IMG/VR virus record: IMGVR_UViG_3300028608_000006
Span: 1 to 64,000 of that record
Length of the DNA: 64,000 nt
Reading direction: 5' to 3' (one strand)
The number at the start of each line of letters is the position of its first letter. Position 1 is the first letter of the stretch. Both the position numbers and the translations under genes were made by a program. Shown one piece after another: positions 1 through 64,000 of this stretch. Under the pieces are notes generated by a model. It ran no database searches, had not been told where the DNA came from, and saw only the letters and a list, made by a program, of their open reading frames with translations.

Positions 1-91
1 CAGAGGTAATAAGTAATACCGGAAACAGTTGTCATGTGTTTATCTCTTCAGTGTGGAAAATTTGGAACAACCTTAATTGGTTATCCCACAA

Positions 92-108
92 GTAATATAG
101 GGGTGAAA
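92..108 (-). promoter_or_regulatory. phiKZ-type early promoter (TTTCA-N3-CTATATTAC on minus strand), firing leftward out of the window
   Basis: Plus strand GTAATATAGGGGTGAAA = minus TTTCACCCCTATATTAC. The same motif recurs 5 more times; TATATTAC is the known early motif of phiKZ-like phages. Confidence 0.7.
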
Positions 109-570
109 TTCTCTTGCCCCCCCCCCCTTATCCCCCGACAAGGGTTGGTCTGCCTTTATAAAAGAAAAGGCCCTGCTGGTGCTCTTCAGAGCAACACACC
201 AGCAGGTATCCTCAATGGAGAGAATCAAACTCGTAGGAGAACCGATGAGCCACCCGAGGTACTAGCCAAAGAACCCCAAGCGGTTTGCCGGTATATGATT
301 AGTTCGCCCCAGTCGCAAAATAAATAGAAGCAAACATAAGCCCACACCGCCTGGACCCGGTTAAGGAATCCAGACGATATGGGTTATGAATGGGTGGAGT
401 TTTCTTATTGCTGTCCGAAGGTAAACAAACTGGGGGAACACTTCGAACACTACGACAGGTTGACTCCTCCCAATAACCTTGTCGCGAAACACTACACACG
501 ATGCGCCACTTAACGAGAGCTTCTTCAGAGCAAAACGTTACGAATGAAACATAACATAGTAACTCTTACT

Positions 571-804
571 CTAATCAAGGTCCGACCAATCACTGGTTGA
601 ACGTTCTGGCGGTGGCGTTATTCCGGCTGTTTCATTCAGAGTGTCGCCGAAACCTTTAGCGAGTTTGTCCTGAATGTCTCGCAGTGGACCCGGAACGATT
701 TCTTCAAAGGTCTTACCGACCGTCGCTGATACCGAAACCTGTTTACCAGTAGTCCTTTGTCTAACGGTAATGGTCAAGCGTCTACGACTGAGCTTATTGA
801 GCAT
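571..804 (-). CDS. hypothetical protein (77 aa, MLNKLSRRR...)
   Basis: ATG at 804 overlaps the end of the upstream gene (11 nt), consistent with translational coupling; shortened from track ORF 571..864. Confidence 0.45.
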   Translation of the reverse strand: MLNKLSRRRLTITVRQRTTGKQVSVSATVGKTFEEIVPGPLRDIQDKLAKGFGDTLNETAGITPPPERSTSDWSDLD

Positions 805-1453
805 TACCCGCTGCCTCTCGTTGGATGAGTTCCAAAGCTTCTTGCGCCAAACGACGGGATTCATGAAGCATCTCTGGAGGGGTCATCTTGGACGTGTCGA
901 TCTGAGTGGCAGGCTTTTCTTCCACCACTACTACCGGACGAGTGCTCAACACTTCAGGTACCCCCGGGAAGTCCCAGCTCTGAATTGCCCCACCACTGTG
1001 GTTGTCCAACCGGATAGCCTGTTTAACAGCATCCTTCGCAGAACGGCCAATCGACATGACTGCGTTAGCAATCACTTGTCCAGTACCCGCCGACCCAGGA
1101 CCAAAGATCGGGCTGAGGATAACGGTGTTACGCCCCTGCCGTGCATTACGGCTCAAACCAAAGTACCACGCTTCGCCTTTCTCAGTAATGCAGAGAGTAA
1201 CGAAGTCAGTTTCCTGAATGTCTTCCAGCCCGGTGCGGTGGGTAACGCCTTTCTCCAATGCCTCCAAAACCCAAGGCAATACATCCGGGTCGCCCGCCAG
1301 CGCAAAAGCCAAAACTTTAGTACCCTGAATTTCCCAGTACTGATCAGCAGTAGGAAGGTAAAGCTTCTTGTGGTCGCCAATCATCGCAATGTCGCGCTGC
1401 GAGGCTTTCGAATCAGTCGCCAGTACCTTGCCGTCCCAACAGATAGTCGTCAT
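794..1453 (-). CDS. Ntn-hydrolase, HslV/proteasome-beta-like peptidase
   Basis: N-terminus M-TTICWDGKVLATDS gives a Thr1 nucleophile; later SAGTG..A...AVKQAIRLDNHSGG resembles the HslV GSG...D..TGG motifs. Confidence 0.65.
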   Translation of the reverse strand: MTTICWDGKVLATDSKASQRDIAMIGDHKKLYLPTADQYWEIQGTKVLAFALAGDPDVLPWVLEALEKGVTHRTGLEDIQETDFVTLCITEKGEAWYFGLSRNARQGRNTVILSPIFGPGSAGTGQVIANAVMSIGRSAKDAVKQAIRLDNHSGGAIQSWDFPGVPEVLSTRPVVVVEEKPATQIDTSKMTPPEMLHESRRLAQEALELIQREAAGNAQ

Positions 1454-1536
1454 ACCAAATTACCCTTTTATCAACGATTGAACTAAAGCACTGATCTCTG
1501 ACAAACAGTACTATACCAAATCCAGTTACTAATCAG

Positions 1537-1553
1537 GTAATATAGGTTCATAT
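1537..1553 (-). promoter_or_regulatory. early promoter (CCTATATTAC)
   Basis: GTAATATAGG at 1537-1546, about 85 nt upstream of the Ntn-hydrolase start. Confidence 0.65.
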
Positions 1554-1636
1554 CTTTCTTGTAGAGGTCTTTGGTATAGCTCTCTTCCCTTTTCCCTGTA
1601 ACTGGTTCGCCAGCTCACAGAGCGAACAAGGAAGAC

Positions 1637-1654
1637 GCTTAGCTTAAGCTAAGC
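1637..1654. repeat. perfect 18-bp palindrome GCTTAGCTTAAGCTAAGC
   Basis: Self reverse-complementary, read directly; lies in the 1454-1827 intergenic region. Confidence 0.9.
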
Positions 1655-1827
1655 TACTAAGGTCAAGATCACAAGCATCAGACTTAAGCACAATCGCTTA
1701 AATTAGGCACACACTCCCCCTCTGCTTTCGCAAAGAGTTTACTTATTCAGTATACAATACACCCTAGTCTGAAAAATACTCAAATGCTATGAACAGCATC
1801 ACTCCGATCCCTTAGGGAGCTTTATCA

Positions 1828-2673
1828 ATGAATCCAGTAGACTATGCCATTAACCGGGTGATGGGGTCAGACATCGATGACTACCTCCTCAAGCTTGCAT
1901 TCGAAAACCCAAACGCCAACTACAACGGTAACTGGTACAACATCCAAGGCGCTACCACCGTACAGCAAGGCATCCGGGAACAAGTCATCTTCCGCACCGT
2001 ACTCCCCGACTGTCACGTAGGTGGTGGTAAGACCGAGTTCGTCGACCTGTCCGGTGCCAAGATGATGGACAAGGGTAACGGTTGCGTGGAAGTAAACGTA
2101 CCCGACATTGCCACAGGTGGACGGAAGATTGTTTCCGTTAACGAAGTGTACCTCGGTAGCATGACCTCCGCGACTGGTATGTTGGGGATGGGGATGAACG
2201 ACGGCACTGACTGCGGTCAAGGTTCCATCTCTGACATGATGCAGGGAATGATTGACGGGTTGACACCTAGTCGTTCCATGCCACACACCTACACCAATGT
2301 TCACATGACGGGTAACAACAGCTTTGTTATCTTCGGCCTGAACTCCGGTACGTTCTCCATGACCGCCAAGTGCATTCTGGAATACGACCAAGGCATGAGC
2401 AGCATTCACCCGCGCCATTACAAGTTCTTCGCCAATCTGGTTGAACTGGCCGTGAAGGCTTACGTCTACCGTAAGTGCCGCCGTGCAACAGGTGAAGCCG
2501 TTATCCGTGCTGGTATCCCGTTGCAGGATATCAAAGACGACATCCAAGCTTACAGCGATTGCTGGACTCAGTACAAAGAGTACTTCGAGGGCGAGTGGTC
2601 CCGCTGCATGGCTTGGAGCGATACTCAACTGGTTACCGACATGACTCGTATGAGCGTGCCGCGTCGCATGTAA
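1828..2673 (+). CDS. conserved phiKZ-like protein, probable virion structural protein (281 aa)
   Basis: RBS (GGGAG) and strong codon bias; MNPVDYAINRV..I...L..AF start resembles a recalled phiKZ-family structural protein. Confidence 0.55.
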   Translation: MNPVDYAINRVMGSDIDDYLLKLAFENPNANYNGNWYNIQGATTVQQGIREQVIFRTVLPDCHVGGGKTEFVDLSGAKMMDKGNGCVEVNVPDIATGGRKIVSVNEVYLGSMTSATGMLGMGMNDGTDCGQGSISDMMQGMIDGLTPSRSMPHTYTNVHMTGNNSFVIFGLNSGTFSMTAKCILEYDQGMSSIHPRHYKFFANLVELAVKAYVYRKCRRATGEAVIRAGIPLQDIKDDIQAYSDCWTQYKEYFEGEWSRCMAWSDTQLVTDMTRMSVPRRM

Positions 2674-2684
2674 GGAATGCCCGC

Positions 2685-4127
2685 ATGTTAAAAGCACAGT
2701 ACAACCCCGATGACTTTAACTACTCCGAAGAAGAGGAACGCCTCTACCACGAGCAGAATAATGTCTACGGCATGTTCGAAAGTTTGGACGCTCACTCCTA
2801 CCTGGCCCAACAAGGACTTTACCTCGACCCACTGTCTTTGAATGAAGTTCAGTCGGTGTCTGGTACCGAGGCATTGCTCACCGGCGTAAACTTCGAATCC
2901 AACAACGCAATCCTTTCGGTGTGTAACCGTTTCGGTGGTGATCTGGAATGCACTCCGAAGTGGGCGGCGGTTCTGCGTCGTTATGTGTACAGCTTTATCA
3001 CCCGTCGTGTTGGTATGGTGGATTACATGGAGTTCTTCGGTAGCCCGTACCTGGGTTTGCAGAAGATCACCTTTACCACCGCTGACCGTAACCAGTGGTT
3101 CAGTGAAATCTTCGACGTGGACGAAGAGGAACTCAAGGAGAACCTGCACGCCTGTAAAGCGATCAACGCTGAGTGGTCGGTTGTGGGTGACACGTTTAAC
3201 CTGACTGTTCCTTTCCTGCTGCACAAGGTTTACCACAGCAAACTGGACAAAGACACCAAGCATCAGGCGATGGTTGACATCCTCTGCATGTATCACTACA
3301 AGTGTCTGACCTCCATCATCCACAACGACTACCCGTTCCAGGCGCGCCGTGAAGTGGTCGTGGAAACCTACAACCGTCTGAGTCTGAAATACGACATCAA
3401 GCGGTACGGTAGCTGGCGTGCGCTGATCGAGGCTCGGGCTGAGTTCATCCTGAACCCGAACACCGGCATCCACTTCAAGAACGGTGTGATCACCCGGATG
3501 GATGACGACAAGGCGATCGTCTACATGGTGGGCGACATTCAGAACCGCTTGCGTCGGGCTATCAACGACATCAACAAGGTGTTCCACGAGGTCAAAACTC
3601 AGACCAACATTGTAAAGGTGGATTCCTCCAAGATTAACTTGGGCGACGAACTGAGCATCAAGTCCGTTACCAAGGAAGTCACTCAATACGGTCTGTACAT
3701 TGACCGGGTGTTGACGGAAGAAACCTCTTTCTACAAGGAAGAGTTGGCGGGTTACGCTGCGAGTGTTCTGGAGAACGTGCCGAAGGATAAACTGGCTTTC
3801 ATCATCCAGACCTTCCCGCAAGTCTACAAGAACGCCAAGAAGCCTCACTACAAGGAATTTACCGACGCTGTTCTGATTCACTTGTTCGAATACCTTCACA
3901 CCAATGGTATCAAGAAGACGAACGTGTACGACGTGCTTACCAAGATGCGCGGTGCTTATGGCGCCCCTCGCAGTAAGAACGACACCGTTAAAGTCATTCG
4001 CTCGTTGGGCGATGAAATCGTCGTGGAACAGACCGGGGTGAAAACTCCACAAACTGTAACAGTTCTCCGCACGGCATTGAGTCTGTACTTTGTGCTGCGC
4101 ATCCTTTCAAAAGAATATTTCGAGTAA
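2685..4127 (+). CDS. conserved jumbo-phage hypothetical protein (480 aa)
   Basis: Start moved to ATG 2685 (AAGGA RBS just after the previous stop); long biased ORF. Confidence 0.7.
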   Translation: MLKAQYNPDDFNYSEEEERLYHEQNNVYGMFESLDAHSYLAQQGLYLDPLSLNEVQSVSGTEALLTGVNFESNNAILSVCNRFGGDLECTPKWAAVLRRYVYSFITRRVGMVDYMEFFGSPYLGLQKITFTTADRNQWFSEIFDVDEEELKENLHACKAINAEWSVVGDTFNLTVPFLLHKVYHSKLDKDTKHQAMVDILCMYHYKCLTSIIHNDYPFQARREVVVETYNRLSLKYDIKRYGSWRALIEARAEFILNPNTGIHFKNGVITRMDDDKAIVYMVGDIQNRLRRAINDINKVFHEVKTQTNIVKVDSSKINLGDELSIKSVTKEVTQYGLYIDRVLTEETSFYKEELAGYAASVLENVPKDKLAFIIQTFPQVYKNAKKPHYKEFTDAVLIHLFEYLHTNGIKKTNVYDVLTKMRGAYGAPRSKNDTVKVIRSLGDEIVVEQTGVKTPQTVTVLRTALSLYFVLRILSKEYFE

Positions 4128-4136
4128 GAGGCTCCC

Positions 4137-4469
4137 ATGCAAGACTTCCAAGATGACTCCGTTAAAATTCTGGCACAAACCGACACCATCGTCGCTGGCA
4201 AAACCGTCTTGCAACACGGCAGCGGCAAAACCGCCTCGGAAACCGAAGTCTACGTGCTGATCCGTAAGGCTGACGATCATCGCCGCTACTACTCCAGTTC
4301 GGTTGTGTCCAAAGCGGCTTTCCGCGAGATCACCGAGAACAAGGCTACCTTCGAAACCCTGACCACCAACTTCAATGGTCGTCCTCTGGGTGACATGGTT
4401 GCGTTCCTGGCCAAGAACTACGTAGCGCCGAAAGTCCCAGCCGCCGCACCAGTCACTGAAGCTGCTTAA
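4137..4469 (+). CDS. hypothetical protein (110 aa)
   Basis: GAGG RBS, operonic spacing, strong codon bias. Confidence 0.75.
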   Translation: MQDFQDDSVKILAQTDTIVAGKTVLQHGSGKTASETEVYVLIRKADDHRRYYSSSVVSKAAFREITENKATFETLTTNFNGRPLGDMVAFLAKNYVAPKVPAAAPVTEAA

Positions 4470-4471
4470 TC

Positions 4472-5140
4472 ATGGTCGACGTCAGTGAACTCCGCATTGC
4501 TACACCGCTGCCTGTTTCCGAAACGAATCCGGTAGCATTGGAACTCCCGGCTGTTGATGCCCTGAACCAGTGTCCTGAAGTTATCCGTCGTTTGCCGGAC
4601 GGTAGCATCTGGCTCAGTGCGCCAACCAAGGGTGCTTCCAGCAAGTCCACCAAACGCACCCGCTGCGAATGGAAGGAAGATGGTTACTGGTACCTGACCA
4701 GCGCCACCAAGCACTGGAGCCGTCAGACGATGGTGCTGACCAAGGTTAACTCCGCTCTGAAGGTGGTGATTGGTCAGATCCACGTCAAAGACGCCAACAC
4801 GCCTCCACTGAAGGTGTTCTGGAACAAGGGCAAGATCACACTGGGGTTCCGTCAGAACTTTGACAACCCAGAGATCGTTAACTCAGTCCTTCATCCGAAT
4901 GTGCCTCTGGGTACGACGTTCAAGCTCAGCATCGGCGTTACGCACACCGGGTACATCTCGGTTAACGTGTTGGTGCCTGGGTCTGATACCGTCAGCGCGA
5001 AGCTGTGGATGGATACGTCGTGGCGTGATCAGTTGTTGCAGTTCCACGGCGGTCTGTACAACCAGGTCGATTACACCGAGGACACTCTCCCGTACGACGG
5101 TTCTGAATCCATCATCAGCGACCTTGTCATCACCCATTGA
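4472..5140 (+). CDS. polysaccharide lyase family 7 (alginate lyase-like)
   Basis: PL7 motifs RTRCEWKE (R.ELRE-like), GQIH and QFHGGLYNQ (YFKAG.Y.Q-like); no signal peptide. Confidence 0.75.
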   Translation: MVDVSELRIATPLPVSETNPVALELPAVDALNQCPEVIRRLPDGSIWLSAPTKGASSKSTKRTRCEWKEDGYWYLTSATKHWSRQTMVLTKVNSALKVVIGQIHVKDANTPPLKVFWNKGKITLGFRQNFDNPEIVNSVLHPNVPLGTTFKLSIGVTHTGYISVNVLVPGSDTVSAKLWMDTSWRDQLLQFHGGLYNQVDYTEDTLPYDGSESIISDLVITH

Positions 5141-5153
5141 GTAAGGAAGTTGA

Positions 5154-5696
5154 ATGTCTTACGTCTTAGTTAACAGCGCAAGTCTGCGTGATGCTCAAAA
5201 TGCCGCGTGCGACATCAAGGCAAAGCTCCACATGAACTTCGATCGTGACATTCTGATCGTGGAAGACTTCATGTCGGAGACAGAGCGTGGTCAAGCACTG
5301 TTCGAGGAAATCAAAAGGCCTAACATCCGTGGTGCACGGGCTTTGTCGATTATCTTGGATCAGCGCAAGGCTTTGATCAAGGAAGTTATCATCCCAGCTG
5401 TTAACTCTGGCCAGCAGGTGGTCTACGTTGGCGGTGTGCTGGATGACACCCGTTACGTCAGGACTATCGAGTTTCACGACATCCTGAAAGAAAACCAAGA
5501 GATGTTGCAGTCTTTCGGTGGCTTCACTTATCCGCGGGGTGCTATCTACGTGAAGCATCCTGCCGATTCGCCCAACACCAGTCGCGGCTACTTCAAGCGT
5601 TGCGACCGGTTGATGGCAAGCATGGCTGGCTTGAAGTTGGTCAACTACGACTATCGTCATGGCACCATGATCAAGATCAACGACATGTTCCGCTGA
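5154..5696 (+). CDS. hypothetical protein, possibly a degenerate dTMP-kinase fold
   Basis: RKALIKEVIIPAVNSGQQVV resembles the TMK R.....I.PAL..G..V motif, but no P-loop or DR motif is present. Confidence 0.45.
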   Translation: MSYVLVNSASLRDAQNAACDIKAKLHMNFDRDILIVEDFMSETERGQALFEEIKRPNIRGARALSIILDQRKALIKEVIIPAVNSGQQVVYVGGVLDDTRYVRTIEFHDILKENQEMLQSFGGFTYPRGAIYVKHPADSPNTSRGYFKRCDRLMASMAGLKLVNYDYRHGTMIKINDMFR

Positions 5697-5705
5697 GGAA
5701 TCAGT

Positions 5706-5981
5706 ATGAGCTTGACCACTCTTAAAACTATCAAGCGTAACAACAGCCTTGCTCTGCTAGAAGTACCGATGAACCCAACCTCCGCGTGGTTGCTTGTCCC
5801 TCTTGACAGTCAAGCTCCCCACCCCGACGTGATTGACTTCAGCAATGAAGGTTATCGCTTCTACCTCGACCCGAACATTGCGGGCGATGCTTTTGATCAA
5901 ATTAACCACGGTGTCGAACCGTTGGGTAAATTCAAAGGACTTCGTTGGTCTGACACTGTTCCGTTCCTGGTTTCGCATTGA
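5706..5981 (+). CDS. hypothetical protein (91 aa)
   Basis: GAGGA RBS; last gene of the plus-strand operon before a hairpin. Confidence 0.65.
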   Translation: MSLTTLKTIKRNNSLALLEVPMNPTSAWLLVPLDSQAPHPDVIDFSNEGYRFYLDPNIAGDAFDQINHGVEPLGKFKGLRWSDTVPFLVSH

Positions 5982-5992
5982 TTCAAACATAT

Positions 5993-6029
5993 CCCTTACC
6001 CTGCCTCCATTACGGGGACAGGGTAAGGG
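5993..6029. terminator. bidirectional GC-rich hairpin between convergent genes
   Basis: CCCTTACCCTG...CAGGGTAAGGG, 11-bp inverted repeat. Confidence 0.75.
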
Positions 6030-6040
6030 GGTTATGTCCG

Positions 6041-9000
6041 CTAGGCTGCGCGCTTCAATTGCAGCATTCGCTTACTACGTTCAAACTTGGCCTGCTCCAG
6101 CAGACTATCGACTGTCATGAGGCGAGACTGTTCAGGCGGCAGTACTTTGCCGAGCTTCCGAATCTCTGCTTCCAGACGCATAGCCAAGATGTTGTCGTTG
6201 GTATTGAGCAACTCTTCAGTTAGCCCCTCCACCCGCGCTTTCACCTTGTCCAAGAATTGAACCACATGAGGCTCCATTGCAGGACCCTTCTTGTTCGAAC
6301 CCGTATCCAGCAGGTTCTTGGTATCCGTTAATGCAATCCCACCTTGGATACCATACAGGGACTTGTTAGCCCCCAACTTGATGAACCAGTACGTCAACAG
6401 CCAGCCGATTACCAAGTCATCGTGCTTCTTGGCATCGTGGTCGATTCGATCACCCTTAGTCCGCAGGTTGATCAACTCGTCCGCCAGCTTGTCGTAGTTC
6501 AGACCGTACGCTGTCATCCCCACCGCTTCCTGAATCAACCCGTAAAGAATCTCACGAGAACGGGAAGTGGTGTTGAACCCGAAGTACTGCTTAAACTTCA
6601 GGTAGAAGTTCTTCTGACGATAAGCGAACTTAACGTTTTGGATCTCCTTGAACTCTTTCTCGTACGTTACCGTGTCTTGGTAGACTTGGTTGAAGATGCG
6701 GGTGAATGGATCCATCCCTTTCGCCGGCAGCATAATCAACAGGTTGTCGATCATGTGGTGGGCGTAGTTGCGTTCAATCACCAGCAGGCTGTTGTTGAGG
6801 ACTTGCAGCAGGTCCACTATAATGGCTGTCACGTCGTCCAAGAAGGCCAATGGATAACGACCCACCCCAACTACCTTACCAGTACGCATGCTCCTGATAA
6901 TGATGGTACAGGCGTCCTTGTTGATAGCCGAGGACGTATCCACACCAATCAGGAAGTAGTCGTTGTACTCTTTCTTACCCATGTTGATGAGTTCTTGCTG
7001 GGTGCAGAAGAAGTCCATGAACAACCCGCTTTCCTTGTACTCCTTACTCCAGACCACCGCGCTCTTACAGTTGTTGATTGCTTCCCGCGTTACGTCATCA
7101 AACAGACGGTTCTCACCATCTTCCACCCACATCAACAACAAGTCGATCTTGGCCTTAGCAAGGCTGAGGTTGAGGGAGTCGATTGTCTCCTTCACCCAAT
7201 CCTTGTCTTTGCCCAACTGCATGTAGTTGTAAACCATGGCAATCGATGGACTGGTGGTAGACTTCGGCGAAGCACGCAGCAGACGTTCACGCAGATGACT
7301 CTCACTGAAGGAGTCAAAGAACTTCTCACGCCATTCAGTCGAGGACATCAGCTTCTCGAACATGAACTCGCCACTTGGGTGCAACGTTGTGTTCGGAGTC
7401 GTAATGAAACTGATTCCGTACGGTTTACCCTGTGTCCTGGCGTTGGCCATCGCGGTCAGTGCAGAAGGTGCACATCCGTTGATGATCTCTTCGATGAAAC
7501 TAATGTAAGCCGGTTCGTCGTAGGTTGTCGTTTCAACGGTAAGACCCCGTCCCAAGTCACCTGCTGCATCACGACCCATCTGAGGAACGTTAATGTTGAG
7601 CGTGTTGACATACTCATCACCAAAGGCCTTGTAGTTGAGGTAGTTACCTGAGTCCTTGTCTCGCCAGGTGGGGTTCACCAAGTAAGACGGCATACAGGTG
7701 CGGATCTTCTTGATGGCGTCAATGAACTGAGCCCGGTTATCCGACTTCAACGTAATGAGGTGAGACTTGTACCCTCGACCGTTGATGTAGGTCAGCCAGA
7801 AGTTGATGACCTGAACAGACACCGTGTTGTGCGTGACAATGAAGTCATCGGTGATGTACAGGTGTTCCTGGTTGTCCACTTCGATACAACTGGCCTCGTC
7901 GTCGCCACAGTACTCGATCTTGTCGACCCAGAGCCGGTTGTCCACTTCCGGACGCTTCTCTTTACGGAAACGGAAGTACTCCATCTCCTTAGGCAGCGTG
8001 ACCGTCAGGGTTTCCTTCTCTGGCTTGGCAGTGCCACCCAATCCCCTCACCAGGTAAGCCAACTGAGACGCTATAAGCGCGTTAGGCGCCTTTAAGGTCA
8101 AAGTCTTACCGATCTTCAGTCCTTCATCGAAAAACGCGTGTAGCAGCTTCAGGCGATCTTCCTGAGCCCCTTCAAGGTAGGACGATGGAAGCCCGACGTT
8201 TAAATCGAAGTCAAAAGGTTTTCCATCCCGACGTTTAATGATTCGGAACTTCTTGTCCTTGTCCATGGCCAGCGTCTGAGGAACCACAGACTCCAAGTAA
8301 GCGACTTGCTCCTTACTCAGGTTACGACCCCGCAACACACCATCGGTTAACTCAGAGTTGATCATGCAACCGATGAGGTAAGGGTCCAAGGTAAGACGTT
8401 GCGGTTTACCCTTCTCCGAACGAATCAACGGAAGCTCGAACGCATGCCCCTTCGCCATGGCGGTAAGCAGATCCGCTGTGGTGTAGTCGTCCGTAATACC
8501 CCGACGGCTCGCAGTACCCCGGGAAAAGTCCTTCAGGGTCCACAAGTGCTCAGCACCCACATCGGTGGAACGACCGTCGCTCATGGTCACCCGGTAAAGA
8601 CGCAACTTGCCCTGAGGGTGGATGCCAATCACGTTGGTGGTCTTACCAAAGCGGTCGATCAGCACATCACCAGTACGCAGGTCACCGATCTTCTTCCACG
8701 TATCAGCAGGGGTGATGTTACCCTGCTTCTCAACCTTGACTCGAACCTTGCTCGAGTTACGCTGCATCTTGCCTTGTTGGCGAGGCATGATCATGTACGT
8801 GGTGATGTGGTTGAGGTAGTTCCAGATGAAACTGATGTTACCCCGGTTCGCCATGAAGTTCTGATCAGGCTTTAACCGACAGACCTCACGCAGGAAGTAC
8901 CAGAAGTTAGTCCGGCACTCTTCGGCGATCATCAACTTCTGTTCGTTGGTGAGATCGTCAGCGTAAGGATCCACACCCTGCAACATGCGGTTGTTCAGCT

Positions 9001-9310
9001 GCAACAGGAAGTAGTAGTTCTTAATACCTTGTTGACGGAAGACTTCGGCGGTACGAATAAAGCTCGCATTACCGGTCTTCAAATCAGGTGCAGCTTTGTA
9101 ACGGTAGAAGTCTTTCAGGAAGCGCACGGTCTTGATGCTGTGCAGGCTGTCTTCCTCGAAGTGAGCCATCAAGGTCTCTTCTTCGGTGCGTGCATCGGAG
9201 TCCACACGGTTCTGCCGGTCGTCAATCAACTTCTTGGGTAGGTTCTGCGCACCCAAGTATGTTACCAGCTTCTTTGCAAACTCCAATGTCTTTTCATAAG
9301 CTTCAGACAT
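6041..9310 (-). CDS. terL: terminase large subunit (phiKZ gp25-like) with intein
   Basis: Walker A MPRQQGK|TVS after intein removal, Walker B-like TTYDEPAY, nuclease motifs IGVDTSS and HDDLVIG; next to the sheath/tube block. Confidence 0.9.
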   Translation of the reverse strand: MSEAYEKTLEFAKKLVTYLGAQNLPKKLIDDRQNRVDSDARTEEETLMAHFEEDSLHSIKTVRFLKDFYRYKAAPDLKTGNASFIRTAEVFRQQGIKNYYFLLQLNNRMLQGVDPYADDLTNEQKLMIAEECRTNFWYFLREVCRLKPDQNFMANRGNISFIWNYLNHITTYMIMPRQQGKMQRNSSKVRVKVEKQGNITPADTWKKIGDLRTGDVLIDRFGKTTNVIGIHPQGKLRLYRVTMSDGRSTDVGAEHLWTLKDFSRGTASRRGITDDYTTADLLTAMAKGHAFELPLIRSEKGKPQRLTLDPYLIGCMINSELTDGVLRGRNLSKEQVAYLESVVPQTLAMDKDKKFRIIKRRDGKPFDFDLNVGLPSSYLEGAQEDRLKLLHAFFDEGLKIGKTLTLKAPNALIASQLAYLVRGLGGTAKPEKETLTVTLPKEMEYFRFRKEKRPEVDNRLWVDKIEYCGDDEASCIEVDNQEHLYITDDFIVTHNTVSVQVINFWLTYINGRGYKSHLITLKSDNRAQFIDAIKKIRTCMPSYLVNPTWRDKDSGNYLNYKAFGDEYVNTLNINVPQMGRDAAGDLGRGLTVETTTYDEPAYISFIEEIINGCAPSALTAMANARTQGKPYGISFITTPNTTLHPSGEFMFEKLMSSTEWREKFFDSFSESHLRERLLRASPKSTTSPSIAMVYNYMQLGKDKDWVKETIDSLNLSLAKAKIDLLLMWVEDGENRLFDDVTREAINNCKSAVVWSKEYKESGLFMDFFCTQQELINMGKKEYNDYFLIGVDTSSAINKDACTIIIRSMRTGKVVGVGRYPLAFLDDVTAIIVDLLQVLNNSLLVIERNYAHHMIDNLLIMLPAKGMDPFTRIFNQVYQDTVTYEKEFKEIQNVKFAYRQKNFYLKFKQYFGFNTTSRSREILYGLIQEAVGMTAYGLNYDKLADELINLRTKGDRIDHDAKKHDDLVIGWLLTYWFIKLGANKSLYGIQGGIALTDTKNLLDTGSNKKGPAMEPHVVQFLDKVKARVEGLTEELLNTNDNILAMRLEAEIRKLGKVLPPEQSRLMTVDSLLEQAKFERSKRMLQLKRAA
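7826..8767 (-). mobile_element. intein (314 aa, class-3 WCT type, degenerate LAGLIDADG remnant) in terminase
   Basis: Begins MQRNSSKV after GK; block B GRSTDVGAEHLW, block F ASCIEVD, ends FIVTHN; +1 residue is Thr. Confidence 0.88.
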
Positions 9311-9352
9311 AGGGACCTCGTTAAAAATAGAGATGGCGTACAGAAAAGAAAG

Positions 9353-9380
9353 CAGGCCAGAGGTGTTACCCCCTGGCCTG
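9353..9380. terminator. hairpin, probable terminator upstream of terL
   Basis: CAGGCCAG.GG-tgtta-CC.CTGGCCTG; same TGTTA loop as the 27327 hairpin. Confidence 0.55.
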
Positions 9381-9396
9381 TTTAGAACGGTATTAC

Positions 9397-9585
9397 TTAC
9401 ACGGCAGCCGGAGCTTCTTTCAGACGCTCATGCGACGAGACGGCGCGTGCGTCATAGATCATGACCTCACGGGATTCGCCGTCTTGCAGAATGATCTCTT
9501 CGACCACAACGCCACCGTTGGTGACAACTACAACTACTTCTTTGTCGCGCGCACAGTGTGCCGAGACTTTAACGCTAGAAGTCAT
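9397..9585 (-). CDS. hypothetical protein (62 aa)
   Basis: AGGAG RBS, phage-like codon usage. Confidence 0.6.
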   Translation of the reverse strand: MTSSVKVSAHCARDKEVVVVVTNGGVVVEEIILQDGESREVMIYDARAVSSHERLKEAPAAV

Positions 9586-9612
9586 GGGGCTTCTCCTGAT
9601 TGATGTATAACA

Positions 9613-11334
9613 TCAAACGAAGAGTTCAACCACCAAACCAGTCAGACCCAGCTGCAACTCGGCGCCCGAAGCCGCTTTGTTGATCCAGCTGATGAACCAG
9701 GTCTTGCCTTTCTGGAGCTGGATGTTGATCGGGTTCTCTTTGTTGTAGTCGCCCACCGCAAAGCGCCACTTCCGACCGGTATCGTCCATGAGGTCGAAGT
9801 GAGTCGGGGTAGGAGCCTTGTCCTCGTTGCGAGGGGAGTAAGCAGGTTTGATCGACCAGTACAGCTCATCCAGCCAATCCACCAAGTCACGCTGCCCTTG
9901 CGACACATCGAAGGTGGTGTTGACACCGTTGTTCTTGACAACAATGCTCTTGCCACCGAACGCCGGCATGTCGTTCGAGAAGTTGACGTCCCAACGCTTG
10001 CCTGGACCGTTGACGTTTTTGTACAACGTGATCCCGGTGTGTTGAATGAAGACCACACTCTCGTAGATGTTCGACACATCGCGGAGGTTGAGGTTGAAGA
10101 TCATCGACTGAGACACGCCGTACGAAGTCGGACGGAATGGCGGGCTCTGATCGTTCAACGTTACCAGATCGGTAACATCGGTCCGGGTCTTGCGGTCCAG
10201 ATCGAACAGCCAGTGCTTCAGGACATAACCAGCGGTTGCCGTGTCCCACTGCGGGTAGCTGTAGATCTTCGGCGAGTAAGCACCGATTGCGTCACCCGAT
10301 TGCAGCATGTAACTGTGGGTGGCGTGTTTCGGGCTACCTGGCTTGGCGATGTAATGTTGCTCATCGTCGGCCAAGGTGTAGATCAGCGAGATCTCAGTGG
10401 ACTGACCAGGCCAGGTTGGACGGTGTTCCTGCAACCCATACAGGTTGAACTTGGTACCGTTCACCGGCCAGATCTGAGTCGAGCCATCCGAGTAGTACAC
10501 TGCCGCACGCAGTTCCACCGCCAACAGCTGGATGTTCATTGGAACAATGAGACGATCCGGGTCGCTGGTGTTGGTGAACCATGGCGAGATCAGTTTGACC
10601 TCAGTGACGTACTTGATGCCGATCTGGTGATCACGCATGTAAGCGCAATGCTGAACCATCACAGGCTGCACAGGTGGAATGAACTCACCACCCTCGTCGT
10701 AGAACACCAGCGTACAGCGGGTGCCGTCCGGCAGACCTTCTTCGTTCTCGGTGACACTGAACGAACCCGTGGTCATGATCGACTCGTTGGTCCGGTCCAC
10801 AATCTCGGCCAACTTGGTCGGAACCTTGTTGGTCAGCAGATTGAGGGAGGTGTCGTACTGAGCACTGATGATCTTGCCGTTAGCGCTGGCATCGTTACCG
10901 ACGAAGAGCTTGGCGTAACCCGCACCCGGACGCATGATCGTGCTATCAACACGAGCCACGTTCGGGCGAACGCTGTAGTCGATGCTGAGCAATGCTTCAC
11001 CCAACAGTGGACCACCACGCAGACCGAAGATCCAGTCTTGTTCCGTGGTGTTACCTTCGTCGACGTTGGTCAAACGCCAAGGCACCAGCGTGGTCTTCAG
11101 GGTTGCCTGCCAGTCCACATGGGAAGCCCGGTAGATGACGCCCTGATCAATATCGAACACCGCCTCGTTTTCTTGAGGGACCACGTACTTGTGAAGATCG
11201 TCAATCGGATGTTTGTCCGGATCGAAGATGTTCTCAATGTAGTGGAAGGTACGACGCTCCCCGGTGTTTTGTGGGGTAATGGCCGTGCCAGGTACCGCCC
11301 CTGCTGCCGTCGTATTCGGCTTGCTATCGAACAT
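9613..11334 (-). CDS. virion structural protein (phiKZ gp26-like by position, 573 aa)
   Basis: Size and position between terminase and sheath match recalled phiKZ-family synteny; beta-rich sequence. Confidence 0.65.
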   Translation of the reverse strand: MFDSKPNTTAAGAVPGTAITPQNTGERRTFHYIENIFDPDKHPIDDLHKYVVPQENEAVFDIDQGVIYRASHVDWQATLKTTLVPWRLTNVDEGNTTEQDWIFGLRGGPLLGEALLSIDYSVRPNVARVDSTIMRPGAGYAKLFVGNDASANGKIISAQYDTSLNLLTNKVPTKLAEIVDRTNESIMTTGSFSVTENEEGLPDGTRCTLVFYDEGGEFIPPVQPVMVQHCAYMRDHQIGIKYVTEVKLISPWFTNTSDPDRLIVPMNIQLLAVELRAAVYYSDGSTQIWPVNGTKFNLYGLQEHRPTWPGQSTEISLIYTLADDEQHYIAKPGSPKHATHSYMLQSGDAIGAYSPKIYSYPQWDTATAGYVLKHWLFDLDRKTRTDVTDLVTLNDQSPPFRPTSYGVSQSMIFNLNLRDVSNIYESVVFIQHTGITLYKNVNGPGKRWDVNFSNDMPAFGGKSIVVKNNGVNTTFDVSQGQRDLVDWLDELYWSIKPAYSPRNEDKAPTPTHFDLMDDTGRKWRFAVGDYNKENPINIQLQKGKTWFISWINKAASGAELQLGLTGLVVELFV

Positions 11335-13981
11335 TGTTGTTTACCTCGAAATGGCCTTCCAGCACACAGACTGAGTTGAGGTAGCTTTCGTTTACCTGAT
11401 TCAGGAACAAGAGCTCATTAGCGGTTACCGTCAGCTTACCGAAGTTAGCGTACGGCATGATCGCGAAGTAACGGAGATCGAAGTCCAAGTTGATTGGATC
11501 ATGATCATACCACCACAGGTAAGGACGCACCGTCTCACGAATCGATTGCTCGGTGTAAGCGGTATCGCCAGCAGCCTTAGGCGGCAGAACGATCAACCCA
11601 TTGAGTAGACCGTTGACGATGGCGTTCATGGTTGGACTGTACAGCCGGTACTTGTCTTGGATGTTCGGAATGACCGGTACACCAGGACCCGTTGGTTGAA
11701 CAGGATCGATCTCGCCAGCATTGGTTGTAGGCTTGGGCAACCACATGGTCATGTAGTCGCTAACGCGTTGGTCAGTTTCCCGGCTACGGTCGTACAGGGG
11801 ATAGTTGTAATACGGCTCGACAAACTTAATCGGGCAGTAAACGTGTTTCACCATGTACGGCTTACCGTTGAGGTGGTCCCAGAGATCATCTGGTACTTCT
11901 CTTTCGGCGCGAGGAACCTCGTCGGTGGGATATAGGGCTCCATTGATAACCGTACGAGTAACTCGATCACCCCGCAGGTTGTAACGACCAAAACGCCCAA
12001 TGACACCACCTTCAACAAATCCCAGTTCGGTTTCGAACTTAGGCGTATCCATGTCGCCATGCATCCCATGGGCTCTCACCGTGATCTTCTGCGGACCGTC
12101 GACGATGAACTCCTTGTTGATGATGTAGCAGTACTTATCCTTGTACAACCAATCCACGTGGTCGACCAGTGGATGGCCGTTTAACCAGAGGTCCACTTGG
12201 GCGAAACTCATCGGGAAGATCAAACCACCTTCCTCGTAGATTTCCGTCAAGGCAAAGGACAGGCTGTGGTCGATGTGATCCAACTCGAACTCGTAAGCCA
12301 GGCAGGCCTTGTTGGTCAACACGATTGCACGGTAGTTTACCTTGTCCAGACCTACCCAGTGGATAGTCCCGTCGTTGAACGTGTAGAGAGTAGCGTCGCC
12401 GGTTCTATCGACCATCTCGCCTACCAATTCACCGAGGTCAACACTCCACGGTTGTACGTACACCCGGAAGTCGTACTCAGGAGCAACTGTGATGTCGTCC
12501 TTCGTGACAGTGTAGTCCATCTTGCGCTGAGCTTTACCCAACACAAACTCGACCAACACACACTGTGGGTTGAACGGGCTGTAGTAAACCTCGTCCGTTC
12601 GGTTGTGCACTTCCAACAACTGACCCGCCGCGTCGTATTCCCACGCCGAGAACATCGCTCGGTAAGTAGGAGGAACGATAACACCACGACCCCCTTCAAC
12701 GAACTCCACCCGCACTGGGGTTTCACTCACCACACGAGTCGCCGCGTTGTAACCCAGCGCCAGCGATGCGTTCTCGCGCTTCACTGCCGGGTATTGGCTG
12801 CGAGTCAGGCTCATCACCGTCCCGCTTTCCAAGCCATCGGCCGTCCACTCAGGAACCGTAGCCCGGTCACCTGTCATTGCCCGCACAATCCCCACATCAT
12901 CAAAACGATACAGGTACTTAATGCGTTGGTGTTCGTTCGGCCACTGGTATTCCCAGTCGGTCTTACGCACCAGCACCATGATCTTGTTCTTCGACACGTC
13001 GGACAAGTTGGCGTGGTAGTTGCTCGCATTACGAATGGCTTCATCCGCAATCGCCACATCCACATGGGTCAACTGACGAAGAGTCGTTTCGTTGTTCCGA
13101 TGGATGTACAAGCCGTACTTCTTCGGACCGGTAACGTAGAAGTCGTTATCGTCGAAGTAACGCAAGGTGTAATCACCTTTCCGCTTAGGCGGGTGCAGGA
13201 TCATCTTGCGTTTGTTGTCCAGCGAAGACCAGAAGTCTTTCAAAGCACTGTAGTTGTAGCGTTCAACCCGAATAACTGTTGGGTCGTGCCAGAACTCCAC
13301 CACGTCCCCCGCTTGAAGCCCCTGTAGTGCGTTAGGAGCCCCATCGAAGAACACACCGTTGTGCATCACACCAGTGAACCCAGGCTTGCCCTTAAACAGG
13401 CTGTAGCGAGCTGTGAAGACCGCGAGTTCCGCAGTGCTTTCATAGGTCATGGTTTCGTAGGTGTACGGGTTGTGGTCATCCGAGATTGCCAGATCACCAA
13501 AGTCAACCGGAATGCTTGGGGTGAAACAACGGAAGAAGAACTCGTCCACTTTAGGAACCGGGAAGTTCTTCATTTTCTGCAAAGCGATCAACACCAGCCC
13601 ATCGTAGGTAATCATCACCCAGCAATGCGAACGGCTGTATTGGAAACCCTTGGTGTTGTACAGATCGAGCTGCATGCCGCGAACCTTGCACAACGCCCCG
13701 AGGTTAACCCAACGGTCGAGTGGGTTGCGGTACAGCACGTTGTTGCGGAAGTTCCAGAACCCAGGATGCAAACCCCCGGCACTGAAGATGTGGAAGAAGG
13801 TATTGACCTTAGGCAACGCCCGCCACTTCCCCATGTAGTTGTAGTTCATGGAGGCACCGTAGTCGTCGGTTACCCGAACCAGCTTGACTTGGTACTGGTG
13901 GTTCTCTTCCGGGTTACCCCACAAGTTTGCTTCCACGTACTGAACAACCGGGTTATTACTGTCGTAAACGGTCGTCGTCAT
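11324..13981 (-). CDS. virion structural protein (phiKZ gp27-like by position, 885 aa)
   Basis: Start moved to ATG 13981 (MTTTVYDSN, AAGGA RBS); synteny. Confidence 0.65.
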   Translation of the reverse strand: MTTTVYDSNNPVVQYVEANLWGNPEENHQYQVKLVRVTDDYGASMNYNYMGKWRALPKVNTFFHIFSAGGLHPGFWNFRNNVLYRNPLDRWVNLGALCKVRGMQLDLYNTKGFQYSRSHCWVMITYDGLVLIALQKMKNFPVPKVDEFFFRCFTPSIPVDFGDLAISDDHNPYTYETMTYESTAELAVFTARYSLFKGKPGFTGVMHNGVFFDGAPNALQGLQAGDVVEFWHDPTVIRVERYNYSALKDFWSSLDNKRKMILHPPKRKGDYTLRYFDDNDFYVTGPKKYGLYIHRNNETTLRQLTHVDVAIADEAIRNASNYHANLSDVSKNKIMVLVRKTDWEYQWPNEHQRIKYLYRFDDVGIVRAMTGDRATVPEWTADGLESGTVMSLTRSQYPAVKRENASLALGYNAATRVVSETPVRVEFVEGGRGVIVPPTYRAMFSAWEYDAAGQLLEVHNRTDEVYYSPFNPQCVLVEFVLGKAQRKMDYTVTKDDITVAPEYDFRVYVQPWSVDLGELVGEMVDRTGDATLYTFNDGTIHWVGLDKVNYRAIVLTNKACLAYEFELDHIDHSLSFALTEIYEEGGLIFPMSFAQVDLWLNGHPLVDHVDWLYKDKYCYIINKEFIVDGPQKITVRAHGMHGDMDTPKFETELGFVEGGVIGRFGRYNLRGDRVTRTVINGALYPTDEVPRAEREVPDDLWDHLNGKPYMVKHVYCPIKFVEPYYNYPLYDRSRETDQRVSDYMTMWLPKPTTNAGEIDPVQPTGPGVPVIPNIQDKYRLYSPTMNAIVNGLLNGLIVLPPKAAGDTAYTEQSIRETVRPYLWWYDHDPINLDFDLRYFAIMPYANFGKLTVTANELLFLNQVNESYLNSVCVLEGHFEVNNNVR

Positions 13982-13986
13982 AATCC

Positions 13987-14865
13987 TTACCCATTGAGGT
14001 CGTAAGTGTATTCGATGTTGTTCTTGAAGGAGTCCAACGTGTTCTTGTTGTACTTCGGATCCATGGCAATGGCCAGAGGGCTCTTGCTCCAGGCGTTGAA
14101 GGTCGCGGCGCCGTAGACGATGGCGGTAAACAGGCAAGGGGCTTCAACCGAAGCAGCAATCACCTTTGGACCCAGTGCAGCGAAACCGATCGAACCGCAC
14201 AGAGCAATCATGCTCTTCAGATCCAGCACCTTCAACTTGAACAGGATCGGGTTGCTACGGATAGCCGCGATCAAGTCAGACAGGGTGGTCATGCGTGGCA
14301 GTTCTTCGATCACACCGAGGATGTAATTCTTCTCGGTACCGTAGATGCTGCGAATTACGTTCAACGCGATGAAGGTCACGTCTTCGGCTGGGTTTTCCTG
14401 GAGGGTCAGGAAGAAGTACGCCAACAACACCTTGAGGGTCAGCGCTTCGTTCTTTTCCAAACCAGCACCCGACACCATCTTCGAACTCAGTGCTTCAGCG
14501 AACGCTTTGGTCGCGAGCAGTCGGCAGTTCTTCAGAGGGGTCATGTAGTTCTCGGAAACGTCCTGTTGCAGGAACGCTGCCAGACGAGTAACGGTGATCT
14601 CGTTGGGGTGAGTCACTTGGTTACTTTTGTTGCGATACGGACGCTCGTCGTAGACAGTGATCATCTCGCGAGTGTGACTTTGCATGGTGATCGGGAATGC
14701 GAAGATATCAACCCGTAGCTCAGTCTCGTTGGTCAGACAGAACACGTTCTTCTTCTTGGTCGGCGTCAGGTTTCGCGAAAGGTGCAGGGTCTTGATGGTG
14801 TTCGCGACGTCGTCTGTAGCGCGGTATGGCTGCCCGACCGTAGTGTCATAAGCATTAATAAGCAT
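13987..14865 (-). CDS. virion structural protein (phiKZ gp28-like by position, 292 aa)
   Basis: Start moved to ATG 14865 (MLINAYDTT, GAGG RBS), divergent from the sheath gene. Confidence 0.65.
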   Translation of the reverse strand: MLINAYDTTVGQPYRATDDVANTIKTLHLSRNLTPTKKKNVFCLTNETELRVDIFAFPITMQSHTREMITVYDERPYRNKSNQVTHPNEITVTRLAAFLQQDVSENYMTPLKNCRLLATKAFAEALSSKMVSGAGLEKNEALTLKVLLAYFFLTLQENPAEDVTFIALNVIRSIYGTEKNYILGVIEELPRMTTLSDLIAAIRSNPILFKLKVLDLKSMIALCGSIGFAALGPKVIAASVEAPCLFTAIVYGAATFNAWSKSPLAIAMDPKYNKNTLDSFKNNIEYTYDLNG

Positions 14866-14968
14866 GGGGTGTCCTCGAAAATAACATGTTATGTGCCAGA
14901 TGTATACGCACTGTACGGCCCTATAGTGGGTTGCATACGATTGCTCCAGTACACTTACGAGGTTCTCC

Positions 14969-17140
14969 ATGACCATCTTTAACAAAATTGTTCCGGGGAA
15001 AGTTGTCAACCGGGGGATTAAGGATAACTCCGTCCCCGACTATGTCGTCAACTATCCTGTCTACCCGCTGCACGCGCCGGTCATCTCGATTGTCACTCCG
15101 AAAGGTGAACTGGCAAGCGAGAAAGGCACGCAGTGGATCTCTGTCAGCGACTTCACCGCGATGTTCGGCGATGTGATGGACTACAAGACTCCGTACTACA
15201 ACCCAACGTCTTTGCTGATCCAGCAATTGACTCGTGGTGGTCAGTCGGTGATCGGTATCCGTCGTCTGTCGGCGAACAACGAAGTGTCCCGCGTGGCCTT
15301 CTCCGCTTTCGTTCAACAGGTCCAAGTGCAGGATTACCAGCGTGACCTCGCCGGTAATTTCAAGCGCGACCCTGATACCGGTTTGAAAATTCCGAATGTC
15401 GGTGTCACCTACCCTGGCCTGAAAGTTGTCATCCGTCCGGACGACACTGCCAAAGCTAAAGGCTACGGCAAGTTGGTTCACCGCGTGATCCCGGGTACCC
15501 CTGCTGACGGTCAGACTCCTGCTGTTCCAGAAACCCTGGTTTACCCGCTGTTCGAGTTGGCTGCTGGTGTGGGCGATGCCTACAACGCCGGTGGTATCAA
15601 CATGGGTATCAACAACAATACCCTGAACTGGCGTTCGATCTCCGCCTTCGTTAAATCGACTGGCGTGTTCCCGTTCGACCTGCGTATGTTCACCGACTCG
15701 GCCACCGGTGTTCGCACCTACGCCAAGACCACTGACCGGAAAGAGACAGCAACCTTCACGCTGTTCCCAACCGAAGCTGGTGGTGAGCAGTTCAGCGTTA
15801 AGCGCGCTGTCGGTGCCTTCACCGGTACCAACGTCAACCGCAAGATCGTCCCGATCCCTCAGCCGTTCAAAGACGCCCACGTCTACGCGGATGACATCGA
15901 CACGCTTTGCCAACTGATGTACATGGTTGAGAAAGACGTGAACGAAAGCCTGGTTGAAGTGGGTGCTCGTCCATACCAGCAGATGAACCCGTTCACCGCT
16001 ACCAACCACGTTGGTGCTCCGTACTTCGCCATCCAGACCGACGACGCCACTCTGTGGGATCTCAGCGGTGCTGTGAAAGCGGCTTACGGCGTGAACCCGT
16101 TCTACCTGGCCAACGGCGACATGCCTGCTGGCGTGACCCCAGTTGTTCCGAACGACCCGTTCGGTCTGCTGGCCGACACCAAGTTCCCAATGACCACTGG
16201 TCAGGCATGGGAAGTGACCAACAGCTTGATGGCTGCGGATCTGACGACTTACGTCAACGGTTCCGAGATCAAGAACTACACCCGTAACCGCCAGTCGGTT
16301 TTCTGGGACGTTGGTTACACCAAAGAAGTTAAAGACATCGCTGCTCAGTTGCTCGGTCAGCGTAAAGACGTCTTCTTCTTCGGTGACGCAACTGTTTGGG
16401 AACCAGGCACCCCGAACGACCTGGGTACTGTCTACTCCCGCATGGCATCGCTCGTGGCTTCGCTGCGCCTGACGCCGGAATCGGAACAGTGGGGTACTCC
16501 GACTGTGCGTGCGTCGATCAACCTGATCGAAGCGAAACTGATCAACGAAGTGACCGGTGGCTACTTCTCCGGCAACCTCGACCTGGCTTACGCGTTCGCG
16601 CTGTTCGCCGGCAACAACAGCGGTATCATCACTGCTTCGGCTTCGCCGGACCACGGTGACAACCGTATCCTCCGCACCATGCACTCTCCGAACATCGAGT
16701 TCGAAGAAGACGACGTGGCCAACGACAACTTCGAGAACGGCGCGATCACTCTGCGTCCGTACGACGTTGAACAACTGTATCGCCCAGCTCTGATCACCGT
16801 TTTCAACAACGTTGACTCCGTGCTGAAAGATGCGGTGACCGCGTTCCTCTGCGTGTGCATGGAGAAGATCCTGCAAGACGAATGGAACACCGTCTGCGGT
16901 GACACCTCGATCTCGGCCGCCAGCTACGCTGCGCTCGTGAAAGACGGTGCCGAACGTAAGTGCCGTGACCGCCTTGGCGGGCTGGTGAAGAACATCACCG
17001 TTCTGACTTCCTACGACGAAACCCGTCCTGGTGGTCGTGCTGTGATGAACGCCATCGTGAATGGCTACTTCAACAAGGGCAAGTACATGATGAACCTGGA
17101 TCTGTTCGCCTACAACGAACAAGATGCAGCCACTGCTTAA
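14969..17140 (+). CDS. contractile tail sheath protein (phiKZ gp29-like)
   Basis: 723 aa, extreme codon bias; motifs P.YP.H.P, YTRNRQSVFWDVGY and LTPES..WGTP..RA; followed by the tube gene. Confidence 0.85.
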   Translation: MTIFNKIVPGKVVNRGIKDNSVPDYVVNYPVYPLHAPVISIVTPKGELASEKGTQWISVSDFTAMFGDVMDYKTPYYNPTSLLIQQLTRGGQSVIGIRRLSANNEVSRVAFSAFVQQVQVQDYQRDLAGNFKRDPDTGLKIPNVGVTYPGLKVVIRPDDTAKAKGYGKLVHRVIPGTPADGQTPAVPETLVYPLFELAAGVGDAYNAGGINMGINNNTLNWRSISAFVKSTGVFPFDLRMFTDSATGVRTYAKTTDRKETATFTLFPTEAGGEQFSVKRAVGAFTGTNVNRKIVPIPQPFKDAHVYADDIDTLCQLMYMVEKDVNESLVEVGARPYQQMNPFTATNHVGAPYFAIQTDDATLWDLSGAVKAAYGVNPFYLANGDMPAGVTPVVPNDPFGLLADTKFPMTTGQAWEVTNSLMAADLTTYVNGSEIKNYTRNRQSVFWDVGYTKEVKDIAAQLLGQRKDVFFFGDATVWEPGTPNDLGTVYSRMASLVASLRLTPESEQWGTPTVRASINLIEAKLINEVTGGYFSGNLDLAYAFALFAGNNSGIITASASPDHGDNRILRTMHSPNIEFEEDDVANDNFENGAITLRPYDVEQLYRPALITVFNNVDSVLKDAVTAFLCVCMEKILQDEWNTVCGDTSISAASYAALVKDGAERKCRDRLGGLVKNITVLTSYDETRPGGRAVMNAIVNGYFNKGKYMMNLDLFAYNEQDAATA

Positions 17141-17150
17141 GGAGTAATTC

Positions 17151-18101
17151 ATGGCTACCACCCCAATTCCGGGCACCTCCGCTGGCGGTTCTTCGCCGGC
17201 AACGAACTACCCGCACCGCGACGCGAACACACTGCTGCCAGAGAGTGATGCCTTCGTCCAGGCGCTGGACCTCGCCAAACGTCCTGTCATCAACGCCGAA
17301 TCCGGTGGCATGTACGGTTGGGCAGGTAACGTCTTCGAGTACATCAGTGCTCAGCCTCACGTTTCGCAACAGAGCTGGTGCATCATGCTCAGCACGCCGA
17401 TGATGTTCTCCCGCCTCCCAGGTGGCGATCGTCTGCACGCACTGTGCAAAGCGTTCTTCGAGAACCGCTCGCAGTCCTTCGAAGGTCTGCAAGATCGTAC
17501 CGAACACGCCTTCGGGCGTATGGAATGGACTGGCCACGTCATGTCCATCCCTACCGGCGCGACTCGTACCCTGGGTAGCGTGACTCATACCGTGATCGAC
17601 GTAGAAGGTGAATCTTTCACCAAGCTGCTGAAGATCTGGGGTCAGTGGGGCGTGATGGATCCAGAAATCATGAACGCCAAACTCGTGATCCTCGACGAGC
17701 CAGGTGACATGCTGCTGGACGAAGTGTCGGCTGCGGCTTGCTACTTCGAACCAACTCGCAACATGCGTGACATTGCTCACGCCGCGATCGTTGTTGGTAT
17801 GATGCCTAACGGCACTGTGCCAATCGAGTTGAAGCGCAACAAGGCCGAAGAGAACACCATCCGCACCATTCAGATGGAGTTCACCGGTGTTGTTGAATTC
17901 GACACCCTGGCAGTGAAGCAAATCGCTCGCGAAATGCTGGCACTCCTGCCGCTGTACAACCCGGACGCTATCGACGCGCCTGAGGGCTTCAAGTCTCGCA
18001 CCTCGACTCTGGAAGCGCTGACCAACGCCGGTACCATCGAGCGTATGACCACGCAGAAAGAATCCGTGAGCGAAACTGCTTCTGGCCAGTACATGGGCTA
18101 A
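17151..18101 (+). CDS. tail tube / major tail protein (phiKZ gp30-like)
   Basis: 316 aa directly after the sheath, AAGGAG RBS; YFEPT..MRDI.HA.....MMP motif typical of this family. Confidence 0.75.
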   Translation: MATTPIPGTSAGGSSPATNYPHRDANTLLPESDAFVQALDLAKRPVINAESGGMYGWAGNVFEYISAQPHVSQQSWCIMLSTPMMFSRLPGGDRLHALCKAFFENRSQSFEGLQDRTEHAFGRMEWTGHVMSIPTGATRTLGSVTHTVIDVEGESFTKLLKIWGQWGVMDPEIMNAKLVILDEPGDMLLDEVSAAACYFEPTRNMRDIAHAAIVVGMMPNGTVPIELKRNKAEENTIRTIQMEFTGVVEFDTLAVKQIAREMLALLPLYNPDAIDAPEGFKSRTSTLEALTNAGTIERMTTQKESVSETASGQYMG

Positions 18102-18120
18102 GTAGCGAAAGCGGAATAGA

Positions 18121-18159
18121 CCCCTACCCCACGCCCCTTATGGAGGCGTGGGGTAGGGG
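18121..18159. terminator. bidirectional hairpin between convergent genes
   Basis: CCCCTACCCCACGCC...GGCGTGGGGTAGGGG, 15-bp stem. Confidence 0.8.
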
Positions 18160-18183
18160 GTATTTCTGCGCTCTTATAAAGCA

Positions 18184-18621
18184 TTAAGGTCGTTTGTCCC
18201 TTCTACGGTCTTCCGTATACAACACGCCTCGAATGCACGTAAGGGCGTAGTTATTCATCAGCACCACCTGCCTGAAGACTTCCAGGTCTTTTGAGTGGGA
18301 CTTGTTCTTGCCGTCAGTCGGGTTGGCCCGCATGATAAACTTGTAAACCTGTTGGTCAGTGTACCAGCCTGGGAAGACGATCTCCCAACCATCCGCTTTT
18401 CGCAGTATGTTGGGATACTCCAGACTCCAATCCCTGGTAATTCTGACGCAACCCGCGTAGATACCCAACTTGTAGGTAAACACCATACCGTTGACGGTTC
18501 TCTCGACGTGGTAGGAGAACGCTCGACTTTCCATCACTCGTTGGATAACCAGAATGATTAGCACCGCATAGATAATCAACAGTGCAAAGTTAACTCCGAT
18601 ATCGTACGTAGTTTTGGACAT
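18184..18621 (-). CDS. membrane-anchored hypothetical protein
   Basis: N-terminal hydrophobic helix (FALLIIYAVLIILVI). Confidence 0.65.
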   Translation of the reverse strand: MSKTTYDIGVNFALLIIYAVLIILVIQRVMESRAFSYHVERTVNGMVFTYKLGIYAGCVRITRDWSLEYPNILRKADGWEIVFPGWYTDQQVYKFIMRANPTDGKNKSHSKDLEVFRQVVLMNNYALTCIRGVLYTEDRRRDKRP

Positions 18622-18631
18622 ATTGGGCCTC

Positions 18632-19372
18632 CTAAGCGAATATGTGCTTAGCGTTTTGGTTAATGAGGTTCTTGATGAGTTCTTGGTTTTCAGCTATGAC
18701 GTTGAACTTATGAATTTCCTCTCGATACACCTCCTTAGCAACTTGGGATACTGCATTCCAGATGCTTCCTTTATAGCCGTAACGGCCGGTGAATTTAGCT
18801 GCTAATGAGTTCACCCACTCTTCAAGATCAATGGGGTCGTCATTATCAACCGCGCTTGGGTCTTTGTTCGCTTTGACAAAGACGGTTACCAGCTTGGCTG
18901 GATTCGGATACACGACATCGACAAGGGTCCTGACGTTGTGCACAAGAATGGTAATACGAGTACGGTCCGACAACTTCATGCTGTGCGGGTATACCGGTCG
19001 ACAGCTACGACTGATGAACCGCTCGTCAACGGCATTAAAGAACCCGGGTGCGTGTTGCTTTAAGAACGGGTAGGTTAAGCCAGGCGAAACTTCATAGGGG
19101 AACTCAGCGGAGTAAGCGTGTCCGGTTTCCATCAGGAAAACAATGGCATACGCGATGGATAGCTCGTCCTGAGTCAAGTCCTGTCGGCTCGAAAGCTGCC
19201 GAGTAAGCCTTATAGCATTGAGCAAAAACACATGGTCATAGTCGCCCATTTGAACTTGTCGCAGGTGCTGAAACGCCGCAATAACAAAGTTCATCGGAAG
19301 GTAAGGTCCGGTTATGGATAACAGTTCCGAGAAGGTCTCGAAGTCCTTTCGATCACTACTGGTCAGGGGCAT
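18632..19372 (-). CDS. hypothetical protein, possibly a degenerate HD-domain fold (246 aa)
   Basis: Start moved to ATG 19372 (GGGAG RBS); YDH.FL...RL..QL....AYAIVFLMETGH mimics an HD-domain helix pattern with ME in place of HD. Confidence 0.4.
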   Translation of the reverse strand: MPLTSSDRKDFETFSELLSITGPYLPMNFVIAAFQHLRQVQMGDYDHVFLLNAIRLTRQLSSRQDLTQDELSIAYAIVFLMETGHAYSAEFPYEVSPGLTYPFLKQHAPGFFNAVDERFISRSCRPVYPHSMKLSDRTRITILVHNVRTLVDVVYPNPAKLVTVFVKANKDPSAVDNDDPIDLEEWVNSLAAKFTGRYGYKGSIWNAVSQVAKEVYREEIHKFNVIAENQELIKNLINQNAKHIFA

Positions 19373-19430
19373 AGTAAATCTCCCACAAAAAAATAAGAGA
19401 AGAAGGGGAGGGGCGAAACCGCCCCACCTC

Positions 19431-19874
19431 TTAATCAACTTCGGTCATATTTTCAAACAGTTCGTAGTCGTCAAACTTTGAACGCATCGACTTGGGGTCG
19501 CAGTTCTCGTAAGACTTCTCAACACCACCAGACATGATTTGCAGGTAACCGGTTTTCGATCCCTGCTTGTCCATGAAGCCAATGTTGTAGAACTTATCTC
19601 CGTCCGTAACATACATCTCACGGCTCAGAGAACCTTCTTCCTTGGACATCCGACCGGAGGTGCCGAGGTTGTTGGAACGTTTCATGATGGTCACATCCGG
19701 TATATCCAGATTCTGGCCGTAGCTGAATGTGAACACATCAGTACCTGGGTTGTGCTCGACCAACACATGTTCCCCTTTAGGCAGGTCACATACGAAGACC
19801 ACTTCATTACTTGCTGCGTGTGCGGTACCCAGCATCAACGACACCAGTACGAACAGACCTGTTACATATTTCAT
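19431..19874 (-). CDS. predicted secreted/periplasmic protein
   Basis: Sec signal MKYVTGLFVLVSLMLGTAHA with an A-H-A cleavage site; two Cys in the mature part. Confidence 0.7.
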   Translation of the reverse strand: MKYVTGLFVLVSLMLGTAHAASNEVVFVCDLPKGEHVLVEHNPGTDVFTFSYGQNLDIPDVTIMKRSNNLGTSGRMSKEEGSLSREMYVTDGDKFYNIGFMDKQGSKTGYLQIMSGGVEKSYENCDPKSMRSKFDDYELFENMTEVD

Positions 19875-20233
19875 GCGTTAACTCCTTGTGGGATGCGTAG
19901 ATCCTTTCTTATTTGAAAGGTGGTTTTATTTACGAACTGTTGGAATTCCGGAATGCCTTCTTGTGCCACGCGAGCTGCGAGTGCATCAGCAAACAGAACG
20001 AAAGCCTTCAGGATATCGCTATCCCGAAACCACGCGTTGTCGAAGATGAGGAACTGATTCACCACAGGGCAAATAGTTCCAACCGTCTTGTCACCGCGGT
20101 GGATCAGAATGGTTGGAACCGCCGTTGTGAAACTCCAACCCTCGTGTTTAAAACTTACACTGAACCCACGTTTAGCTTGGGTGTTTACTTCCGTTGCCAA
20201 GGACATCAGGCAAGCGTGATGTGGTGCGAACAT
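19871..20233 (-). CDS. hypothetical protein (120 aa)
   Basis: AAGGAGG RBS; ATGA overlap with the downstream gene. Confidence 0.65.
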   Translation of the reverse strand: MFAPHHACLMSLATEVNTQAKRGFSVSFKHEGWSFTTAVPTILIHRGDKTVGTICPVVNQFLIFDNAWFRDSDILKAFVLFADALAARVAQEGIPEFQQFVNKTTFQIRKDLRIPQGVNA

Positions 20234-20245
20234 AAGGCCTCCTTA

Positions 20246-20575
20246 TCAAGCGGCGAGTTTACCGTTGAAGTCCATGCCAAAATTGAATGCCTTCTTGTGC
20301 ATAAAGAAGTCACCAGTCAGTTTCTTTACCGAACCAAATGTACGTTCCGACGGGGTGATGTAAACAGCACCGGTCCGCCAGAAGCCATCGGGGTCTTGAC
20401 GCGGGATAACAAAGCCAACAGCCTTGCCACCTTTAACAAACACATACAGCTCGTGGAAGTGACGGATCCAAGAGCTGACGTCGCCTAACCAACGATCCTG
20501 TTTGGATTCGTCAATCAGCCATTTGTCAGCTTCTTCGCCACGCCTAATGAAGCCAACTTCAGTCTTGTATTCCAT
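20246..20575 (-). CDS. GNAT-like acetyltransferase, possibly C-terminally truncated (109 aa)
   Basis: VGFVIPRQ...WRTGAVYITPSERTFG resembles GNAT motif A (Y..P..R..G). Confidence 0.45.
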   Translation of the reverse strand: MEYKTEVGFIRRGEEADKWLIDESKQDRWLGDVSSWIRHFHELYVFVKGGKAVGFVIPRQDPDGFWRTGAVYITPSERTFGSVKKLTGDFFMHKKAFNFGMDFNGKLAA

Positions 20576-20619
20576 GATTAATCTCCTGATTAGTTAAACT
20601 GCCTTTGATCCCAAAGGCA

Positions 20620-20673
20620 TTTGTATTGCTTACTAACCGGGTAATATAGGTCTGAGATCGAATGTAAGTTAAA
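20620..20673 (-). promoter_or_regulatory. early promoter cassette copy A (TATATTAC core at 20641-20648)
   Basis: 42/54 ungapped identity to 22238..22291. Confidence 0.75.
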
Positions 20674-20700
20674 TTCCGACAAAACAAATAAACCGTGTAA

Positions 20701-20731
20701 TAACCTCCTACCCGTAATGGGTAGGAGGTTA
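20701..20731. terminator. hairpin terminator
   Basis: TAACCTCCTACCC-gtaat-GGGTAGGAGGTTA, perfect 13-bp stem. Confidence 0.8.
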
Positions 20732-20741
20732 TACGGCTTAC

Positions 20742-21284
20742 TTAGTAGTGCGCGGTTGATTGGTGAGGAGGGCGATGCGCGTTACTGAACAGTTCCGCCT
20801 CTTCAGCCTTTTCCATTGCACGAGTCTTCACCCGACGATGGACAGCCATCACACGTTCCAGCCGGGCCATGTGGTTGCCGATGTTGTGCGAAGAGTTGTG
20901 CTGGCTTACTACCCGAGTCAGCACTTCCAACGTTACCAGATCACCGGCCGCAGCACCGATGAAGAAGTCGAGGGATTCCGGTGCGATCACATCGAGACTG
21001 AATGGACCGTGACCCAGCGGATACATCTCAGTGACGGCCACAACACCTACGCGCGTACCGACCATGATGATGCGACGCCCATCCTCGGCCTGCGACTTAC
21101 ACACTTCACCGATCTCCATCGGGTGATGGATGATGGCGAAGATGTATTTATCACCTTCGTCTTCCACAACCCAGTCTTCACTGAATGGAGTGAAGTCCAG
21201 AATCTTGGTGAGGGTGTTAGTGAATGCATCTTGCAGCTGGCGTTCGTTGAAAGCTTGTTGCTGTACTGCGGTCAAATCGTTCAT
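20742..21284 (-). CDS. hypothetical protein (180 aa)
   Basis: Clean ORF ending just before the hairpin. Confidence 0.65.
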   Translation of the reverse strand: MNDLTAVQQQAFNERQLQDAFTNTLTKILDFTPFSEDWVVEDEGDKYIFAIIHHPMEIGEVCKSQAEDGRRIIMVGTRVGVVAVTEMYPLGHGPFSLDVIAPESLDFFIGAAAGDLVTLEVLTRVVSQHNSSHNIGNHMARLERVMAVHRRVKTRAMEKAEEAELFSNAHRPPHQSTAHY

Positions 21285-21326
21285 GCCGTCAAATCCTGTA
21301 CAAGAGTGTAAGAGTGTTAGGGAGGA

Positions 21327-21713
21327 TTAGAACTTTACAACATTGGTCAGTTGACCGCTGCTGAATGGGAAACCTGCTTGCTCGGCGTTGTATTGCTCAA
21401 CGCCGTCTTCTACTGGAGCACCGTGCAGCTCGATGGTGCCGCCTACCGAATTGGTAGACAGGTGAACACCACCACGGGTATCCATGTAAACCGAGTTCAA
21501 GCAGAAGTAACGCGCATCGATCAGGGCAACAACAGTTTGCTTGTCGCCTTTCTCGATGGTGGCCAGACCCCACAGCTGCATGGTCTTGCCGGCGCCGTGG
21601 TCATCGGCGACCAAACCATTAACAGCTTCAGCCGCCGCATAGATCAACGCATTACCTACTTTCAGGTTAGGGTTGGTAGCAACAGATACAACAGCAACGT
21701 TTGCATTAGTCAT
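21327..21713 (-). CDS. hypothetical protein (128 aa)
   Basis: AAGGA RBS, operonic. Confidence 0.65.
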   Translation of the reverse strand: MTNANVAVVSVATNPNLKVGNALIYAAAEAVNGLVADDHGAGKTMQLWGLATIEKGDKQTVVALIDARYFCLNSVYMDTRGGVHLSTNSVGGTIELHGAPVEDGVEQYNAEQAGFPFSSGQLTNVVKF

Positions 21714-21751
21714 GATTCAATTCCTTGTATTTCAGGGTAGGTAGTTTGTTA

Positions 21752-22072
21752 TCAGTTTGTAGCGTCGTCTAACGCTTTGGTCAGACGTTCGATCACTTTG
21801 TTAACATCGGCGGTTTCGTAGATAACGAATAGCCCGCCCGGAGCGATGTCGCTATCAGCCCATGGATTGTCCGTTTCGAGGGGAAAGGAATTTCCAGTGA
21901 TACCCATGTCGATATCGAACAGTTCCTCATGCCCAGCGCCAGATGCATCGGAAAGATGCTGGACCGTGGCACCAGGACCCTTGATAAGCATTTCGTACAG
22001 ACCCAGTGGATACCGGGTAAACACTGTGCCCTCTGGGAGGGATTGCAGTACATCCATACCAACTACTTTCAT
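21752..22072 (-). CDS. hypothetical protein (106 aa)
   Basis: AAGGA RBS, operonic. Confidence 0.6.
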   Translation of the reverse strand: MKVVGMDVLQSLPEGTVFTRYPLGLYEMLIKGPGATVQHLSDASGAGHEELFDIDMGITGNSFPLETDNPWADSDIAPGGLFVIYETADVNKVIERLTKALDDATN

Positions 22073-22085
22073 GTTCGGTTCCTTG

Positions 22086-22223
22086 TTAGCGGGAAGTCAA
22101 TGCGTTGCTAATACCGTTAGAGATGTATTGCGAACTCGTCCCGGCGTCAGTACCGGAGCAAGCTGCACAAATCCCAACGATAGCAATAACGAGACCGATG
22201 AGTGTAAGTGCTTTCATTTGCAT
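22086..22223 (-). CDS. small predicted lipoprotein/membrane peptide (45 aa), not in ORF track
   Basis: My translation MQMKALTLIGLVIAIVGICAACSGTDAGTSSQYISNGISNALTSR; TAGGAG RBS; first gene after an early promoter. Confidence 0.6.
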   Translation of the reverse strand: MQMKALTLIGLVIAIVGICAACSGTDAGTSSQYISNGISNALTSR

Positions 22224-22237
22224 GCTCCTAAAAGTTA

Positions 22238-22291
22238 TTTGTATTACTTACTGAAATGGTAATATAGACTTGAAACTTAATGTAAGTTAAA
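22238..22291 (-). promoter_or_regulatory. early promoter cassette copy B (TATATTAC core at 22259-22266)
   Basis: Minus strand TTTCAAGTCTATATTAC; near-duplicate of 20620..20673. Confidence 0.75.
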
Positions 22292-22313
22292 AAGAAAGAA
22301 AGCAAACATAACC

Positions 22314-22345
22314 CTATCCCCAGCACCCGAAGGCACTGGGGATAG
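22314..22345. terminator. hairpin terminator
   Basis: CTATCCCCAG...CTGGGGATAG. Confidence 0.7.
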
Positions 22346-22352
22346 TAACGGG

Positions 22353-22526
22353 TTACTTCTTGGGTACAGACAAGTCCATGCCGAACTCGAAATGCTTCGG
22401 TGGTTCAGCAGGCTTGATGATACCCTGAGACTTGCTCAGGTAAGACGGGCGTTCTGGAGGAACAGTCTCATGGCGACGACCGAGTCCTTCCAACAGTTTA
22501 GGATCAATAACAACGTCGTTGCTCAT
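22353..22526 (-). CDS. small hypothetical protein (57 aa), not in ORF track
   Basis: MSNDVVIDPKLLEGLGRR...HFEFGMDLSVPKK; AGGAG RBS; fills the gap before the hairpin. Confidence 0.6.
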   Translation of the reverse strand: MSNDVVIDPKLLEGLGRRHETVPPERPSYLSKSQGIIKPAEPPKHFEFGMDLSVPKK

Positions 22527-22540
22527 GACACTTCTCCTGG

Positions 22541-23152
22541 TTACGGAAACACTTTCTTGCGGAAGTCGCTGCCGATCTTCAGCTCATTAACTTCCCTAAC
22601 GATGATTTGGCCACCTTCAGGATACAGCATGAGATGAGGAACATTAGCAGCATACTTGTTGTAGCCATACTGGAAGTCCTCGCGTTGGCTGGCGGCTATA
22701 AAGCAGGAAGCAGTGATCCCGGTGTTTTTACTGATTTGGATTTTCAACCGGGTCCGGGATCGACCTGCCTCACCAGCTTTTAATGTTTCGCCGGCAATCA
22801 GGTTCTCCCACTTCCTCAGGAGAGCTGGGTCATCGTCCACCCAATTATGCTCTTCACTGAACTCATCCAACAGCTTGGTCTTCATCAAGCTTTCAACGAC
22901 GTGGAAACGGATACCGTCATCCAGTTCATTGACATCAATGATGTGCTCGTAAATGCGGTGACCGGAATACCAGAAGGGATGACCCTTGCTGAAAACCTCC
23001 GGCATGATCTTCGACGGAATCGGATCAAAGAAGAAGGAGATGTGGTCCATGTAATCTTCGGATACTTTAACGCCCTCCAAAGGTTTAGACCCAGAAGCGC
23101 GTCGAGTTAGGAGGACGTCGTACTGGGCGTCGGAATAGTGATACAGTTTCAT
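22541..23152 (-). CDS. hypothetical protein (203 aa), possible ADP-ribosyltransferase-like fold
   Basis: Starts MKLYHYS and has a later ISFFFDP strand; weak ART-fold resemblance only. Confidence 0.5.
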   Translation of the reverse strand: MKLYHYSDAQYDVLLTRRASGSKPLEGVKVSEDYMDHISFFFDPIPSKIMPEVFSKGHPFWYSGHRIYEHIIDVNELDDGIRFHVVESLMKTKLLDEFSEEHNWVDDDPALLRKWENLIAGETLKAGEAGRSRTRLKIQISKNTGITASCFIAASQREDFQYGYNKYAANVPHLMLYPEGGQIIVREVNELKIGSDFRKKVFP

Positions 23153-23168
23153 GGTGTACTTGCTCGAA

Positions 23169-23825
23169 TTAGGTTGTCGGTCGTGGGATCATGAGGTTCT
23201 TGATCTTCATCAGGGTAGGGAGCATTTGCGCGAACACTTGATCACGCGGTTGGTTGGCGTCGACTACAAGGTAAGACTCGGGTTTCGCCTTCGCTTGGTC
23301 CAGGTAGGCCTCACGAGCGCGCTCATAGAACGGAAGCCCGAGCTTGTCGTACTTGTTCACCTCGTCGCGATCTTCGCTCTGCATGCGCTCTAGGAAGGTC
23401 TCAGGAGGACCGTCCATCAACAGCGTCATATCAGGGTACATGCCGATCGCCAACTCGTGAATACCACGCAGGGTCTTTTGATCAACACCCATGCCAGCGC
23501 CTTGATAAGCGATAGTGGTGTCGAAGAAGCGGTCACACAGAACAACCTTACCTGCTTCCAATGCGGGACGTATCTTCAAAGCGACATGCTGAGCACGAGC
23601 AGCGTTAAACAACAGCATCGCTGCAACAGGATCAACATCTTCCTGAACACCTTCAAAGCCGTGACGCAGACCTAGGCGGATGAATTCAGCCAGATCAGTG
23701 CCACCGGGCTCACGGGTAACAACGTGCGGTACTTTTGCTTCATCAAACCAGCGACTGATGCGAGTCACCGTGCCAGACTTACCAGCGCCATCAATCCCAT
23801 CAACTACAAGTAGCAGGCCCTTCAT
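23169..23825 (-). CDS. tmk: thymidylate kinase
   Basis: DGIDGAGKS P-loop, TREPGGT, IRPALEAGKVVLCDRF, AYQG motifs. Confidence 0.93.
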   Translation of the reverse strand: MKGLLLVVDGIDGAGKSGTVTRISRWFDEAKVPHVVTREPGGTDLAEFIRLGLRHGFEGVQEDVDPVAAMLLFNAARAQHVALKIRPALEAGKVVLCDRFFDTTIAYQGAGMGVDQKTLRGIHELAIGMYPDMTLLMDGPPETFLERMQSEDRDEVNKYDKLGLPFYERAREAYLDQAKAKPESYLVVDANQPRDQVFAQMLPTLMKIKNLMIPRPTT

Positions 23826-24813
23826 GCTCTTTCCTCTTTGCTTCGCGGAGTTCTTCTTTTGTCGGCAATTTCGCCATCAATTGAGCCGACCTAATAAGAT
23901 CGCTGACTCGGTTAGTAATGTCGTTTTTGATAGCGCTTACGTCACGAGGACGAATGAGAGTACGACCTTTACAGAAGAAGGGAGCTACAAGGTTCAGTAT
24001 TTCACGAGTATGAGGTGTATCTTCGAGCTCAACATCCTGAGGAAGGAGAGTACCAGAACAGTAACGGCCCAGCCAGCTGGCCTCTTCAATGTTGAAAACG
24101 TATTCCCTCTGCGAAGGAATGCCCGCCGCTTTCCACTCATCCACCTTGTGTTCAAAAGGAACGTGGGTGACAGTTAGGTTAGACCAGTTGATATACCCCG
24201 TGCCGTTAGGAATGAGGAGTGGTTTCACTTCATCAATGATCGAGTCGTAAATCACACTCTTTGGCATGTCCCACAGCGGAGCACGGAATTCAATCCCGAT
24301 GTTGTCAGCGTTGCTCAGAGGACCGATGATCTTAGGCAACTTCAACAGCTGCTGGTATTCATCTTCCGTGAAGTCGACTTCGTTAAACGAGGTTTCCGCA
24401 GCGTCCTGTTTAATCCAACCGATCCAGCACGACGGAATGCTGGTGTCCATGTATTCCCGACGGATCATCAGCATACCCAAGACAGCGGCGAACTGTTGAG
24501 TCACGTCAAAGGTGACCACTGACCTGAACTTGTCCTGACGTGTTGGGAAAGGACAAACTGGCATGTGCATGATGTCATTGATCTTACCCTTGAACCTCTG
24601 TTTGGCTCTGGGTAGATACTCCTGGTCATCAAAGATCTTTTCATTGAACACCTTGATGATCTTCTCCATGGCAAGAATCTCACCAATACGGGTGTCCAGA
24701 CTGTTATTCACGTTGATCATGCAGATGTTGACCTTGAATCCCCGTTCCAACGCCATCTGCAACAAGTAGACCGATTCGACCCCGCCACTGAATGCAATAT
24801 TGACTGTTGTCAT
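23800..24813 (-). CDS. PP-loop (adenine nucleotide alpha-hydrolase, QueC-like) protein
   Basis: N-terminal IAFSGGVES matches the SGGxDS PP-loop; no C-terminal QueC Zn-Cys cluster. Confidence 0.55.
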   Translation of the reverse strand: MTTVNIAFSGGVESVYLLQMALERGFKVNICMINVNNSLDTRIGEILAMEKIIKVFNEKIFDDQEYLPRAKQRFKGKINDIMHMPVCPFPTRQDKFRSVVTFDVTQQFAAVLGMLMIRREYMDTSIPSCWIGWIKQDAAETSFNEVDFTEDEYQQLLKLPKIIGPLSNADNIGIEFRAPLWDMPKSVIYDSIIDEVKPLLIPNGTGYINWSNLTVTHVPFEHKVDEWKAAGIPSQREYVFNIEEASWLGRYCSGTLLPQDVELEDTPHTREILNLVAPFFCKGRTLIRPRDVSAIKNDITNRVSDLIRSAQLMAKLPTKEELREAKRKEHEGPATCS

Positions 24814-24971
24814 TTCTTCATGATCTCCACTACCTTGTCCTGCATGATGTCAAAGCCCCCTGACACCATAATCGAAAGAATGATTACAACGAATATTAAC
24901 GAACTCCATTCAAGGAGCAGCCAACGAAATTTAGGTGGCTTGTAGCCAGGCGGTTTATTAATCACGTCCAT
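24810..24971 (-). CDS. small single-pass membrane protein (53 aa), not in ORF track
   Basis: MDVINKPPGYKPPKFRWLLLEWSSLIFVVIILSIMVSGGFDIMQDKVVEIMKK; ATGA overlap with the next gene. Confidence 0.6.
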   Translation of the reverse strand: MDVINKPPGYKPPKFRWLLLEWSSLIFVVIILSIMVSGGFDIMQDKVVEIMKK

Positions 24972-24989
24972 CCCCAATCAAAAATAACC

Positions 24990-25013
24990 CCCTCCCCACC
25001 GAAGCAGGGAGGG
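24990..25013. terminator. short hairpin, possible terminator
   Basis: CCCTCCC...GGGAGGG preceded by ATAACC; T-tract on minus strand. Confidence 0.5.
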
Positions 25014-25026
25014 AATTGAACAACAG

Positions 25027-25872
25027 TTACGCAGTAGCTTCGGCTGGAGCGCCCTGTGTGGACATCAACAGCTTGTGGAAGGTGTTCAGGATGTAGGCTT
25101 CCAGCGCCTTGGCCTGATCCACGATCATCTTCGACCATGGCTCGAACGGCACTTCAGGATCGTTGAACATGGCGTTGTTTTGCAGTTCGTCAACCCCAGC
25201 CCATGCAACGGCTTCGTTCTGCGGTTCGCGCATTTGGAACGAGGCGACGTCGTTTGGAGCTTCCAGTGCGTAGACCACGCCGAAGTGGATGTTGCCCACG
25301 TAACCAGGTTCCGGCTGGCTGTCCATTACGAAACCGACCTTCTGGAAACCAGTAGCGTTGGCCGCACCCAGGAGTGCTTCGGTCATGTCGTGGTTTTCAC
25401 GGCTGGCCAGTTCGACTTCTTCGCCGTATTCGCGGATGTAGGAGTCGTCGATGGTTTCCAGCATGTCGATGGCTTGGGTTGGGATGATCTCGTCGTTGTC
25501 TTTGATGACGTGGTACGAAACGTCGTCACCCTCGATGTGACCACCGGCGCCCAGGGACAGCTTGGAGCTCAGCTGACCTTCGTTATTACGCTTGTTGCGT
25601 TTGTACACCGCGAACAACAGACGAGGAGCGCCTGGTACCGTGAAGTCAACCCGGTAGGTCAGACCGTAAGCAATACCTTGACGCAGGAGTTCCAGTGCGT
25701 GGTTCAGAGCTCGTACAGAGCCCATGACGCCACCGTCCAGTTGACGAAGTGCTTCGTTCAAGGGCTCTTGTTCCATGATCGTGAAAGCGTTATCAGGAGC
25801 AACGCGAGCCAGTACGTCCTTGTGAACGCCGTAGGTGAATTCGGAGTTTTTGGCGAGAGCTTTAAGAAACAT
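25027..25872 (-). CDS. NUDIX-superfamily phosphoesterase (COG4112/YmaB-like)
   Basis: EGQLSSKLSLGAGGHIE...REYGEEV...VGNIHFGVVY motifs. Confidence 0.7.
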   Translation of the reverse strand: MFLKALAKNSEFTYGVHKDVLARVAPDNAFTIMEQEPLNEALRQLDGGVMGSVRALNHALELLRQGIAYGLTYRVDFTVPGAPRLLFAVYKRNKRNNEGQLSSKLSLGAGGHIEGDDVSYHVIKDNDEIIPTQAIDMLETIDDSYIREYGEEVELASRENHDMTEALLGAANATGFQKVGFVMDSQPEPGYVGNIHFGVVYALEAPNDVASFQMREPQNEAVAWAGVDELQNNAMFNDPEVPFEPWSKMIVDQAKALEAYILNTFHKLLMSTQGAPAEATA

Positions 25873-25885
25873 GAAATATCCTTAA

Positions 25886-26977
25886 TTAACGGGATTGATT
25901 AAGTTGTTCGATCTTTGACAGGCCGTAGGTGTGGGCTTCGTCCCAGGACATATTGCGGCTGTAGCGCATATGGATAACATACCCCAGTGAGAGCTTACCG
26001 TCAGAGGTCTGTATCTCAAAGGGCACACACTCCCGATCGGCTTGAGAACGGTACTTCCCGTAACCCAATCGCTCAAGAAGAAAAACCCGCTGCACGGTTG
26101 CAGAACCCACATCAGGGCCTTCGCCACCAGGCTGTTTACGCTTCCACACCACCCATGGATTATCGACGTAGCCCCTTTGATCGTGACCAAACGGACTAGG
26201 TTCATCTTTGTCCGGGATATAATGACCTAGGTCAGCGAGGGTTGACTGCATTGTGTTACCCATGACCAACCTGTCTTCGGTGTCGATGACGTTGGGTACC
26301 AACCTCGCATGCTGAGGGTAGATCTGTTCCAGTTCTTGTGCCGATCGCTTGGAGTCAATCACGAACTCTTCAGGCGACATCTCCTGCAACTGGATAAGGC
26401 GCTGAAGATACTCAGCGTATTTCTTATCGTCAGCAAAGGTCATGCGAAGCTTCACTTCCAGAGAGCGGACATAATCGTCCTCTGTCAGACTAGCGCGTAG
26501 CTTACCAAGCTGTGTTGGTTCACCCTCCCGCAGTTTGCTAAGAGTTGCGCTCAGGCTGATGCGACGCATCATTCGGCTGATCAAGCCACCCTTTCCTTCT
26601 GCGAGTTCAAGCAGGTTACCTTTACCATCGTGGAAAAGCTCTGGCTCACCAGTAGGGGGTCTGCGGGCTTCCAGCAAGGTGATGATCTCGGTAAGAATCC
26701 CCTCTACAAACTGGGAGTCGTAATTGCTCGCTTCACCGGTCCACACGACAGAACCCGAACGCAGGTGGCAGATACGAGTGAATCCATTACCGCCACCCAT
26801 CATGCCTGGAAGGATACGGGACAAGTCACCGCCGTTCTCACAGATGGAGATCAGCTGCGTAGTCTTGTCGAAGAATGCGATGTACTTTTTATCGAGTGTA
26901 ATGTAGGGTAACAAATGACATTCAAACAAACCCAGTTCTTTCAACCGGTTCAACAACTTAGGAATCAGACTTTCCAT
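25886..26977 (-). CDS. hypothetical protein (363 aa)
   Basis: AAGGAG RBS before ATG 26977. Confidence 0.65.
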   Translation of the reverse strand: MESLIPKLLNRLKELGLFECHLLPYITLDKKYIAFFDKTTQLISICENGGDLSRILPGMMGGGNGFTRICHLRSGSVVWTGEASNYDSQFVEGILTEIITLLEARRPPTGEPELFHDGKGNLLELAEGKGGLISRMMRRISLSATLSKLREGEPTQLGKLRASLTEDDYVRSLEVKLRMTFADDKKYAEYLQRLIQLQEMSPEEFVIDSKRSAQELEQIYPQHARLVPNVIDTEDRLVMGNTMQSTLADLGHYIPDKDEPSPFGHDQRGYVDNPWVVWKRKQPGGEGPDVGSATVQRVFLLERLGYGKYRSQADRECVPFEIQTSDGKLSLGYVIHMRYSRNMSWDEAHTYGLSKIEQLNQSR

Positions 26978-27293
26978 CTTGGTACTCCTTAACAATCAAA
27001 GCTTCGGTGGCCTCTAAGAGCCGTACGAATTTACTCATCCACTCGTCAGTCCGTGGGACCGCCGTCCATGAGCACCCTCTTGGGTAGAACGTGGCGATCT
27101 GGACGTACAGGGGTTTACTGGGTTTATCGATATCAAACGTCTTTATCCAGATACTGGCGGTCTTCACATTGAAGTTGAAGTTAACCTTGAAGTCGTCGAC
27201 ATCGTGAATTTCGTATTGCCGCTTAGGAACATCCGTCACACCCGCTTCAGTCAGTCGGGTAAAGATGTTCTCAACATGGATTACGATTGACAT
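26958..27293 (-). CDS. hypothetical protein (111 aa)
   Basis: Start moved to MSIVIH at 27293. Confidence 0.55.
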   Translation of the reverse strand: MSIVIHVENIFTRLTEAGVTDVPKRQYEIHDVDDFKVNFNFNVKTASIWIKTFDIDKPSKPLYVQIATFYPRGCSWTAVPRTDEWMSKFVRLLEATEALIVKEYQDGKSDS

Positions 27294-27326
27294 AGAACAC
27301 CAACGAAAAATAAAGAAAGCGGACAT

Positions 27327-27352
27327 AAGGCTAGGGTGTTACCCCTAGCCTT
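27327..27352. terminator. hairpin terminator
   Basis: AAGGCTAGGG-tgtta-CCCCTAGCCTT, preceded on plus strand by GCGGACATAA. Confidence 0.7.
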
Positions 27353-27364
27353 ACTTAGCGATGC

Positions 27365-27805
27365 TTAACCGAACAGCTTAGCTGCCAGTTCGTGGTTGGC
27401 CTGGCGCTGGGTATCGAGCCAGCCGGCTTGTTCGCTGCTGTGAACGTAGTCGACGGCAGTGGTAGAGTGCCCGAACAGGAAATCTTCGCCGACTTGTTGA
27501 CGCAGGTGATGCTGGGTGTTGATGTTGAACGCGCCCATGTTCAGGGTGCCGTCGATGGTGGTCAGCTTGTCGTTATCGGCAAACTGGGTACGGCCGATTT
27601 CAGCAGTGGCTTGTTCGGCAACAGCGCTCAGGTCGTTGAAGTAATCGACGTGAGTTTGAATCGATTCGGTAGTGACACCTTCAGGCATTTCCAGTTTCTC
27701 TGGATTGAAGGTGACGTGGTTGGTTGCTTTGTCGTAGTCGGCAAATTCAACCATGTTCTTAACAGCCAGGTCCATGACTTCACCGTAAGTTTTATTAACG
27801 CTCAT
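27365..27805 (-). CDS. highly expressed early hypothetical protein (146 aa)
   Basis: GAGG RBS, very strong codon bias, monocistronic between an early promoter and a hairpin. Confidence 0.75.
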   Translation of the reverse strand: MSVNKTYGEVMDLAVKNMVEFADYDKATNHVTFNPEKLEMPEGVTTESIQTHVDYFNDLSAVAEQATAEIGRTQFADNDKLTTIDGTLNMGAFNINTQHHLRQQVGEDFLFGHSTTAVDYVHSSEQAGWLDTQRQANHELAAKLFG

Positions 27806-27902
27806 AACTAACCTCTTTGTTTTGAATGAAAGGATACAATGATGTAACAAACAAAGGAATGTGTTCACTCCTCCCCAGGTATGAGCCTGCGTTGTCCTAA
27901 AA

Positions 27903-27919
27903 GTAATATAGGTGTGAAA
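27903..27919 (-). promoter_or_regulatory. early promoter
   Basis: Minus strand TTTCACACCTATATTAC. Confidence 0.75.
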
Positions 27920-27963
27920 TATTCCAGCCCGAGCAACGTCAATTACTCGGGCTGGGCCCGGTG

Positions 27964-28980
27964 TTACAACAGGTGTGCAGCACCCAGCGATTGGATCGGC
28001 GCGGTGTAGTTGTAGGCCGAAGCAATTTGACGGACGCTGAAAGGACGGCTAGCCTTTTCTTGCTTGGCGGCGAACTCGATCAACCACTGCTTGAACTCGC
28101 TGGAGTAGTCGATGTCTTTCGGCAGGACTACTTCCAGGCCAGGGTACTGCTGGGAGCAGACTTCGATGGTGGTCGAAGGATCCGGATCATCTTGGTCGAT
28201 CAGCAGTTCGAACACGCTGGCGTCAGGCGCAGCAGCGGCCGCAGCAGTGGTCAGCTCGTCGTACAGCTTCGAGGTGTCGGCGTGTTCTTGGTTAACCTGA
28301 ACAACCACGTCGAGGATGTCGAACAGATCCCAGTGGTTCATTGCCACGCCTTCGAACGCTTCGAAGTACTTCATCGCTTGGTAGAGATGAGCGGCGAAGA
28401 ACTCAGGAGTAAACCCGTCAGTCTTCAGCAGGATGGACAGATCAACCGTTTGGTCGATGTACATGGTGTGAGGCTTTTCAGTCCCCACCGACAGATCGAA
28501 CTGAGCGGACAGGTAGTCCATCATCAGTTTGGCGCGGGTGTCGACGTCGTCTTCCAATGCGAAAGCGATCAGTGCGTCGTCGAAGCCCAGAAGGCGGCTT
28601 GCTACAATCTTGAACAGCTCACGGTTGTTCTTGAACTCGATGGCCGCGATACGGTTGCTGATAGCAACGTTGGTTGGGTTCTCACCCGCCACGGTATCTT
28701 TGGTCCAGGCCGTCAGACGGCTACCGGTGGAGATCATGTGCAACTTGACGATCTTGGCGATGTAGATACGGACCGCTTCAGATTTCTGTGGGCTGGTGAA
28801 CACACCCTGAATGAGGTGACGGTCACGGTCGTTAGCGTCGAAAGAACGATCCCATTCTTCCTGCGAGGTCCGGAACAGCGCCTGAATCACTTTGGAGCCG
28901 TTGACCACATCACGCATGTGAAGGATGAACGACTGGTAATCCAGAAAAGGAATCAGGTTGGCTTGTGGAACTGCACTCAT
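27964..28980 (-). CDS. probable head-associated structural protein (phiKZ gp174 position, 338 aa)
   Basis: Start moved to MSAVPQ (AGGAG RBS); synteny next to the protease. Confidence 0.55.
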   Translation of the reverse strand: MSAVPQANLIPFLDYQSFILHMRDVVNGSKVIQALFRTSQEEWDRSFDANDRDRHLIQGVFTSPQKSEAVRIYIAKIVKLHMISTGSRLTAWTKDTVAGENPTNVAISNRIAAIEFKNNRELFKIVASRLLGFDDALIAFALEDDVDTRAKLMMDYLSAQFDLSVGTEKPHTMYIDQTVDLSILLKTDGFTPEFFAAHLYQAMKYFEAFEGVAMNHWDLFDILDVVVQVNQEHADTSKLYDELTTAAAAAAPDASVFELLIDQDDPDPSTTIEVCSQQYPGLEVVLPKDIDYSSEFKQWLIEFAAKQEKASRPFSVRQIASAYNYTAPIQSLGAAHLL

Positions 28981-29087
28981 TAAAATTCTCCTAGGAATGG
29001 TCGTGTTGCTCTGCAATATAAAGGATGCACGGTACATAAAAATAGACAAGGCCGATGGGTTGCCCCACCGACCTTATCCACCCGGGT

Positions 29088-29936
29088 TTAACCGAAGACG
29101 CCCAGCGAGTTGGATTGGATCAACTGGATAGGCTTCTTGACTTGCAAGCGCTTCAGTTGTTCTACCATCTCGCTAACACGGTTGAAGCTTTCCGAACCTT
29201 CGAAACGAGCCAGAAGGATTGGGTCCTTCATGTTCTTCTCGCAGGTGAAGATCACTTCGTCGATGGTGGTCGATACTTCCACCATTGGAGCACCCTGCAC
29301 TTCCTGGATGTAGCTCTCCAGACCGGCGGTGAGGTGTTTGCAAGCGCGCAGTACGCCCTGCTCTACCACAACGTCGTAAGTACTGTGATACTCGACCTCA
29401 CGCACCATGTCACCCATGCGTTGCGGTTTAGTCACAGAACGGAGGCTCAACGCGAAGTTGATGTCGGGGTTAGCCAACGCATCAGCCGTCCAATCCTTGT
29501 AAGGACCGAATGGAGCCAACTCAACTTCGTTGTACACCGGTGCGGAATCGTTACCCGTCATGATCCAGTGGATCTTGCGGATGTGAGCACACACGTTGGC
29601 CATCTCGATCGTGCGCAGACGGTTGATCCATTGAAAGACCTCCGTGATCTGCGTACGAACGATTTGACCGTTGATGCGTTCCATGAAGTACTGAGGAGGG
29701 TGCCCCAGCTCACAATACACCTGGCCTTCGCTGACGCGACGGTTCAGGTCACTCTCGGGAGCCATGCACTCCTTCAAGTACTGATTGAGGCGATACGAAA
29801 TGCCGCCGCGGTTTGGGATGTTGAACCCACCCGCGTTCATCCGGGTATACCCGGAACCGTCGCTCATCGGCTTGAGAATGCCACGCTTGCCAGATTCGGC
29901 CAGCATGATGTTCCCAAAAGAAATGACCTGACTCAT
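29088..29936 (-). CDS. prohead (head maturation) protease, phiKZ gp175-like
   Basis: GGFNIPNRGGISY and YCELGHP motifs plus SLRS/TYD; position upstream of the vRNAP block. Confidence 0.8.
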   Translation of the reverse strand: MSQVISFGNIMLAESGKRGILKPMSDGSGYTRMNAGGFNIPNRGGISYRLNQYLKECMAPESDLNRRVSEGQVYCELGHPPQYFMERINGQIVRTQITEVFQWINRLRTIEMANVCAHIRKIHWIMTGNDSAPVYNEVELAPFGPYKDWTADALANPDINFALSLRSVTKPQRMGDMVREVEYHSTYDVVVEQGVLRACKHLTAGLESYIQEVQGAPMVEVSTTIDEVIFTCEKNMKDPILLARFEGSESFNRVSEMVEQLKRLQVKKPIQLIQSNSLGVFG

Positions 29937-30658
29937 TTTGGAACTCCTTTAATGATCTCTTCGAGATCCGTGACTTTGGTGTCAGGGTTAACGATAGCCG
30001 CCAACGTGTTGTCCTGAAGATACCCGCCCAACAGCTTAGAGAAAGTACCGTCAATCAACATTGCACTGTTGTTGAGCCCCACGATCGCAGGAGGTCGACC
30101 TTCCAGCATAGCTTTACTGTGCCGATAAGCGACGTCCAAGTTATCAGGGTCCCGGAACTGCAACGAGTTGAACACACGCATGACTTGTGGACTGCTACCG
30201 ACTTTACCGCCGCACTCATACTGCGCGTAGTCATAGAGGGAAGTCAGGTCATCCTTGTTCATATACCAAGGCTTTTTGGAGTACAGGTTGAACTCCAGGT
30301 AGTACTGGTGAGGTTTGTTGGGGTCTTGCAGCACATCGAGGTTTTCAATCAGGGTATCACCCTTCTGGAATTCCAAGATCAAGTACTGCACCCCTTCAAT
30401 GGCCGCTTCACGGATGCTGAGAGGCACCAGTGTAATGTCCATCAAAGCCAAAAGGGGAGCGTAACACTCCCCCGGAATGACCAGCCCCAGCACAGCCGAA
30501 GTCCAGACTGTCTCCCCCACGACCGCCATACCGTTTTCCACAAACCGTTTAGGGATATGGATTTCCATTGGACGGTTAGCAATAACACTGCCGTCCTCCA
30601 GAACGGTATAAGCTTTATGGATGCGAGCATCGTCTCTGACTAGGTGGCTGATTTCCAT
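29933..30658 (-). CDS. virion protein, phiKZ gp176-like (proposed extra vRNAP beta-prime C-terminal subunit)
   Basis: Synteny; C-terminus VGLNNSAMLIDGTFSKLLGGYLQDNTLAAI resembles the RNAP beta-prime region H pattern. Confidence 0.55.
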   Translation of the reverse strand: MEISHLVRDDARIHKAYTVLEDGSVIANRPMEIHIPKRFVENGMAVVGETVWTSAVLGLVIPGECYAPLLALMDITLVPLSIREAAIEGVQYLILEFQKGDTLIENLDVLQDPNKPHQYYLEFNLYSKKPWYMNKDDLTSLYDYAQYECGGKVGSSPQVMRVFNSLQFRDPDNLDVAYRHSKAMLEGRPPAIVGLNNSAMLIDGTFSKLLGGYLQDNTLAAIVNPDTKVTDLEEIIKGVPK

Positions 30659-30663
30659 ACTGC

Positions 30664-32220
30664 TTACGCCCCGATGGAGTGCTTAACGATCAGTTTGATC
30701 AGGGCTGCGTGCAGACGCTGACGTTTGGCCGCGGTGTCTTCCTGCGTCTCAACAGAAACGTAGGTAGCCTCCACGATGTCAGCAGCCAGGTTGCATTCAA
30801 CAGCGCGCAGGAACGCAGGCACCAGACCACCGGCCATCAGCGCTTGCAGAACCACACCGTCGTGCTCACCTTCAACAGCCAGCATTTCACCGCTGTTATC
30901 GCCACGACGAGCAGCGAGCGCACGAGATACAGCGTAGTACGCCTTCTCGTATTCGTCACCCATCTTGACCGAGAACCACTGGTCGACCATGAACTTGCCA
31001 TTAACCAGGCTACCGACGCGATCGTTCAACTTCGGGGTTTCCAGCAGGAACTTCAGAGCACGCTCACGCGCAGCCTTGATGAACAGTTGCTTGGCCTTGC
31101 TGCTCAGCGAGGTATCGATGGACTTGTAGTAAGCGCCCGCCCATTCCTTCACGAAGTCAGGAGTGGTGAGTGCCGACGCAGGGTTCACGTCAACCTTGTT
31201 GAAGCGAGCGAAGGTAACAGCCACCAGCCACTCTTTGAAGCTGATGCCGTGTTCTTCCAGCAATGCCAGCGATTGCGCCGTGTAGAAGATCTGCACGTTG
31301 CCGGACATGAACTTGGCGCCTTCGTAGTCCTTGTTCGGGTGGTCGGCCAAACGGATTGGCTCGAGTTCACCGATGGCTACAACGCGGCTCTTGTAAGCAG
31401 TCGCGATCTGCTTCAAGCTGATGAGGTAACGGGTCATGCCGTTCCACAGCAGGTTCACGTACTCGCGGTAGTCCGACAGCTTACCGCCCGACAGCCACTT
31501 CACTGGGTTCTCGTCGGTAACCATTTTGGTCAGGACGACATACATCTTGAGCAGGCGGTTGATTTCCAGGCTCTTGATGACACCGAAGTTGAAGACGCTG
31601 TTCTTCACGCTGAAGATGTTCTGCAACTCGTAGATGTCGGTCACCGAGTTCGCAGCGCGCGACAAGTCGTACTCGTCGTTGCTCAGGATCTCGACCACGT
31701 CAGGGTGCGACGTGTTGACGTATTCCTTGATCTCTTCCGAGCTGGCGTAGTTGAACTGAAGACGGTTCAACGCTTCCAACGAGATGTTGGAGAAGTCCAG
31801 GGCGCTGTTCTTCACTTCGGTCGGGTAGATCTGCGACTCGAAGAACGGATCGTCAACGTTGACGAAGTTGTAGGTCATACGGCTGAAGCTCAGGTCTTGC
31901 AAGCGATCAGACGTATAAAGGAGACCCAACTCAGCAGCCAACGACTTGGCAAATGGAACGCCGAAGTCCTTGATCATGTCGAAGCCACCACGGATCACAG
32001 CAGCCAGACGGTCGCTGGTAGCGTCCATGACTTGGCTGTGTGGGGTGATCTCGCCAGTCACACGAACGATCTCGTCGCGGAAACCAGCAGGGGTGTAAGC
32101 GGCAGAACCGTAGCTCTGTTCGTTCAGACCGACGACCAGGTTCTTAACGCGGATCGGGGTATCGGAGTTGTGGGCAACCGCGATGGATTCAGCGAGTGCA
32201 AGGCTCGAACGACTGATCAT
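30664..32220 (-). CDS. virion (head) structural protein, phiKZ gp177-like
   Basis: 518 aa, strong codon bias, synteny. Confidence 0.6.
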   Translation of the reverse strand: MISRSSLALAESIAVAHNSDTPIRVKNLVVGLNEQSYGSAAYTPAGFRDEIVRVTGEITPHSQVMDATSDRLAAVIRGGFDMIKDFGVPFAKSLAAELGLLYTSDRLQDLSFSRMTYNFVNVDDPFFESQIYPTEVKNSALDFSNISLEALNRLQFNYASSEEIKEYVNTSHPDVVEILSNDEYDLSRAANSVTDIYELQNIFSVKNSVFNFGVIKSLEINRLLKMYVVLTKMVTDENPVKWLSGGKLSDYREYVNLLWNGMTRYLISLKQIATAYKSRVVAIGELEPIRLADHPNKDYEGAKFMSGNVQIFYTAQSLALLEEHGISFKEWLVAVTFARFNKVDVNPASALTTPDFVKEWAGAYYKSIDTSLSSKAKQLFIKAARERALKFLLETPKLNDRVGSLVNGKFMVDQWFSVKMGDEYEKAYYAVSRALAARRGDNSGEMLAVEGEHDGVVLQALMAGGLVPAFLRAVECNLAADIVEATYVSVETQEDTAAKRQRLHAALIKLIVKHSIGA

Positions 32221-32390
32221 TGTTTATCCCCTGTCACAGCAGCGTTGATGGCTTTGCTGATGTGTTCGTCCTGGATGGCAGGAGGCATTGGAGCGATGAA
32301 CTCCAAACCAACCTTGTTGATAGTGCTCTTCACGAGTTCCACCGTGTTGGCGATAGACACCGTGTCTTGAATGAAAGTTTGCTGGTTCAT
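32217..32390 (-). CDS. small hypothetical protein (57 aa), not in ORF track
   Basis: MNQQTFIQDTVSIANTVELVKSTINKVGLEFIAPMPPAIQDEHISKAINAAVTGDKQ; ATGA overlap with the gp177-like start. Confidence 0.7.
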   Translation of the reverse strand: MNQQTFIQDTVSIANTVELVKSTINKVGLEFIAPMPPAIQDEHISKAINAAVTGDKQ

Positions 32391-32419
32391 GGTGAACGAC
32401 CCTTTACGGAAGAATGGGA

Positions 32420-33295
32420 TTAAGCAGCGGTCAGGACACGATTGACTGTGTCCATCCCTTTGTAATACGTGTCGTACAAGCGAGCGTTGATTTCGCCCAC
32501 AGTGATCTGCCCGTCCTTGTCGTAGTCGAAGCCAGAGTTCTGACGATAGCCAGTAGCCTCAACGTCCTTACGGAAGATAACGGTATCAGCGGACAACCCA
32601 ACCGCTTTCGGGTAGAAGATGGTCAGGTAGAAGTCTTCCAGCTGCGTGTAGGTCTTGCCACGCTTCGCCCACATGTCGAAGTAAGCGAACACCCACTTGA
32701 GTTGTTCGATCTGTGGCAGAACCCGCAGCGATGCGGTGGTGGTCTTGAGGTCAGCAGCCGCCATGTCGCCGAACTGGATCAAGCCGAAGTACTTGGCCCC
32801 TGCACCGTTCTGAATGGTCGGGCTGAACGTACCACCCGTTTCAAAGCACATGCAGGACATCAGCCAGTCCACAGCTTCATCAGGCCAGTTGCGGGCTTTG
32901 CAACCCGCGATGACCGCGTCCAGAAACTCCTTCGATACCTTGGTACTCCAGGCTGCCTTATAACGAGGCAAACGGTGTTGTTGGATATAGCCATCGAGTG
33001 CTTTACGGACACCCGATTTAGTGCCTTTACCGTAGACACCATCCACCTTACCGTCGTACAGCCCAGCCGCCTTCAGCAGATCCTGAATGCTTACAATGGC
33101 TTTCACCGTTGCATCACCTGGAATCGTCGAAGGAGGAATGTTCGGTAGGTCCATGCGTTTGTACGCGGTGAGCAGGGACATCATGGCGAACAGACTGCCG
33201 CCTCCCCATGCACCGTCGATACCGGAAGTGTAGAGACCACTTTCCTTCAGCATTACCTGAACGTCTTTGATACCGTTGGAGTTTCTGTAGTTCAT
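32420..33295 (-). CDS. modular endolysin: two PG-binding repeats + lysozyme-like/transglycosylase domain
   Basis: LY...IDG.WG and LYDGKVDGVYGKGT PG_binding_1 repeats; MCFETGGTFSP...YFGLIQF catalytic region. Confidence 0.8.
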   Translation of the reverse strand: MNYRNSNGIKDVQVMLKESGLYTSGIDGAWGGGSLFAMMSLLTAYKRMDLPNIPPSTIPGDATVKAIVSIQDLLKAAGLYDGKVDGVYGKGTKSGVRKALDGYIQQHRLPRYKAAWSTKVSKEFLDAVIAGCKARNWPDEAVDWLMSCMCFETGGTFSPTIQNGAGAKYFGLIQFGDMAAADLKTTTASLRVLPQIEQLKWVFAYFDMWAKRGKTYTQLEDFYLTIFYPKAVGLSADTVIFRKDVEATGYRQNSGFDYDKDGQITVGEINARLYDTYYKGMDTVNRVLTAA

Positions 33296-33296
33296 G

Positions 33297-36200
33297 TTAC
33301 TTACCTCGATAGATGGCGATGGCTTGTTTAGTGACCGCGATGGTGAGTTCGCAACTGACCAGCTTGTTACGGAAACTCAACACCATTCGGTTAAACATAC
33401 CTTTAAGACTGGTTTTGATCAGAACTTCACGACCATCTTCGGTCATCAGGGGCTTGTGCATGATGCGACCCACTGTGCCTTTCATCTGGTTCGCGATAAC
33501 GTATTTGTCCGCGTTGGTACTTGGATCCATGGACTCCACCAAGATGGTGACGAACGCTTTACCAGGCGACAGAATCGGCTTGTTAACGTTCAAGCTGTTA
33601 GACACAGCTCCCTTTACAACATCGGACCCTTCAATCTCTGCGGTTCTCTTGCGGGCTTTGTCCTGAGAGGTGATGAACTTCTTCACCGTCTCCGACATAT
33701 CTTCGGGTGCAGAGTTATACACCACGTCGATTTTGATGACCTTGCCGTGATGCTTGGAACGAACTTGCCGGATACCCAGTTTGTTCATTTCCGTGGCGAG
33801 ACTAACTTCAGCAACATCGCCCACCAAGTGAGCGTCTTCAACGTTGCATAAAATCGAGTCATAGTCAACAGAATCGCCCACTTTAACTTCGAGGCTGATG
33901 TTCTGTACCACGTCGATCGCGAAACGCATACCTTTGATGTACGGAGTAACACCTTCCATAGCCAGTTCTTTCGCAATGGCGATGGAGTCTTCGTACACGT
34001 CCTGGTCTTCCACCATGGCAATCCGCACCATGCGCCCTGCTTTCCAAGCCACTTGACCTGGGCAGAAAGCGTCTCGAGCAAACCACTGCTCATCCCAACC
34101 AATCACATCACCCTTATTAAAGCTATCGCCAACCTTGAGGTCAGTGATCCGGGTATGTCGATGGTATTCACCTGCTGCCTCACCGATAGCCAACCCGAGA
34201 GGGTAGACGTCAGTGGTGCCGTCCTTATACGTCACTCTGAGAGCGTCCTCAGTGACTTCTGTGACCTTGCCAGCGTCAGTAGCTACCTTGCTGTACAGAT
34301 CGGACGTACGGTGCGCTACGACGTTCTCGTAGCCGGTACGGAGGATGTTCGGCGTGTAGTTCATTGCACTGACCGCCTGACTCGCTTGAGTCGAGGTAAA
34401 GGTCGAACGTTTCGGGTCATCGTGACCCACGCCGTACTGCAAGTTACCCGTAACCGATACCAAACCCGAGTTGGACGGTTTCTCACCCAGAGCGATGTTA
34501 CCCCGGAAGTCTTTGATGCTAGGGTCAGAGGTCAGGTAGGTTACGAAGCCTACTTTACCGCTGTCCTTGTTCGCCTCCGAGATCTTGCCCTTGTAAGTGT
34601 CCAGCTGCTGACGAGCGCGTTTCACCATGGTGATCTCACTACGACCACCCACACCGCCGAAGGTTACTTCTTCCTGATCCTTCAACTGGTGAATCGGGTT
34701 CACCTCTTCCACCAAGTTCACCGAGGTATCGGTAATGATGTTGAGGATAACCGCTTCAGGGTTGATGTCGATGGTGTGCTTGCGCTCTTTGCCTTTGTTC
34801 CGGTACATGCGAATGGCTTTCACCAATTCCCGGTACACATGACCCGCAAACCGCTCGTAACCCACGATGCGTTGTTCTTCAATCTCTACTTCATGACGCG
34901 AGTAGTCCGTCTCCAGCAACTTCACAGCGTCGATCAGCAGATAGTGGAAGGACGTCGCATAACCCAACTTCGCCAGCTCTTCCTTGGTCACCGGGTCGAT
35001 GAACAGGTCGAACAGGTTCTTCATTTCCTTGAACTGCTGAGGCTTAACCTTTGGATCGCCCATCAATGGAACCCAGATACCTTTCTCGTTGAGATCGGTG
35101 CGACTGAAGTTACTGATGTTGTTCAGCTTCGGCATACCACCGAAGATCAGGCTGGCCAGTTTCTCACGACGGTTGAAGATCAGGTACTCGTCGTTGAAAG
35201 CAATAGCGTACTCATCTTCACTGAGCTTAGGACGGGTGCCCATTGGAACAGTGCGAGTGGTCGCCTTGGTAACTTGGATCAGCTTGTCGATACCGAAGTA
35301 GTAGCAGAGCACCACACCAATCGGGAAGTGATACCCGCTGATGTTGATGACCGCGTACTCGATAGGCGCCTTGGCCAAAGACACACCGCACAGACCCTCT
35401 AGGGTGCCCATCTCGGTGTCGCCGTGGTAAAGGTTACCGTAACTGTCAATCCACAGCGGCTTGCCCGCCTTAACGCCCACCAGGAAGCACTCCTTCTTGG
35501 TGTACTTCAAGCGGTAATCAGGATACTTCTCCAGCAACTCGTCAATACGGAAGTCGAGAGTAACGTCGCCAACAGTAATGAACGTGAACTTCTTCGCCAG
35601 AATGCTGTAGATCCGTGGGGAGATGTAGTCAGGGTTGTAACCCGAACCTTGGCTGTAAGTCAGGAAGGCAGCCTCACCTTCTTTCTTCATGCCACGGGTA
35701 CGGATCTGTTTCACCAGCCACAGACCGTAGTCGTCCACCACCTTCTGGCTACGCAGCACCATGAGCTTGCGGTCATAGTAGCTGGTCAGAGCAACCTTGA
35801 AAGCGTTGATCTTGCGGATCGGCAGTTCCATGCGTTGCAGTTGCATGTGTTGCTTCACACCGTCAACAGTGAAAGACCCATCCTTCTGCACTTTAGGCAA
35901 ACGGATCTGGTGGGTACTTTGAGCGCCGTCTACAGGGTGAAGCTGAATGCGCAGTACGTCGTAGGCACCTTCAACACCGGAAATCGATTCGGTCTTGTAG
36001 TCAGCTACCGCAACACCGGCGTTCTGCACACCCACTACCATCTTGGCAATGTCTTTGTGCAGGAAGCGCTGAGCGTACTCTTGTTTCAATACAGCGGAGC
36101 GGCTACGGAGCATGCTCTCGTCAAGCACGGTGATGAAGTTACCTTCGATCTTGCCGTCCAACGAGTTGATCTCTTCTTGAGAGATGTGCATGTATTCGCC

Positions 36201-37613
36201 CAGTGTCTGACCGTTCTCCATTTCAATGTGCTGGAAGGCAGTGCCCTTGCGCATGAAGAAGTTTTGTTCAGAGACTGTCAGAACGCCATCACGAGCACGT
36301 TCTTCCAAAGCCGCACGGATGCCAGACTCAGGGGTAGGGAACGCATCCTTGTTGGTCGAGATCTCCACCGAAGTGGTTTCAACGTCCAACAGGGAGTCAT
36401 CTACGTTACTTGTCCAATCCCCAGCAGCTTCATCAGCTGTATGTTCTGCCGCATCTCCTTGCCCTTCCACCAGTGCGCCGTTATGTCCCGCGTCACTGCT
36501 GAAAACATCAAGGATGCTACTATCAGCAGAATGATCATCCACAGGCGCATCTTTGCCAGCAGGCGAGGTTGCTTCTCCGTTACCGGATGCTCGTCCTTGC
36601 CCTTTCGCAGCTCCCGCCTTTCCTTGAGCCACTGAAGCGTCGTTTTCCGCTCCACCGGATCCGTTGGCTCCTGTTCCATCTTTCTTCTCCTCGTCGGTAA
36701 TATCCTTTTCACTTACCGAACCACGGGACAAGTTCATCAACGCCAAGTAGAAACGCTTGGTTACGTTGAGACGCTTGGGAGAAACTGCTTCAGTCTTGTC
36801 CTTCGTGTTCAGCTCGTCAAGCCAGGACTTGATCGTTTTAACGTTGATGATCAATGCCTTGCTGTTCGAAGTAAAGATGAAGTGCAGGTCGTCTTCCGCC
36901 TGAGGGCTCAACTTACCGAACAAACTGTACTCGTACTGTCCCTGTAGGAAAGCCAACAGATCCAGCAACCAGTATGTCCCCTCGGCTTTAGTTACCCGAA
37001 GAGATTGGTTACTAGGAACTGGAAGACCTTCTTTAAAGCTTCCGATATACTTTTCATAATCGACCATCAACTCTTTGTAAGAGGGAACGTTGATCGGGAG
37101 TTCCATTCGCAGGAACTGTTTACGGGTCTGTGTGCGGGCTGCCTCCTCATTCGCACCCTCAACCAACATGTTCAGCCGGTTGTAATGGATTTCGAAGTTA
37201 ACGAAGGTCGCTGCACGTTGAGCCCAGGTTTTGTCCGCAATGCCGTAGTTCTTCACAACCAGCACATCGTTTCGGCGATACACCGTGTTGATGTCTTTGG
37301 TCCAGTTGTAGTTGTAGTGGCTGGCGCGATACGCTTGAATCGCTTTCTTGATGTCGAACGCCAACACACGACCATGCCCCAACACCGGAGTGAAACGAGG
37401 CACGAACTCAACGAACACGTCTTCTGGGAAGTTAGAGATAAACGCTTCCGACACAGAAGGACCGTACTCACTCGCCAGCTTCGGTACAAAGTGCACCAAG
37501 GCTTGCTTCGGCATGACAATCTCGCTCACGCCGATAAAGTTGGGCTCTATGAGCTCCTGTTTCTTCCGTTGTACAAACAGCTTGAAAAACTCACTGTACG
37601 TAAGAAGCCGCAT
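33297..37613 (-). CDS. virion RNA polymerase beta subunit, large fragment (phiKZ gp178-like)
   Basis: 1438 aa; HDDPKR...QASQ, NVVAHRT, EDSI and DKYVIANQMKGTV beta-type motifs. Confidence 0.88.
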   Translation of the reverse strand: MRLLTYSEFFKLFVQRKKQELIEPNFIGVSEIVMPKQALVHFVPKLASEYGPSVSEAFISNFPEDVFVEFVPRFTPVLGHGRVLAFDIKKAIQAYRASHYNYNWTKDINTVYRRNDVLVVKNYGIADKTWAQRAATFVNFEIHYNRLNMLVEGANEEAARTQTRKQFLRMELPINVPSYKELMVDYEKYIGSFKEGLPVPSNQSLRVTKAEGTYWLLDLLAFLQGQYEYSLFGKLSPQAEDDLHFIFTSNSKALIINVKTIKSWLDELNTKDKTEAVSPKRLNVTKRFYLALMNLSRGSVSEKDITDEEKKDGTGANGSGGAENDASVAQGKAGAAKGQGRASGNGEATSPAGKDAPVDDHSADSSILDVFSSDAGHNGALVEGQGDAAEHTADEAAGDWTSNVDDSLLDVETTSVEISTNKDAFPTPESGIRAALEERARDGVLTVSEQNFFMRKGTAFQHIEMENGQTLGEYMHISQEEINSLDGKIEGNFITVLDESMLRSRSAVLKQEYAQRFLHKDIAKMVVGVQNAGVAVADYKTESISGVEGAYDVLRIQLHPVDGAQSTHQIRLPKVQKDGSFTVDGVKQHMQLQRMELPIRKINAFKVALTSYYDRKLMVLRSQKVVDDYGLWLVKQIRTRGMKKEGEAAFLTYSQGSGYNPDYISPRIYSILAKKFTFITVGDVTLDFRIDELLEKYPDYRLKYTKKECFLVGVKAGKPLWIDSYGNLYHGDTEMGTLEGLCGVSLAKAPIEYAVINISGYHFPIGVVLCYYFGIDKLIQVTKATTRTVPMGTRPKLSEDEYAIAFNDEYLIFNRREKLASLIFGGMPKLNNISNFSRTDLNEKGIWVPLMGDPKVKPQQFKEMKNLFDLFIDPVTKEELAKLGYATSFHYLLIDAVKLLETDYSRHEVEIEEQRIVGYERFAGHVYRELVKAIRMYRNKGKERKHTIDINPEAVILNIITDTSVNLVEEVNPIHQLKDQEEVTFGGVGGRSEITMVKRARQQLDTYKGKISEANKDSGKVGFVTYLTSDPSIKDFRGNIALGEKPSNSGLVSVTGNLQYGVGHDDPKRSTFTSTQASQAVSAMNYTPNILRTGYENVVAHRTSDLYSKVATDAGKVTEVTEDALRVTYKDGTTDVYPLGLAIGEAAGEYHRHTRITDLKVGDSFNKGDVIGWDEQWFARDAFCPGQVAWKAGRMVRIAMVEDQDVYEDSIAIAKELAMEGVTPYIKGMRFAIDVVQNISLEVKVGDSVDYDSILCNVEDAHLVGDVAEVSLATEMNKLGIRQVRSKHHGKVIKIDVVYNSAPEDMSETVKKFITSQDKARKRTAEIEGSDVVKGAVSNSLNVNKPILSPGKAFVTILVESMDPSTNADKYVIANQMKGTVGRIMHKPLMTEDGREVLIKTSLKGMFNRMVLSFRNKLVSCELTIAVTKQAIAIYRGK

Positions 37614-37615
37614 TG

Positions 37616-39232
37616 TTACTCCTCAAGACCACTCGTAGCGGCCTTCAACATAAACAGAATCGGTTCGTTGACAGGGTCATAAAGGAAACGACCGCTGCCA
37701 CTGATGTAGTACTCGCGCTTGCCGAACAGATCCCGAACTTCGGACTTACTGTCTTCGGCGTTCACGCTGTTGCTGTTCAACTGGTCACCGTCGTGGTCGG
37801 AGTCATAGCCCGCTTCACGAGAAGGGTCAACCGACATGGCATCGAAGTAGTCAGGGGTTTCCGTCCGGTGCGGGTAACGGGAACAGGTTTCCATTACTTC
37901 CCAATCAGGGGTGCGAATGGTCCGAGGCTTAGCCCCAGTGATCGTCACCAAGTTCACCTTGGCAGGAACGATAGAACCGATACCAATGATCGGGTAACGT
38001 GTCTGCTGGGTGATCTGATCCATGACTGTGGCTTGACACGACAGGTAGAACAGCTCCATGTACGTGATTGGACGAACCAGTTTACGGTCCTTATCCTTGG
38101 GGAGATCGTTGATGTCATGCAGCACACAAACGTCCTCACCATCGTCATAGACTAGGGCGAGGTAGTGTTTTTCAACGATGATCTCCTTGTTCCGCAGATG
38201 CACGTTGGAGAAGCCGTTGAAGAGTTTGTTCAACCCAGTAAAGGTCGACCACTTCTCAACCACATACGGTGGCACTTCGACGTACTCGTATTCGAGGGTC
38301 TTGGTGTTCACCAGCTTCACGGTCTGCGAACCAGGAGTAAAGATGTTCTGCAAGTACTTGCTCAGAAGAGCGTGCACACAGACGTACTGGTTGTTCAGCA
38401 GCGCTTGATACAGACCGATGTCCGTGGAGTTAGGGTTAACCCCGTTGGTCTTGAACAAGTCTGCCCGAGAGACCTTACGCGCAGTAATAACGTTACGGGT
38501 ACCCGACACCACACCACGAGTAGACAAACGCTTCTGGAACAAACCCCCTTTACCTTCAGTCAAACCGAAGAGGTATTGGTCGATGTCGTTGAAGGCACTT
38601 TGCAGGGACCAACGCACGTTGTCGTACAGTGGGTTCTCCGCATCCCGTTGACTACCCAAACTGATGACTCGAGTCTTGAAGATCAGCTTCCTATATAGGT
38701 CGGTGATCTCGGGCTCAGTCGGAGCACCGCTCGGTTGGAACTGAATGTCCCGCAGACCCGCCGGAATCACCAACACTTTATTGCTGACGGCGATGTCACG
38801 GAACTGAGTGACCAACTTCACCCGCTGCTTACGTTTGTAGGAATCCGTCGTAGCAGGAACGATTTCGTGGAAGTGACGCATAAAGAAAGCAAAACCCGTC
38901 TCCCCGTCGAGGAGGTTGGATTTTATGAAATCTTTAGCCACAGGATCCCATACCGCGTATTCCGTTCCTTTCAGAATACTGAGGTACAAGGATTTTATTT
39001 GCGTCAGTGCTTTGAAGTAAGTTGGGTTGAAGAGCCCGAGCTTTGTGTCAATGTACGCTTCAGTTCTATCGCGCTCTTTGCTACCCAGCTTGCCGAAAAT
39101 CTCTAGGGAATAAAGACCCTCGTCATTCAAGTTCTGGGTCATCCCTTCAAAGGCGTCCGTGGACGTTACTTCTTTGAAGACGCCCGGCAGAATAGTCTTT
39201 GGATCTAACAACTTAAGGTTTGTGGGCTTCAT
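37616..39232 (-). CDS. virion RNA polymerase beta-prime catalytic fragment (phiKZ gp180-like)
   Basis: GLYSLEIFG, VIPAGLRD and catalytic DSDHDGD (DxDGD) motifs. Confidence 0.88.
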   Translation of the reverse strand: MKPTNLKLLDPKTILPGVFKEVTSTDAFEGMTQNLNDEGLYSLEIFGKLGSKERDRTEAYIDTKLGLFNPTYFKALTQIKSLYLSILKGTEYAVWDPVAKDFIKSNLLDGETGFAFFMRHFHEIVPATTDSYKRKQRVKLVTQFRDIAVSNKVLVIPAGLRDIQFQPSGAPTEPEITDLYRKLIFKTRVISLGSQRDAENPLYDNVRWSLQSAFNDIDQYLFGLTEGKGGLFQKRLSTRGVVSGTRNVITARKVSRADLFKTNGVNPNSTDIGLYQALLNNQYVCVHALLSKYLQNIFTPGSQTVKLVNTKTLEYEYVEVPPYVVEKWSTFTGLNKLFNGFSNVHLRNKEIIVEKHYLALVYDDGEDVCVLHDINDLPKDKDRKLVRPITYMELFYLSCQATVMDQITQQTRYPIIGIGSIVPAKVNLVTITGAKPRTIRTPDWEVMETCSRYPHRTETPDYFDAMSVDPSREAGYDSDHDGDQLNSNSVNAEDSKSEVRDLFGKREYYISGSGRFLYDPVNEPILFMLKAATSGLEE

Positions 39233-39261
39233 TCAAATTTCCCTTTATTAGGAGTTAGCAC

Positions 39262-42200
39262 ATGGCTGACGATTTTGATATGGATTGGGGCGACGACCCC
39301 TTTTCGGGGGACATGAGTTTTGACAGTGATTTTGACACCCCGTCCAACCATGGCTTCCTGCGTTCGTTCACCACGGGGTTTCTGAGCGGTTTGGTGGAGA
39401 AGACCGTCGGTGATACTGACGCTCGAATCGACACCTTAAAGATGGTGTTGCCGCGCAGTTACCTGGGAGCGTTCAGCACATTAAGTGATCTGAACCGCCG
39501 TCGTGCAGAATTGATGCAAGAGATCAAAGGCGACTCCTACGAGTCTGTCAAAGATCTGCAATACCTCGCTGGGCGCGCTGCGGATAAGCTCCGCAAGATT
39601 GCCCCTAATAAGATCGCTGACGGTTTTCAGAACTTTAGCCAAAATGATTTCAGTGATTGGGAGAAGGCAAGCAGTGGTGGTCGTGATTCCGGACCAAGTC
39701 TTTCCGACACCACCGAAGACGAAATAAAATCAGCCATTGACAACGCCGACGCCAACTCCGTGCTTGAACGGGAGACGATGATCGGTTCGGCTGGCGCTAT
39801 CACGGACATGATGGCAAACGTCGGTGGTCGTACTCTGGCTAACTTGCAGGCCATGGGTCAAGGGACGGTACGTACTAACCAGCTGTTGGAGCAGATTGTT
39901 GACTTCCAACGTCGGGTTCAGGCGCGCAACGATGCCTTGAAACTTAACATCATGACCCGCTCGTATTTGACGGACGCTAAGTTCTACAAGTTCGTTGAAG
40001 CGAGTAACCACCGTATTGTTGAAGAGCTGAAGAAGATCAGCGACAGTTCTGCCAAGTCTGACTACGAAAAGACCACACACTCCCAAGCGGTGCGTAAGAC
40101 TATCCGGGAATCCGTGTTCAGTTCGGTCAAGAGCAAGATCGGCGGTATTTCTGGTTTCATCGATGATCGTTTTGGCAAGAACGCTCGTGGCGAGTTCACT
40201 GGCGGCTCAAACGAGCTGATCAGTTCGATTCGCATGGCTGCCGAGATGACCGAGGGGATGGACCTTAACCTCGGGCAGATGTTGGGTAACGCTGCTGCGG
40301 GTATCTTCATCAACAACCTCCCCCGGATGCTTAAATCGGGCAAGGCGAAGAAGTACCTTGACGACTTCAAGAAGAAGTTCCCTGCACAGGCTAAGTGGGC
40401 GGAAGATGCTTACATCCGCATCACTGACTTGGGTAACGTGGCGTCGTACGGTCTGACCAACGCCGAAGGCCTGACCAACACCATGGCGAAGTATTACCAA
40501 GGTGGCCAGACGTGGAGCGAAGCCGAGGATTACGAACAGTATCTCGACCTGCTTCCTGAGGGTGAGCAGAAGCTCAGCAAAGTTGAGTGGACTCTCATCA
40601 GCAACGCTCGCAAGATTGGTAACAAAGCGTTTGCAGGTGTGTTCGACAACATGAGCCGTTCCAACGGTACTCAGTACACCTTAGCGCGGCGTACGTTGGA
40701 CAATGGTCACGAGCAAGCTTTGTGGAACAACCGCTCCGACCGTACCCTCAACGAAGTGTTGCCACAATGGCTGAGTCAGATCCACTTGTCTCTTGAGAAG
40801 TTCCGGACAGGCGATGATGACATGCGGGCTATGACCTACGACTATGTCAAGGGTAAGTTCAACAGCCATGATCAGAAGATCTCCACCGTTCTCAACCAAG
40901 TGTTGGACAAACGTCAGTTCAGTAACCAAGCGACAATGGCGAACAATTTGGCGGAACAGATCGATGCTGATGGTGCCCTGACTCCGGAGGCTAAACGAGA
41001 GTTGGCGTTCCTTCTGGCGAAAGACACTGATGCGGACATGGGTTTCAGTCCTTACAACTACCTGCACGCCGATAAGGAGCACGGCGTGCCTCCTGCATTG
41101 GCGGCTGAGATCAAGCGCATGATTCAGGTGCAGTTTGGTATCAGCGACGATCACATCAAGGCCTTTAATGAAGGTACTGATGTAGACCGCTCGAAGGCTT
41201 TGATTTACATGCCGACTGAAAAAGGTCGTCAGCGAGTGGCAGAACTGGCGCCTTCGGCCAAATCGCTGGGTGCTTTCGCCCCTGACATCACCAACCGACT
41301 GGATGTCCTTAAGTCGAGCGGGTATTACGATGCAATGAAAGAAGCGGGTATCGTCACTACAACGGACGGTCAAGACAACGTCGACATGGAGAAGATCTGG
41401 GGTACGCTGAAAAGCTTCATCCAAGACACCAAGCGTGAGACCGCCCCACGCGTTCCTGACGCCGTTCCGTTGCCAAGCCGCGCCTTCGGTGGGGGTTATC
41501 CTCCGCAACCTGCTCCGCCTACCCCAGGACCTCTCCCACTGCCTGGTCCTACTCCCGTTATTCCGGAGTCGATCAAGCTGGATGGTTTGGAAGACCTGAC
41601 CAAGTCCATGAGCGGTATGGAGGGCTTGAAGGAGACCATGGAACAGCTGGGCAAGTCCTTCTCGGGATACCGTCCTCCTGATGCACCTCCGACGGTGGAC
41701 ATCGTTCCTATCACCACAGGGCTCGAAGGGATCAGTGCTAAGCTTGAGCAGATGCTTGCTCTGGGGACTACTCGTAACCAGATCCTGACCGACATCCTCC
41801 TGCGTCAACCGGCTGAAGCCAAGCCGTTGTCCGAGAGTGATGAGAAGGAAGTGTCTCGTGAGAAGAAAAGTCTCCTTGATAAGCTGAAGGGAACTTCGTT
41901 CAAGGATCTCTTTAACAGTGGCGTTGAAAAGCTGATGGACAACCAACCGCTGATCCTGGGTGGGTTGTTGGGTGGTCTGGCTGGCTTGGCGGTCTACGAT
42001 AAGAAGAGCGCTGCGTTGCTGGCGGGTGGCGCGATTATCGCTGGCGGCTACATGAAGCTGAAAAGCCTCAAGTCCAAAGAAGCTGACGATACACAGGACC
42101 TTTACGAGGAAGGGGCAGAGAACCCTATTCTGGAGGCGTCCAAGCTTCAGAACGGCGATTACTACGATGCCACTAAGGGCTTCTTGATCAAGTCCTGGAA

Positions 42201-45200
42201 AGACATCACTGGCAGTGTTGTGGACAACGTCACCAAGGTTGTGATTGGTGCTCGTCGTTTGGCCGGTAAACTCTTCACTTCGGAGAATAAGGAAGTCTTC
42301 CTGAGTGGTCTGGACAAGGTGCGGGAATACCTGCTCAAGGCGTACCACTTCATCGATCCGTTCAAACGGGTTAAACGTTGGGGTAATGCGCTGCGTACTC
42401 GCTTCTACCAGATGGACGTGTATAAGGAAGGGGAAGATTCACCGACACTCGTTGGGAAACGTTTTGAGTCGGGCGCTTATTGCAAGCGTAACGAATCGGG
42501 TGAGTTGGAGGTCATCAACGGCTGGAACGAGATTGATGGTCCGGTCTACACGCCTGAGGGTGAGGTCATCATTACTCAGGACGAGTACGACCGTGGGTTG
42601 CGTACCTCGATGGGGGTCAGTGTTAACAAGCTGCAAGAAGGCTCCAAGAAATTGGGTCGACTGGGCTTGGACTTCCTCGGTAAGGTGAAAGACAAAGCCT
42701 TGCCAATGATGGGAATGGCCGCGGATAAAGCGAAAGGTGCGATGACTGTTAGTTACGCGCCGATTGTGAACTCCGTAGATCGCATCTACAACCTGTTGCT
42801 CAAACACTGGGGCTACCAGCAGGAAGTAGACATTGAACTGCCTGAGCCGACCGTACAGCCTGTGGCAGGTCCTACCAAGGATCAACCAGGTACACCAAAG
42901 GGAACCCTCATCCCTACCATCGTGGAGAAACCCGAAGCGGATGTTGTTGATCCGAACAGGCCTTTCCCGAAGAACCCTTCCATCAAGCCTAAGACCCCAA
43001 TGGAGAATGCGGTCGAGAAGGTTAAAGAGGATCTCGAAAGCAATACCCCTCAGGGTCGTCTGAACTCCCTTGCTGACAAGAAGGAGAAGAGTGAAGAGAA
43101 ACGGAAAGCGGACTCTGAAGAAGCTCTGATCTACATGGCCAAGAACTTTGGCTTCGGTGCTAAGCCGGGTGAAGAGGAGAAGAAAAAGAGTCAAGGTCTG
43201 TTCGGTCTGCTGGCCAGTGGCTTTGGCGCTATCGCCAGTGGCATTGCTGGGATCACTACTTTCTTCACCAAGCGACTGTTCAGTGGTTTCCAAACCCTGT
43301 TCAGGTTCGGCTCTCTTGGTTTGAAGGTATTCCCTATCTTGGCGACCGGTATCACTGCGGTTGCTAAAGGGATCTTCACCCTCATTAAAACTCGCAGCGT
43401 TACTGAAGCTGGTGGTTCGGTATGGGATACTCTCACCGGGGGTGGTGAAGAAGATGCTGGTGAAGGCAAGAAGGGCAAGGGTAAGAAAGGCAAGAAAGGC
43501 AAGAAGGGTGAGAAAGCCCCTCGAACCGCGGGCAGTCGTTTGAAGACCGGTGTCAAAGGCGTTGGGTACGGCATGGCGGCTGGGATGGCTACTGACTTCC
43601 TGATGGATAGCGGTATTGTCGACGAAGACTCGGCTACCGGGACAGTGTTGGATGCGGCGAGTACGGCGGCCACTGCTTACGGCGGTTACCAAATGGCCGC
43701 TGGTGTTGCGACAGCCGCTGGTCTTGACATCAGTGCAGGTGCTGTAGCGACGGGCGTGGCTGCTGGCGGTGCTGCTGCTGCTTCTTGGGTGGGTGGTACA
43801 GCTGCGGCTGGTATGGTGGCGAACCTCGGCATTGCCGCGCTCCCTATGCTGTTGAACCCGTATGTCTTGGGTGCGATTGCTGTGGGTGCTGTTGGTTACG
43901 GGATCTACCGTTTTGTGAACCGTGGCGAAGGGAAACAGTTCGAACTTCGTATGGCTCAGTACGGTGTCTCTGACCCGGATTCCGATCTGGCGAAGAAGAT
44001 CCTGAAAGCGGAAGAGATGCTTCTTTCCCATGTCGTCATCGGTAACGGTCGCGCTTCGTTCTCGAAGCAAGCCCCTATCAGTGAAGTGATTCAGATGTTT
44101 GTAAGCGATCCGAAGAACAACAAGGAAGTCGGTGACGTCTTTACTTGGTTCAACGGTCGTTTCAAGCCTGTGTTGCTGACGTACATGGCTTGCCTTGACA
44201 CCATCAAGATGAAGTCCTTGAAGGAATACGACGAGGGCAAAACGCAAGACATCTACAAGGTGGCGAAGCAGACGCACGCGGCACTGAACGGGGTTCAACC
44301 TTACCCGTACTCCATCACGGCGAAGATCGATGCCGATACCCCTATCCTCGGTGAGAAGGCAACCCTGATCCGGGTTAACAACTTGCTGGGTGAGCTGAAG
44401 GATTACATCGACCGCAAGACACCATCTGAAGACCTGAACCCTATCACCACGCCTAAGGCTCAAAGTAAGGCGGGGCTTGAGAAGGAGAAGGCTGAGCTGA
44501 AACAAACCGTGGAAGGACCACGCGGTTTCTTTGACAGCAAAGAGAAGATGGCTCGGGTAGCCAAAGCTGAAACCCGCCTGCAACAGGTTGACGAGGAAAT
44601 CAAACGCCTCAACGACTCTTACAAAGCTGGTGGAATTGTCGCTCAGATCTACATCAAGGATTTGATGCCGGACGACAAGGCAATGGACCTGATGACCGCC
44701 ATCCGCGCTGCCTGCTACGGCAACGAGGAAGATGTTACATGGCGTGTCGAAGCGGTGATGAAGCTGGAGCGTTACTGCGAACCTTTGTTTGCTGATCGTG
44801 GGGAGTCGATGGAGTTCACTGGCCAGATTGGTCAGATCTTCAGTCTGTTCAAAGATTCCTTCCGGGTTAGCGATGGTGATGCAGACGATTGGTGCCTGTG
44901 GTTCCGTGACCGGTTCTTGCCGGTTCTGACGACCTACATGAACACCATGAAGACCTATCGCCGTGGACGCCCTGCCGTGGTGTGGAAGACCCTGTCGGCA
45001 ACGGCTCGGTACGAAATCGCCAAGGCATTGGTTGAAACGAAAGGTAAGGGTACGCTGTGGTTTGACTTCTCCATCTGGACTGTACGGGCATCTCCTTTCA
45101 AAGGCACTAAGTCTCCCGCTAAACCTGACAAGGTAGATCGGATGCTGAAGCTGCTGGGTGAAGCCAGTACTGCGGCGAAGTTAAAAGATCCTGAAGCAGA

Positions 45201-47301
45201 GGCCGGTAAAACCAACGCACAAACTTGGGCGAAGACTGTATCCCCGCACAAGGTCGGTGGCGACTTCCAACCTGAGGCGCCTAACGTCGATGACGTGAGC
45301 AAAGCCAAAACCCGTGGTGAAGTAGCGGGCGGTGGTCAGTTCGGTACCAATGGGTCTGGGACAGGCAACACGTACTCGGCAGGCGGTGTGTATCAAACGC
45401 CTTCCAACAAGTACGGGTTCGTTCCACTGGGTGGTGACTCCGATACCAGTCACTTGGACATGTCGGGTGTTAAAGCTCAGGAAGGGAATGACAAAGGGGT
45501 TAAGGTTCCCAAGAAGCTGGCTCAACAAATCCTGATTCGGGAAATGCTGAAACAAGGCTTTACGGATCCTCGGGAGATTGCGGAAGTACTGGCGCTGACG
45601 GATTACGAGTCGGGCGGTTATCAGAACACCACTGAGAGCCTGAAGTACTCTGATCCGAAACGTTTGGCGAGCATGTTCAGGGAAGTGAAGAGCGTCGAAC
45701 AAGCGCGCATGCTGATTGACCAAGGTGAGGTGGCCATTGCCAACACTGTTTACGGTGGCGGTAAAGGTGCATCCATTGGTAACCGTGAACCAGGAGACGG
45801 TTGGAAGTATCGTGGGCGTGGTTTCATTCAGCTCACGGGTAAAGCGAACTACGCCAAGACCGGACAAGAGTTGGGGATTGACCTGGTTAACAAACCGGAA
45901 CTCGCCTCCAATGACCCTAACGTCATGGCCGCTGTCGCTGTTAACTTCTTCAAGAACAGCAAGCTTCTGCGCAGTATCAGTCAGACCGGCAACTTCGGTG
46001 AAGCCGCAAAAGGACTTAACGGCGGTAACGAACTTCCAGGGATGCCTAAACGGTATCAGTTGTACCTGTCTTACCTGGAACAGTTGCAGAAAGGCGAACT
46101 CTCCACGGAAACCAGTACTGCCGAGGACCCAGCAGCTGCCGAAGGGCAAACGGCTGGTCAGATGTACGGTGGTGGCGGTTCCAGCGGTGGTGGCTCTACA
46201 GGGGCTCCTGCGGCAAGTGGTGGGGGTGGCGAAGCTCCAATGATGGGAAGCGGTAATCTGCCTTCTCTCGCTAACGCACCTGCGGGTGGCGGAGCATCTG
46301 GTAACTATCAGACTCCAGCTCCAGCGGGCGGTGGTGGGTACGGTAGTAACCCTGAGATGGATCCAGCCGCTGTTCCGTTCAGCGGGCCATACCAAGACTC
46401 CGACTTGCTGGTTAACAGCAATGCTTCGGGGACTAGTGGGCTTCGTCTGAAATCGGCTGAGTCGGTTGCTGGTGGTAAGGCTCACCCGGGTCTTACAGCG
46501 TTGTGCAAAATGATTCAACAGCGAGTACCGGGCTTCAAGGTGTTCACTGCTCTGAACGACGCGTACCACGTTAACAAAGGTTCTAAAGGGGCTCACCCTA
46601 AAGGACTGGCGGCTGACTTCACGTTGACCAATGGCATTGCAGGCAGTGATCGTGCTGCGACGATGGTAACGGAGATTCTGCGTCAAGCAGGTCTGCAACC
46701 CGGTGCCGAGTTCTTGGTCATCAACGAGTACAAGCGGAAAACTGCCATCGGTACAGGCGGTCATGTTCACGCGGGCTTTAAGTCGCCAGCGGCAGCACAG
46801 AAGTTCTTGGATGCAGCAGGTGGTACCCAGACCAACGGTCAGGACACTACCGGTACTGGCGGTGGAGCGGAAGTAGCGCCTGAAGAGGCACCAAACCGTG
46901 CACAGCCAACCCTGCCACCAGGTAACCCAATGTCTGCACCGGATGAAGAAGGCGGTGCCGCAGCTCCAAGCGCACAACCAGCTTCTGCTGCACCGGGTGC
47001 TGGCTTCACAGGCTTGCCTCTTCCTAATCAGCCACCTCCTCAGCAACCGCTTCCAGAGGGTTACAAAGGACCGGCGCCAGCTCCTCAGGCGCCAGCACCT
47101 GTTGCTCAAGCACCGAAGGCAGCTCCGGCTCCTGCGACGCCTGATAACAGTGCTCAAGTGGCTGAGCTGATGAAGAGCTTGATTGCCGCAACACAATCTT
47201 CTGGGGGTGACAACGCGCAGTTGTTGAAAGCCGTCCTAGATCAACTGGTTCAACTGAACAAGAAAGGGGAGAAAACTCCTCAAGGCGTGAAGGTGAACTA
47301 A
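39262..47301 (+). CDS. tail tape-measure / tail-associated lysin (phiKZ gp181-like) with GH19 and M15-like domains
   Basis: 2679 aa, divergent from vRNAP; ES...YRGRGFIQLTG GH19 motif; H-x6-D and HxH peptidase motifs; Gly/Ala/Pro-rich linkers. Confidence 0.85.
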   Translation: MADDFDMDWGDDPFSGDMSFDSDFDTPSNHGFLRSFTTGFLSGLVEKTVGDTDARIDTLKMVLPRSYLGAFSTLSDLNRRRAELMQEIKGDSYESVKDLQYLAGRAADKLRKIAPNKIADGFQNFSQNDFSDWEKASSGGRDSGPSLSDTTEDEIKSAIDNADANSVLERETMIGSAGAITDMMANVGGRTLANLQAMGQGTVRTNQLLEQIVDFQRRVQARNDALKLNIMTRSYLTDAKFYKFVEASNHRIVEELKKISDSSAKSDYEKTTHSQAVRKTIRESVFSSVKSKIGGISGFIDDRFGKNARGEFTGGSNELISSIRMAAEMTEGMDLNLGQMLGNAAAGIFINNLPRMLKSGKAKKYLDDFKKKFPAQAKWAEDAYIRITDLGNVASYGLTNAEGLTNTMAKYYQGGQTWSEAEDYEQYLDLLPEGEQKLSKVEWTLISNARKIGNKAFAGVFDNMSRSNGTQYTLARRTLDNGHEQALWNNRSDRTLNEVLPQWLSQIHLSLEKFRTGDDDMRAMTYDYVKGKFNSHDQKISTVLNQVLDKRQFSNQATMANNLAEQIDADGALTPEAKRELAFLLAKDTDADMGFSPYNYLHADKEHGVPPALAAEIKRMIQVQFGISDDHIKAFNEGTDVDRSKALIYMPTEKGRQRVAELAPSAKSLGAFAPDITNRLDVLKSSGYYDAMKEAGIVTTTDGQDNVDMEKIWGTLKSFIQDTKRETAPRVPDAVPLPSRAFGGGYPPQPAPPTPGPLPLPGPTPVIPESIKLDGLEDLTKSMSGMEGLKETMEQLGKSFSGYRPPDAPPTVDIVPITTGLEGISAKLEQMLALGTTRNQILTDILLRQPAEAKPLSESDEKEVSREKKSLLDKLKGTSFKDLFNSGVEKLMDNQPLILGGLLGGLAGLAVYDKKSAALLAGGAIIAGGYMKLKSLKSKEADDTQDLYEEGAENPILEASKLQNGDYYDATKGFLIKSWKDITGSVVDNVTKVVIGARRLAGKLFTSENKEVFLSGLDKVREYLLKAYHFIDPFKRVKRWGNALRTRFYQMDVYKEGEDSPTLVGKRFESGAYCKRNESGELEVINGWNEIDGPVYTPEGEVIITQDEYDRGLRTSMGVSVNKLQEGSKKLGRLGLDFLGKVKDKALPMMGMAADKAKGAMTVSYAPIVNSVDRIYNLLLKHWGYQQEVDIELPEPTVQPVAGPTKDQPGTPKGTLIPTIVEKPEADVVDPNRPFPKNPSIKPKTPMENAVEKVKEDLESNTPQGRLNSLADKKEKSEEKRKADSEEALIYMAKNFGFGAKPGEEEKKKSQGLFGLLASGFGAIASGIAGITTFFTKRLFSGFQTLFRFGSLGLKVFPILATGITAVAKGIFTLIKTRSVTEAGGSVWDTLTGGGEEDAGEGKKGKGKKGKKGKKGEKAPRTAGSRLKTGVKGVGYGMAAGMATDFLMDSGIVDEDSATGTVLDAASTAATAYGGYQMAAGVATAAGLDISAGAVATGVAAGGAAAASWVGGTAAAGMVANLGIAALPMLLNPYVLGAIAVGAVGYGIYRFVNRGEGKQFELRMAQYGVSDPDSDLAKKILKAEEMLLSHVVIGNGRASFSKQAPISEVIQMFVSDPKNNKEVGDVFTWFNGRFKPVLLTYMACLDTIKMKSLKEYDEGKTQDIYKVAKQTHAALNGVQPYPYSITAKIDADTPILGEKATLIRVNNLLGELKDYIDRKTPSEDLNPITTPKAQSKAGLEKEKAELKQTVEGPRGFFDSKEKMARVAKAETRLQQVDEEIKRLNDSYKAGGIVAQIYIKDLMPDDKAMDLMTAIRAACYGNEEDVTWRVEAVMKLERYCEPLFADRGESMEFTGQIGQIFSLFKDSFRVSDGDADDWCLWFRDRFLPVLTTYMNTMKTYRRGRPAVVWKTLSATARYEIAKALVETKGKGTLWFDFSIWTVRASPFKGTKSPAKPDKVDRMLKLLGEASTAAKLKDPEAEAGKTNAQTWAKTVSPHKVGGDFQPEAPNVDDVSKAKTRGEVAGGGQFGTNGSGTGNTYSAGGVYQTPSNKYGFVPLGGDSDTSHLDMSGVKAQEGNDKGVKVPKKLAQQILIREMLKQGFTDPREIAEVLALTDYESGGYQNTTESLKYSDPKRLASMFREVKSVEQARMLIDQGEVAIANTVYGGGKGASIGNREPGDGWKYRGRGFIQLTGKANYAKTGQELGIDLVNKPELASNDPNVMAAVAVNFFKNSKLLRSISQTGNFGEAAKGLNGGNELPGMPKRYQLYLSYLEQLQKGELSTETSTAEDPAAAEGQTAGQMYGGGGSSGGGSTGAPAASGGGGEAPMMGSGNLPSLANAPAGGGASGNYQTPAPAGGGGYGSNPEMDPAAVPFSGPYQDSDLLVNSNASGTSGLRLKSAESVAGGKAHPGLTALCKMIQQRVPGFKVFTALNDAYHVNKGSKGAHPKGLAADFTLTNGIAGSDRAATMVTEILRQAGLQPGAEFLVINEYKRKTAIGTGGHVHAGFKSPAAAQKFLDAAGGTQTNGQDTTGTGGGAEVAPEEAPNRAQPTLPPGNPMSAPDEEGGAAAPSAQPASAAPGAGFTGLPLPNQPPPQQPLPEGYKGPAPAPQAPAPVAQAPKAAPAPATPDNSAQVAELMKSLIAATQSSGGDNAQLLKAVLDQLVQLNKKGEKTPQGVKVN

Positions 47302-47309
47302 CCGGTAAA

Positions 47310-47337
47310 CAGGGGAGGCAACTCCCCTGTTCTTTTT
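47310..47337 (+). terminator. classical intrinsic terminator
   Basis: CAGGGGAG-GCAA-CTCCCCTG followed by TTCTTTTT. Confidence 0.8.
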
Positions 47338-47350
47338 AGAGAGATTGTCT

Positions 47351-49519
47351 ATGGCTACGGTATCCACACGAGATCGGGACATTATCACGAAATCGTTTCG
47401 TATGCTGACCCGAGGGATTCCTCCAAGTCAGCTGTTGGAAAAGTTGGACTGGGATAACTACTTCAACGTATTTTCCAGTGCAACAGGCGACAACCGTTAC
47501 ATCAACCCGATTGCACAATTCAGTCCTGCAACAGATCCACGTTACGGCCGTCTCATGGTTACCTCCGAAGGTGGCATGGGCAGCATGTGGAAGGACATGT
47601 ACGAAGACAACGTCACCCTGCTCACCTTAACAGCAGGCGTGCCACAATTTGCGGGGCTGCTCAGTTTTATCACCAACATGTTCAGCCCTACTGCGGCGAT
47701 CATTGCGAACAAAGGTCGCGCACCCGGCTTGGCGTTCTACATGGGCCAAGCGGCAGGCTCCATCGCGTTTGCCGGCATTCAGATGATGTCGATCAGCGTT
47801 CAGTTCTTGGCGTTCATCATGGACTCCCCAAGAAACAACTTCTACACTATTAAACCGTCAATGGGTGCTTACACCATGGCGGCAACAGGCGTGCTCAACG
47901 ACCTGATGGTGAAGCTGGGTTACATCGATCCAATCCTGCCGAAGCGTGCTCAGGAACAGCAGGACCCGTTGTACGGTCTGAAGCCTGACTACGACAACAG
48001 CAACTCCGTGGCCAGCCTCAGTCTGTTGATGCCTGACGTGGTTAACAGCGACGGCACCATCGATTTGATGCGTCTGGTAATGAAGGGGACGCGTAAGCAT
48101 CGCAAGATGCTGAAGAAGCTGACAGAGCTGGACAACGAGACTCTGAGTACACCGGACGAGAAATTGGTCCGGGCTCAGCAGTTGATGGAAGAGATTACGT
48201 TTGGTCAAGACGTGATTTCGGGTTCTCCTTCTCAGAGCTACATTGAAGCCGAGATGGGAACCGTTGGTAAGGTCCGTGGTGAAGACGAAGGTAACTTCAG
48301 TGAGCAGGACAGCGCTTACACCAACAGGGCGGCTTACGAGAACACCAGCAACGCTGGCGTGGGTGTGGCTGACTTAGGTGTGGCTGGAGCTGCTGCTGCG
48401 GCTGCTGGCGGTGGCGCTAGTCCTCAGGGCATGGGCGAGACGACCTCTTACGGTTCAGGTCCCGCCATTAACCCGAACGAGAACGCGGGTCGTCCTCAGA
48501 CTGCTACACCAGGGGCTAACCCTAACGTGGCGGGTGGTCAACAAGAGTACTACGCGGATGACCCGAACGACCGTACGTGGGCGGGTGATGTTTATGACCT
48601 TGTTCAAACAGCAATCTACGGTGGTATGGATGCGCTCACTTTCCGTGTTGAGACCAGTTCTGGCTCTATTACTGACAGCTTTAGTAGCAACCACGGGCCT
48701 TCACCAATGGCGGAGAAGTTCAACTCCATTGTGTCTTCGGCTAACGACTTCAAATTCGACGTGGCTGGTGGTGCAACGGGGATCGGCATCATCGACTCCG
48801 TGGTTAACACAATCAAGGAAGGTGCAATTGGTGCCTTGTCAGGTTCCGTTATTGGGAACATTCCACTCGCGCTAGTGAACAACTCGTACGTGAAGATCCC
48901 GGACCACTGGACTGGGGCCACGAGCAACCTGCATACTGAAAGTTACGAAATGAACTTCCAGTGCAACTACGCTCACCCGTACGAACAGATCATGAAGATC
49001 TGGGTGCCGTTTGCGTTGATCCTCCCACTGGTGGCTCCATTCAGTTCGGGCGGTTCGATGTACACCGCTCCGTTCTACGTGAAAGCCTTCTGCCAGTCTC
49101 GTTCGATTATTCGGACAGGTCTGGTGAGTTCTGCTCGCTTTGTATTCGGTGATGGTGAAGCCGGTTGGACCAAAGACCGTAAGCCGTTGAACCTCAAGAT
49201 CACTCTTGAGATCGCGGACATGGAGCCTCTGGTGTCTGTCCCAATCGACCGCTCCATGAGCCTGCTGCGTCTGACCAACCCAGCCGACGTTGCGCAACGT
49301 ATCTTCTCTGACGATACCGCGTACAACAACTACCTCAGTCGTTTGACCGGTGTAAGTTACCTCGACACCGTAATGCGTTATTCCCGTATCAACCGTCAAC
49401 TGACGGGTGTGGTATTGGACATGAAGCAAAGCATCCGGGCTGACAACATCGCCGCGAAGATCTCTGACTCCGTAGTGGCTGACTTGGCGCGTATCTTCAC
49501 CAAGCCTATTTCCCGATAA
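47351..49519 (+). CDS. tail/baseplate structural protein (phiKZ gp182-like, 722 aa)
   Basis: Follows the tape measure; GGNRYINP..QFSP.TDP-like N-terminus; start moved to ATG 47351. Confidence 0.7.
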   Translation: MATVSTRDRDIITKSFRMLTRGIPPSQLLEKLDWDNYFNVFSSATGDNRYINPIAQFSPATDPRYGRLMVTSEGGMGSMWKDMYEDNVTLLTLTAGVPQFAGLLSFITNMFSPTAAIIANKGRAPGLAFYMGQAAGSIAFAGIQMMSISVQFLAFIMDSPRNNFYTIKPSMGAYTMAATGVLNDLMVKLGYIDPILPKRAQEQQDPLYGLKPDYDNSNSVASLSLLMPDVVNSDGTIDLMRLVMKGTRKHRKMLKKLTELDNETLSTPDEKLVRAQQLMEEITFGQDVISGSPSQSYIEAEMGTVGKVRGEDEGNFSEQDSAYTNRAAYENTSNAGVGVADLGVAGAAAAAAGGGASPQGMGETTSYGSGPAINPNENAGRPQTATPGANPNVAGGQQEYYADDPNDRTWAGDVYDLVQTAIYGGMDALTFRVETSSGSITDSFSSNHGPSPMAEKFNSIVSSANDFKFDVAGGATGIGIIDSVVNTIKEGAIGALSGSVIGNIPLALVNNSYVKIPDHWTGATSNLHTESYEMNFQCNYAHPYEQIMKIWVPFALILPLVAPFSSGGSMYTAPFYVKAFCQSRSIIRTGLVSSARFVFGDGEAGWTKDRKPLNLKITLEIADMEPLVSVPIDRSMSLLRLTNPADVAQRIFSDDTAYNNYLSRLTGVSYLDTVMRYSRINRQLTGVVLDMKQSIRADNIAAKISDSVVADLARIFTKPISR

Positions 49520-49525
49520 GGCGGT

Positions 49526-49570
49526 TATAACCCCCTACCCACCCTGAGAAGGAGTGGGTAGGGGGTTATA
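49526..49570. terminator. bidirectional hairpin between convergent genes
   Basis: TATAACCCCCTACCCAC...GTGGGTAGGGGGTTATA, 17-bp perfect stem. Confidence 0.8.
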
Positions 49571-49579
49571 GTTGCTTGC

Positions 49580-50683
49580 TTACAAATCGATCTGAGGTGC
49601 GTTCTTCAATACACGCTTCAATTCAAACACCGCATTGCGTTCGGTAAACATACCGGCGGTGGCAATCATCGGGATCAAGTAATCAACGGTGCTCAACAGT
49701 TCGATCATGTCAGAGCTGGCCGTGTTGATCAGTGTCAAGTCATACGCCATACCGAATTGGGTATACGCCATCCACCAGTCCGGACCACACACCTTGGTCA
49801 GGATAAACAACAGCTTGTCCCGGAGGATAGGGTAGTCTTCCGGATACACGTCATCGTCGAAGCGGAAAGAACGGAAGATGGTCTTGATGAACTCAGGGTA
49901 ACCGGCATTGATTGCGTTGATCCCGCTTTGGTCCAACAGCGCCAGCACTGCATCAATACTTTCGATGTCACCGTTGGCGATCATGGTCCGAACACTGTCC
50001 ACCATGATCTGCTGAGCAGTACGACGATCCTTATAAAGGTCGTAGATGGACTTGTAGCTGTCCTTCATACCCAACTGAGCGGCCATCTGCATAACCGAGT
50101 TGTACATGGCATGCTGAACACTGGTGTCAATGAATTCGTTGATGCCCGTGAACTTGTTGATCAGGCTCAGAGTTTCACGACCTACTGAGGTACGCCAGTT
50201 CTGGTTAACCCGGAAACCTTTACCGTCCGATGTAATCAGACCGTTGATGTTGGTACCCGTGATGTTCTTGAACTCAGTGGAGATCATCGAAGCCAGCTTA
50301 CGCATAGCCGATGTCTTACCGCTAACAGGAACACCCATCTGACCCGAAGCAGACGACAGGATCGAGTCATCACTCAGGGTTACACCGTTGGGACCGATCT
50401 TGATCGCCTTGGTGATCGCCTTGGTGTTCAACAGACCACCGGACAACATACCGATGATACCGTCCAACTCAGACACCGCACTGGACTTGTACTTGGTGAT
50501 TGTGCCTTTAACCGAAGTGTCCTGTGGCTTAACCAGTGCCACGCCTTCCTTGAGCTTATCACCCGTTACATCCATCGGGGTGAGAACGCCTTCCTTCACC
50601 GTACCCATCTGGGTGTTGGTTTGTTTCTTAAACATGCTTAGGCTGTTGCCAAGATCCAGCCCGTCGAAAATGCCACCAGCCAT
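49580..50683 (-). CDS. probable virion structural protein (367 aa)
   Basis: AAGGAG RBS before ATG 50683; adjacent to the tail block. Confidence 0.5.
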   Translation of the reverse strand: MAGGIFDGLDLGNSLSMFKKQTNTQMGTVKEGVLTPMDVTGDKLKEGVALVKPQDTSVKGTITKYKSSAVSELDGIIGMLSGGLLNTKAITKAIKIGPNGVTLSDDSILSSASGQMGVPVSGKTSAMRKLASMISTEFKNITGTNINGLITSDGKGFRVNQNWRTSVGRETLSLINKFTGINEFIDTSVQHAMYNSVMQMAAQLGMKDSYKSIYDLYKDRRTAQQIMVDSVRTMIANGDIESIDAVLALLDQSGINAINAGYPEFIKTIFRSFRFDDDVYPEDYPILRDKLLFILTKVCGPDWWMAYTQFGMAYDLTLINTASSDMIELLSTVDYLIPMIATAGMFTERNAVFELKRVLKNAPQIDL

Positions 50684-50749
50684 AACAGACTCCTTGAACA
50701 AAAAATAAAAGAAGTAGCAGGTGGGCAGCCGAAGCCACCCACCTTTTAC

Positions 50750-51196
50750 TCATGCTTTAGGATCTTCGGACTCGTCGTGCTTTTTGCCCCGATGACTACC
50801 CATGACCCCGATGACTTCTTCAACGGTATGGACGTTCCCCTCTTCGTCGGTAACCGTGATGGTAATCACACATGACTTCATACGTAAAATTGACAGGCCT
50901 TCCAGAAATTTGTTAAATGTAAGGTTGGGTTTCTGGAAGTACGTGTCTTTGATGTTGCCTGCTCGGGTGATGCGATCTGCCTTGGCTTTGTCGCGGTCAT
51001 CGGTAGTAATGACCCAGTCTAAGTAATCCCGTAGAAGTTGTGTCCATCTACGGGGGTTCATGTCCAGCTTCTTTAACAGCAGCCGGAATAACCGTGCGGG
51101 TGTATCCTGAAGTTTGTCGTCTTCCACGTATTTGTGAGAGACGCTACTCAGCATGCTCGCCTTTAACTCCCTACCGTTCTTTTTCATGGATACCAT
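50750..51196 (-). CDS. hypothetical protein (148 aa)
   Basis: GGAG RBS; downstream of the early promoter at 51813. Confidence 0.65.
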   Translation of the reverse strand: MVSMKKNGRELKASMLSSVSHKYVEDDKLQDTPARLFRLLLKKLDMNPRRWTQLLRDYLDWVITTDDRDKAKADRITRAGNIKDTYFQKPNLTFNKFLEGLSILRMKSCVITITVTDEEGNVHTVEEVIGVMGSHRGKKHDESEDPKA

Positions 51197-51779
51197 TTAT
51201 CTCCAAATCGAGTACGATACGAAGAGCTTGAATAAGGTCCAACACCAGGAGTTTGAAATACCTACTCGATAGAAATTCCTGGGTGCTGTAACTCACTGCC
51301 AGCTCCTTAGCGGTGTACACATGACCGTCGTCAGAACGAGGGTTCATCTTAGTATAGAGATCTAACAGCCAGATCGTTCCACCGATGAAACCATCGAAGC
51401 TTTGCTTGTTGCTGTACCAGTTGAGGAAAGGACTGGGGGTTTCTTTTATGGTGTCTTTGAAGAACTCTTCGACCTTAGGACCACCTATCCCTCTTAGGCG
51501 TTCTAACAGTCTGTGAGCCTCACCAGAGGTCTTTGTGTAGGCAACCAGCGTCAGCGTATGGTAAGCCTTAAAGTCCTCGTTAAGCGTGTAATCAAAGCCT
51601 TCCAACGAATCGTATAGATGGTGTAGATTGTGACTGAACCGAATCGTGGGAGAGCTAAAGCCTTTTTCCACTAAATCGAATTTTTCAAGGAGCTGGTTTG
51701 CCAGAGTTAACCTGATCTTCTTCCCCACAAAAGGCCAGTTGGACATCAGCCTTAACATCGCCAGCTTAGTTATTGCCAT
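51171..51779 (-). CDS. hypothetical protein (202 aa)
   Basis: GGAG RBS; first gene after the early promoter. Confidence 0.65.
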   Translation of the reverse strand: MAITKLAMLRLMSNWPFVGKKIRLTLANQLLEKFDLVEKGFSSPTIRFSHNLHHLYDSLEGFDYTLNEDFKAYHTLTLVAYTKTSGEAHRLLERLRGIGGPKVEEFFKDTIKETPSPFLNWYSNKQSFDGFIGGTIWLLDLYTKMNPRSDDGHVYTAKELAVSYSTQEFLSSRYFKLLVLDLIQALRIVLDLEINGIHEKER

Positions 51780-51812
51780 TGCAAGCGTACTCCAATTCTC
51801 TTAACTGTACTA

Positions 51813-51829
51813 GTAATATAGGTTTGAAA
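51813..51829 (-). promoter_or_regulatory. early promoter
   Basis: Minus strand TTTCAAACCTATATTAC. Confidence 0.75.
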
Positions 51830-51834
51830 TTATT

Positions 51835-52335
51835 ATGGACGGACAATACGAATCAAAGCCCCCAGCGTCTATCGAGCCTTCCCTTGAAATGCAAGCCATC
51901 ATGGAGAAGATGCGCAAAGCCATGGAGGACAACCCTGAGGACATCGATCAGACAGCTTTGATCAAAGTCATTCAGGAAAACCGTGCGAACATCCTGCAAT
52001 ACGCGATGGGTCAATACCTGCAAAACCCAAAGAGCGCTTCCCTGCTGGAAGGTGTGACGTCTCTCATCGGTCAGATGGAAAGCACTGTGCGTAATGACCG
52101 TAAGGAACGTGCGAAGAAGAAGGATGCCGAGAACAACGTGCTCTCCTTCAACCAGATGCTGGATGCGATGCAGAACATCTCCAACGGCGCGATTGTTATC
52201 CCGCACTTTGATATGTCGGACTTTATCCTGGATCCAAGTAAAACTCTGCTGACGCAGGCGGATGTAGCGCCGATCAAGCCAGAGGAGTTGGTACAGGGGA
52301 ACGAACTTATCGATATAGATGGCAACGCGGTTTAA
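51835..52335 (+). CDS. conserved helical hypothetical protein (166 aa)
   Basis: Clean biased ORF ending at a hairpin. Confidence 0.7.
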   Translation: MDGQYESKPPASIEPSLEMQAIMEKMRKAMEDNPEDIDQTALIKVIQENRANILQYAMGQYLQNPKSASLLEGVTSLIGQMESTVRNDRKERAKKKDAENNVLSFNQMLDAMQNISNGAIVIPHFDMSDFILDPSKTLLTQADVAPIKPEELVQGNELIDIDGNAV

Positions 52336-52346
52336 ACATAAATAAC

Positions 52347-52378
52347 CTAACAGTGCAGGGTCGCCCCTGCACTGTTAG
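52347..52378. terminator. bidirectional hairpin between convergent genes
   Basis: CTAACAGTGCAGGG-tcgc-CCCTGCACTGTTAG. Confidence 0.8.
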
Positions 52379-52386
52379 TAATGTCA

Positions 52387-53127
52387 CTATGCCTTTGGTG
52401 GTTCGAAATCGTAGAAGGCGTGGCTGATAGGAATCAGCTTAAACACATGGGCGAGTGTCAACGAGTACGCGTAGATGCGATCGGCAACAGCCCCTGTGAA
52501 TCCTTCCACTTCCCGGCTGAGGATGTCCGGAACCACAAAGGTTACTTCAGGGATGGGCATGGACTTGATCGTCGTCTGGAGGTGAGCGCCGGCTTCCGCC
52601 AAGACGTCATACTTGAACACGTAGTTGTACTGACGGTAGAACGCCGGTCCAGCTTCGGTCGTGTCACTGAACTGCAACTTGATATCAAAGCGACCACCAA
52701 ACAACGAGTTGCAGTAAGCCAAGAACTCATCCTGCATCGCGTCATCGAACTCATAAGGGAACGTGTTGACGTACAACGTTACCCCTTTGATATCAAGAGG
52801 CTTCTCGTCAAGGTGTTCCAGCTCAACGATCTTCCGGAACAACGTCCGACATAACGACGTCGGGTAGAACATCAGCCAGTGTTCCAGCTTGGCTTCTTTC
52901 ACCAGAGCATCGATCTTCGCCTTGGTAATCCCCACATGAGGATAATCGAAGGTGTCCATACGACGCTCTTCATAATTGCGGGCAATGTGCAGATCCCACA
53001 ACCGATCACCTTCACGGGCGCGCAGCACGTCGTCGGTAATCCCCTCGGTCAGCAGCCACTGAATCAAGCCACGCCGCATGTCATACATGCTTTGTACTTC
53101 GGTGTAGACCTTCAGGTTACGGTTCAT
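52387..53127 (-). CDS. conserved hypothetical protein (246 aa)
   Basis: ATGA overlap with the upstream gene; biased codons. Confidence 0.7.
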   Translation of the reverse strand: MNRNLKVYTEVQSMYDMRRGLIQWLLTEGITDDVLRAREGDRLWDLHIARNYEERRMDTFDYPHVGITKAKIDALVKEAKLEHWLMFYPTSLCRTLFRKIVELEHLDEKPLDIKGVTLYVNTFPYEFDDAMQDEFLAYCNSLFGGRFDIKLQFSDTTEAGPAFYRQYNYVFKYDVLAEAGAHLQTTIKSMPIPEVTFVVPDILSREVEGFTGAVADRIYAYSLTLAHVFKLIPISHAFYDFEPPKA

Positions 53128-53561
53128 GCCTCACCGTCCTTAGCAGGCGCCAGCGCATCACGCGGCATGACAATCCCATTGATGTTGATTGCGTCCAGGT
53201 ACACTCGGAAAGCCAACGCTACAACAAAGCTGGTGTCCTTGAAGCGCTCCGGATCGAACACCGCCACGTCAGCACCCTCAGTGCCCTTGAGCACCGTGCG
53301 GAACATTTCGCCGAACTGAGGGATAGCGTCTTGGTCATCCTGAAGCTCGGTGTACACCTGGATCTGGATGTTCATCCAGCGGTCATACAGTTCCGAACTC
53401 TTCGCCACCGTTTCGATGAAGTTCTTGTAAGCCTCATCGAAAACCACCAGTGGTTTGTGGAACATGCTACCCATCGGAACAATGATGTCTTTACGACCAT
53501 CATGATTGATGTTGACGTAGACGCGCTCGATAACCGTCTTGAGTGCAATCAGTTTATCCAT
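53124..53561 (-). CDS. hypothetical protein (145 aa)
   Basis: Start moved to MDKLIAL at 53561. Confidence 0.65.
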   Translation of the reverse strand: MDKLIALKTVIERVYVNINHDGRKDIIVPMGSMFHKPLVVFDEAYKNFIETVAKSSELYDRWMNIQIQVYTELQDDQDAIPQFGEMFRTVLKGTEGADVAVFDPERFKDTSFVVALAFRVYLDAININGIVMPRDALAPAKDGEA

Positions 53562-54237
53562 GACGTTTATCCATGTTGTTGTCGATGTGGCGACCACGCA
53601 TGATGTGGTGGGCAGTTTCCAACACTTTAACGATCGTGCCTTTACGCAGGCTACTGTTGGTGTTGGTCTTACCCGTAGTCAGCAGGTCGTTCTTGTAAGC
53701 CTTCAAGGCGTCCAAGTCACCACCCTTCACGTTGTACAGTTCGTTGGCCATGGTGTACAAGCCCAGGTTACGCAGTACCGTGATTTCCGGTTGACTGATA
53801 CCTGTGCTACGAGAGTCGCCCATGACCTGCCCGGTGAGGTCGTCGATGCTGTAGTCGTCCTTTGCCGCGCCAAACTTCTTGACGAGCATCTGACGCTGCT
53901 TCCGCGCCTCAGCGGTACCGATGATGGCCGAGTACTCCGTCATCGATTTAATCCCGGTGTCTTCATCGTAAACGATCAGACGTTGAACCGCGTTAACCCC
54001 GTACTCGTCGCAGAGCTTCAGCAGGTTATCGAAGTCCAGTTTTTCCTTTACATCAAAACTGCTTGCCCAGATGGAGAGGGGCATGCCTTGTTCAAGCTTC
54101 ACGACGAACTCTTCGATCTGCTTGTCGGACATAGGCTTGAGCAGGCGCTCGTAAATAACCTTGTTACCCCCACCCTTTGTTAACCGTGCCATGAAGCCAT
54201 AGATGAAGTCTTCAAAGCCTTTGCGATTGCCTGCCAT
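53554..54237 (-). CDS. virion RNA polymerase beta subunit C-terminal fragment (phiKZ gp149-like)
   Basis: DDLTGQVMGDSRSTGISQPEITVLRNLGL...ELYNVKGGD parallels the RpoB C-terminal GG.R.GEME..AL...G...E.L..KSDD. Confidence 0.75.
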   Translation of the reverse strand: MAGNRKGFEDFIYGFMARLTKGGGNKVIYERLLKPMSDKQIEEFVVKLEQGMPLSIWASSFDVKEKLDFDNLLKLCDEYGVNAVQRLIVYDEDTGIKSMTEYSAIIGTAEARKQRQMLVKKFGAAKDDYSIDDLTGQVMGDSRSTGISQPEITVLRNLGLYTMANELYNVKGGDLDALKAYKNDLLTTGKTNTNSSLRKGTIVKVLETAHHIMRGRHIDNNMDKRHG

Positions 54238-54239
54238 GA

Positions 54240-54611
54240 TTACTTCCTCGGGTACTTGTAGTGGGTGGAAGTTTTGCTGGCGGTAGTGACGACTTCTTTT
54301 GCTGCCAAGATGAACGGATCATTCTCGTTCACACTGATCACCATGAGCTCGTCGAACAGCATGGTGGAGTTTTCCAACGTTTGACTGAACAAAGTTTTGT
54401 TACGGTCTTCAACGTCCAACGTTGGCATTTCTTTATCGATGTTGCTAATCCCGTACTTGCCGGTAACGGTGTACAGCAATGCGTCGCCCTTTCTGTTGGT
54501 AACCACACGCTCTTTCAACAGATTAACATACTCAACAGGGTCTTTACACAGGTTGACAAAGTTGCTGTCTGCCACGACCAAAATGATGCTCGCGCAAGGA
54601 ATCGGGTCCAT
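54240..54611 (-). CDS. hypothetical protein (123 aa)
   Basis: Operonic with the RNAP fragment. Confidence 0.65.
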   Translation of the reverse strand: MDPIPCASIILVVADSNFVNLCKDPVEYVNLLKERVVTNRKGDALLYTVTGKYGISNIDKEMPTLDVEDRNKTLFSQTLENSTMLFDELMVISVNENDPFILAAKEVVTTASKTSTHYKYPRK

Positions 54612-54682
54612 TAGTTTACATCCTCGAGTCTATAAAGGCGAAGGAGTGCCATGTAGTATGAACACTCCCCGCTTCGTAACTA

Positions 54683-56140
54683 CTACGCTGCTTTACCCGC
54701 AGCTTCTTTTATCCAGTACGGCTTGCGTTCGCCCAGAGCAACTTTCAGCAGCTCCATGGTGGACACAGTCGACTTCTTGATGTCAGGGTTGGTGAACCAG
54801 TAATCCACGGTGTTCTCGAGGATATCGTTCCAGTCAATGCCCTGATCTTTGATCTTGGTGTACAGTTCTTGCGGGGTGATGCGGTACTTGTGGTCGAGTT
54901 TCAACCAGAAGGTTTGCATGAACCACATCTGGTAGCAGATACCGAGCGCACGCAACAGCTTCTTGTCGTCGGTGGTCTTACGCCAAACGGTGGTACGACC
55001 CAGCTTGCATTCCGGGTACAGGACACAGGCATGGCTAACCACGCTGCCTTCCAGACCGAACATGTTGGAGGATTTCATAGCATGATACATGCTCAAACCC
55101 TCTTGGATCCCTAGAGACTGGGAACCAATAAAGAACAAGCTACTACCAGAAGAGCCACTCTTGTTACGGAAAACGCTAGTTGTGTAGAAAAGCAGATCAG
55201 GGTTTTCTTTTGCATCTTTACCAATTACCACGTCGCTGCCGAACGGATTAGGGTACATCCATTCCTGGCCAGATTTGAGCGCACTGCCCTTAATGATCCG
55301 GTAACCGATCTGAGGAATACGCAGCAGGGATTTAGGTCCCTTGAGCTTCTTGCCCTGACCGATGAACACGGTTTCCTTTTCCAACGGCTGACCTGTCATG
55401 TTGACAATGTCAGTTACTTGAGCGGTGGTCACTTGATACGCACCGAACTCACCACCCAGCACATCGCAGTCTTCATAGACGATACGACGCTGGTTGCCGA
55501 TCACGAGGTCACGCGTCTTCTGCGCACCACCGGTGTCGACTTCTTCTTCCTGGAACTTGGCCGATGTTTTGGCGAAGTGCATTTCCGAGATGGAGTCGGT
55601 AATGGTCAGGATAGGAGAAATGATCTTCATCTGCAAACCGTCGTTACCTGCATACGGTGTTGCGATGTAGATGTCGTGCTTGGCCTTGATCGCTTCTTTG
55701 ATCTCGCCATGACGATCTTTGAACCACTGGTGAACGAAGTTACCGTCACATGGGTTCTGGATATCGTTTCGACTGAAATAGAAGAAGCGGACATCCATGA
55801 TGAATTCAGCGAAGTAACCCGGGATACCCATCTCACGATCGACTTCATCAGCCAGACGGCTAACGTTGAAGGTCGCTTCGATGTCAAAGAACACAACGAT
55901 GGACGTGTGATAACGAACCAGAGTACGCGCCATCATCAATACGCACTGACCGGTCTTTTGGGTGTTGTTACCACCTGTGACCGCGTTGTTCCGGCAGATA
56001 CCGCCGTTCATGTAGGTAATGCCATCAGGACCTACCAAGAACTCGCCGTTGATCATGTCCATCATCGGGGAGTACTGGAGTGTCGCGATTACCGTATTGG
56101 AAGACTTCTGATTCTTTGCCCAACTATGCGGAGTTGTCAT
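54683..56140 (-). CDS. UvsX/RecA-like recombinase (phiKZ gp152-like, 485 aa)
   Basis: TGGNNTQKTG P-loop variant, FFDIEAT, ITDSISE Walker B; synteny; start moved to ATG 56140. Confidence 0.75.
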   Translation of the reverse strand: MTTPHSWAKNQKSSNTVIATLQYSPMMDMINGEFLVGPDGITYMNGGICRNNAVTGGNNTQKTGQCVLMMARTLVRYHTSIVVFFDIEATFNVSRLADEVDREMGIPGYFAEFIMDVRFFYFSRNDIQNPCDGNFVHQWFKDRHGEIKEAIKAKHDIYIATPYAGNDGLQMKIISPILTITDSISEMHFAKTSAKFQEEEVDTGGAQKTRDLVIGNQRRIVYEDCDVLGGEFGAYQVTTAQVTDIVNMTGQPLEKETVFIGQGKKLKGPKSLLRIPQIGYRIIKGSALKSGQEWMYPNPFGSDVVIGKDAKENPDLLFYTTSVFRNKSGSSGSSLFFIGSQSLGIQEGLSMYHAMKSSNMFGLEGSVVSHACVLYPECKLGRTTVWRKTTDDKKLLRALGICYQMWFMQTFWLKLDHKYRITPQELYTKIKDQGIDWNDILENTVDYWFTNPDIKKSTVSTMELLKVALGERKPYWIKEAAGKAA

Positions 56141-56248
56141 CTGTTTAATGTTCCCCAATATTTTATGACTTTAACGAGAGGGGCTGAATGCCCGAAACAA
56201 TGGGCGAAATGCGGCCCTTTCTAAACTATACTGATGCCGAGGTCAGTG

Positions 56249-57049
56249 ATGGAAAATTACATCCAACTTGTGAAACAACCAGCACCCTTTACTGTTCAAG
56301 GCTTCGAAGCTCTCAGCATTGGTGAAAGCTTCAACCTGTTCTTCAAAGAACTCAACTCATCTGTGGACAAGCGACTGGCATTGCTGAGCAAGTCCGTCCA
56401 CAAGGTCGACATCGGTGGCGCCGAGAACAACGTAAAGACCAAGAAGCTGCTTTACGTCAAACTCGCCGGCACCATGCTGTTGACCCCACAAGGTTATCGC
56501 TCCGGTATGGCCAACATGGCGGCGCACAGCAAAGCAGTCAGCGGCGGCGTCTACATTATCAGCAGCCTGAAAACCGAAGCGTCAAGGCTATATCATTGGT
56601 TGAAACAAATCCTGAAAACAGGACGTCTCGACCAATCGTTCCGCTGGACCGTAACCGACTTTGATCAAGCCCTTACCCAGGCTGAAAACTTCATCAAGAA
56701 CCTGCCGGCTCAAGACACCCAAGCGAAGTTTTCTCTCGGGCAGGTCTACGTCAGCTTCGAAGAGTTCTTTGAAGTCACTGCCAACTTCAACAACGCAGTC
56801 GGCATGCTCAACGCTCGTGACGTCGAACTCACCGCGAAAGAACTGAGCAACGTTTACGACCTAGGCACCCTGCTGGTCAACAAGATCCACGCCAACGACA
56901 TCGTGTTGAAAGAAGAAGCTATCGCTGATATCGAGAGCGTAGTGAACCGTTTCGTCGAGCTGACCAACATTGCAGGCGCGATGATGGTGTTGCTGAACGA
57001 GTTGACGGCCGTCTTCACCGACCAAGCCAAGACCATCGCCAAGCTGTAA
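56249..57049 (+). CDS. probable virion structural protein (phiKZ gp153 position, 266 aa)
   Basis: GAGG RBS before ATG 56249; contains a GFE/AxE-type protease site near the N-terminus; synteny. Confidence 0.55.
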   Translation: MENYIQLVKQPAPFTVQGFEALSIGESFNLFFKELNSSVDKRLALLSKSVHKVDIGGAENNVKTKKLLYVKLAGTMLLTPQGYRSGMANMAAHSKAVSGGVYIISSLKTEASRLYHWLKQILKTGRLDQSFRWTVTDFDQALTQAENFIKNLPAQDTQAKFSLGQVYVSFEEFFEVTANFNNAVGMLNARDVELTAKELSNVYDLGTLLVNKIHANDIVLKEEAIADIESVVNRFVELTNIAGAMMVLLNELTAVFTDQAKTIAKL

Positions 57050-57067
57050 AAACGGCATAAGCGGACC

Positions 57068-57103
57068 ATAACCCTGAGGCCGACACACTGGCCTCAGGGT
57101 TAT
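57068..57103. terminator. bidirectional hairpin between convergent genes
   Basis: ATAACCCTGAGGCC...GGCCTCAGGGTTAT, 14-bp stem. Confidence 0.8.
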
Positions 57104-57109
57104 AGCTGT

Positions 57110-58612
57110 TTACGCTTTACGACCGAGTTCGCCCAACGTCAGTACCCGCAGATTAGCGATCGCACTGGTATGAATGTAGATGAACTCTTCAGTCACCACC
57201 AGTGTGCTGTAACGCAGACCTTGTTCGTTACGCGTATCCGTGACAACCCAGACTTGAACGGCCGGATCTTCCACGGAGTTAAACGCGTTACGCTCAGGAA
57301 TGTCGTAACCCACAGACAACATGATCGGCACTGGCTTAACCGAGTTGCGATGTTCGACGTTCACTTTGATTGTCGTACGCAGCTGATTGAAGTCAGGATG
57401 CACTTTCAACTTGGTGACGCCCTTGCCGTTGACTTCCTTGACGTAGATCATGTCAGTGATGTCGTAGAACTTGGCGTGACCAAAGACGTTGTTCTCGTCC
57501 TTCTCCAACCAAGCCTTCATGATCACGTCCATCCCCACCAGGAAATCCCGGATACGGTAAGACATCATGGTTGGCTTGATCAGTTCGATCAGCACAGGTC
57601 GACCGTTCTGTTTAACAAACGGAGAGACCAGTTGATGCTTGACTGGCAACGCAGGCACTGTGTCCACCAACCGGGCAACGTCTTTCGACACTACATGGTT
57701 GAGGTCACCCGCTGACAAGTAACCGTCGGGATTGTCGATGCGCTTAACTGTGTAGTTGAAGAGCTTGTCGAGAATCTCAATTGGCTTCTTGGTAAACAGC
57801 TTGGAGTACGTCACGTCAGGTGTAAGCTTGCCGTAGTAGTTCTTGTCGGGTTCAACCTTACCGAAGTCGTAGACTCGGTACCCGTGCTTCTCTTCAAAGA
57901 ACTTCTCAGGCTCATGCGTGTTGAAGTACCAGCGGCTAGCGCTAACCAGTTTGTTGAAATCGACTTCTGGGTTCTCGTAATCCTTGCGGGATTGAACGAC
58001 CAGATTGGATTCCTTATCGAAACCCCACTTGGAGATGACTTCCGCCAAATCCAATTGTTTCTGAGCGTCACGGTTACCCATGCCACCTTCAGCCGAACCG
58101 GTGAAGTCGAAGAAGATCTTGCGACCTTTGACAGCGTTGAATTCGTCCAGTTGCAGAACGATCAAATCGATCAACGCTTTCTCGTCTTTCTTCAAGACGT
58201 ACTTACCGATCTTGACCTCAGGCTCAGCGAGAGTGAGTGCCTTCACTTTGGTAAAGGCTTCCATCTCTTTATGCGGAGTCACGATCCAGACATTGGTAAG
58301 CTTCTGCTGGTTAGCGTGGGTGAGGACCTCCAACAGACCCTTCATCATTGCTTCCACCGGAGTGTGAGCGTTGGGAACGGTCAGGCTGAGGATATCCTCC
58401 ACGACTACCACGGTGTTAGGTTTCTGAGGGTTGCCGGTGTAGTAGCCTGTGGAAGTTGGAACGTCTTTGGCTAGTTTCTTCTTCCCTTCCTGCCCACGGT
58501 CATAAGTGTAGCCGTGACCGCCCAGGAAGTAGTGTTTCTTATGGCTCCCTTCTTCGGCTACGTTGGCAACCAGATAAACCACCATGTTTATCTCGGGGAT
58601 TTTATCGTCCAT
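57110..58612 (-). CDS. RNase H-like protein (phiKZ gp155 position), catalytic residues apparently altered; start uncertain
   Basis: GGHGYTY, VEAMMKG, GNRDAQK..LA, WYF and YGKLTPD features plus synteny after UvsX. Confidence 0.55.
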   Translation of the reverse strand: MDDKIPEINMVVYLVANVAEEGSHKKHYFLGGHGYTYDRGQEGKKKLAKDVPTSTGYYTGNPQKPNTVVVVEDILSLTVPNAHTPVEAMMKGLLEVLTHANQQKLTNVWIVTPHKEMEAFTKVKALTLAEPEVKIGKYVLKKDEKALIDLIVLQLDEFNAVKGRKIFFDFTGSAEGGMGNRDAQKQLDLAEVISKWGFDKESNLVVQSRKDYENPEVDFNKLVSASRWYFNTHEPEKFFEEKHGYRVYDFGKVEPDKNYYGKLTPDVTYSKLFTKKPIEILDKLFNYTVKRIDNPDGYLSAGDLNHVVSKDVARLVDTVPALPVKHQLVSPFVKQNGRPVLIELIKPTMMSYRIRDFLVGMDVIMKAWLEKDENNVFGHAKFYDITDMIYVKEVNGKGVTKLKVHPDFNQLRTTIKVNVEHRNSVKPVPIMLSVGYDIPERNAFNSVEDPAVQVWVVTDTRNEQGLRYSTLVVTEEFIYIHTSAIANLRVLTLGELGRKA

Positions 58613-58658
58613 TGTGAGCTGCTCTGATAAGAAGTTGATGTCACGCATTAGATGAGGA

Positions 58659-59126
58659 TCAAGGTAACTTTTTAGAGTCGGCTGGTGTGCACATTTTGAG
58701 TAGCACATCGTTATTGGTCTTCAGCCTTTCGTTCTCAGCCAACGCCCGGATAAGATAGGGACGCAGGAAGTTGTTCTCATCGGTAAGCTTGATGTTGTTT
58801 TTGAACAGCAGCAAGTTCTCTTGTTTGACCAACGTCATCTGCTTGTTGAGACTGTCGTTGATGCGTACAAAAGCTTTCAGTGGACCCCCATCCGTGGGAT
58901 CGAAGAGCAGGCTAACTTTGGAGACACCTGCTTCCATGTCGGATAGATCAATGCGTAGGTTAATATTGGCCATCAGTAGACCAATAGTTGCCCACGACAA
59001 AATAGCAATGAGGAAGACGGCAGACTTGAGTACAGAAGTAAGTTGTTCTTCGACCGTCGCTCCCTTAACAAAACGCAAGACAAATTCTATGAATCTGTCG
59101 GCCAGCTCCTTCAAGAGCCCAAACAT
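58659..59126 (-). CDS. membrane-anchored coiled-coil protein (155 aa)
   Basis: TM segment VFLIAILSWATIGLLMA followed by heptad repeats. Confidence 0.65.
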   Translation of the reverse strand: MFGLLKELADRFIEFVLRFVKGATVEEQLTSVLKSAVFLIAILSWATIGLLMANINLRIDLSDMEAGVSKVSLLFDPTDGGPLKAFVRINDSLNKQMTLVKQENLLLFKNNIKLTDENNFLRPYLIRALAENERLKTNNDVLLKMCTPADSKKLP

Positions 59127-59158
59127 AAGAGATTTCCTTACTTTCTAGGTGGAAGATC

Positions 59159-60499
59159 ATGACAACGAGTTATCTTTCTTTTGGCAGCATAGCACAACTC
59201 CATAACAACGGTCCATTGACAGCTTCCGTAATCGGTGAACTGTCTACCAAAGCACAGACGTACGCTAAGGACCCCGGCAGATTTGGTCTGAAGGGTGTCG
59301 CTAGCGATACCATGCTGTTCAACTTCCTGTCCCAAAATAACAACGTCGACATCATCATGCCGCAAGCAATTGCGGAAGCCCAGATCGGCATCGGCAACTG
59401 GCTTTACGCGCAGGCTAAAACCGGTAACATCACCGGCAGTCGTCCAAACACTCTTGCGTTGTTGCAAGCCACCTTTACTAACAACATCGAAATCACCGAC
59501 ATCGGTGAGATGGTTACCAATAACGATATCTGGTTCCCAAGTTTCGTACAGGGTAATCACATCGTTTCGGGCGTAAAGCAGAGCTTCTATCTGTGGTTCG
59601 CTAACCAGTACTTCCTGGAGCAGTATCCAAAGGTCTCGTTTACAATCGTTCACCCAGTGCCGCTGGACGATATCGACCAGCTGATGAACATGAACTATCT
59701 TCAGCTCGAAGAACGGTTCGCACTGGAAACCCCGATCGTTATCGAGGACCGTACTCACGCGCTGACCAACCAAAGCGAATGGCCGTACACCGAACGTAAC
59801 GTGATCTCGTTCCAGATCATGGACTTGATCAACACGCCGAAGTTCGTCAACGGCTACTGGCGCTACCTGGAATGGGGTAACGGCGAAGATTCGGAAGATC
59901 AACTCTTCGACCAGATCAAACAGGAAATTCTGGATAACTCCGAGTTCCCTGAATCGAAGTGGGAAGACAAGATCCCCGATCTGTTCAATCCGATCGAGTT
60001 CTATGTGCTGCCGTACTTCAACCGTCTCGGCGTTGTGAACAAGACCAACGGTGCCAGCTCGCTGTCGCCAATTGTTGACCGCGAAACCATGATGGCTCTG
60101 GTCGACAAGTTCTTGACGCCTAATATGACGCCACAGCACGTCATAAAATCCACCCAAGTCATTCCGTTCCTTTATAAGTCAATGGCTTGCGCGTTTGTTG
60201 CGAAGTTGAACAACCGCTCCGGAATGGAAAAGATCTCCGCGATCGTTCCCGATTACCAACTGATTCCGTCCACTGACCCAGACTTCGACATCATGTCCGG
60301 CGCCACCATGGAGTTCATCCGTCAAATGGAGAACTTGCTGGCAGCGGCTGAAACAGTTACCCCGTATACCCTGACTCCAATCGGTATCACCCGCATCGTT
60401 CGCTTCGGCAAGGTGTGCGTGGCTCGCCGTATTGGCAAAGTGAAATACATCGTCGTCACCCGCTGGCAGTACCTGGAAGACGACGTCATTGAGAGCTAA
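59159..60499 (+). CDS. virion structural protein (phiKZ gp157-like, 446 aa)
   Basis: FGSIAQLHNN......IGELS and WEDKIPDLF.P.EF motifs recalled from this family; synteny. Confidence 0.65.
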   Translation: MTTSYLSFGSIAQLHNNGPLTASVIGELSTKAQTYAKDPGRFGLKGVASDTMLFNFLSQNNNVDIIMPQAIAEAQIGIGNWLYAQAKTGNITGSRPNTLALLQATFTNNIEITDIGEMVTNNDIWFPSFVQGNHIVSGVKQSFYLWFANQYFLEQYPKVSFTIVHPVPLDDIDQLMNMNYLQLEERFALETPIVIEDRTHALTNQSEWPYTERNVISFQIMDLINTPKFVNGYWRYLEWGNGEDSEDQLFDQIKQEILDNSEFPESKWEDKIPDLFNPIEFYVLPYFNRLGVVNKTNGASSLSPIVDRETMMALVDKFLTPNMTPQHVIKSTQVIPFLYKSMACAFVAKLNNRSGMEKISAIVPDYQLIPSTDPDFDIMSGATMEFIRQMENLLAAAETVTPYTLTPIGITRIVRFGKVCVARRIGKVKYIVVTRWQYLEDDVIES

Positions 60500-60504
60500 G
60501 TGAT

Positions 60505-61155
60505 ATGGCGACTGAAAATAACGTGATCCCGTCGATTAACGCGGCGGGTCGGTTTGAAGCTTTGGCACCGTTTGACACAGTAGTGATCCCCTCTACTTAT
60601 TACACGGTAGAAGCACTGCGTACCATCCACGAAATGCAGGCGTTGAAACTGAACCTGTATGAGCTGGTGTTTAAACCCATCGGTGTGCTGGAAGCGGATT
60701 ACAACACGGTGCTGGAGCGTGCTCGTTCTTACGGCGCGATCATCGTTACCCTCACCAGTCGCTTCGGCCCACCGGTTTACGTACTGAGCAACTACTTCAA
60801 GTCCTTCCCGTTGATTGATGGGGTGTCCTACGAACGTATGTGCTTGATCGTTGACTTCGGTCCGTGTCCTCCCAGCATGAAAGATACCTTTGCTCAGGCA
60901 CAGGCGCACATCCAGCAATACTGCAAAGCCACCATCGGTATGGACAGTCAGGTTAAACTCGGCACTGTTCCTACCATTGGTTACGTTTCGCAGGCACAGG
61001 CTGAGTTCTTTGAGACGACCCGTAAGAACCTCATCACTGATGGTGACAACGACATCGCAAAGATCAACAACCTGCAAACCAAGCTGGTGCAGAAAGATGC
61101 GTACATTGCGCAGCTGGAAGCTCAGTTAGGTGCATTGGTTCCTCCAGCCCCATAA
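60505..61155 (+). CDS. probable virion structural protein (216 aa)
   Basis: Operonic with the gp157-like gene; C-terminal coiled coil. Confidence 0.6.
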   Translation: MATENNVIPSINAAGRFEALAPFDTVVIPSTYYTVEALRTIHEMQALKLNLYELVFKPIGVLEADYNTVLERARSYGAIIVTLTSRFGPPVYVLSNYFKSFPLIDGVSYERMCLIVDFGPCPPSMKDTFAQAQAHIQQYCKATIGMDSQVKLGTVPTIGYVSQAQAEFFETTRKNLITDGDNDIAKINNLQTKLVQKDAYIAQLEAQLGALVPPAP

Positions 61156-61166
61156 GGCGAACATAT

Positions 61167-61204
61167 CCCCTACCCATTCCCCTTGATGGCGGAATGGGTA
61201 GGGG
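61167..61204. terminator. bidirectional hairpin between convergent genes
   Basis: CCCCTACCCATTCC...GGAATGGGTAGGGG. Confidence 0.8.
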
Positions 61205-61210
61205 TATGGT

Positions 61211-62689
61211 TTATTTCACGCGACGGATAGTACCCAGCGCGATACCGTCAGACAGGTCAGCGACTTCACGGTAGTCGTACGGTTTGATCAGCGGGTTGCC
61301 CAGGTTGATCAGGAACGCGTACAGTGCTTCGATGAAGCCTTCGGTGTAACGGTTGAACAGCGTGTTCACGAAGTCCAGATCTTCTTCGGTGATACGCTCT
61401 GGTGGAACGCCCGGTTTGTATTCCCAAACGATCCAGCTGTTCAGGTCGAGGCCGATGTTGACACCGGTAGCGGACTTGGCGGTCAGCTTGCGGATAACGT
61501 CGTTGGCGACTTCTTGTACCAGCGCCTTGCCGTAGCCAATGCCGAAGCCGTAGATGCGCTTGGTGAAGTGGCTGGCGGCGTACAGGATGGTCTTCAGCTT
61601 GTCGTCGAAGACAGCCTGGATAACCGGGTGCTGGCTGATTATGGCGCGGACGCCGTCGATTTCACGGTTGATCTGGTTGCGGTAGTTGTTGATCTGCTTC
61701 ACGGCCACCAGAACCTTCTTGTCCTTACCGTTCCATTCGAAAATGGTGGTAGGGTCTTCACCCAGCGAGATCTGACCGTTTTCAGGCAGCTTCGGGTAAA
61801 CCTTGTCGAGGGTTACGTTCAGGTGCTTGAAGTTGTCGATCGCTTTGAAAGCCAGATACAGGTCGTGGTCTTTCTCGATGTCAGCGTTAACCAACACGTT
61901 GGCTTTGAGAGTAGCCAGACCCAACTTGTTCGAGATGGTCAGCTTCAACTTCTCAGTCAGGTTTTCGACGGCAATGAAGTCACCGTTGACCAGACCTTCC
62001 ATTGGGTCCTTCTCGAACATCGGTGTCTGGTAGAACGACATCGGATACTCTATAGGGAGCTTGGATACGTTCAGCATGAAGCCACGGTCTTTCATGCTTT
62101 GCAGGGCTTGTGGTTGCACGCACCACTCGATGGTCGCGTCGTCCAGCACAGCTTCCATCCAGCGCTCGAAGCGGGATTCACGTACCACGAAGGTGTGGGA
62201 GTTGGCCTCGGTCTGGAAACGCACGTAGCGAACTTCTTCTTCGTCAACCAGACCTTGGTAGGTGTAGATAGACAGTTGTTCAGGCGGTGTTGGTACCAAG
62301 TCCATGAAGAACTTGACCAACCCGGCGTTACGGCGCTCAGAGACCGAACTCAGGACGCTGGAGTAGTTCGCTGGGCGTACGGCTGGCGGGTAGATCATGG
62401 TCATGGCATTAACCACGAGGCCGTCGTGTGGGATCTCCTGACCCTGCCAGATTGCCGGGACGTCAACGAACTTGCCAGCTGTCAGATCCATTGGCTCGGA
62501 GTAGCCTTCTTTAGGGAGGCTCGCCAGATACTCGTCACGGAACGCATTCCAGTCTTCGGCGCTGCCCTCGTAACCTTTGCTGGCGGCTGTCTCGTAATTC
62601 ATGCCGGGGTTCGCTGCGAAATCGGCGATCGACACGCCGTGTTTAAGTTGTTCTGCGGTCAGGTCGATAGGGGTCAGTTGTTCAGTCAC
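61211..62689 (-). CDS. hypothetical protein (492 aa, GTG start)
   Basis: AAAGGAG RBS 7 nt before GTG 62689; very strong codon bias. Confidence 0.7.
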   Translation of the reverse strand: MTEQLTPIDLTAEQLKHGVSIADFAANPGMNYETAASKGYEGSAEDWNAFRDEYLASLPKEGYSEPMDLTAGKFVDVPAIWQGQEIPHDGLVVNAMTMIYPPAVRPANYSSVLSSVSERRNAGLVKFFMDLVPTPPEQLSIYTYQGLVDEEEVRYVRFQTEANSHTFVVRESRFERWMEAVLDDATIEWCVQPQALQSMKDRGFMLNVSKLPIEYPMSFYQTPMFEKDPMEGLVNGDFIAVENLTEKLKLTISNKLGLATLKANVLVNADIEKDHDLYLAFKAIDNFKHLNVTLDKVYPKLPENGQISLGEDPTTIFEWNGKDKKVLVAVKQINNYRNQINREIDGVRAIISQHPVIQAVFDDKLKTILYAASHFTKRIYGFGIGYGKALVQEVANDVIRKLTAKSATGVNIGLDLNSWIVWEYKPGVPPERITEEDLDFVNTLFNRYTEGFIEALYAFLINLGNPLIKPYDYREVADLSDGIALGTIRRVK

Positions 62690-62865
62690 TTCATTGCTCC
62701 TTTCGTGGAATCGTGTGCAGGGGATGTCCCGCATGGGGTAACTTTGTAAATGTTGCCGCCGTAAGGTGATGGTGTCTTTGTAATCTCGATACGGCTAAGC
62801 TGCGGTGGAATCTGTATAGATACAAACCCCAGTTCCGCAGTATTTGTTTTTGGTTTGTTATCCAT
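62686..62865 (-). CDS. small hypothetical protein (59 aa), not in ORF track
   Basis: MDNKPKTNTAELGFVSIQIPPQ...GAMK; GGAG RBS; GTGA overlap with the next gene. Confidence 0.55.
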   Translation of the reverse strand: MDNKPKTNTAELGFVSIQIPPQLSRIEITKTPSPYGGNIYKVTPCGTSPAHDSTKGAMK

Positions 62866-62895
62866 TTGTTACTCCAAGATTAGGACAAAAAGATT

Positions 62896-64000
62896 ATGTA
62901 TAACCCATTCTCGGTTGGCGTAAAACAAACCGGAGTCTACGTTCATGTGACTGGCGTTTCGTTTTACAACCTAGCCAAGGACATCGAGAAGTTCTACAGC
63001 ACGGCGCTGGTCACAAAGTATATGATTCGCCGTGAAAGCTGGGACACAATCAAAGTCCATAATTTCTACTTGGTTGAGCTGCACTTCTTGTTAGGTGAAT
63101 TGCTCAAGCTGAAAACACTGCGTAGCCGTCGTCGTTCTCTTAATGAGCTGCGTCAGCTGTTGGAAACTGATACGTGGATCAAGGACACGGTCACGCCTTC
63201 TGGTAAACCTTTCGACTTTAAGCGACTGGATGCCTTTACCAAGAGCCCTTTCCCTAAACAACGGGAGTTCTTGGAACAGTATCCCCTGATCACCAAGAGT
63301 TACCACCTTAAAGGCATCCTGCTGGACTCTGTACCGGGTTCGGGTAAAGCGATGCCCAAGAGTACCAAGGTTAAGGTACCGGGCGGCTGGAAGGCTCTGG
63401 GAGCGATTCAGGTAGGCGATCAGGTCATGACCCCTTCAGGTCGTGTGTCTGATGTGTCGGGTGTGCATGATCAAGGTGTAACTGACGTTTACCGCTTCTA
63501 CTTCGAAGACGGTCGTTGGGCAGACTCTCACCCTGAACACTTGTGGCATGTGGATGAGGTCAGTGTTGTAGATGGCGAAGTGGTCATTAGCCCTGACAAC
63601 GTAACCACGACGCAAGACATCCTCGATCACTTCCAAGACTACGAGTATCAGATCCCGCTGGTTAGCAAGATCGATGGCTTGTTGTCGGGTGAAGGTTTCG
63701 CTTCCATTGAGGTGGCTGAAGAACTGTTGCTGTCAAGTATAGCAATAGACGATCCAGTCCTAGAATTACCGTATTCAGAACGCTTTAATATTGCCAAGGC
63801 GATGTTGGGTCGTTCCGGCTGTCAGATCTCTGCGGGGAGTGTTGCCTTTGTTACTTCTAACACCATGGCGGCATCTAACTTCCAAGCCTTGATCTGGAGC
63901 TTGGGTGGTATTGCTGAGAAGACGGCTATTGTTGACGTCGGTTACCGGGTAGATGTTTACCACGGCGAGATCGAAGAACTGGTGGCTGATCTGGTAGGCC
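62896..64000 (+). CDS. SF2 (DEAD/UvsW-like) helicase, 5-prime part, intein-containing; runs off the window
   Basis: My translation is open from ATG 62896 to the end: ...FPKQREFL...KGILLDSVPGSGK (Q motif and Walker A), then the intein. Absent from the ORF track because there is no stop. Confidence 0.75.
   Translation, partial: MYNPFSVGVKQTGVYVHVTGVSFYNLAKDIEKFYSTALVTKYMIRRESWDTIKVHNFYLVELHFLLGELLKLKTLRSRRRSLNELRQLLETDTWIKDTVTPSGKPFDFKRLDAFTKSPFPKQREFLEQYPLITKSYHLKGILLDSVPGSGKAMPKSTKVKVPGGWKALGAIQVGDQVMTPSGRVSDVSGVHDQGVTDVYRFYFEDGRWADSHPEHLWHVDEVSVVDGEVVISPDNVTTTQDILDHFQDYEYQIPLVSKIDGLLSGEGFASIEVAEELLLSSIAIDDPVLELPYSERFNIAKAMLGRSGCQISAGSVAFVTSNTMAASNFQALIWSLGGIAEKTAIVDVGYRVDVYHGEIEELVADLVG
63349..64000 (+). 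mobile_element. intein (partial, Ala-initiated, likely class 3) in helicase Walker A
   Basis: GK|AMPKSTKVKVPGGWKALGAIQVGDQV...VHDQG...YRFYFEDGRWADSHPEHLW; LIWSLGG LAGLIDADG remnant. Confidence 0.82.

What the first reader, a model, noticed from the sequence alone, without database searches (positions are those of the whole stretch)
4472..5140. Phage-encoded PL7 alginate lyase-like gene embedded in a structural operon
All three PL7 signature segments are recognisable (R.CEW.E, QIH, F.GGLYNQ). It lacks a signal peptide and is co-transcribed with a probable virion protein. Alginate is the biofilm exopolysaccharide of Pseudomonas and Azotobacter. Inference: a host-derived lyase released at lysis, or virion-associated, that clears mucoid matrix. 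The replacements in the third motif (H for K, G for A) may alter specificity.
Basis: partly seen in the sequence, partly recalled or inferred. Interest (0 to 1): 0.6.

Follow-up and report, generated by a model that had tools for sequence, protein, structure and literature searches.

The report
Jumbo-phage PL7 alginate-lyase-type gene
A soil jumbo phage carries an intact family-7 polysaccharide (alginate-type) lyase gene without an export signal; it belongs to a lineage shared by Pseudomonas jumbo phages and prophages, so it is a real but uncharacterised member of a known enzyme family.

Summary
Window 4472-5140 (+) is a 222-aa ORF that matches Pfam Alginate_lyase2 (PL7) end to end (E 1.3e-37). 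It folds with high confidence (pLDDT 93) into the PL7 beta-jelly roll; the best structural match is P. aeruginosa PA1167 (TM 0.85). The four canonical active-site residues (R64, Q102, H104, Y196) are present and there is no room for a signal peptide.

The genome is a complete 231.8-kb uncultured phiKZ/EL/RisingSun-like jumbo phage from soil. The lyase lies in a variable accessory slot downstream of a phiKZ gp32-like head-protein gene and convergent with the terminase gene. Cultured relatives (phiRU, RisingSun, Joad) lack it.

The FHGG(V/I/L)YNQ variant is not phage-specific. It is fixed in 119 of 120 relatives.

"Host-derived" is not supported. The lineage occurs only in Pseudomonas genomes, mostly in prophages downstream of a CI-like repressor, and in Pseudomonas-type phages. 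The jumbo-phage copies form one well-supported clade under purifying selection, with base composition matching their genomes.

Most likely function (inferred, untested): a soluble endolytic uronate lyase made in the cytoplasm that reaches alginate only at lysis. It is a new member of a known kind, of modest interest.

The parts
4472..5140 (+). PL7 (Alginate_lyase2) gene, 222 aa, single catalytic domain, no signal peptide
4661..4678 (+). Motif 1, R64-C-E-W-K-E69 (canonical RxExR/K). R64 aligns with the carboxylate-binding Arg of PA1167 and A1-II'
   Evidence: invariant R64 and E66 in A1
4775..4783 (+). Motif 2, Q102-I-H104 (Q(I/V)H). H104 is the candidate catalytic base
   Evidence: the role of His follows PMC9345997
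5042..5065 (+). Motif 3, F191-H-G-G-L-Y196-N-Q198 (variant of YFKAGxYxQ). Y196 is the candidate catalytic acid
   Evidence: FHGG[VIL]YNQ in 119 of 120 relatives
1828..2673 (+). DUF7484 protein (Joad gp3-like), conserved jumbo-phage gene at the head of the same-strand gene string
2685..4127 (+). phiKZ gp32-like 'structural head protein', 480 aa from ATG 2685. The ORF listing gives an upstream TTG at 2559 that overlaps the previous gene
4137..4469 (+). 110-aa ORF of unknown function. Its stop lies 2 nt before the PL7 start, so translational coupling is possible. Found only in the closest metagenomic relatives
5154..5696 (+). 180-aa ORF of unknown function. It is present in 13 related jumbo contigs, but its order relative to PL7 varies
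5706..5981 (+). 91-aa ORF of unknown function, last gene of the string
5987..6036 (.). Strong hairpin (11-bp perfect arms at 5993-6003 and 6019-6029) between the convergent 91-aa ORF and the terminase gene. Probable two-way terminator that closes the unit
   Evidence: dG -30.7 and -34.7 kcal/mol, z -5.0 and -6.8
6041..9310 (-). Terminase large subunit (1089 aa, with an intein-like insert), convergent with the PL7 string

Best explanation
The gene encodes a soluble, single-domain polysaccharide lyase of family PL7 that cleaves a polyuronate by beta-elimination. R64 and Q102 would hold and neutralise the C5 carboxylate at subsite +1. H104 would abstract the C5 proton and Y196 would protonate the leaving glycosidic oxygen.

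It is an accessory ('moron'-type) gene of a soil jumbo phage whose host is most probably a Pseudomonas. It is made in the infected cell's cytoplasm, probably on the same late transcript as the gp32-like head-protein gene. With no export signal and no virion-anchoring domain, it reaches its substrate only when the cell lyses.

Outside the cell it would cut the alginate (polyM/polyMG) matrix around the burst cell and its neighbours. That would lower viscosity, free progeny virions and expose receptors.

Shown here: family, fold, conserved active-site residues, absence of a signal peptide, purifying selection, and gene context. Inferred: the substrate, the timing, and release at lysis.
For: - Family and fold. 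Full-length PF08787 hit, E 1.3e-37. AlphaFold model pLDDT 93, pTM 0.91, all-beta. The top 43 Foldseek PDB hits are all PL7 lyases, the best being PA1167 (1VAV) at TM 0.85, E 9e-16.
- Active site. Sequence and profile alignments to PA1167 and A1-II' put R64, Q102, H104 and Y196 on their RSELRE, QIH and FKAGxY residues. All four are invariant in 25 diverse relatives. The His/Tyr catalytic pair and Arg/Gln carboxylate binding are described for PL7 in PMC9345997.
- No export signal. The ORF is maximal and the fold starts at residue about 7.
- Selection. dN/dS is 0.11-0.22 against other jumbo-phage copies. GC3 is 0.70 against 0.65-0.69 in neighbouring genes.
- Retention. The gene is kept in at least four unrelated genome neighbourhoods of jumbo phages.
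- Pseudomonas link. The best 80 of 142 relatives in species-representative genomes are all Pseudomonas. The only cultured phages with it infect P. syringae, P. putida and P. koreensis.
- Habitat. The phage is seen in soil and rhizosphere metagenomes of several studies.
- Link to lysis in a distant relative. In phage AH02 a 30%-identical lyase is followed by an 'esterase', a small ORF and then the holin gene.
- Gene packing. Gaps are 2-13 nt, there is no internal terminator, and a strong hairpin follows the string.
- Contrast with virion enzymes. The virion-borne wall hydrolase of this phage is a domain inside a 2679-aa tail protein, not a free enzyme.
Against: - No activity, expression or proteome data exist for this protein or any member of its lineage. 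No RNA run holds the stretch.
- The host is not identified. The nearest cultured phage genomes infect P. aeruginosa (Elvirus) and Erwinia (RisingSun), and both lack the gene.
- PL7 also contains a glucuronan lyase (7NDE), so the fold does not fix the substrate.
- Pseudomonas alginate is O-acetylated (own knowledge), which hinders many lyases. No GDSL-type esterase was found in the phage.
- In temperate phages the homologue lies downstream of the CI-like repressor rather than by the lysis genes. That fits a lysis-release role poorly.
- The conserved Lys of motif 3 is His here, with unknown consequence.
Confidence: 0.5

Rival explanations
1. It is an active PL7 lyase, but its natural substrate is another uronic-acid polymer of the host, such as a glucuronan-type exopolysaccharide or a uronate-containing capsule or O-antigen. 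The lineage-wide His/Gly variant of motif 3 would reflect that specificity.
For: FHGG[VIL]YNQ replaces YFKAGxYxQ in 119 of 120 members. A PL7 glucuronan lyase (7NDE) is among the structural and profile matches. The lineage is only about 24% identical to any characterised PL7. Reviews note that PL7 motifs do not predict specificity reliably (PMC8618178).
Against: All characterised bacterial PL7 matches are alginate lyases, and the closest structure is the Pseudomonas alginate lyase PA1167. Alginate is the only well-known polyuronate exopolysaccharide of the P. fluorescens, putida and syringae groups that carry the lineage (own knowledge).
Confidence: 0.15
2. Its role is inside the living cell or in lysogeny, not after lysis. 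It could be a conversion or host-modulation factor, for example trimming alginate intermediates or oligomers to alter mucoidy, phage adsorption or superinfection. The jumbo phages would use it during infection.
For: In all 89 loci that also hold a CI-like S24 repressor (41 bacterial, 48 small viral contigs), the lyase lies downstream of it on the same strand, ahead of Erf/YqaJ/SSB genes. This is the slot that rexAB-type conversion genes occupy in lambda (the lambda comparison is own knowledge). The protein is cytoplasmic by sequence. Signal-less cytoplasmic PL7 lyases exist (A1-II', own knowledge).
Against: Alginate polymer is made at and beyond the inner membrane, so a cytoplasmic lyase has no obvious polymer substrate (own knowledge). 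There is no PADLOC defence match. In the window it follows late-type structural genes.
Confidence: 0.15
3. It is a virion-associated depolymerase, carried on the particle or packaged in the head, that digests the matrix during adsorption.
For: It follows a head-protein gene on the same strand. In vB_PpuM phages the homologue lies next to tail-protein genes.
Against: It is a bare 222-aa catalytic domain. There is no N-terminal anchor, no trimeric beta-helix and no propeptide; the N-terminus is part of the jelly roll. Its genomic position is not tied to structural genes in Psa21-like and other jumbo phages, where it sits in tRNA/RtcB or DHFR neighbourhoods. Virion enzymes of this phage type are fused into large structural proteins.
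Confidence: 0.1
4. It is a catalytically dead or binding-only PL7 fold (lectin-like), or a decaying passenger gene.
For: The conserved Lys of motif 3 is replaced. No activity has been shown for the lineage.
Against: The Arg, Gln, His and Tyr residues are invariant. dN/dS is 0.1-0.2. The frame is intact in more than 170 loci.
Confidence: 0.04

Closest known systems
PA1167 of Pseudomonas aeruginosa (PDB 1VAV), PL7 alginate lyase
   Same: About the same size (222 aa), a single beta-jelly-roll domain and no signal peptide. Best structural match (TM 0.85). The R, Q, H and Y residues align, as does the C-terminal 'vsH'.
   Different: Only about 24% identical (E 1e-8 by sequence). PA1167 keeps the canonical FKAG motif, whereas this lineage has FHGG. 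PA1167 is a chromosomal gene, whereas this lineage is mostly phage- or prophage-borne.
A1-II' of Sphingomonas sp. A1 (PDB 2CWS, 2ZAA), PL7
   Same: Same fold and catalytic tetrad: the mutant names in the matched PDB entries are H191N and Y284F, and the alignment columns coincide.
   Different: 19-20% identity. It is part of an alginate-assimilation pathway, not a phage gene.
Psa21 gp405 (QBJ02929.1), 'polysaccharide lyase family 7 protein' of a 305-kb P. syringae pv. actinidiae jumbo phage
   Same: Same lineage (56% identity, full length) and the same jumbo-phage clade. It is already annotated as PL7 in GenBank.
   Different: It lies among tRNA genes, HNH endonucleases and RtcB, not by the terminase. 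Its GC is 42% against 55% here. It is not mentioned or studied in the genome announcement.
Prophage and chromosomal 224-aa PL7 proteins of the P. fluorescens, putida and mandelii groups
   Same: 54-59% identical, same length, same FHGG motif, no signal peptide.
   Different: They sit downstream of a CI-like repressor in lambdoid prophages (41 of 83 loci) or in ordinary chromosomal settings (32 of 83). They form separate clades from the jumbo-phage copies.
Classical phage alginate depolymerases: tail-spike or halo-forming enzymes of Pseudomonas and Azotobacter phages (own knowledge, not tested here)
   Same: The proposed purpose is the same: a phage enzyme that thins the alginate matrix.
   Different: Those are virion-borne and usually part of large tail proteins. 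This is a free 222-aa PL7 domain with no anchor.

Membership tests
Polysaccharide lyase family 7 (Pfam PF08787 Alginate_lyase2) | Profile match over the family's curated threshold along the whole domain | tested here: met
   130 bits against a 29.7-bit cut-off, residues 2-222 on model positions 1-225. Same result in the six-frame genome search.
Polysaccharide lyase family 7 | Beta-jelly-roll (beta-sandwich) fold with a substrate cleft | tested here: met
   Model pLDDT 93 with 15 strands. The top 43 PDB hits are all PL7, TM 0.68-0.85. Cleft geometry was not inspected because no coordinates were available to me.
Polysaccharide lyase family 7 | Catalytic His and Tyr, plus the Arg and Gln that bind the +1 carboxylate | tested here: met
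   R64, Q102, H104 and Y196 align with the corresponding residues of PA1167 and A1-II' and are invariant in 25 relatives.
Polysaccharide lyase family 7 | Three conserved segments: RxE(L/V)R, Q(I/V)H and YFKAGxYxQ | tested here: inconclusive
   Segments 1 (RCEWK) and 2 (QIH) are met. Segment 3 reads FHGGLYNQ, which keeps G, Y and Q but replaces K with H and A with G, throughout the lineage.
Polysaccharide lyase family 7 | Beta-eliminative cleavage of alginate (or another polyuronate) | not testable with these tools
   No biochemical data exist for any member of this lineage.
CAZy PL7 subfamily assignment | Placement by dbCAN/CAZy subfamily models | not testable with these tools
   No dbCAN library was available. 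There is no NCBIfam match.
Secreted or periplasmic alginate lyase | N-terminal Sec or Tat signal peptide, or a lipobox | tested here: not met
   The ORF is maximal. The first 20 residues have net charge -2 and no hydrophobic core. Residues 7-26 are strands of the fold. No dedicated predictor was available.
Virion-associated phage depolymerase (tail spike or fibre) | Anchor or adaptor domain plus a large, usually trimeric, beta-helix catalytic body, encoded in the tail module | tested here: not met
   The single 222-aa PL7 domain fills the whole protein. Its position varies among jumbo phages.
phiKZ-like (chimallivirus-type) jumbo phage, for the genome that carries the gene | Shared core genes and synteny with phiKZ, EL and RisingSun | tested here: met
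   The record is 231.8 kb and rated complete. The terminase is 73% identical in nucleotides to Elvirus phiRU. A gp32-like protein is found in 290 jumbo-phage records. DUF7484 and DUF7193 are present. The nucleus shell and tubulin genes were not searched.

The most novel reading that the evidence does not exclude
The FHGG-type, signal-less PL7 lineage may be a phage-pool enzyme of Pseudomonas, not a host enzyme. It is carried by jumbo lytic phages, by about 200-kb vB_PpuM phages, and by lambdoid prophages in the repressor-proximal 'conversion' slot. Its real job may not be matrix clearing at lysis. It could instead be a so far undescribed intracellular or lysogeny-linked function, or act on a non-alginate uronate substrate. 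That would make it a new functional class within PL7.
Probability: 0.15. Interest if true: 0.55.

Novelty: new member of a known kind. Interest (0 to 1): 0.3.

Why it matters
Alginate-rich biofilms limit phage spread and phage therapy or biocontrol of Pseudomonas. A small, soluble, phage-evolved lyase lineage is easy to express and test as a biofilm-thinning enzyme. It is kept by many unrelated Pseudomonas phages, which argues that it is useful to them. It is also a marker suggesting a Pseudomonas host for uncultured jumbo phages. Its recurrent placement beside prophage repressors is a testable hint that polysaccharide lyases may take part in lysogenic conversion. None of this overturns current understanding. 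It extends a known theme, phage depolymerases, to free non-virion PL7 enzymes.

Tried and rejected
- NCBIfam and PADLOC scans of the lyase and its three small neighbours gave no match. Pfam and PHROGs gave nothing for the 110-, 180- and 91-aa ORFs.
- The sigma-70 promoter scan found none in 1400-6400, and the terminator-pattern hits were at or below the shuffle expectation. These phages use their own RNA polymerases, so this says little.
- Literature searches (jumbo phage + alginate lyase; Psa21 + polysaccharide lyase; prophage + PL7; vB_PpuM) found no study of this lineage.
- The sequencing-run search found DNA holders only (soil and rhizosphere) and no RNA run. Read laying was therefore not used and expression could not be examined.
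- A search for a partner alginate deacetylase (GDSL/SGNH, PF13472) in the phage genome found none.
- The window's 110-aa ORF does not match the 139-aa ORF that fills the equivalent gap of phiRU.
- Rooting the lineage with the distant vB_PpuM and AH02 sequences left the order of the three main clades unresolved (supports 0-63). No donor or direction of transfer is claimed.
- The role of the motif-3 Lys could not be pinned down from the papers read.
- Not used, as unnecessary: the large representative-protein search, the complex prediction and any alternative genetic code.

Full report
**1. The observation**

Window 4472..5140 (+) is a 222-aa ORF and the longest possible frame at that place. It matches Pfam PF08787 (Alginate_lyase2, the PL7 catalytic domain) from residue 2 to 222 over the whole 225-position model, E 1.3e-37, 130 bits against a 29.7-bit cut-off. 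It also matches PHROG 31475 ('unknown function') at E 4e-91.

- R64-C-E-W-K-E69
- Q102-I-H104
- F191-H-G-G-L-Y-N-Q198

The written pattern 'R.CEW.E' is off by one residue, because the sequence reads R62-T-R64-C-E-W-K-E69.

**2. Fold and active site**

An AlphaFold2 model built on 25 relatives is confident (pLDDT 93, pTM 0.91) and all-beta. Foldseek against the PDB returns only PL7 lyases in the first 43 places. The best is P. aeruginosa PA1167 (1VAV) at TM 0.85, E 9e-16, followed by AlyMc, A1-II', the Klebsiella lyase 4OZX, FlAlyA and a fungal PL7 glucuronan lyase, 7NDE.

Sequence and profile alignments to PA1167 and A1-II' place R64, Q102, H104 and Y196 on the residues of their RSELRE, QIH and FKAGxY segments. 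The catalytic His/Tyr pair and the Arg/Gln carboxylate contacts are as described for PL7 in PMC9345997. All four residues are invariant in 25 diverse relatives.

There is no room for a signal peptide. The ORF cannot be extended, the first 20 residues carry net charge -2 with no hydrophobic core, and residues 7-26 are strands of the jelly roll.

**3. The genome**

The window is the first 64 kb of a 231,788-bp IMG/VR virus record rated 100% complete. Several features mark it as a phiKZ-like jumbo phage near Elvirus and Risingsunvirus:
- Its terminase gene is 73.5% identical in nucleotides to Pseudomonas phage phiRU (Elvirus) and about 72% to Erwinia phages RisingSun and Joad.
- The protein at 2685-4127 has homologues in 290 jumbo-phage records and is the counterpart of phiKZ gp32, annotated 'structural head protein'.
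- DUF7484 and DUF7193 proteins are present, as is a 2679-aa tail protein with an embedded GH19 wall-hydrolase domain.

Near-identical DNA occurs in soil and rhizosphere metagenomes from several studies. No RNA run holds it.

**4. Local context**

The + strand carries, in order:
- DUF7484 (1828-2673)
- gp32-like head protein (2685-4127)
- a 110-aa ORF (4137-4469)
- the lyase (4472-5140)
- a 180-aa ORF (5154-5696)
- a 91-aa ORF (5706-5981)

The gaps between them are 2-13 nt. A strong hairpin follows at 5987-6036 (dG -30.7 and -34.7 kcal/mol on the two strands, z -5 and -6.8), and then the convergent terminase gene.

Co-transcription with the head-protein gene is therefore plausible but not shown. 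The lyase has a weak ribosome-binding site, and its start lies 2 nt after the upstream stop, which suggests translational coupling.

The lyase and the three small ORFs are not part of the conserved module:
- phiRU has only one unrelated ORF between the gp32-like gene and the terminase gene.
- None of the four genes has a homologue in the phiRU, RisingSun or Joad loci.
- Only 12 of 50,697 cultured phage records hold a relative of the lyase: Psa21 (twice), nine vB_PpuM phages and AH02.

Among metagenomic relatives of this phage, the lyase always lies in this gap, but its order relative to the 180-aa gene changes.

**5. The lineage**

The word search found 401 relatives.
- Hits at 60-86% identity lie on contigs of 210-320 kb.
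- Hits at about 57% are 224-aa 'polysaccharide lyase family 7' proteins of Pseudomonas.

A scan of species-representative genomes gave 142 relatives, and the best 80 are all Pseudomonas of the fluorescens, mandelii, koreensis and putida groups. A scan of IMG/VR gave 108 relatives. These split into jumbo-size contigs at 61-86% identity and 20-60-kb contigs at 55-58%.

The third motif is FHGG[V/I/L]YNQ in 119 of 120 relatives. The His-for-Lys and Gly-for-Ala changes therefore define the lineage rather than a phage adaptation.

I clustered the flanking ORFs of 173 loci.
- 41 of 83 bacterial loci and 48 small viral contigs carry a CI-like S24 repressor (PF00717, phrog_4). It is always upstream of the lyase on the same strand, with Erf, YqaJ exonuclease and SSB genes beyond.
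- 51 of 83 bacterial loci share at least one flanking gene family with the small viral contigs.
- 32 share none, for example a P. putida copy next to an RND efflux operon.

**6. Phylogeny and selection**

A maximum-likelihood tree of 167 sequences gives three clades:
- One clade of 26 holds all 25 jumbo-phage copies plus one 73-kb contig (SH-aLRT 98).
- One clade of 63 (SH-aLRT 99) contains prophage-context copies only.
- One clade of 76 mixes prophage and chromosomal copies.

The order of the three clades is unresolved, because the outgroups sit on long branches. I left seven loci out of the tree as apparent duplicates of others, without checking that their sequences are identical.

Within the jumbo clade the gene sits in at least four unrelated neighbourhoods:
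- by the terminase in EL/RisingSun-like phages
- among tRNA, HNH and RtcB genes in Psa21-like phages
- near DHFR in a 250-270-kb group
- in other settings

dN/dS against other jumbo copies is 0.11-0.22. The gene's GC and GC3 match its neighbours here (0.55 and 0.70). In Psa21 the gene's own values are much lower (0.42 and 0.33); its neighbours there were not measured.

The jumbo-phage gene is thus an old, selected resident that has moved among jumbo phages. It is not a recent capture from the host. 'Host-derived' cannot be confirmed, and the nearest 'host' copies are themselves largely phage genes.

**7. Mechanism**

The best reading is a soluble endolytic PL7 lyase made in the cytoplasm and, lacking any export or virion-anchoring element, released when the cell lyses. 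Outside the cell it would cut alginate, which is the only well-known polyuronate of the Pseudomonas groups that carry the lineage (own knowledge).

Points in support from relatives:
- In phage AH02 a 30%-identical lyase is followed by an 'esterase', a small ORF and then the holin gene.
- In vB_PpuM phages the homologue lies close to a tail protein and a 798-aa protein with a GDSL esterase domain.

Points against:
- No activity or expression data exist.
- PL7 also includes glucuronan lyases.
- No esterase for O-acetylated alginate is present in this phage.
- The repressor-proximal position in prophages fits a lysogeny-linked role better than a lysis-linked one.

I put the lysis-release alginate-lyase model at about 0.5. 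The rivals are:

| Rival | Confidence |
|---|---|
| Another uronate substrate | 0.15 |
| An intracellular or lysogeny-linked role | 0.15 |
| Virion association | 0.10 |
| An inactive fold | 0.04 |

**8. Comparison with known systems and verdict**

It meets the PL7 membership tests for profile, fold and catalytic residues. Motif 3 is deviant, and activity and CAZy subfamily could not be tested. It does not meet the criteria for a secreted lyase or a tail-spike depolymerase.

A member of the same clade (Psa21 gp405) is already labelled PL7 in GenBank, and JGI labels some relatives 'alginate lyase'. No paper in the searchable library discusses them.

It is a new member of a known kind. The modestly new points are that the lineage is spread across several phage types of Pseudomonas, that the jumbo-phage copies form a single clade, and that the prophage copies have a fixed place next to the repressor.

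**9. Operators' notes**

Read laying was not used. No contig looked human. No alternative genetic code was applied. The costly representative-protein search was not needed, because the family scan and the word search settled the identity.

Noticed in passing
window 6041-9310 (-): The terminase large subunit is 1089 aa, against about 717 aa for phiKZ gp25. From about residue 200 it carries an insert that matches mini-inteins (gp41-1 intein E 2e-5, DnaB inteins), and a '...VTHNT' junction follows further downstream. This looks like an intein. Terminases of similar length (1051-1102 aa) occur in phiRU, RisingSun and the metagenomic relatives.
   Followed up: partly
L017-L096 (Pseudomonas genomes) and L118-L176 (20-60-kb viral contigs): In all 89 loci that hold both genes, the PL7 homologue lies downstream of a CI-like S24 repressor on the same strand (median gap 0.6-1.8 kb), followed by Erf, YqaJ and SSB genes. 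This is a fixed 'conversion-gene' slot in lambdoid Pseudomonas prophages.
   Followed up: partly
L177 (Pseudomonas phage AH02) 4001-7037: A 285-aa PL7 lyase, 30% identical, is followed by a 433-aa annotated 'esterase' (no Pfam match), a small ORF and then the holin gene. This may be a lyase plus deacetylase pair tied to lysis.
   Followed up: no
L002 (vB_PpuM-Amme-1) 5995-12146: The 226-aa PL7 homologue (38% identical) faces a 'minor tail protein' gene and a 798-aa protein with a GDSL/SGNH esterase domain. This may be a matrix-degrading pair in about 200-kb P. putida phages.
   Followed up: no
window 5987-6036: A very stable hairpin lies between the convergent 91-aa ORF and the terminase gene, with 11-bp perfect arms (dG -31 and -35 kcal/mol, z -5 and -6.8). 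It is probably a two-way terminator, although it lacks a clear U-tract on the + strand.
   Followed up: partly
window 2559-4127 (+): The mechanical ORF starts at TTG 2559 and overlaps the DUF7484 gene by 115 nt. Homologue matches begin near residue 83-100, and the nearest relative's gene call is 480 aa. The true start is probably ATG 2685.
   Followed up: partly
window 39262-47301 (+): A 2679-aa tail protein (phrog_3201) carries an embedded GH19/endolysin-like domain at residues about 2090-2300. It is the virion-borne wall hydrolase of this phage type.
   Followed up: no
window 794-1453 (-): A 219-aa protein matches the HslV-family peptidase PHROG (phrog_1040, E 1e-22). It is divergent from the DUF7484 gene across a 374-bp intergenic region.
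   Followed up: no
L007-L010 (P. putida and a Logan contig): The same trio (60-aa ORF on the minus strand, the PL7 gene, and a 78-aa ORF) appears next to an RND efflux operon in P. putida chromosomes and, in another contig, beside DUF2786/DUF7168 genes. The trio may move as a small cassette.
   Followed up: no
window 4137-5981: Near-identical DNA is held by soil and rhizosphere metagenome runs from several independent studies, with smaller shares in wetland and digester samples. No RNA run holds it.
   Followed up: partly

What the first reader, a model, noticed from the sequence alone, without database searches (positions are those of the whole stretch)
7826..8767. Met-initiated class-3 intein splitting the terminase Walker A
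The intein starts with Met, not Cys/Ser/Ala, right after RQQGK and ends THN/T. It carries the class-3 WCT triad: Trp in block B (HLW), Cys in block F (SCIEV) and Thr in block G. Class-3 inteins splice through the block-F Cys and do not need an N-terminal nucleophile. The endonuclease motifs are decayed (GCMINSE, HAFFDEG), so it is probably immobile. DNA packaging would depend on a single-Cys splicing step that could be redox- or condition-sensitive; this last point is inference.
Basis: partly seen in the sequence, partly recalled or inferred. Interest (0 to 1): 0.6.

Follow-up and report, generated by a model that had tools for sequence, protein, structure and literature searches.

The report
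Class-3 intein in phage terminase P-loop
The DNA-packaging motor gene of this jumbo phage is interrupted, inside its ATP-binding loop, by a self-excising protein segment (a class-3 intein) of a kind already described in phage terminases, so the finding is correct but ordinary.

Summary
Window 6041-9310 (-) encodes a 1089-aa large terminase (TerL) of an EL-like, phiKZ-related jumbo phage. Residues 182-495 (window 7826-8767, -) are a 314-aa insert between Lys and Thr of the Walker A motif RQQGK|T. Intein-free homologues close the gap at exactly these two residues. The insert has the class-3 signature: non-nucleophilic residue 1 (Met), block B His74/Trp76, block F Cys294, block G Thr312-His313-Asn314, and Thr+1. 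All of these except residue 1 are invariant in 99 intein-bearing homologues. Residue 1 takes 11 different residues, so Met is not special. An AlphaFold model (pLDDT 93.5) matches PI-SceI (Z 23) and the class-3 Msm DnaBi1 intein (Z 19, rmsd 1.6 A). The middle domain keeps the LAGLIDADG fold, but both catalytic acid positions are replaced (Ser, Gly). It is still under purifying selection (dN/dS about 0.04-0.17). The genome has one TerL gene, so splicing is obligatory. Two more class-3 P-loop inteins sit in helicases of the same genome. Phage EL gp011 carries the orthologue. Class-3 inteins in terminase P-loops have been described since 2009. Redox sensitivity has a precedent (Msm DnaBi1) but nothing here supports it.

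The parts
6041..9310 (-). TerL precursor ORF, 1089 aa plus stop. It is the only large-terminase gene in the 231,788-bp genome.
   Evidence: ORF list and translation. PHROG phrog_2 'terminase large subunit', E 6.8e-44. 75% identity over the C-extein to phage EL gp011, annotated terminase large subunit. Single TerL match in the phage's own genome.
8768..9310 (-). N-extein, residues 1-181, ending ...MIMPRQQGK (first part of Walker A).
   Evidence: phrog_2 E 2.7e-37 when searched alone by reference. An intein-free homologue profile aligns lpRQtGKs with T4 gp17 Walker A SRQLGKT.
8414..8767 (-). Intein N-terminal Hint half (intein residues 1-118). It holds block A, starting at Met1 (ATG 8765-8767), with a clade-specific insertion of about 10 residues in the first hairpin. 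It also holds block B with His74 (8546-8548) and Trp76 (8540-8542).
   Evidence: phmmer to gp41-1_WCT 6riz, Msm DnaBi1 6bs8 and Mch DnaB1 6rix. H and W invariant in 99 homologues. Model pLDDT above 90. dN/dS 0.05 against L008.
7958..8413 (-). LAGLIDADG-fold middle domain (intein residues about 119-270). Helix 1 is PYLIGCMINSE (8351-8383) and helix 2 is LLHAFFDEG (8120-8146). The two positions that hold catalytic Asp in canonical relatives are Ser and Gly here.
   Evidence: Foldseek and VIA-align to PI-SceI (Z 23.3, 301 residues aligned), TliVMA, PI-PfuI and I-DmoI. Column comparison with Aeromonas-type homologues that read ..GVLLGDG and ..GLMDTDG and hit Pfam PF14528/PF05204. No Pfam hit for the window's copy. 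dN/dS 0.15 against L008.
7826..7957 (-). Intein C-terminal Hint half (intein residues 271-314). It holds block F with Cys294 (TGT 7886-7888) and block G with Thr312-His313-Asn314 (7826-7834).
   Evidence: ASCIEVDNQEHLY...THN aligns with VRCVEVDNPEHLY...THN of the class-3 Msm DnaBi1. C, T, H and N invariant in 99 homologues.
6041..7825 (-). C-extein, residues 496-1089, starting with Thr+1 (ACG 7823-7825), the Walker A Thr. It continues through Walker B and the RNase-H-like nuclease domain.
   Evidence: Intein-free homologues resume at T[VS]... The profile hits gp17 Walker B and nuclease motifs. The model of intein-free homologue P0099 matches T4 gp17 3cpe, E 1.2e-17.

Best explanation
This is a class-3 intein of 314 residues with a LAGLIDADG-type middle domain. 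[quoted passage not shown] The precursor cannot bind or hydrolyse ATP because the P-loop is split, so it must splice to become a packaging motor. By analogy with the characterised class-3 inteins, splicing should proceed in five steps. First, the block F Cys294 thiol attacks the Lys(-1)-Met1 peptide bond, helped by block B His74 and Trp76, giving a thioester-branched intermediate on Cys294. Second, the N-extein is passed to the hydroxyl of Thr+1. Third, Asn314 cyclises, with His313 assisting, and releases the intein. Fourth, an O-to-N shift restores a normal peptide bond. Fifth, the result is the intact motif RQQGKT. Residue 1 plays no chemical role, which is why it drifts freely (Met here). 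The endonuclease domain has lost both catalytic acids. The intein is fixed in the whole EL-like clade, so it most likely no longer homes and is inherited mainly with the gene. What is shown: position, boundaries, signature residues, fold, conservation, selection, and single-copy host gene. What is inferred: the chemistry and the loss of endonuclease activity.
For: Boundaries: intein-free homologues close exactly at GK|T, and the genome-level profile breaks at the same residues. Signature: His74, Trp76, Cys294, Thr312, His313, Asn314, Thr+1 and Lys-1 are 100% conserved in 99 homologues, while residue 1 takes 11 residue types. Homology: the best sequence hits in the PDB are class-3 or WCT inteins, namely 6riz, 6bs8, 6rix and 6riy. 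Structure: model pLDDT 93.5, pTM 0.92. It matches PI-SceI at Z 23.3 and the class-3 Msm DnaBi1 at Z 19.2, rmsd 1.6 A, 123 of 125 residues, 26% identity. Host: TerL by PHROG, by a profile hit to T4 gp17 with Walker A and B aligned, and by fold. There is one TerL in the genome. Selection: Hint halves dN/dS 0.04-0.05, like the exteins (0.03-0.05), against the nearest relative L008. The middle domain is at 0.15, and at 0.04-0.17 in six independent close pairs. Endonuclease: the catalytic positions are Ser and Gly here and vary freely in the clade. Aeromonas-type relatives keep GDG and DTDG, hit Pfam LAGLIDADG_3/Hom_end, and co-occur with empty-site alleles. All 74 cluster representatives at 53% identity or more (P0003-P0076) and all EL-like viral loci carry the intein. 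GC content is not distinct from the flanks. Mechanism and class definition: PMC2807308. The 'classic' Lys|Thr P-loop site in phage TerL: PMC5050341.
Against: No experiment or proteomic datum shows the spliced product for this phage. The mechanism is transferred from MP-Be DnaB and Msm/Mch DnaB inteins, which are only 25-27% identical. Block B lacks the Asp (DxxH) noted in mycobacterial class-3 inteins; the sequence here is G-A-E-H-L-W. The middle domain is clearly under purifying selection, which a purely dead remnant would not need. The intein and C-extein trees share the same major clades, but each data set rejects the other's topology (AU p 4e-5 and below 1e-100). Some lateral exchange of intein sequence has therefore occurred.
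Confidence: 0.88

Rival explanations
1. The intein is still a mobile element. Either its LAGLIDADG domain cuts or nicks intein-free alleles using non-canonical residues, or the intein spreads between co-infecting phages by flank-guided recombination. The purifying selection on the middle domain would then reflect homing function.
For: Middle-domain dN/dS is 0.04-0.17, far below 1. The fold is fully retained at high confidence. The intein and extein trees are statistically incongruent. Pairs with equal C-extein identity (94%) differ widely in middle-domain identity: 86% for L008 against 58% for L009. Glu residues sit next to both substituted catalytic positions (INSE, FFDEG).
Against: Those Glu residues are not conserved even among the closest relatives, which read INSQ, FFDTH, FFDYG and FFDGS. 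No empty target allele was found anywhere in the EL-like clade. The incongruence is confined to within-clade rearrangements typical of general phage mosaicism, and the N-extein shows it too. There is no Pfam LAGLIDADG hit.
Confidence: 0.15
2. The intein has been co-opted as a post-translational switch. Splicing through the single catalytic thiol is inhibited by oxidants or other conditions, delaying terminase activity. It may act in step with the two helicase inteins of the same genome. Alternatively, the dead LAGLIDADG domain has a new DNA-binding or folding role.
For: The class-3 Msm DnaBi1 intein is reversibly inhibited by H2O2 through its block F Cys (PMC6195587). The Mch DnaB1 crystal shows that Cys oxidised (PMC7664689). 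Three class-3 inteins sit in the P-loops of TerL and two SF2 helicases in this one genome. The middle domain is conserved without its catalytic residues. The model also matched WhiA, which I recall (not checked here) as a LAGLIDADG-derived DNA-binding protein, as a weak fold match (Foldseek E 0.016).
Against: In Msm DnaBi1 the switch needs a second Cys (Cys48). Here the only other Hint-domain Cys (Cys285) is not conserved; the column reads C/A/S/V/I/L. Relatives work without the intein (pTD1 has none, RisingSun has only the TerL one). Fixed, decaying inteins in P-loops are the common neutral outcome of homing. Nothing in the sequence can show conditionality.
Confidence: 0.1
3. The insert does not splice. 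It would be a permanent inserted domain or a dead intein, or it splices by a class 1 or class 2 route.
For: There is no direct evidence of splicing for this phage. Pfam does not recognise the insert.
Against: The insert splits GK|T of the only TerL. All splicing residues are invariant and under strong purifying selection. Met1 cannot perform an N-S/N-O acyl shift. Class 2 inteins lack the WCT triplet (PMC2807308), which is present here.
Confidence: 0.02

Closest known systems
Class-3 inteins: mycobacteriophage Bethlehem DnaB intein (prototype), Msm DnaBi1 (PDB 6BS8), Mch DnaB1 (6RIX/6RIY)
   Same: Non-nucleophilic residue 1. Trp at block B position 12, two residues after the B:10 His. Cys at block F position 4. 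Thr-His-Asn at block G. Thr+1. Insertion in an ATPase P-loop. The Hint core superposes on 6BS8 at rmsd 1.6 A over 123 of 125 residues (PMC2807308, PMC6195587, PMC7664689).
   Different: Only 25-27% identical. Residue 1 is Met (Pro in MP-Be, Ala in Msm and Mch). About 10 extra residues in the block A hairpin. Block B has Gly, not Asp or Ser, at position 7. Carries a full-size LAGLIDADG-fold domain, unlike the mycobacterial mini-inteins. Lacks the Cys48-type disulfide partner.
Mycobacteriophage TerL1-a P-loop inteins (Kelley et al. 2016, PMC5050341)
   Same: Phage large terminase host. Insertion between the invariant Walker A Lys and the nucleophilic Thr, which the paper calls the 'classic' P-loop site. 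That paper finds both class 1 and class 3 inteins among mycobacteriophage inteins.
   Different: Different terminase family (Terminase_1 of actinophages, against a T4-gp17-like TerL of phiKZ/EL-like jumbo phages of Gram-negative hosts). No detectable direct orthology. The passages I read do not state the splicing class of the TerL1-a inteins themselves.
Pseudomonas phage EL gp011 (terminase large subunit, 1088 aa) and Erwinia phage RisingSun gp240
   Same: Orthologous gene with an orthologous intein at the same codon. Same WCT residues and the same degenerate LAGLIDADG motifs. The C-extein is 75% (EL) and 68% (RisingSun) identical. From memory, not verifiable with the tools here, the old InBase registry listed a 'PhiEL ORF11' intein.
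   Different: Residue 1 is Gln in EL and Leu in RisingSun. The intein is about 41-44% identical. EL has four related inteins, this genome has three, and RisingSun has one.
PI-SceI / VMA-type bifunctional LAGLIDADG inteins
   Same: Overall two-domain architecture: Hint plus an inserted LAGLIDADG endonuclease fold. Z 23.3 over 301 residues.
   Different: PI-SceI is a class-1 intein (Cys1) with an active endonuclease. Here the mechanism is class 3 and both catalytic acids are lost. It also lacks the extra DNA-recognition region of PI-SceI (314 against 454 residues).

Membership tests
Class-3 intein (Tori et al. 2010) | Residue 1 is not Cys, Ser or Thr | tested here: met
   Met1 (ATG 8765-8767). 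The family shows M, L, A, F, Y, E, P, Q, G and D, with a single Cys among 99.
Class-3 intein (Tori et al. 2010) | Block B Trp at position 12, two residues after the B:10 His | tested here: met
   His74-Leu75-Trp76 aligns with HQW of Msm and Mch DnaB inteins and HLW of gp41-1_WCT. Invariant in 99 of 99.
Class-3 intein (Tori et al. 2010) | Block F position 4 Cys | tested here: met
   Cys294 in ASCIEVD aligns with the Cys of VRCVEVD in 6bs8 and 6rix. Invariant in 99 of 99.
Class-3 intein (Tori et al. 2010) | Block G position 5 Thr, followed by penultimate His and terminal Asn | tested here: met
   Thr312-His313-Asn314. Invariant in 99 of 99.
Class-3 intein (Tori et al. 2010) | [quoted passage not shown] | tested here: met
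   Thr+1 (ACG 7823-7825). It is also the Walker A Thr in intein-free homologues.
Class-3 intein (Tori et al. 2010) | HINT fold with the termini brought together | tested here: met
   AF2 pLDDT 93.5. Z 19.2, rmsd 1.6 A to 6bs8, and Z 16-19 to many mini-inteins and hedgehog Hint.
Class-3 intein (Tori et al. 2010) | Splicing absolutely requires the block F Cys and passes through a block F branched thioester intermediate | not testable with these tools
   Needs a reporter carrying Cys294Ala or Cys294Ser, and trapping of the intermediate.
Active LAGLIDADG homing endonuclease | Two-fold alpha-beta-beta-alpha-beta-beta-alpha fold with two LAGLIDADG helices | tested here: met
   The middle domain matches PI-SceI, PI-PfuI, TliVMA and I-DmoI. 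Helices at intein residues 129-136 and 202-216.
Active LAGLIDADG homing endonuclease | Acidic metal-binding residue (Asp or Glu) followed by Gly at the end of each LAGLIDADG helix | tested here: not met
   The columns that read G-D-G and D-T-D-G in Aeromonas-type homologues read N-S-E and D-E-G-L here. The catalytic columns are Ser and Gly, and they vary freely across the EL-like clade.
Active LAGLIDADG homing endonuclease | Recognised by the family profiles (Pfam PF14528, PF05204) | tested here: not met
   No Pfam family at E up to 1 for P0002. Distant homologues P0085 and P0086 do hit them.
Active LAGLIDADG homing endonuclease | Intein-free target alleles co-exist in close relatives | tested here: not met
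   No intein-free allele among 74 cluster representatives at 53% identity or more (P0003-P0076) or among the EL-like viral loci. Empty alleles occur only in the Vibrio- and Aeromonas-type clades.
Phage large terminase (T4 gp17-like) | N-terminal ATPase with Walker A and Walker B, plus a C-terminal RNase-H-like nuclease | tested here: met
   PHROG phrog_2. The profile of intein-free homologues hits gp17 3ezk at 5.5e-8 with RQxGK(T/S), (I/L)DE and HDDLV aligned. The model of P0099 matches 3cpe at 1.2e-17, plus T7, D6E, Sf6 and HK97 terminases.

The most novel reading that the evidence does not exclude
The three class-3 inteins of this nucleus-forming-type jumbo phage sit in TerL and two SF2 helicases, all between Lys and Thr of a P-loop. 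All three have catalytically dead but selectively maintained endonuclease remnants. They could act together as a thiol-dependent post-translational timer or stress brake that couples replication and packaging. Alternatively, the retained LAGLIDADG fold has been exapted for a new role.
Probability: 0.08. Interest if true: 0.65.

Novelty: new member of a known kind. Interest (0 to 1): 0.27.

Why it matters
The finding correctly annotates a gene that public records often mislabel. Homologues are called 'ATP-dependent DNA helicase', 'DarB-like antirestriction' or 'gyrA', in my reading most likely because of the intein. It also shows that a class-3 intein is fixed in the terminase of the whole EL-like branch of phiKZ-related jumbo phages. 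For intein biology it offers a large natural series: 99 diverged alleles with a freely varying residue 1 and a dead but conserved LAGLIDADG domain. That series could be used to ask what constrains residue 1 and why endonuclease remnants persist. It does not reveal a new mechanism. Class-3 splicing, P-loop Lys|Thr insertion and terminase hosts are all published.

Tried and rejected
- Pfam on the whole precursor and on the intein alone gave nothing relevant. Identification came from PHROGs, PDB sequence search and structure instead.
- PHROGs found no family for the C-extein alone. A profile of intein-free homologues and a fold search settled its terminase identity.
- Antisense or out-of-frame endonuclease, as described for some actinophage inteins (bioRxiv 10.1101/2025.01.02.630785): four plus-strand ORFs over the intein have no Pfam family. 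The in-frame domain folds as LAGLIDADG. Rejected.
- Recent acquisition: GC content of the intein (0.50-0.56) is not distinct from the flanks, and the intein is present in the whole clade. Rejected.
- A second, uninterrupted TerL that would make splicing dispensable: none in the genome.
- Doubt about the N-terminal junction: naive offsets to mini-inteins suggested that block A starts about 10 residues later. The family alignment shows this is a clade-specific insertion in the hairpin after position 10, not a shifted junction.
- Literature searches for a report of the phage EL intein ('phiEL', 'Pseudomonas phage EL' with intein) found nothing in the held library. The supplement of PMC2807308 that lists class-3 inteins is not held.
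The exteins were searched separately by reference, and a natural intein-free homologue (P0099) was folded instead.
- Complex prediction, the reads tools and the large representative search were not needed.
Full report
OBSERVATION. The minus strand of window 6041-9310 is one open frame of 1089 codons. RQQGK precedes it and TVSVQ follows. I verified the key codons on the raw sequence: ATG 8765-8767 (Met1), CAC-TTG-TGG 8540-8548 (His74-Leu75-Trp76), TGT 7886-7888 (Cys294), ACG-CAC-AAC 7826-7834 (Thr312-His313-Asn314) and ACG 7823-7825 (Thr+1).

HOST GENE. Pfam does not recognise the protein. PHROGs places the N-extein in phrog_2, 'terminase large subunit', at E 6.8e-44 for the precursor and 2.7e-37 for the N-extein alone by reference. 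By tblastn the C-extein is 75% identical to Pseudomonas phage EL gp011 and 68% identical to Erwinia phages RisingSun and Joad. RefSeq annotates these as terminase large subunit. Weaker matches reach about 300 phiKZ-like jumbo phages.

I aligned 22 natural intein-free homologues into a profile (A3). It hits T4 gp17 (3ezk, E 5.5e-8). The alignment pairs lpRQtGKs with the gp17 Walker A SRQLGKT, liDEpafi with Walker B YIDECAFI, and the nuclease motifs (vDtSd, hDDlv) with their gp17 counterparts. An AlphaFold model of the intein-free homologue P0099 (pLDDT 85) matches T4 gp17 (3cpe, E 1.2e-17) and the T7, D6E, Sf6 and HK97 terminases.

The window belongs to a complete 231,788-bp IMG/VR virus record with a single TerL gene. 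Profile A3 matches that record in two pieces that break exactly at the insert: profile positions 1-129 at 8765-9136 and positions 128-718 at 6041-7828. The exteins were searched separately by reference, and a natural intein-free relative stood in for the spliced product.

JUNCTIONS. A word-index search returned 120 relatives. In the alignment with the query (121 proteins), 99 carry an insert at this site and 22 do not. The closest insert-free proteins (772-823 aa; P0096, P0097, P0099, P0103-P0113) read PRQ[QSF]GK immediately followed by T/S-V. The gap is therefore exactly residues 182-495.

A naive offset to solved mini-inteins suggested that block A might start about 10 residues later. The family alignment resolves this. 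Distant members have a canonical block A (for example LSKLDSLVKVPNGWRRMGDI). The EL-like clade has a roughly 10-residue insertion in the hairpin after position 10. The model places this insertion as a confident loop.

CLASS. The best sequence matches in the PDB are gp41-1 with a grafted WCT motif (6riz) and the class-3 inteins Msm DnaBi1 (6bs8) and Mch DnaB1 (6rix, 6riy). In these alignments, EHLW aligns with HQW/HLW, and ASCIEVDNQEHLY...THN aligns with VRCVEVDNPEHLY...THN. Across the 99 intein-bearing homologues, Lys-1, His (B:10), Trp (B:12), Cys (F:4), Thr-His-Asn (G:5-7) and Thr+1 are all 100% conserved. Residue 1 varies: M 23, L 22, A 13, F 12, Y 8, E 7, P 5, Q 3, G 3, D 2, C 1.

This is the published definition of class 3: a non-nucleophilic residue 1 co-varying with the WCT triplet and Thr/Ser+1. 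Such inteins are mostly found in P-loops of helicase-like proteins, including phage terminase large subunits (PMC2807308). The Lys|Thr position is the 'classic' P-loop insertion site seen in mycobacteriophage TerL (PMC5050341). Met1 is thus one of many tolerated residues and not a special feature. The prototype starts with Pro.

STRUCTURE. I cut intein-only sequences out of 35 related loci by reference and used them to fold the window's intein. The result was pLDDT 93.5 and pTM 0.92. Foldseek and VIA-align give PI-SceI at Z 23.3 (301 residues) and other LAGLIDADG inteins for the whole chain. For the Hint core they give Msm DnaBi1 at Z 19.2, rmsd 1.6 A, 123 of 125 residues and 26% identity, the highest identities in the list. 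I-DmoI matches the middle domain.

ENDONUCLEASE DOMAIN. Aeromonas-type homologues read PY(L/V)(L/V)GVL(L/I)GDG and LLQGLMDTDG. They hit Pfam LAGLIDADG_3 and Hom_end and co-exist with empty-site alleles that have the same extein flanks. In the window the same columns read PYLIGCMINSE and LLHAFFDEGL. The catalytic Asp columns are Ser and Gly. The neighbouring Glu residues are not conserved even in the nearest relatives, which read INSQ, FFDTH, FFDYG and FFDGS. Loss of endonuclease activity is therefore likely.

The domain is nevertheless not drifting. Against the nearest relative (L008), dN/dS is 0.15 for the middle domain, 0.04-0.05 for the Hint halves and 0.03-0.05 for the exteins. Five further independent close pairs give 0.04-0.17 for the middle domain (ratios computed from the dN and dS values; dS is often near saturation, so these are rough).

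INHERITANCE. Every representative at 53% identity or more (P0003-P0076) and every EL-like viral locus carries the intein. GC content is unremarkable. Maximum-likelihood trees of the intein and the C-extein recover the same five major groups but differ inside them. Each alignment rejects the other's topology (AU p 4e-5 and below 1e-100). For example, L008 and L009 are both 94% identical to the window in the C-extein but 86% and 58% identical in the middle domain. I read this as ancient fixation with mainly vertical descent, plus ordinary phage mosaic recombination. Residual mobility is not excluded.

MECHANISM (inferred). The block F Cys294 attacks the Lys-Met bond, and the N-extein passes to Thr+1. 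Asn314 then cyclises, and an O-N shift restores RQQGKT. Because the only TerL has its P-loop split, packaging depends on this reaction.

Redox control is documented for the class-3 Msm DnaBi1 intein through a Cys48-Cys118 disulfide (PMC6195587). Here the only other Hint-domain cysteine (Cys285) is not conserved. Only direct oxidation of the lone thiol could apply, and nothing in the sequence speaks to it.

CONTEXT. The same genome holds two more class-3 inteins, each between Lys and Thr of an SF2-helicase P-loop (GSGK|A...THN|T and GYGK|A...THN|T). Phage EL has four related inteins, RisingSun has one, and Vibrio phage pTD1 has none.

VERDICT. This is a new member of a known kind. An orthologue has sat in the phage EL genome record for years, and class-3 terminase P-loop inteins were described in 2009-2016. 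Interest is modest.

Noticed in passing
window 62896-64000 (+); the ORF continues to genome 65748. The intein starts at window 63349 and ends at genome 64161, beyond the window end.: A second class-3 intein (271 aa; Ala1, HLW, LCITV, THN|T) splits the P-loop GSGK|T of a 950-aa SF2 DNA helicase (phrog_62, Helicase_C). Its endonuclease region looks reduced and degenerate.
   Followed up: partly
L005:1090-1848 (-) = genome 203958-204716, outside the window. The host ORF is L059:1849-4149 (-).: A third class-3 intein (253 aa; Ala1, HQW, TCISV, THN|T) splits GYGK|T of a 767-aa SF2 helicase (phrog_16). Its second LAGLIDADG motif reads LLRGLLDATG, so the catalytic Asp is lost.
   Followed up: partly
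Genomes behind L022 (phage EL), L024 (RisingSun), L008, L014 and L052 (pTD1): The number of related class-3 inteins varies between relatives: EL 4, the window's genome and two close relatives 3, RisingSun 1, Vibrio phage pTD1 0. This suggests spread between P-loop sites within genomes, and lineage-specific gain or loss.
   Followed up: partly
P0084-P0089 and P0095 against P0105-P0113; L038/L046/L054/L056 against L052/L057: In the Aeromonas- and Vibrio-type clades, intein-bearing and intein-free TerL alleles share the same extein flanks. The Aeromonas-type inteins keep canonical GDG and DTDG motifs, which is the pattern expected for an active homing cycle. The EL-like clade is fixed and decayed by contrast.
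   Followed up: partly
window 6041-9310, compared with L008 and L009: Divergence along the gene is mosaic. Against L008, synonymous divergence is 2.3 in the N-extein and 0.75 in the C-extein. The middle-domain identity of equally related phages is either about 0.9 or about 0.6. This points to recombination inside the terminase gene.
   Followed up: partly
Public records listed (AJ697969, MF459647, NC_070950, OM810292 and others): Orthologous intein-bearing terminases are annotated as 'putative ATP-dependent DNA helicase', 'DarB-like antirestriction', 'gyrA: DNA gyrase subunit A' or 'hypothetical protein'. In my reading this is probably because the intein draws hits to intein-bearing helicases and gyrases.
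   Followed up: no
window 6344-7651 (+), 7760-8095 (+), 8399-8875 (+): Long antisense open frames (435, 111 and 158 aa) run opposite the terminase gene. The two over the intein, plus two shorter ones there, have no Pfam family. The 435-aa frame was not scanned. They look like by-products of codon composition, not genes.
   Followed up: partly

What the first reader, a model, noticed from the sequence alone, without database searches (positions are those of the whole stretch)
20620..22345. Duplicated 54-bp early-promoter cassette plus hairpin bracketing an accessory gene module
20620-20673 and 22238-22291 align without gaps at 42/54 positions: TTTGTATTRCTTACT-N6-GTAATATAG-N11-AATGTAAGTTAAA. The match extends well beyond the TATATTAC core on both sides, and each copy is preceded on the minus strand by a hairpin terminator. 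The four genes between them form a self-contained terminator-promoter-genes unit. This is analogous to T4-type promoter-early stem-loop cassettes that shuffle accessory genes by recombination. The extra 13-mer and 15-mer could also be regulator sites defining a promoter subclass.
Basis: partly seen in the sequence, partly recalled or inferred. Interest (0 to 1): 0.6.

Follow-up and report, generated by a model that had tools for sequence, protein, structure and literature searches.

The report
Jumbo-phage early promoter subclass, not duplication
The two look-alike 54-bp stretches are two members of a dispersed family of phage-polymerase early promoters with a shared leader, each following a terminator hairpin in a phiKZ-like jumbo phage, so they mark two neighbouring early operons rather than a fresh duplication, and proof that they move genes around is lacking.

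Summary
In detail: 20620-20673 and 22238-22291 match at 42/54 positions without gaps. Both lie on the minus strand behind strong hairpins, and four minus-strand ORFs lie between them.

The pair is not special. The window is the first 64 kb of a 231.8-kb phiKZ-like jumbo phage contig from a metagenome. Its TATATTAC-type sites are all but one on the minus strand and fall into two classes.
- Class II, which includes both copies, adds a 13-mer (TTTAACTTACAKT) upstream and a 15-16-mer (AGTAAGYAATACAAA) 6 nt after the core.
- Class II has 7 clear copies in this genome and 22 across four related genomes.
- Copies A and B each resemble a third copy, at 67.9 kb, more than they resemble each other.

The best reading is a subclass of virion-RNA-polymerase early promoters with a conserved transcribed leader. 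These sit at terminator/promoter operon boundaries.

The T4 PeSL-like shuffling idea is only partly supported.
- For: gene content here is mosaic among about 10 relatives, copy A is present or absent as a unit, and class II sites lie in indel-rich DNA (P about 0.003).
- Against: only 2 of 42 indels touch a cassette (P 0.22), and no module is gained or lost between cassettes.

Transcription starts and timing are inferred, not measured.

The parts
22314..22345 (-). Terminator hairpin (14-bp stem, 4-nt loop) with a T-rich tail, ending the upstream unit (dTMP kinase, 203-aa and 57-aa genes)
   Evidence: -26.9 kcal/mol; the tail matches the genome-wide terminator motif GGTTATGTTTG
22238..22291 (-). 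Class II early promoter, copy B: 13-mer 22279-22291, -20 box TTTCA, core TATATTAC 22259-22266, leader 15-mer 22238-22252
   Evidence: orthologous copies in G002, G003 and other relatives
22086..22223 (-). Small ORF of 45 aa (likely 43 aa from the second ATG at 22217) with a signal-peptide-like N-terminus and a Cys; putative small lipoprotein or membrane protein; present or absent among relatives
   Evidence: no family hit
21752..22072 (-). 106-aa accessory ORF. Absent from the nearest relatives G003 and G002, present in L089 and L090, and fused to the 128-aa domain in L081
   Evidence: weak phrog_11827 hit
21327..21713 (-). 128-aa ORF, the conserved domain of this module. Its own leader and RBS (CCTACCCTGA...ACAAGGA) are the distal half of the full class II leader
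   Evidence: its fold matches only uncharacterised jumbo-phage proteins
20742..21284 (-). 180-aa ORF, function unknown, last gene of the unit
   Evidence: no fold match
20694..20740 (-). Terminator hairpin (perfect 14-bp core within a longer stem) with a T-rich tail, ending the four-gene unit
   Evidence: -37.8 kcal/mol, z -8.1; conserved in G003, G002 and L081
20620..20673 (-). Class II early promoter, copy A: 13-mer 20661-20673, core 20641-20648, leader 15-mer 20620-20634. The terminator plus promoter is missing as a unit in several relatives
20600..20619 (-). Small hairpin inside the 5' leader of the 109-aa gene, seen only in this genome
20246..20575 (-). 109-aa ORF, first gene behind copy A and the most conserved gene of the region (67-95% identity in relatives)
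19871..20233 (-). 120-aa accessory ORF, an indel with no cassette at either end (present in L081, L089, L090; absent in G003, G002, L086)
27903..27911 (-). Example of a class I (plain) early promoter core in the window. Others are at 92-100, 1537-1545 and 51813-51821. They lack the 13-mer and the leader 15-mer
33297..39232 (-). Two phiKZ-type multisubunit RNA polymerase subunit genes (1438 aa and 538 aa), which establish the kind of phage
   Evidence: phrog_3148, phrog_2986

Best explanation
The two 54-bp stretches are two members of a dispersed subclass ('class II') of early promoters of a phiKZ-like jumbo phage. Such promoters are read by the multisubunit RNA polymerase that the virion injects. 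With the TATATTAC core centred near -10, the layout is as follows. The 13-mer TTTAACTTACAKT lies at about -39 to -27. A TTTCA box lies near -20. The 15-16-mer AGTAAGYAATACAAA(T) starts at about +1, so it is the conserved 5' end of the transcripts. In its full form this leader runs on through CCTACCCTGA and an ACAAGGA ribosome site to the start codon. Each promoter stands directly behind an intrinsic terminator belonging to a separate, genome-wide terminator family. The region is therefore two consecutive early operons: copy B drives the 45/106/128/180-aa genes, then a terminator, then copy A drives the 109/120/147/268/145-aa genes. Shown here: the motif family, its strand and spacing rules, its positional conservation in relatives, the hairpins, and the phage type. 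Inferred: recognition by the virion polymerase, the start site, early timing, and any role for the arms (promoter strength or selectivity for the 13-mer; translation or stability for the leader).
For: The phage type is phiKZ-like. It encodes RNAP beta-type subunits. Relatives carry phiKZ_gp29PR and PhiKZ_VTX Pfam domains. The nearest isolate by protein is Pseudomonas phage Noxifer. TATATTAC is the published phiKZ early-promoter motif (PMC7058600). Early promoters of these phages are centred near -10 (PMC7598289) and conserved at -10, -20 and -30 (PMC11512511). Of the CTAYATWAY sites, 21 of 22 are on the minus strand. There are 7 class II copies here and 22 in four genomes, all on the transcribed strand and in one register. 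The 13-mer never occurs without the core. The first genes behind class II copies are not paralogous within a genome but are orthologous between genomes, so the sites are held in place. Of the 42 positions shared by A and B, 26 are at least 80% conserved across the family, against 1 of the 12 that differ. The hairpins are strong and belong to a terminator family found on both strands across the whole genome. Noxifer shows the same hairpin-then-promoter layout without the arms.
Against: Start site, timing and the polymerase responsible are therefore inferred from other phages. The leader 15-mer is weak or absent in the more distant relatives G001 and L092, so it may not be essential. The shared leader-plus-RBS in front of unrelated genes is longer than polymerase contacts alone would require. 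That points to copying of whole cassettes at some time.
Confidence: 0.72

Rival explanations
1. PeSL-like mobile regulatory cassettes. On this view, terminator, class II promoter and leader are copied to new sites as a unit. Recombination between copies then inserts, deletes or swaps the accessory genes between them, possibly through excised circles, as in T4-type phages. This is compatible with the promoter function.
For: The composite terminator-plus-early-promoter layout resembles PeSLs (PMC2839356). Copy A, with its terminator (about 140 bp in all), is present in G000, G003, G002/L077 and L081. It is cleanly absent in L083/84, L086, L089, L090 and G001, where the two flanking genes abut. 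G003 has an extra class II copy that is missing here. The same promoter, leader and RBS precede unrelated genes. Class II sites lie in indel-rich DNA: 2.86 against 1.07 indels within 3 kb, P 0.003. Gene content of the module is mosaic among relatives, and the 128-aa homologue sits behind a different class II copy in G001.
Against: Only 2 of 42 indels of 150 bp or more between G000 and G003 touch a class II cassette (random expectation 0.88, P 0.22). The 45/106-aa insert lies inside the leader, has a short direct repeat at its edges in G002, and has no cassette at its far end. The 120-aa indel has no cassette at either end. No relative has lost or gained the whole module between A and B. Orthologous copies keep their own spacers, so there is no sign of recent conversion between A and B. 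The terminators are an independent genome-wide family.
Confidence: 0.2
2. The arms are control sites layered on an ordinary early promoter. One possibility is an operator for a phage protein that switches this subset off or on. The other is a second, later-phase promoter upstream, giving early plus middle expression as reported for phiKZ gene 54.
For: The arms define a discrete subset of early promoters. The two arms share an inverted TTAC/GTAA element flanking the core. phiKZ gene 54 has an early and a middle promoter in tandem (PMC8244752).
Against: The inverted element shows no compensating changes: a C-to-G change in the 13-mer at 116.3 and 155.7 kb leaves the other arm unchanged. The 13-mer never stands alone in front of any gene. 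The described phiKZ middle motif (A-rich run plus TACT at -22) does not match.
Confidence: 0.15
3. Hybrid promoters also read by the host sigma-70 polymerase, with TTAACT as the -35 box, an 18-bp spacer and TATATT as the -10 box.
For: The consensus scan flags exactly this pair of hexamers in both copies, at 9 of 12 matches.
Against: The count of such hits in the region is not above that in shuffles. Two class II copies read TTAAGT. Conservation is strongest in the TTACAKT part, outside the putative -35 box. phiKZ infection does not depend on the host polymerase (PMC4666361 abstract).
Confidence: 0.05
4. A recent local duplication of one 54-bp segment that happens to bracket four genes.
For: 42/54 identity at a spacing of 1.6 kb.
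Against: Both copies are closer to the copy at 67.9 kb, and B is closest to its orthologues in other genomes. Both positions are already occupied in G002, G003 and L081, with their own distinctive spacers.
Confidence: 0.02

Closest known systems
phiKZ-type early promoters read by the virion RNA polymerase (phiKZ, 201phi2-1, EL, OBP, N1M2)
   Same: The core TATATTAC is identical. A T-rich or TTTCA box lies near -20, and there is conservation reaching to about -30. The sites are intergenic, co-oriented with small genes of unknown function, and the phage encodes split multisubunit RNAP subunits.
   Different: Two discrete classes coexist in one genome. Class II has a sharply defined 13-mer at about -39 to -27 and a conserved transcribed leader of 16 to about 45 nt that can include the ribosome site. 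Neither arm is present in the nearest isolate, Noxifer. Pattern scans of IMG/VR found the arms in only three other contigs.
T4-type PeSLs (promoter-early stem-loop cassettes; Arbiol et al. 2010, Comeau et al. 2014)
   Same: The element is a composite of a terminator stem-loop and a strong early promoter, ending at the Shine-Dalgarno sequence and start codon of an ORFan. Many dispersed copies are concentrated in variable regions.
   Different: The promoter is for a phage polymerase, not sigma-70. There are far fewer copies (7 against about 50). Indel junctions are not enriched at the cassettes. Circles could not be tested.
Conserved terminator motifs of phiKZ and 201phi2-1 (Putzeys et al.; PMC11512511)
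   Same: A sequence-conserved G+C-rich hairpin followed by a fixed tail (here ...GGTTAT GTTTGC) recurs on both strands across the genome, including upstream of copy B.
   Different: The stem sequence here is specific to this clade. Termination activity has not been measured.

Membership tests
phiKZ-type virion-RNAP early promoter | AT-rich core TATATTAC or a close variant | tested here: met
   Exact TATATTAC in both copies. There are 12 exact sites genome-wide, all on the minus strand; the motif is as published.
phiKZ-type virion-RNAP early promoter | Further conservation near -20 and -30 | tested here: met
   A TTTCA box and the 13-mer sit in fixed register in 22 copies; see PMC11512511.
phiKZ-type virion-RNAP early promoter | Phage encodes phiKZ-like multisubunit RNA polymerases | tested here: met
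   phrog_3148 (E = 0) and phrog_2986 (E = 9e-207) at 33297-39232.
phiKZ-type virion-RNAP early promoter | Core centred about 10 nt upstream of a mapped primary 5' end, active within minutes of infection | not testable with these tools
T4-type PeSL mobile regulatory cassette | Composite of terminator stem-loop and strong early promoter between genes | tested here: met
   Hairpins directly upstream of 4 of the 7 class II copies, including both copies of the finding.
T4-type PeSL mobile regulatory cassette | Sigma-70-type promoter | tested here: inconclusive
   TTAACT-18-TATATT scores 9/12, but the conservation pattern fits the phiKZ motif better.
T4-type PeSL mobile regulatory cassette | Copies concentrated in hyperplastic regions in front of ORFans | tested here: met
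   2.86 against 1.07 indels within 3 kb of class II sites, P 0.003. Downstream genes have no known families, apart from one GNAT acetyltransferase.
T4-type PeSL mobile regulatory cassette | Indel and replacement junctions between close relatives coincide with the cassettes | tested here: not met
   2 of 42 indels touch a class II copy (random 0.88, P 0.22). The junctions next to copy B lie inside the leader, with no distal cassette. Copy A itself is a presence/absence unit.
T4-type PeSL mobile regulatory cassette | Excised mini-circles formed by recombination between neighbouring cassettes | not testable with these tools
   No reads were available.
Intrinsic (factor-independent) terminator | Stable G+C-rich hairpin followed by a T-rich tract on the transcribed strand | tested here: met
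   -37.8 and -26.9 kcal/mol, each with a T-rich tail. For copy A's hairpin the T tract starts about 10 nt after the stem.

The most novel reading that the evidence does not exclude
Terminator, class II promoter and leader/RBS form a PeSL-like mobile expression cassette in a jumbo phage that uses its own polymerase. It is copied to new intergenic sites, as copy A appears to have been, and it seeds gain, loss and exchange of early accessory genes. This would extend the T4 'mobile regulatory cassette' principle to a promoter type that is not sigma-70. A related open reading is that the shared 5' leader tags a subset of early mRNAs for preferential translation or handling.
Probability: 0.2. Interest if true: 0.6.

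Novelty: new variant of a known kind. Interest (0 to 1): 0.35.

Why it matters
Early transcription of phiKZ-like nucleus-forming phages runs on an injected polymerase, and what that polymerase recognises in a promoter is still poorly defined. This uncultivated clade has two sharply separated promoter classes sharing one core. That gives a natural contrast for asking what the upstream 13-mer and the transcribed leader add, such as strength, timing or translation. It also gives compact parts (terminator, promoter, leader) for phage engineering. The link between class II sites and indel-rich DNA, and the presence or absence of copy A as a unit, make the mobile-cassette idea testable outside the T4 group. 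As it stands, however, the finding is mostly an ordinary operon boundary of a known promoter type.

Tried and rejected
- DNA searches of GenBank phages found no DNA-level relatives (megablast and blastn). Relatives came only from protein or pattern searches.
No read mapping, start-site evidence or circle evidence was therefore possible, and read laying was not used.
- An inverted repeat between the two arms, as a DNA or RNA structure or a dimer site, was rejected. There is no compensating change where the 13-mer varies.
- The 13-mer as an independent promoter was rejected, because no stand-alone copies exist.
- Recent duplication or conversion between A and B was rejected on the identity matrix.
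- A single gain of copy A could not be shown. A four-protein tree does not make the genomes that carry it a clade: it needs 3 changes, although one origin is not excluded. The region looks mosaic.
- Rfam has no family at the cassettes.
- The function of the module proteins remains unknown. There are no Pfam or PHROG functions. The AlphaFold models are confident (pLDDT 87 and 85), but the PDB gives no informative match. The 128-aa fold matches only uncharacterised jumbo-phage proteins.
- No alternative genetic code was used.

Full report
**Observation**

The two stretches align without gaps at 42 of 54 positions. A pattern made of the 13-mer, an 11-nt spacer and CTATATTAC occurs exactly twice in the window, with none in 100 shuffles. 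All genes here run on the minus strand. Read on that strand, each copy has these parts, given as copy A then copy B:
- TTTAACTTACATT at 20661-20673 and 22279-22291
- an 11-nt spacer ending in a TTTCA-like box, then C
- the core TATATTAC at 20641-20648 and 22259-22266
- six variable bases
- AGTAAGYAATACAAA at 20620-34 and 22238-52

Each copy follows a strong hairpin with a T-rich tail (-37.8 and -26.9 kcal/mol). Four ORFs of 45, 106, 128 and 180 aa lie between the copies.

**What genome this is**

The window is the first 64 kb of a 231,788-bp metagenome contig with 51.9% G+C. It encodes phiKZ-type multisubunit RNA polymerase subunits at 33297-39232. Relatives carry phiKZ tail sheath and tail tube domains. 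The nearest isolate by protein is Pseudomonas phage Noxifer, followed by the Ralstonia RSL2/RSF1 phages. No GenBank phage matches at the DNA level.

TATATTAC is the published phiKZ early-promoter motif (PMC7058600). In these phages the conserved AT-rich element is centred near -10 of early transcripts made by the injected virion polymerase (PMC7598289). There is further conservation at -20 and -30 (PMC11512511; PMC8244752).

**The pair belongs to a family**

Sites matching CTAYATWAY number 22 in the genome, and 21 are on the minus strand. They fall into two classes.
- Class I has an AT-rich run, TTTCAAAC and the core, and nothing more. Examples in the window are at 92-100, 1537-1545, 27903-27911 and 51813-51821.
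- Class II adds both arms seen in the finding. It has seven clear copies, with 13-mers starting at 20673, 22291, 67921, 102061, 103607, 116354 and 155679, plus a degenerate one near 71.75 kb.

Three related IMG/VR genomes also carry class II copies, all on the transcribed strand and in one register: G003 (233 kb, collinear, about 80% identity), G002 (133-kb fragment) and G001 (220 kb). Together with this genome that makes 22 copies. The 13-mer never occurs without the core. Noxifer has the hairpin-then-promoter layout but neither arm. Pattern scans of IMG/VR found the arms only in this small clade.

**The pair is not a fresh duplication**

A and B share 42/54 positions. A shares 46/54 and B shares 47/54 with the copy at 67.9 kb. 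B shares 50 and 48 with its positional orthologues in G002 and G003. Of the 42 shared positions, 26 are at least 80% conserved in the whole family, against 1 of the 12 that differ. Orthologous copies keep their own spacer sequences. The first genes behind class II copies are unrelated within a genome but orthologous between genomes. The similarity therefore reflects constraint on a shared regulatory motif held at fixed places.

**Likely mechanism**

Placing the core at -14 to -7 puts the 13-mer at about -39 to -27 and the TTTCA box near -20. The A of AGTAAG then falls at about +1. The 15-mer would therefore be the conserved 5' end of the transcripts. This is inferred, not measured.

In several copies the similarity continues through AACTTT, CCTACCCTGA and an ACAAGGA ribosome site to the ATG. 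The string ACAAGGA-N-TTGA occurs five times in the genome, all on the minus strand. Three are at first genes behind class II copies and one is at the 128-aa gene.

The hairpins belong to a separate terminator family with a fixed tail, GGTTAT GTTTGC. It occurs about 25 times on both strands across the genome, much as reported for phiKZ and 201phi2-1. The region is thus two consecutive early operons:
- Copy B drives the 45, 106, 128 and 180-aa genes, ending at a terminator.
- Copy A drives the 109, 120, 147, 268 and 145-aa genes, ending against the convergent late tail genes near 18.1 kb.

**The shuffling hypothesis**

Homologues of the 109-aa protein gave about ten distinct relatives with flanks. 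Gene content is clearly mosaic.

| Gene or domain | Present in | Absent from, or other notes |
|---|---|---|
| Small putative lipoprotein (45 aa) | G000, G002, L081, L086, L089, L090 | G003, L083/84, G001, L092 |
| 106-aa gene | G000, L089, L090; fused to the 128-aa domain in L081 | G003, G002, L086, L083/84 |
| 120-aa gene | G000, L081, L089, L090 | G003, G002, L086, L083/84 |
| 128-aa domain | every relative with module flanks except L092 | N-terminal extensions vary; tandem paralogues in L083/84; sits behind a different class II copy in G001 |

A class II promoter at the B position is present in all relatives. Copy A with its terminator, about 140 bp in all, is present only in G000, G003, G002/L077 and L081. 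Elsewhere the two flanking genes abut with a 25-35-nt spacer, and L092 has only a terminator. A four-protein tree does not resolve whether this was one gain.

Genome-wide, G000 and G003 differ by 42 indels of 150 bp or more. Only two touch a class II copy (random expectation 0.88, P 0.22). Class II copies nevertheless sit in indel-rich neighbourhoods, with 2.86 against 1.07 indels within 3 kb (P 0.003). Class I copies do not.

The insert next to copy B lies inside the leader, between AACTTT and CCTACCCTGA. In G002 it has a short direct repeat at its edges, and it has no cassette at its far end. No relative has gained or lost the A-to-B module as a unit.

Overall, the architecture and location resemble T4 PeSLs (PMC2839356; PMC4122927), and cassettes do come and go.

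**Other readings**

- The inverted TTAC/GTAA element between the arms shows no compensating changes.
- A sigma-70 reading (TTAACT-18-TATATT, 9/12) is flagged by the scan. It does not explain the conservation pattern, and phiKZ-type infection does not need the host polymerase.
- A control-site reading or a dual early/middle promoter reading remains possible.

**The module proteins**

None has a Pfam or PHROG function. The 128-aa and 180-aa proteins fold confidently (pLDDT 87 and 85) but have no informative PDB match. The 128-aa fold matches only uncharacterised proteins of other jumbo phages. The 45-aa product looks like a small signal-peptide or lipoprotein-type protein. Its likely start is the second ATG, at 22217.

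**Verdict**

This is a real, non-random feature. It is a new variant (a subclass with a conserved leader) of a known kind of element, the phiKZ-type early promoter at a terminator/promoter operon boundary. The PeSL-like mobility reading is open but unproven.

Noticed in passing
window 1-130 and genome end 231660-231788: The contig's last roughly 129 bases repeat its first bases, so the assembly closes on itself. The two copies differ in the length of a poly-C/G run (10 against 11) that sits right next to the class I promoter at 92-100.
   Followed up: partly
whole genome, e.g. window 5994/6030, 49564, 61168; G000 93437, 130604, 143716, 185911, 191947: There is a sequence-conserved terminator family: a hairpin with stem ...CCCTACCC / GGGTAGGG... 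followed by GGTTAT GTTTGC. It occurs about 25 times on both strands, independent of the early promoters. Some copies sit between convergent genes and read as hairpins on both strands.
   Followed up: partly
window 6041-9310 (-): This 1089-aa ORF has an N-terminal part that matches terminase large subunit profiles, but it is far longer than usual. Residues of about 200-340 also hit DnaC-like loader and primase profiles, and Pfam gives nothing. It may be an inserted element or a split or extended terminase.
   Followed up: partly
window 39262-47301 (+): Giant 2679-aa ORF with a glycoside hydrolase 19 (lysozyme/chitinase-type) segment near residues 2180-2231. It is reminiscent of the large phiKZ tail lysin / tape-measure-like protein.
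   Followed up: partly
window 14921-17176 (-) versus 14969-17140 (+): Two long overlapping ORFs lie on opposite strands. Relatives show that the real gene is the plus-strand one (phiKZ gp29-type tail sheath), followed by a tail tube gene at 17151-18101 (+). The minus-strand 751-aa ORF is a shadow.
   Followed up: yes
L081:3198-4256, L077:3503-4198, L083:4167-4966: The 128-aa domain is modular. It is fused behind a 106-aa-like domain in L081 (352 aa). It carries other N-terminal extensions in G002, L086 and L089 (189-231 aa). It is tandemly duplicated in L083/84, where it replaces the 180-aa gene.
   Followed up: partly
window 20600-20619: A small hairpin has been inserted in the 5' leader of the 109-aa gene in this genome only. 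G003 and G002 lack it.
   Followed up: no
G003:213019 (L033) versus G000 67420-67468: G003 has an extra class II promoter between the first and second genes behind the 67.9-kb copy's orthologue. G000 has only a 49-bp spacer there. This is a second case of a cassette present or absent without a change in the flanking genes.
   Followed up: partly
window 18121-18159: A hairpin between the convergent early (minus) and late tail (plus) genes gives weak, below-threshold Rfam hits (sbcD RNA) on both strands. It is most likely a bidirectional terminator.
   Followed up: no
G000 102057-102575 (L068:4057-4575, -): A GNAT-family acetyltransferase is the only early gene behind a class II promoter with a recognisable family.
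   Followed up: no
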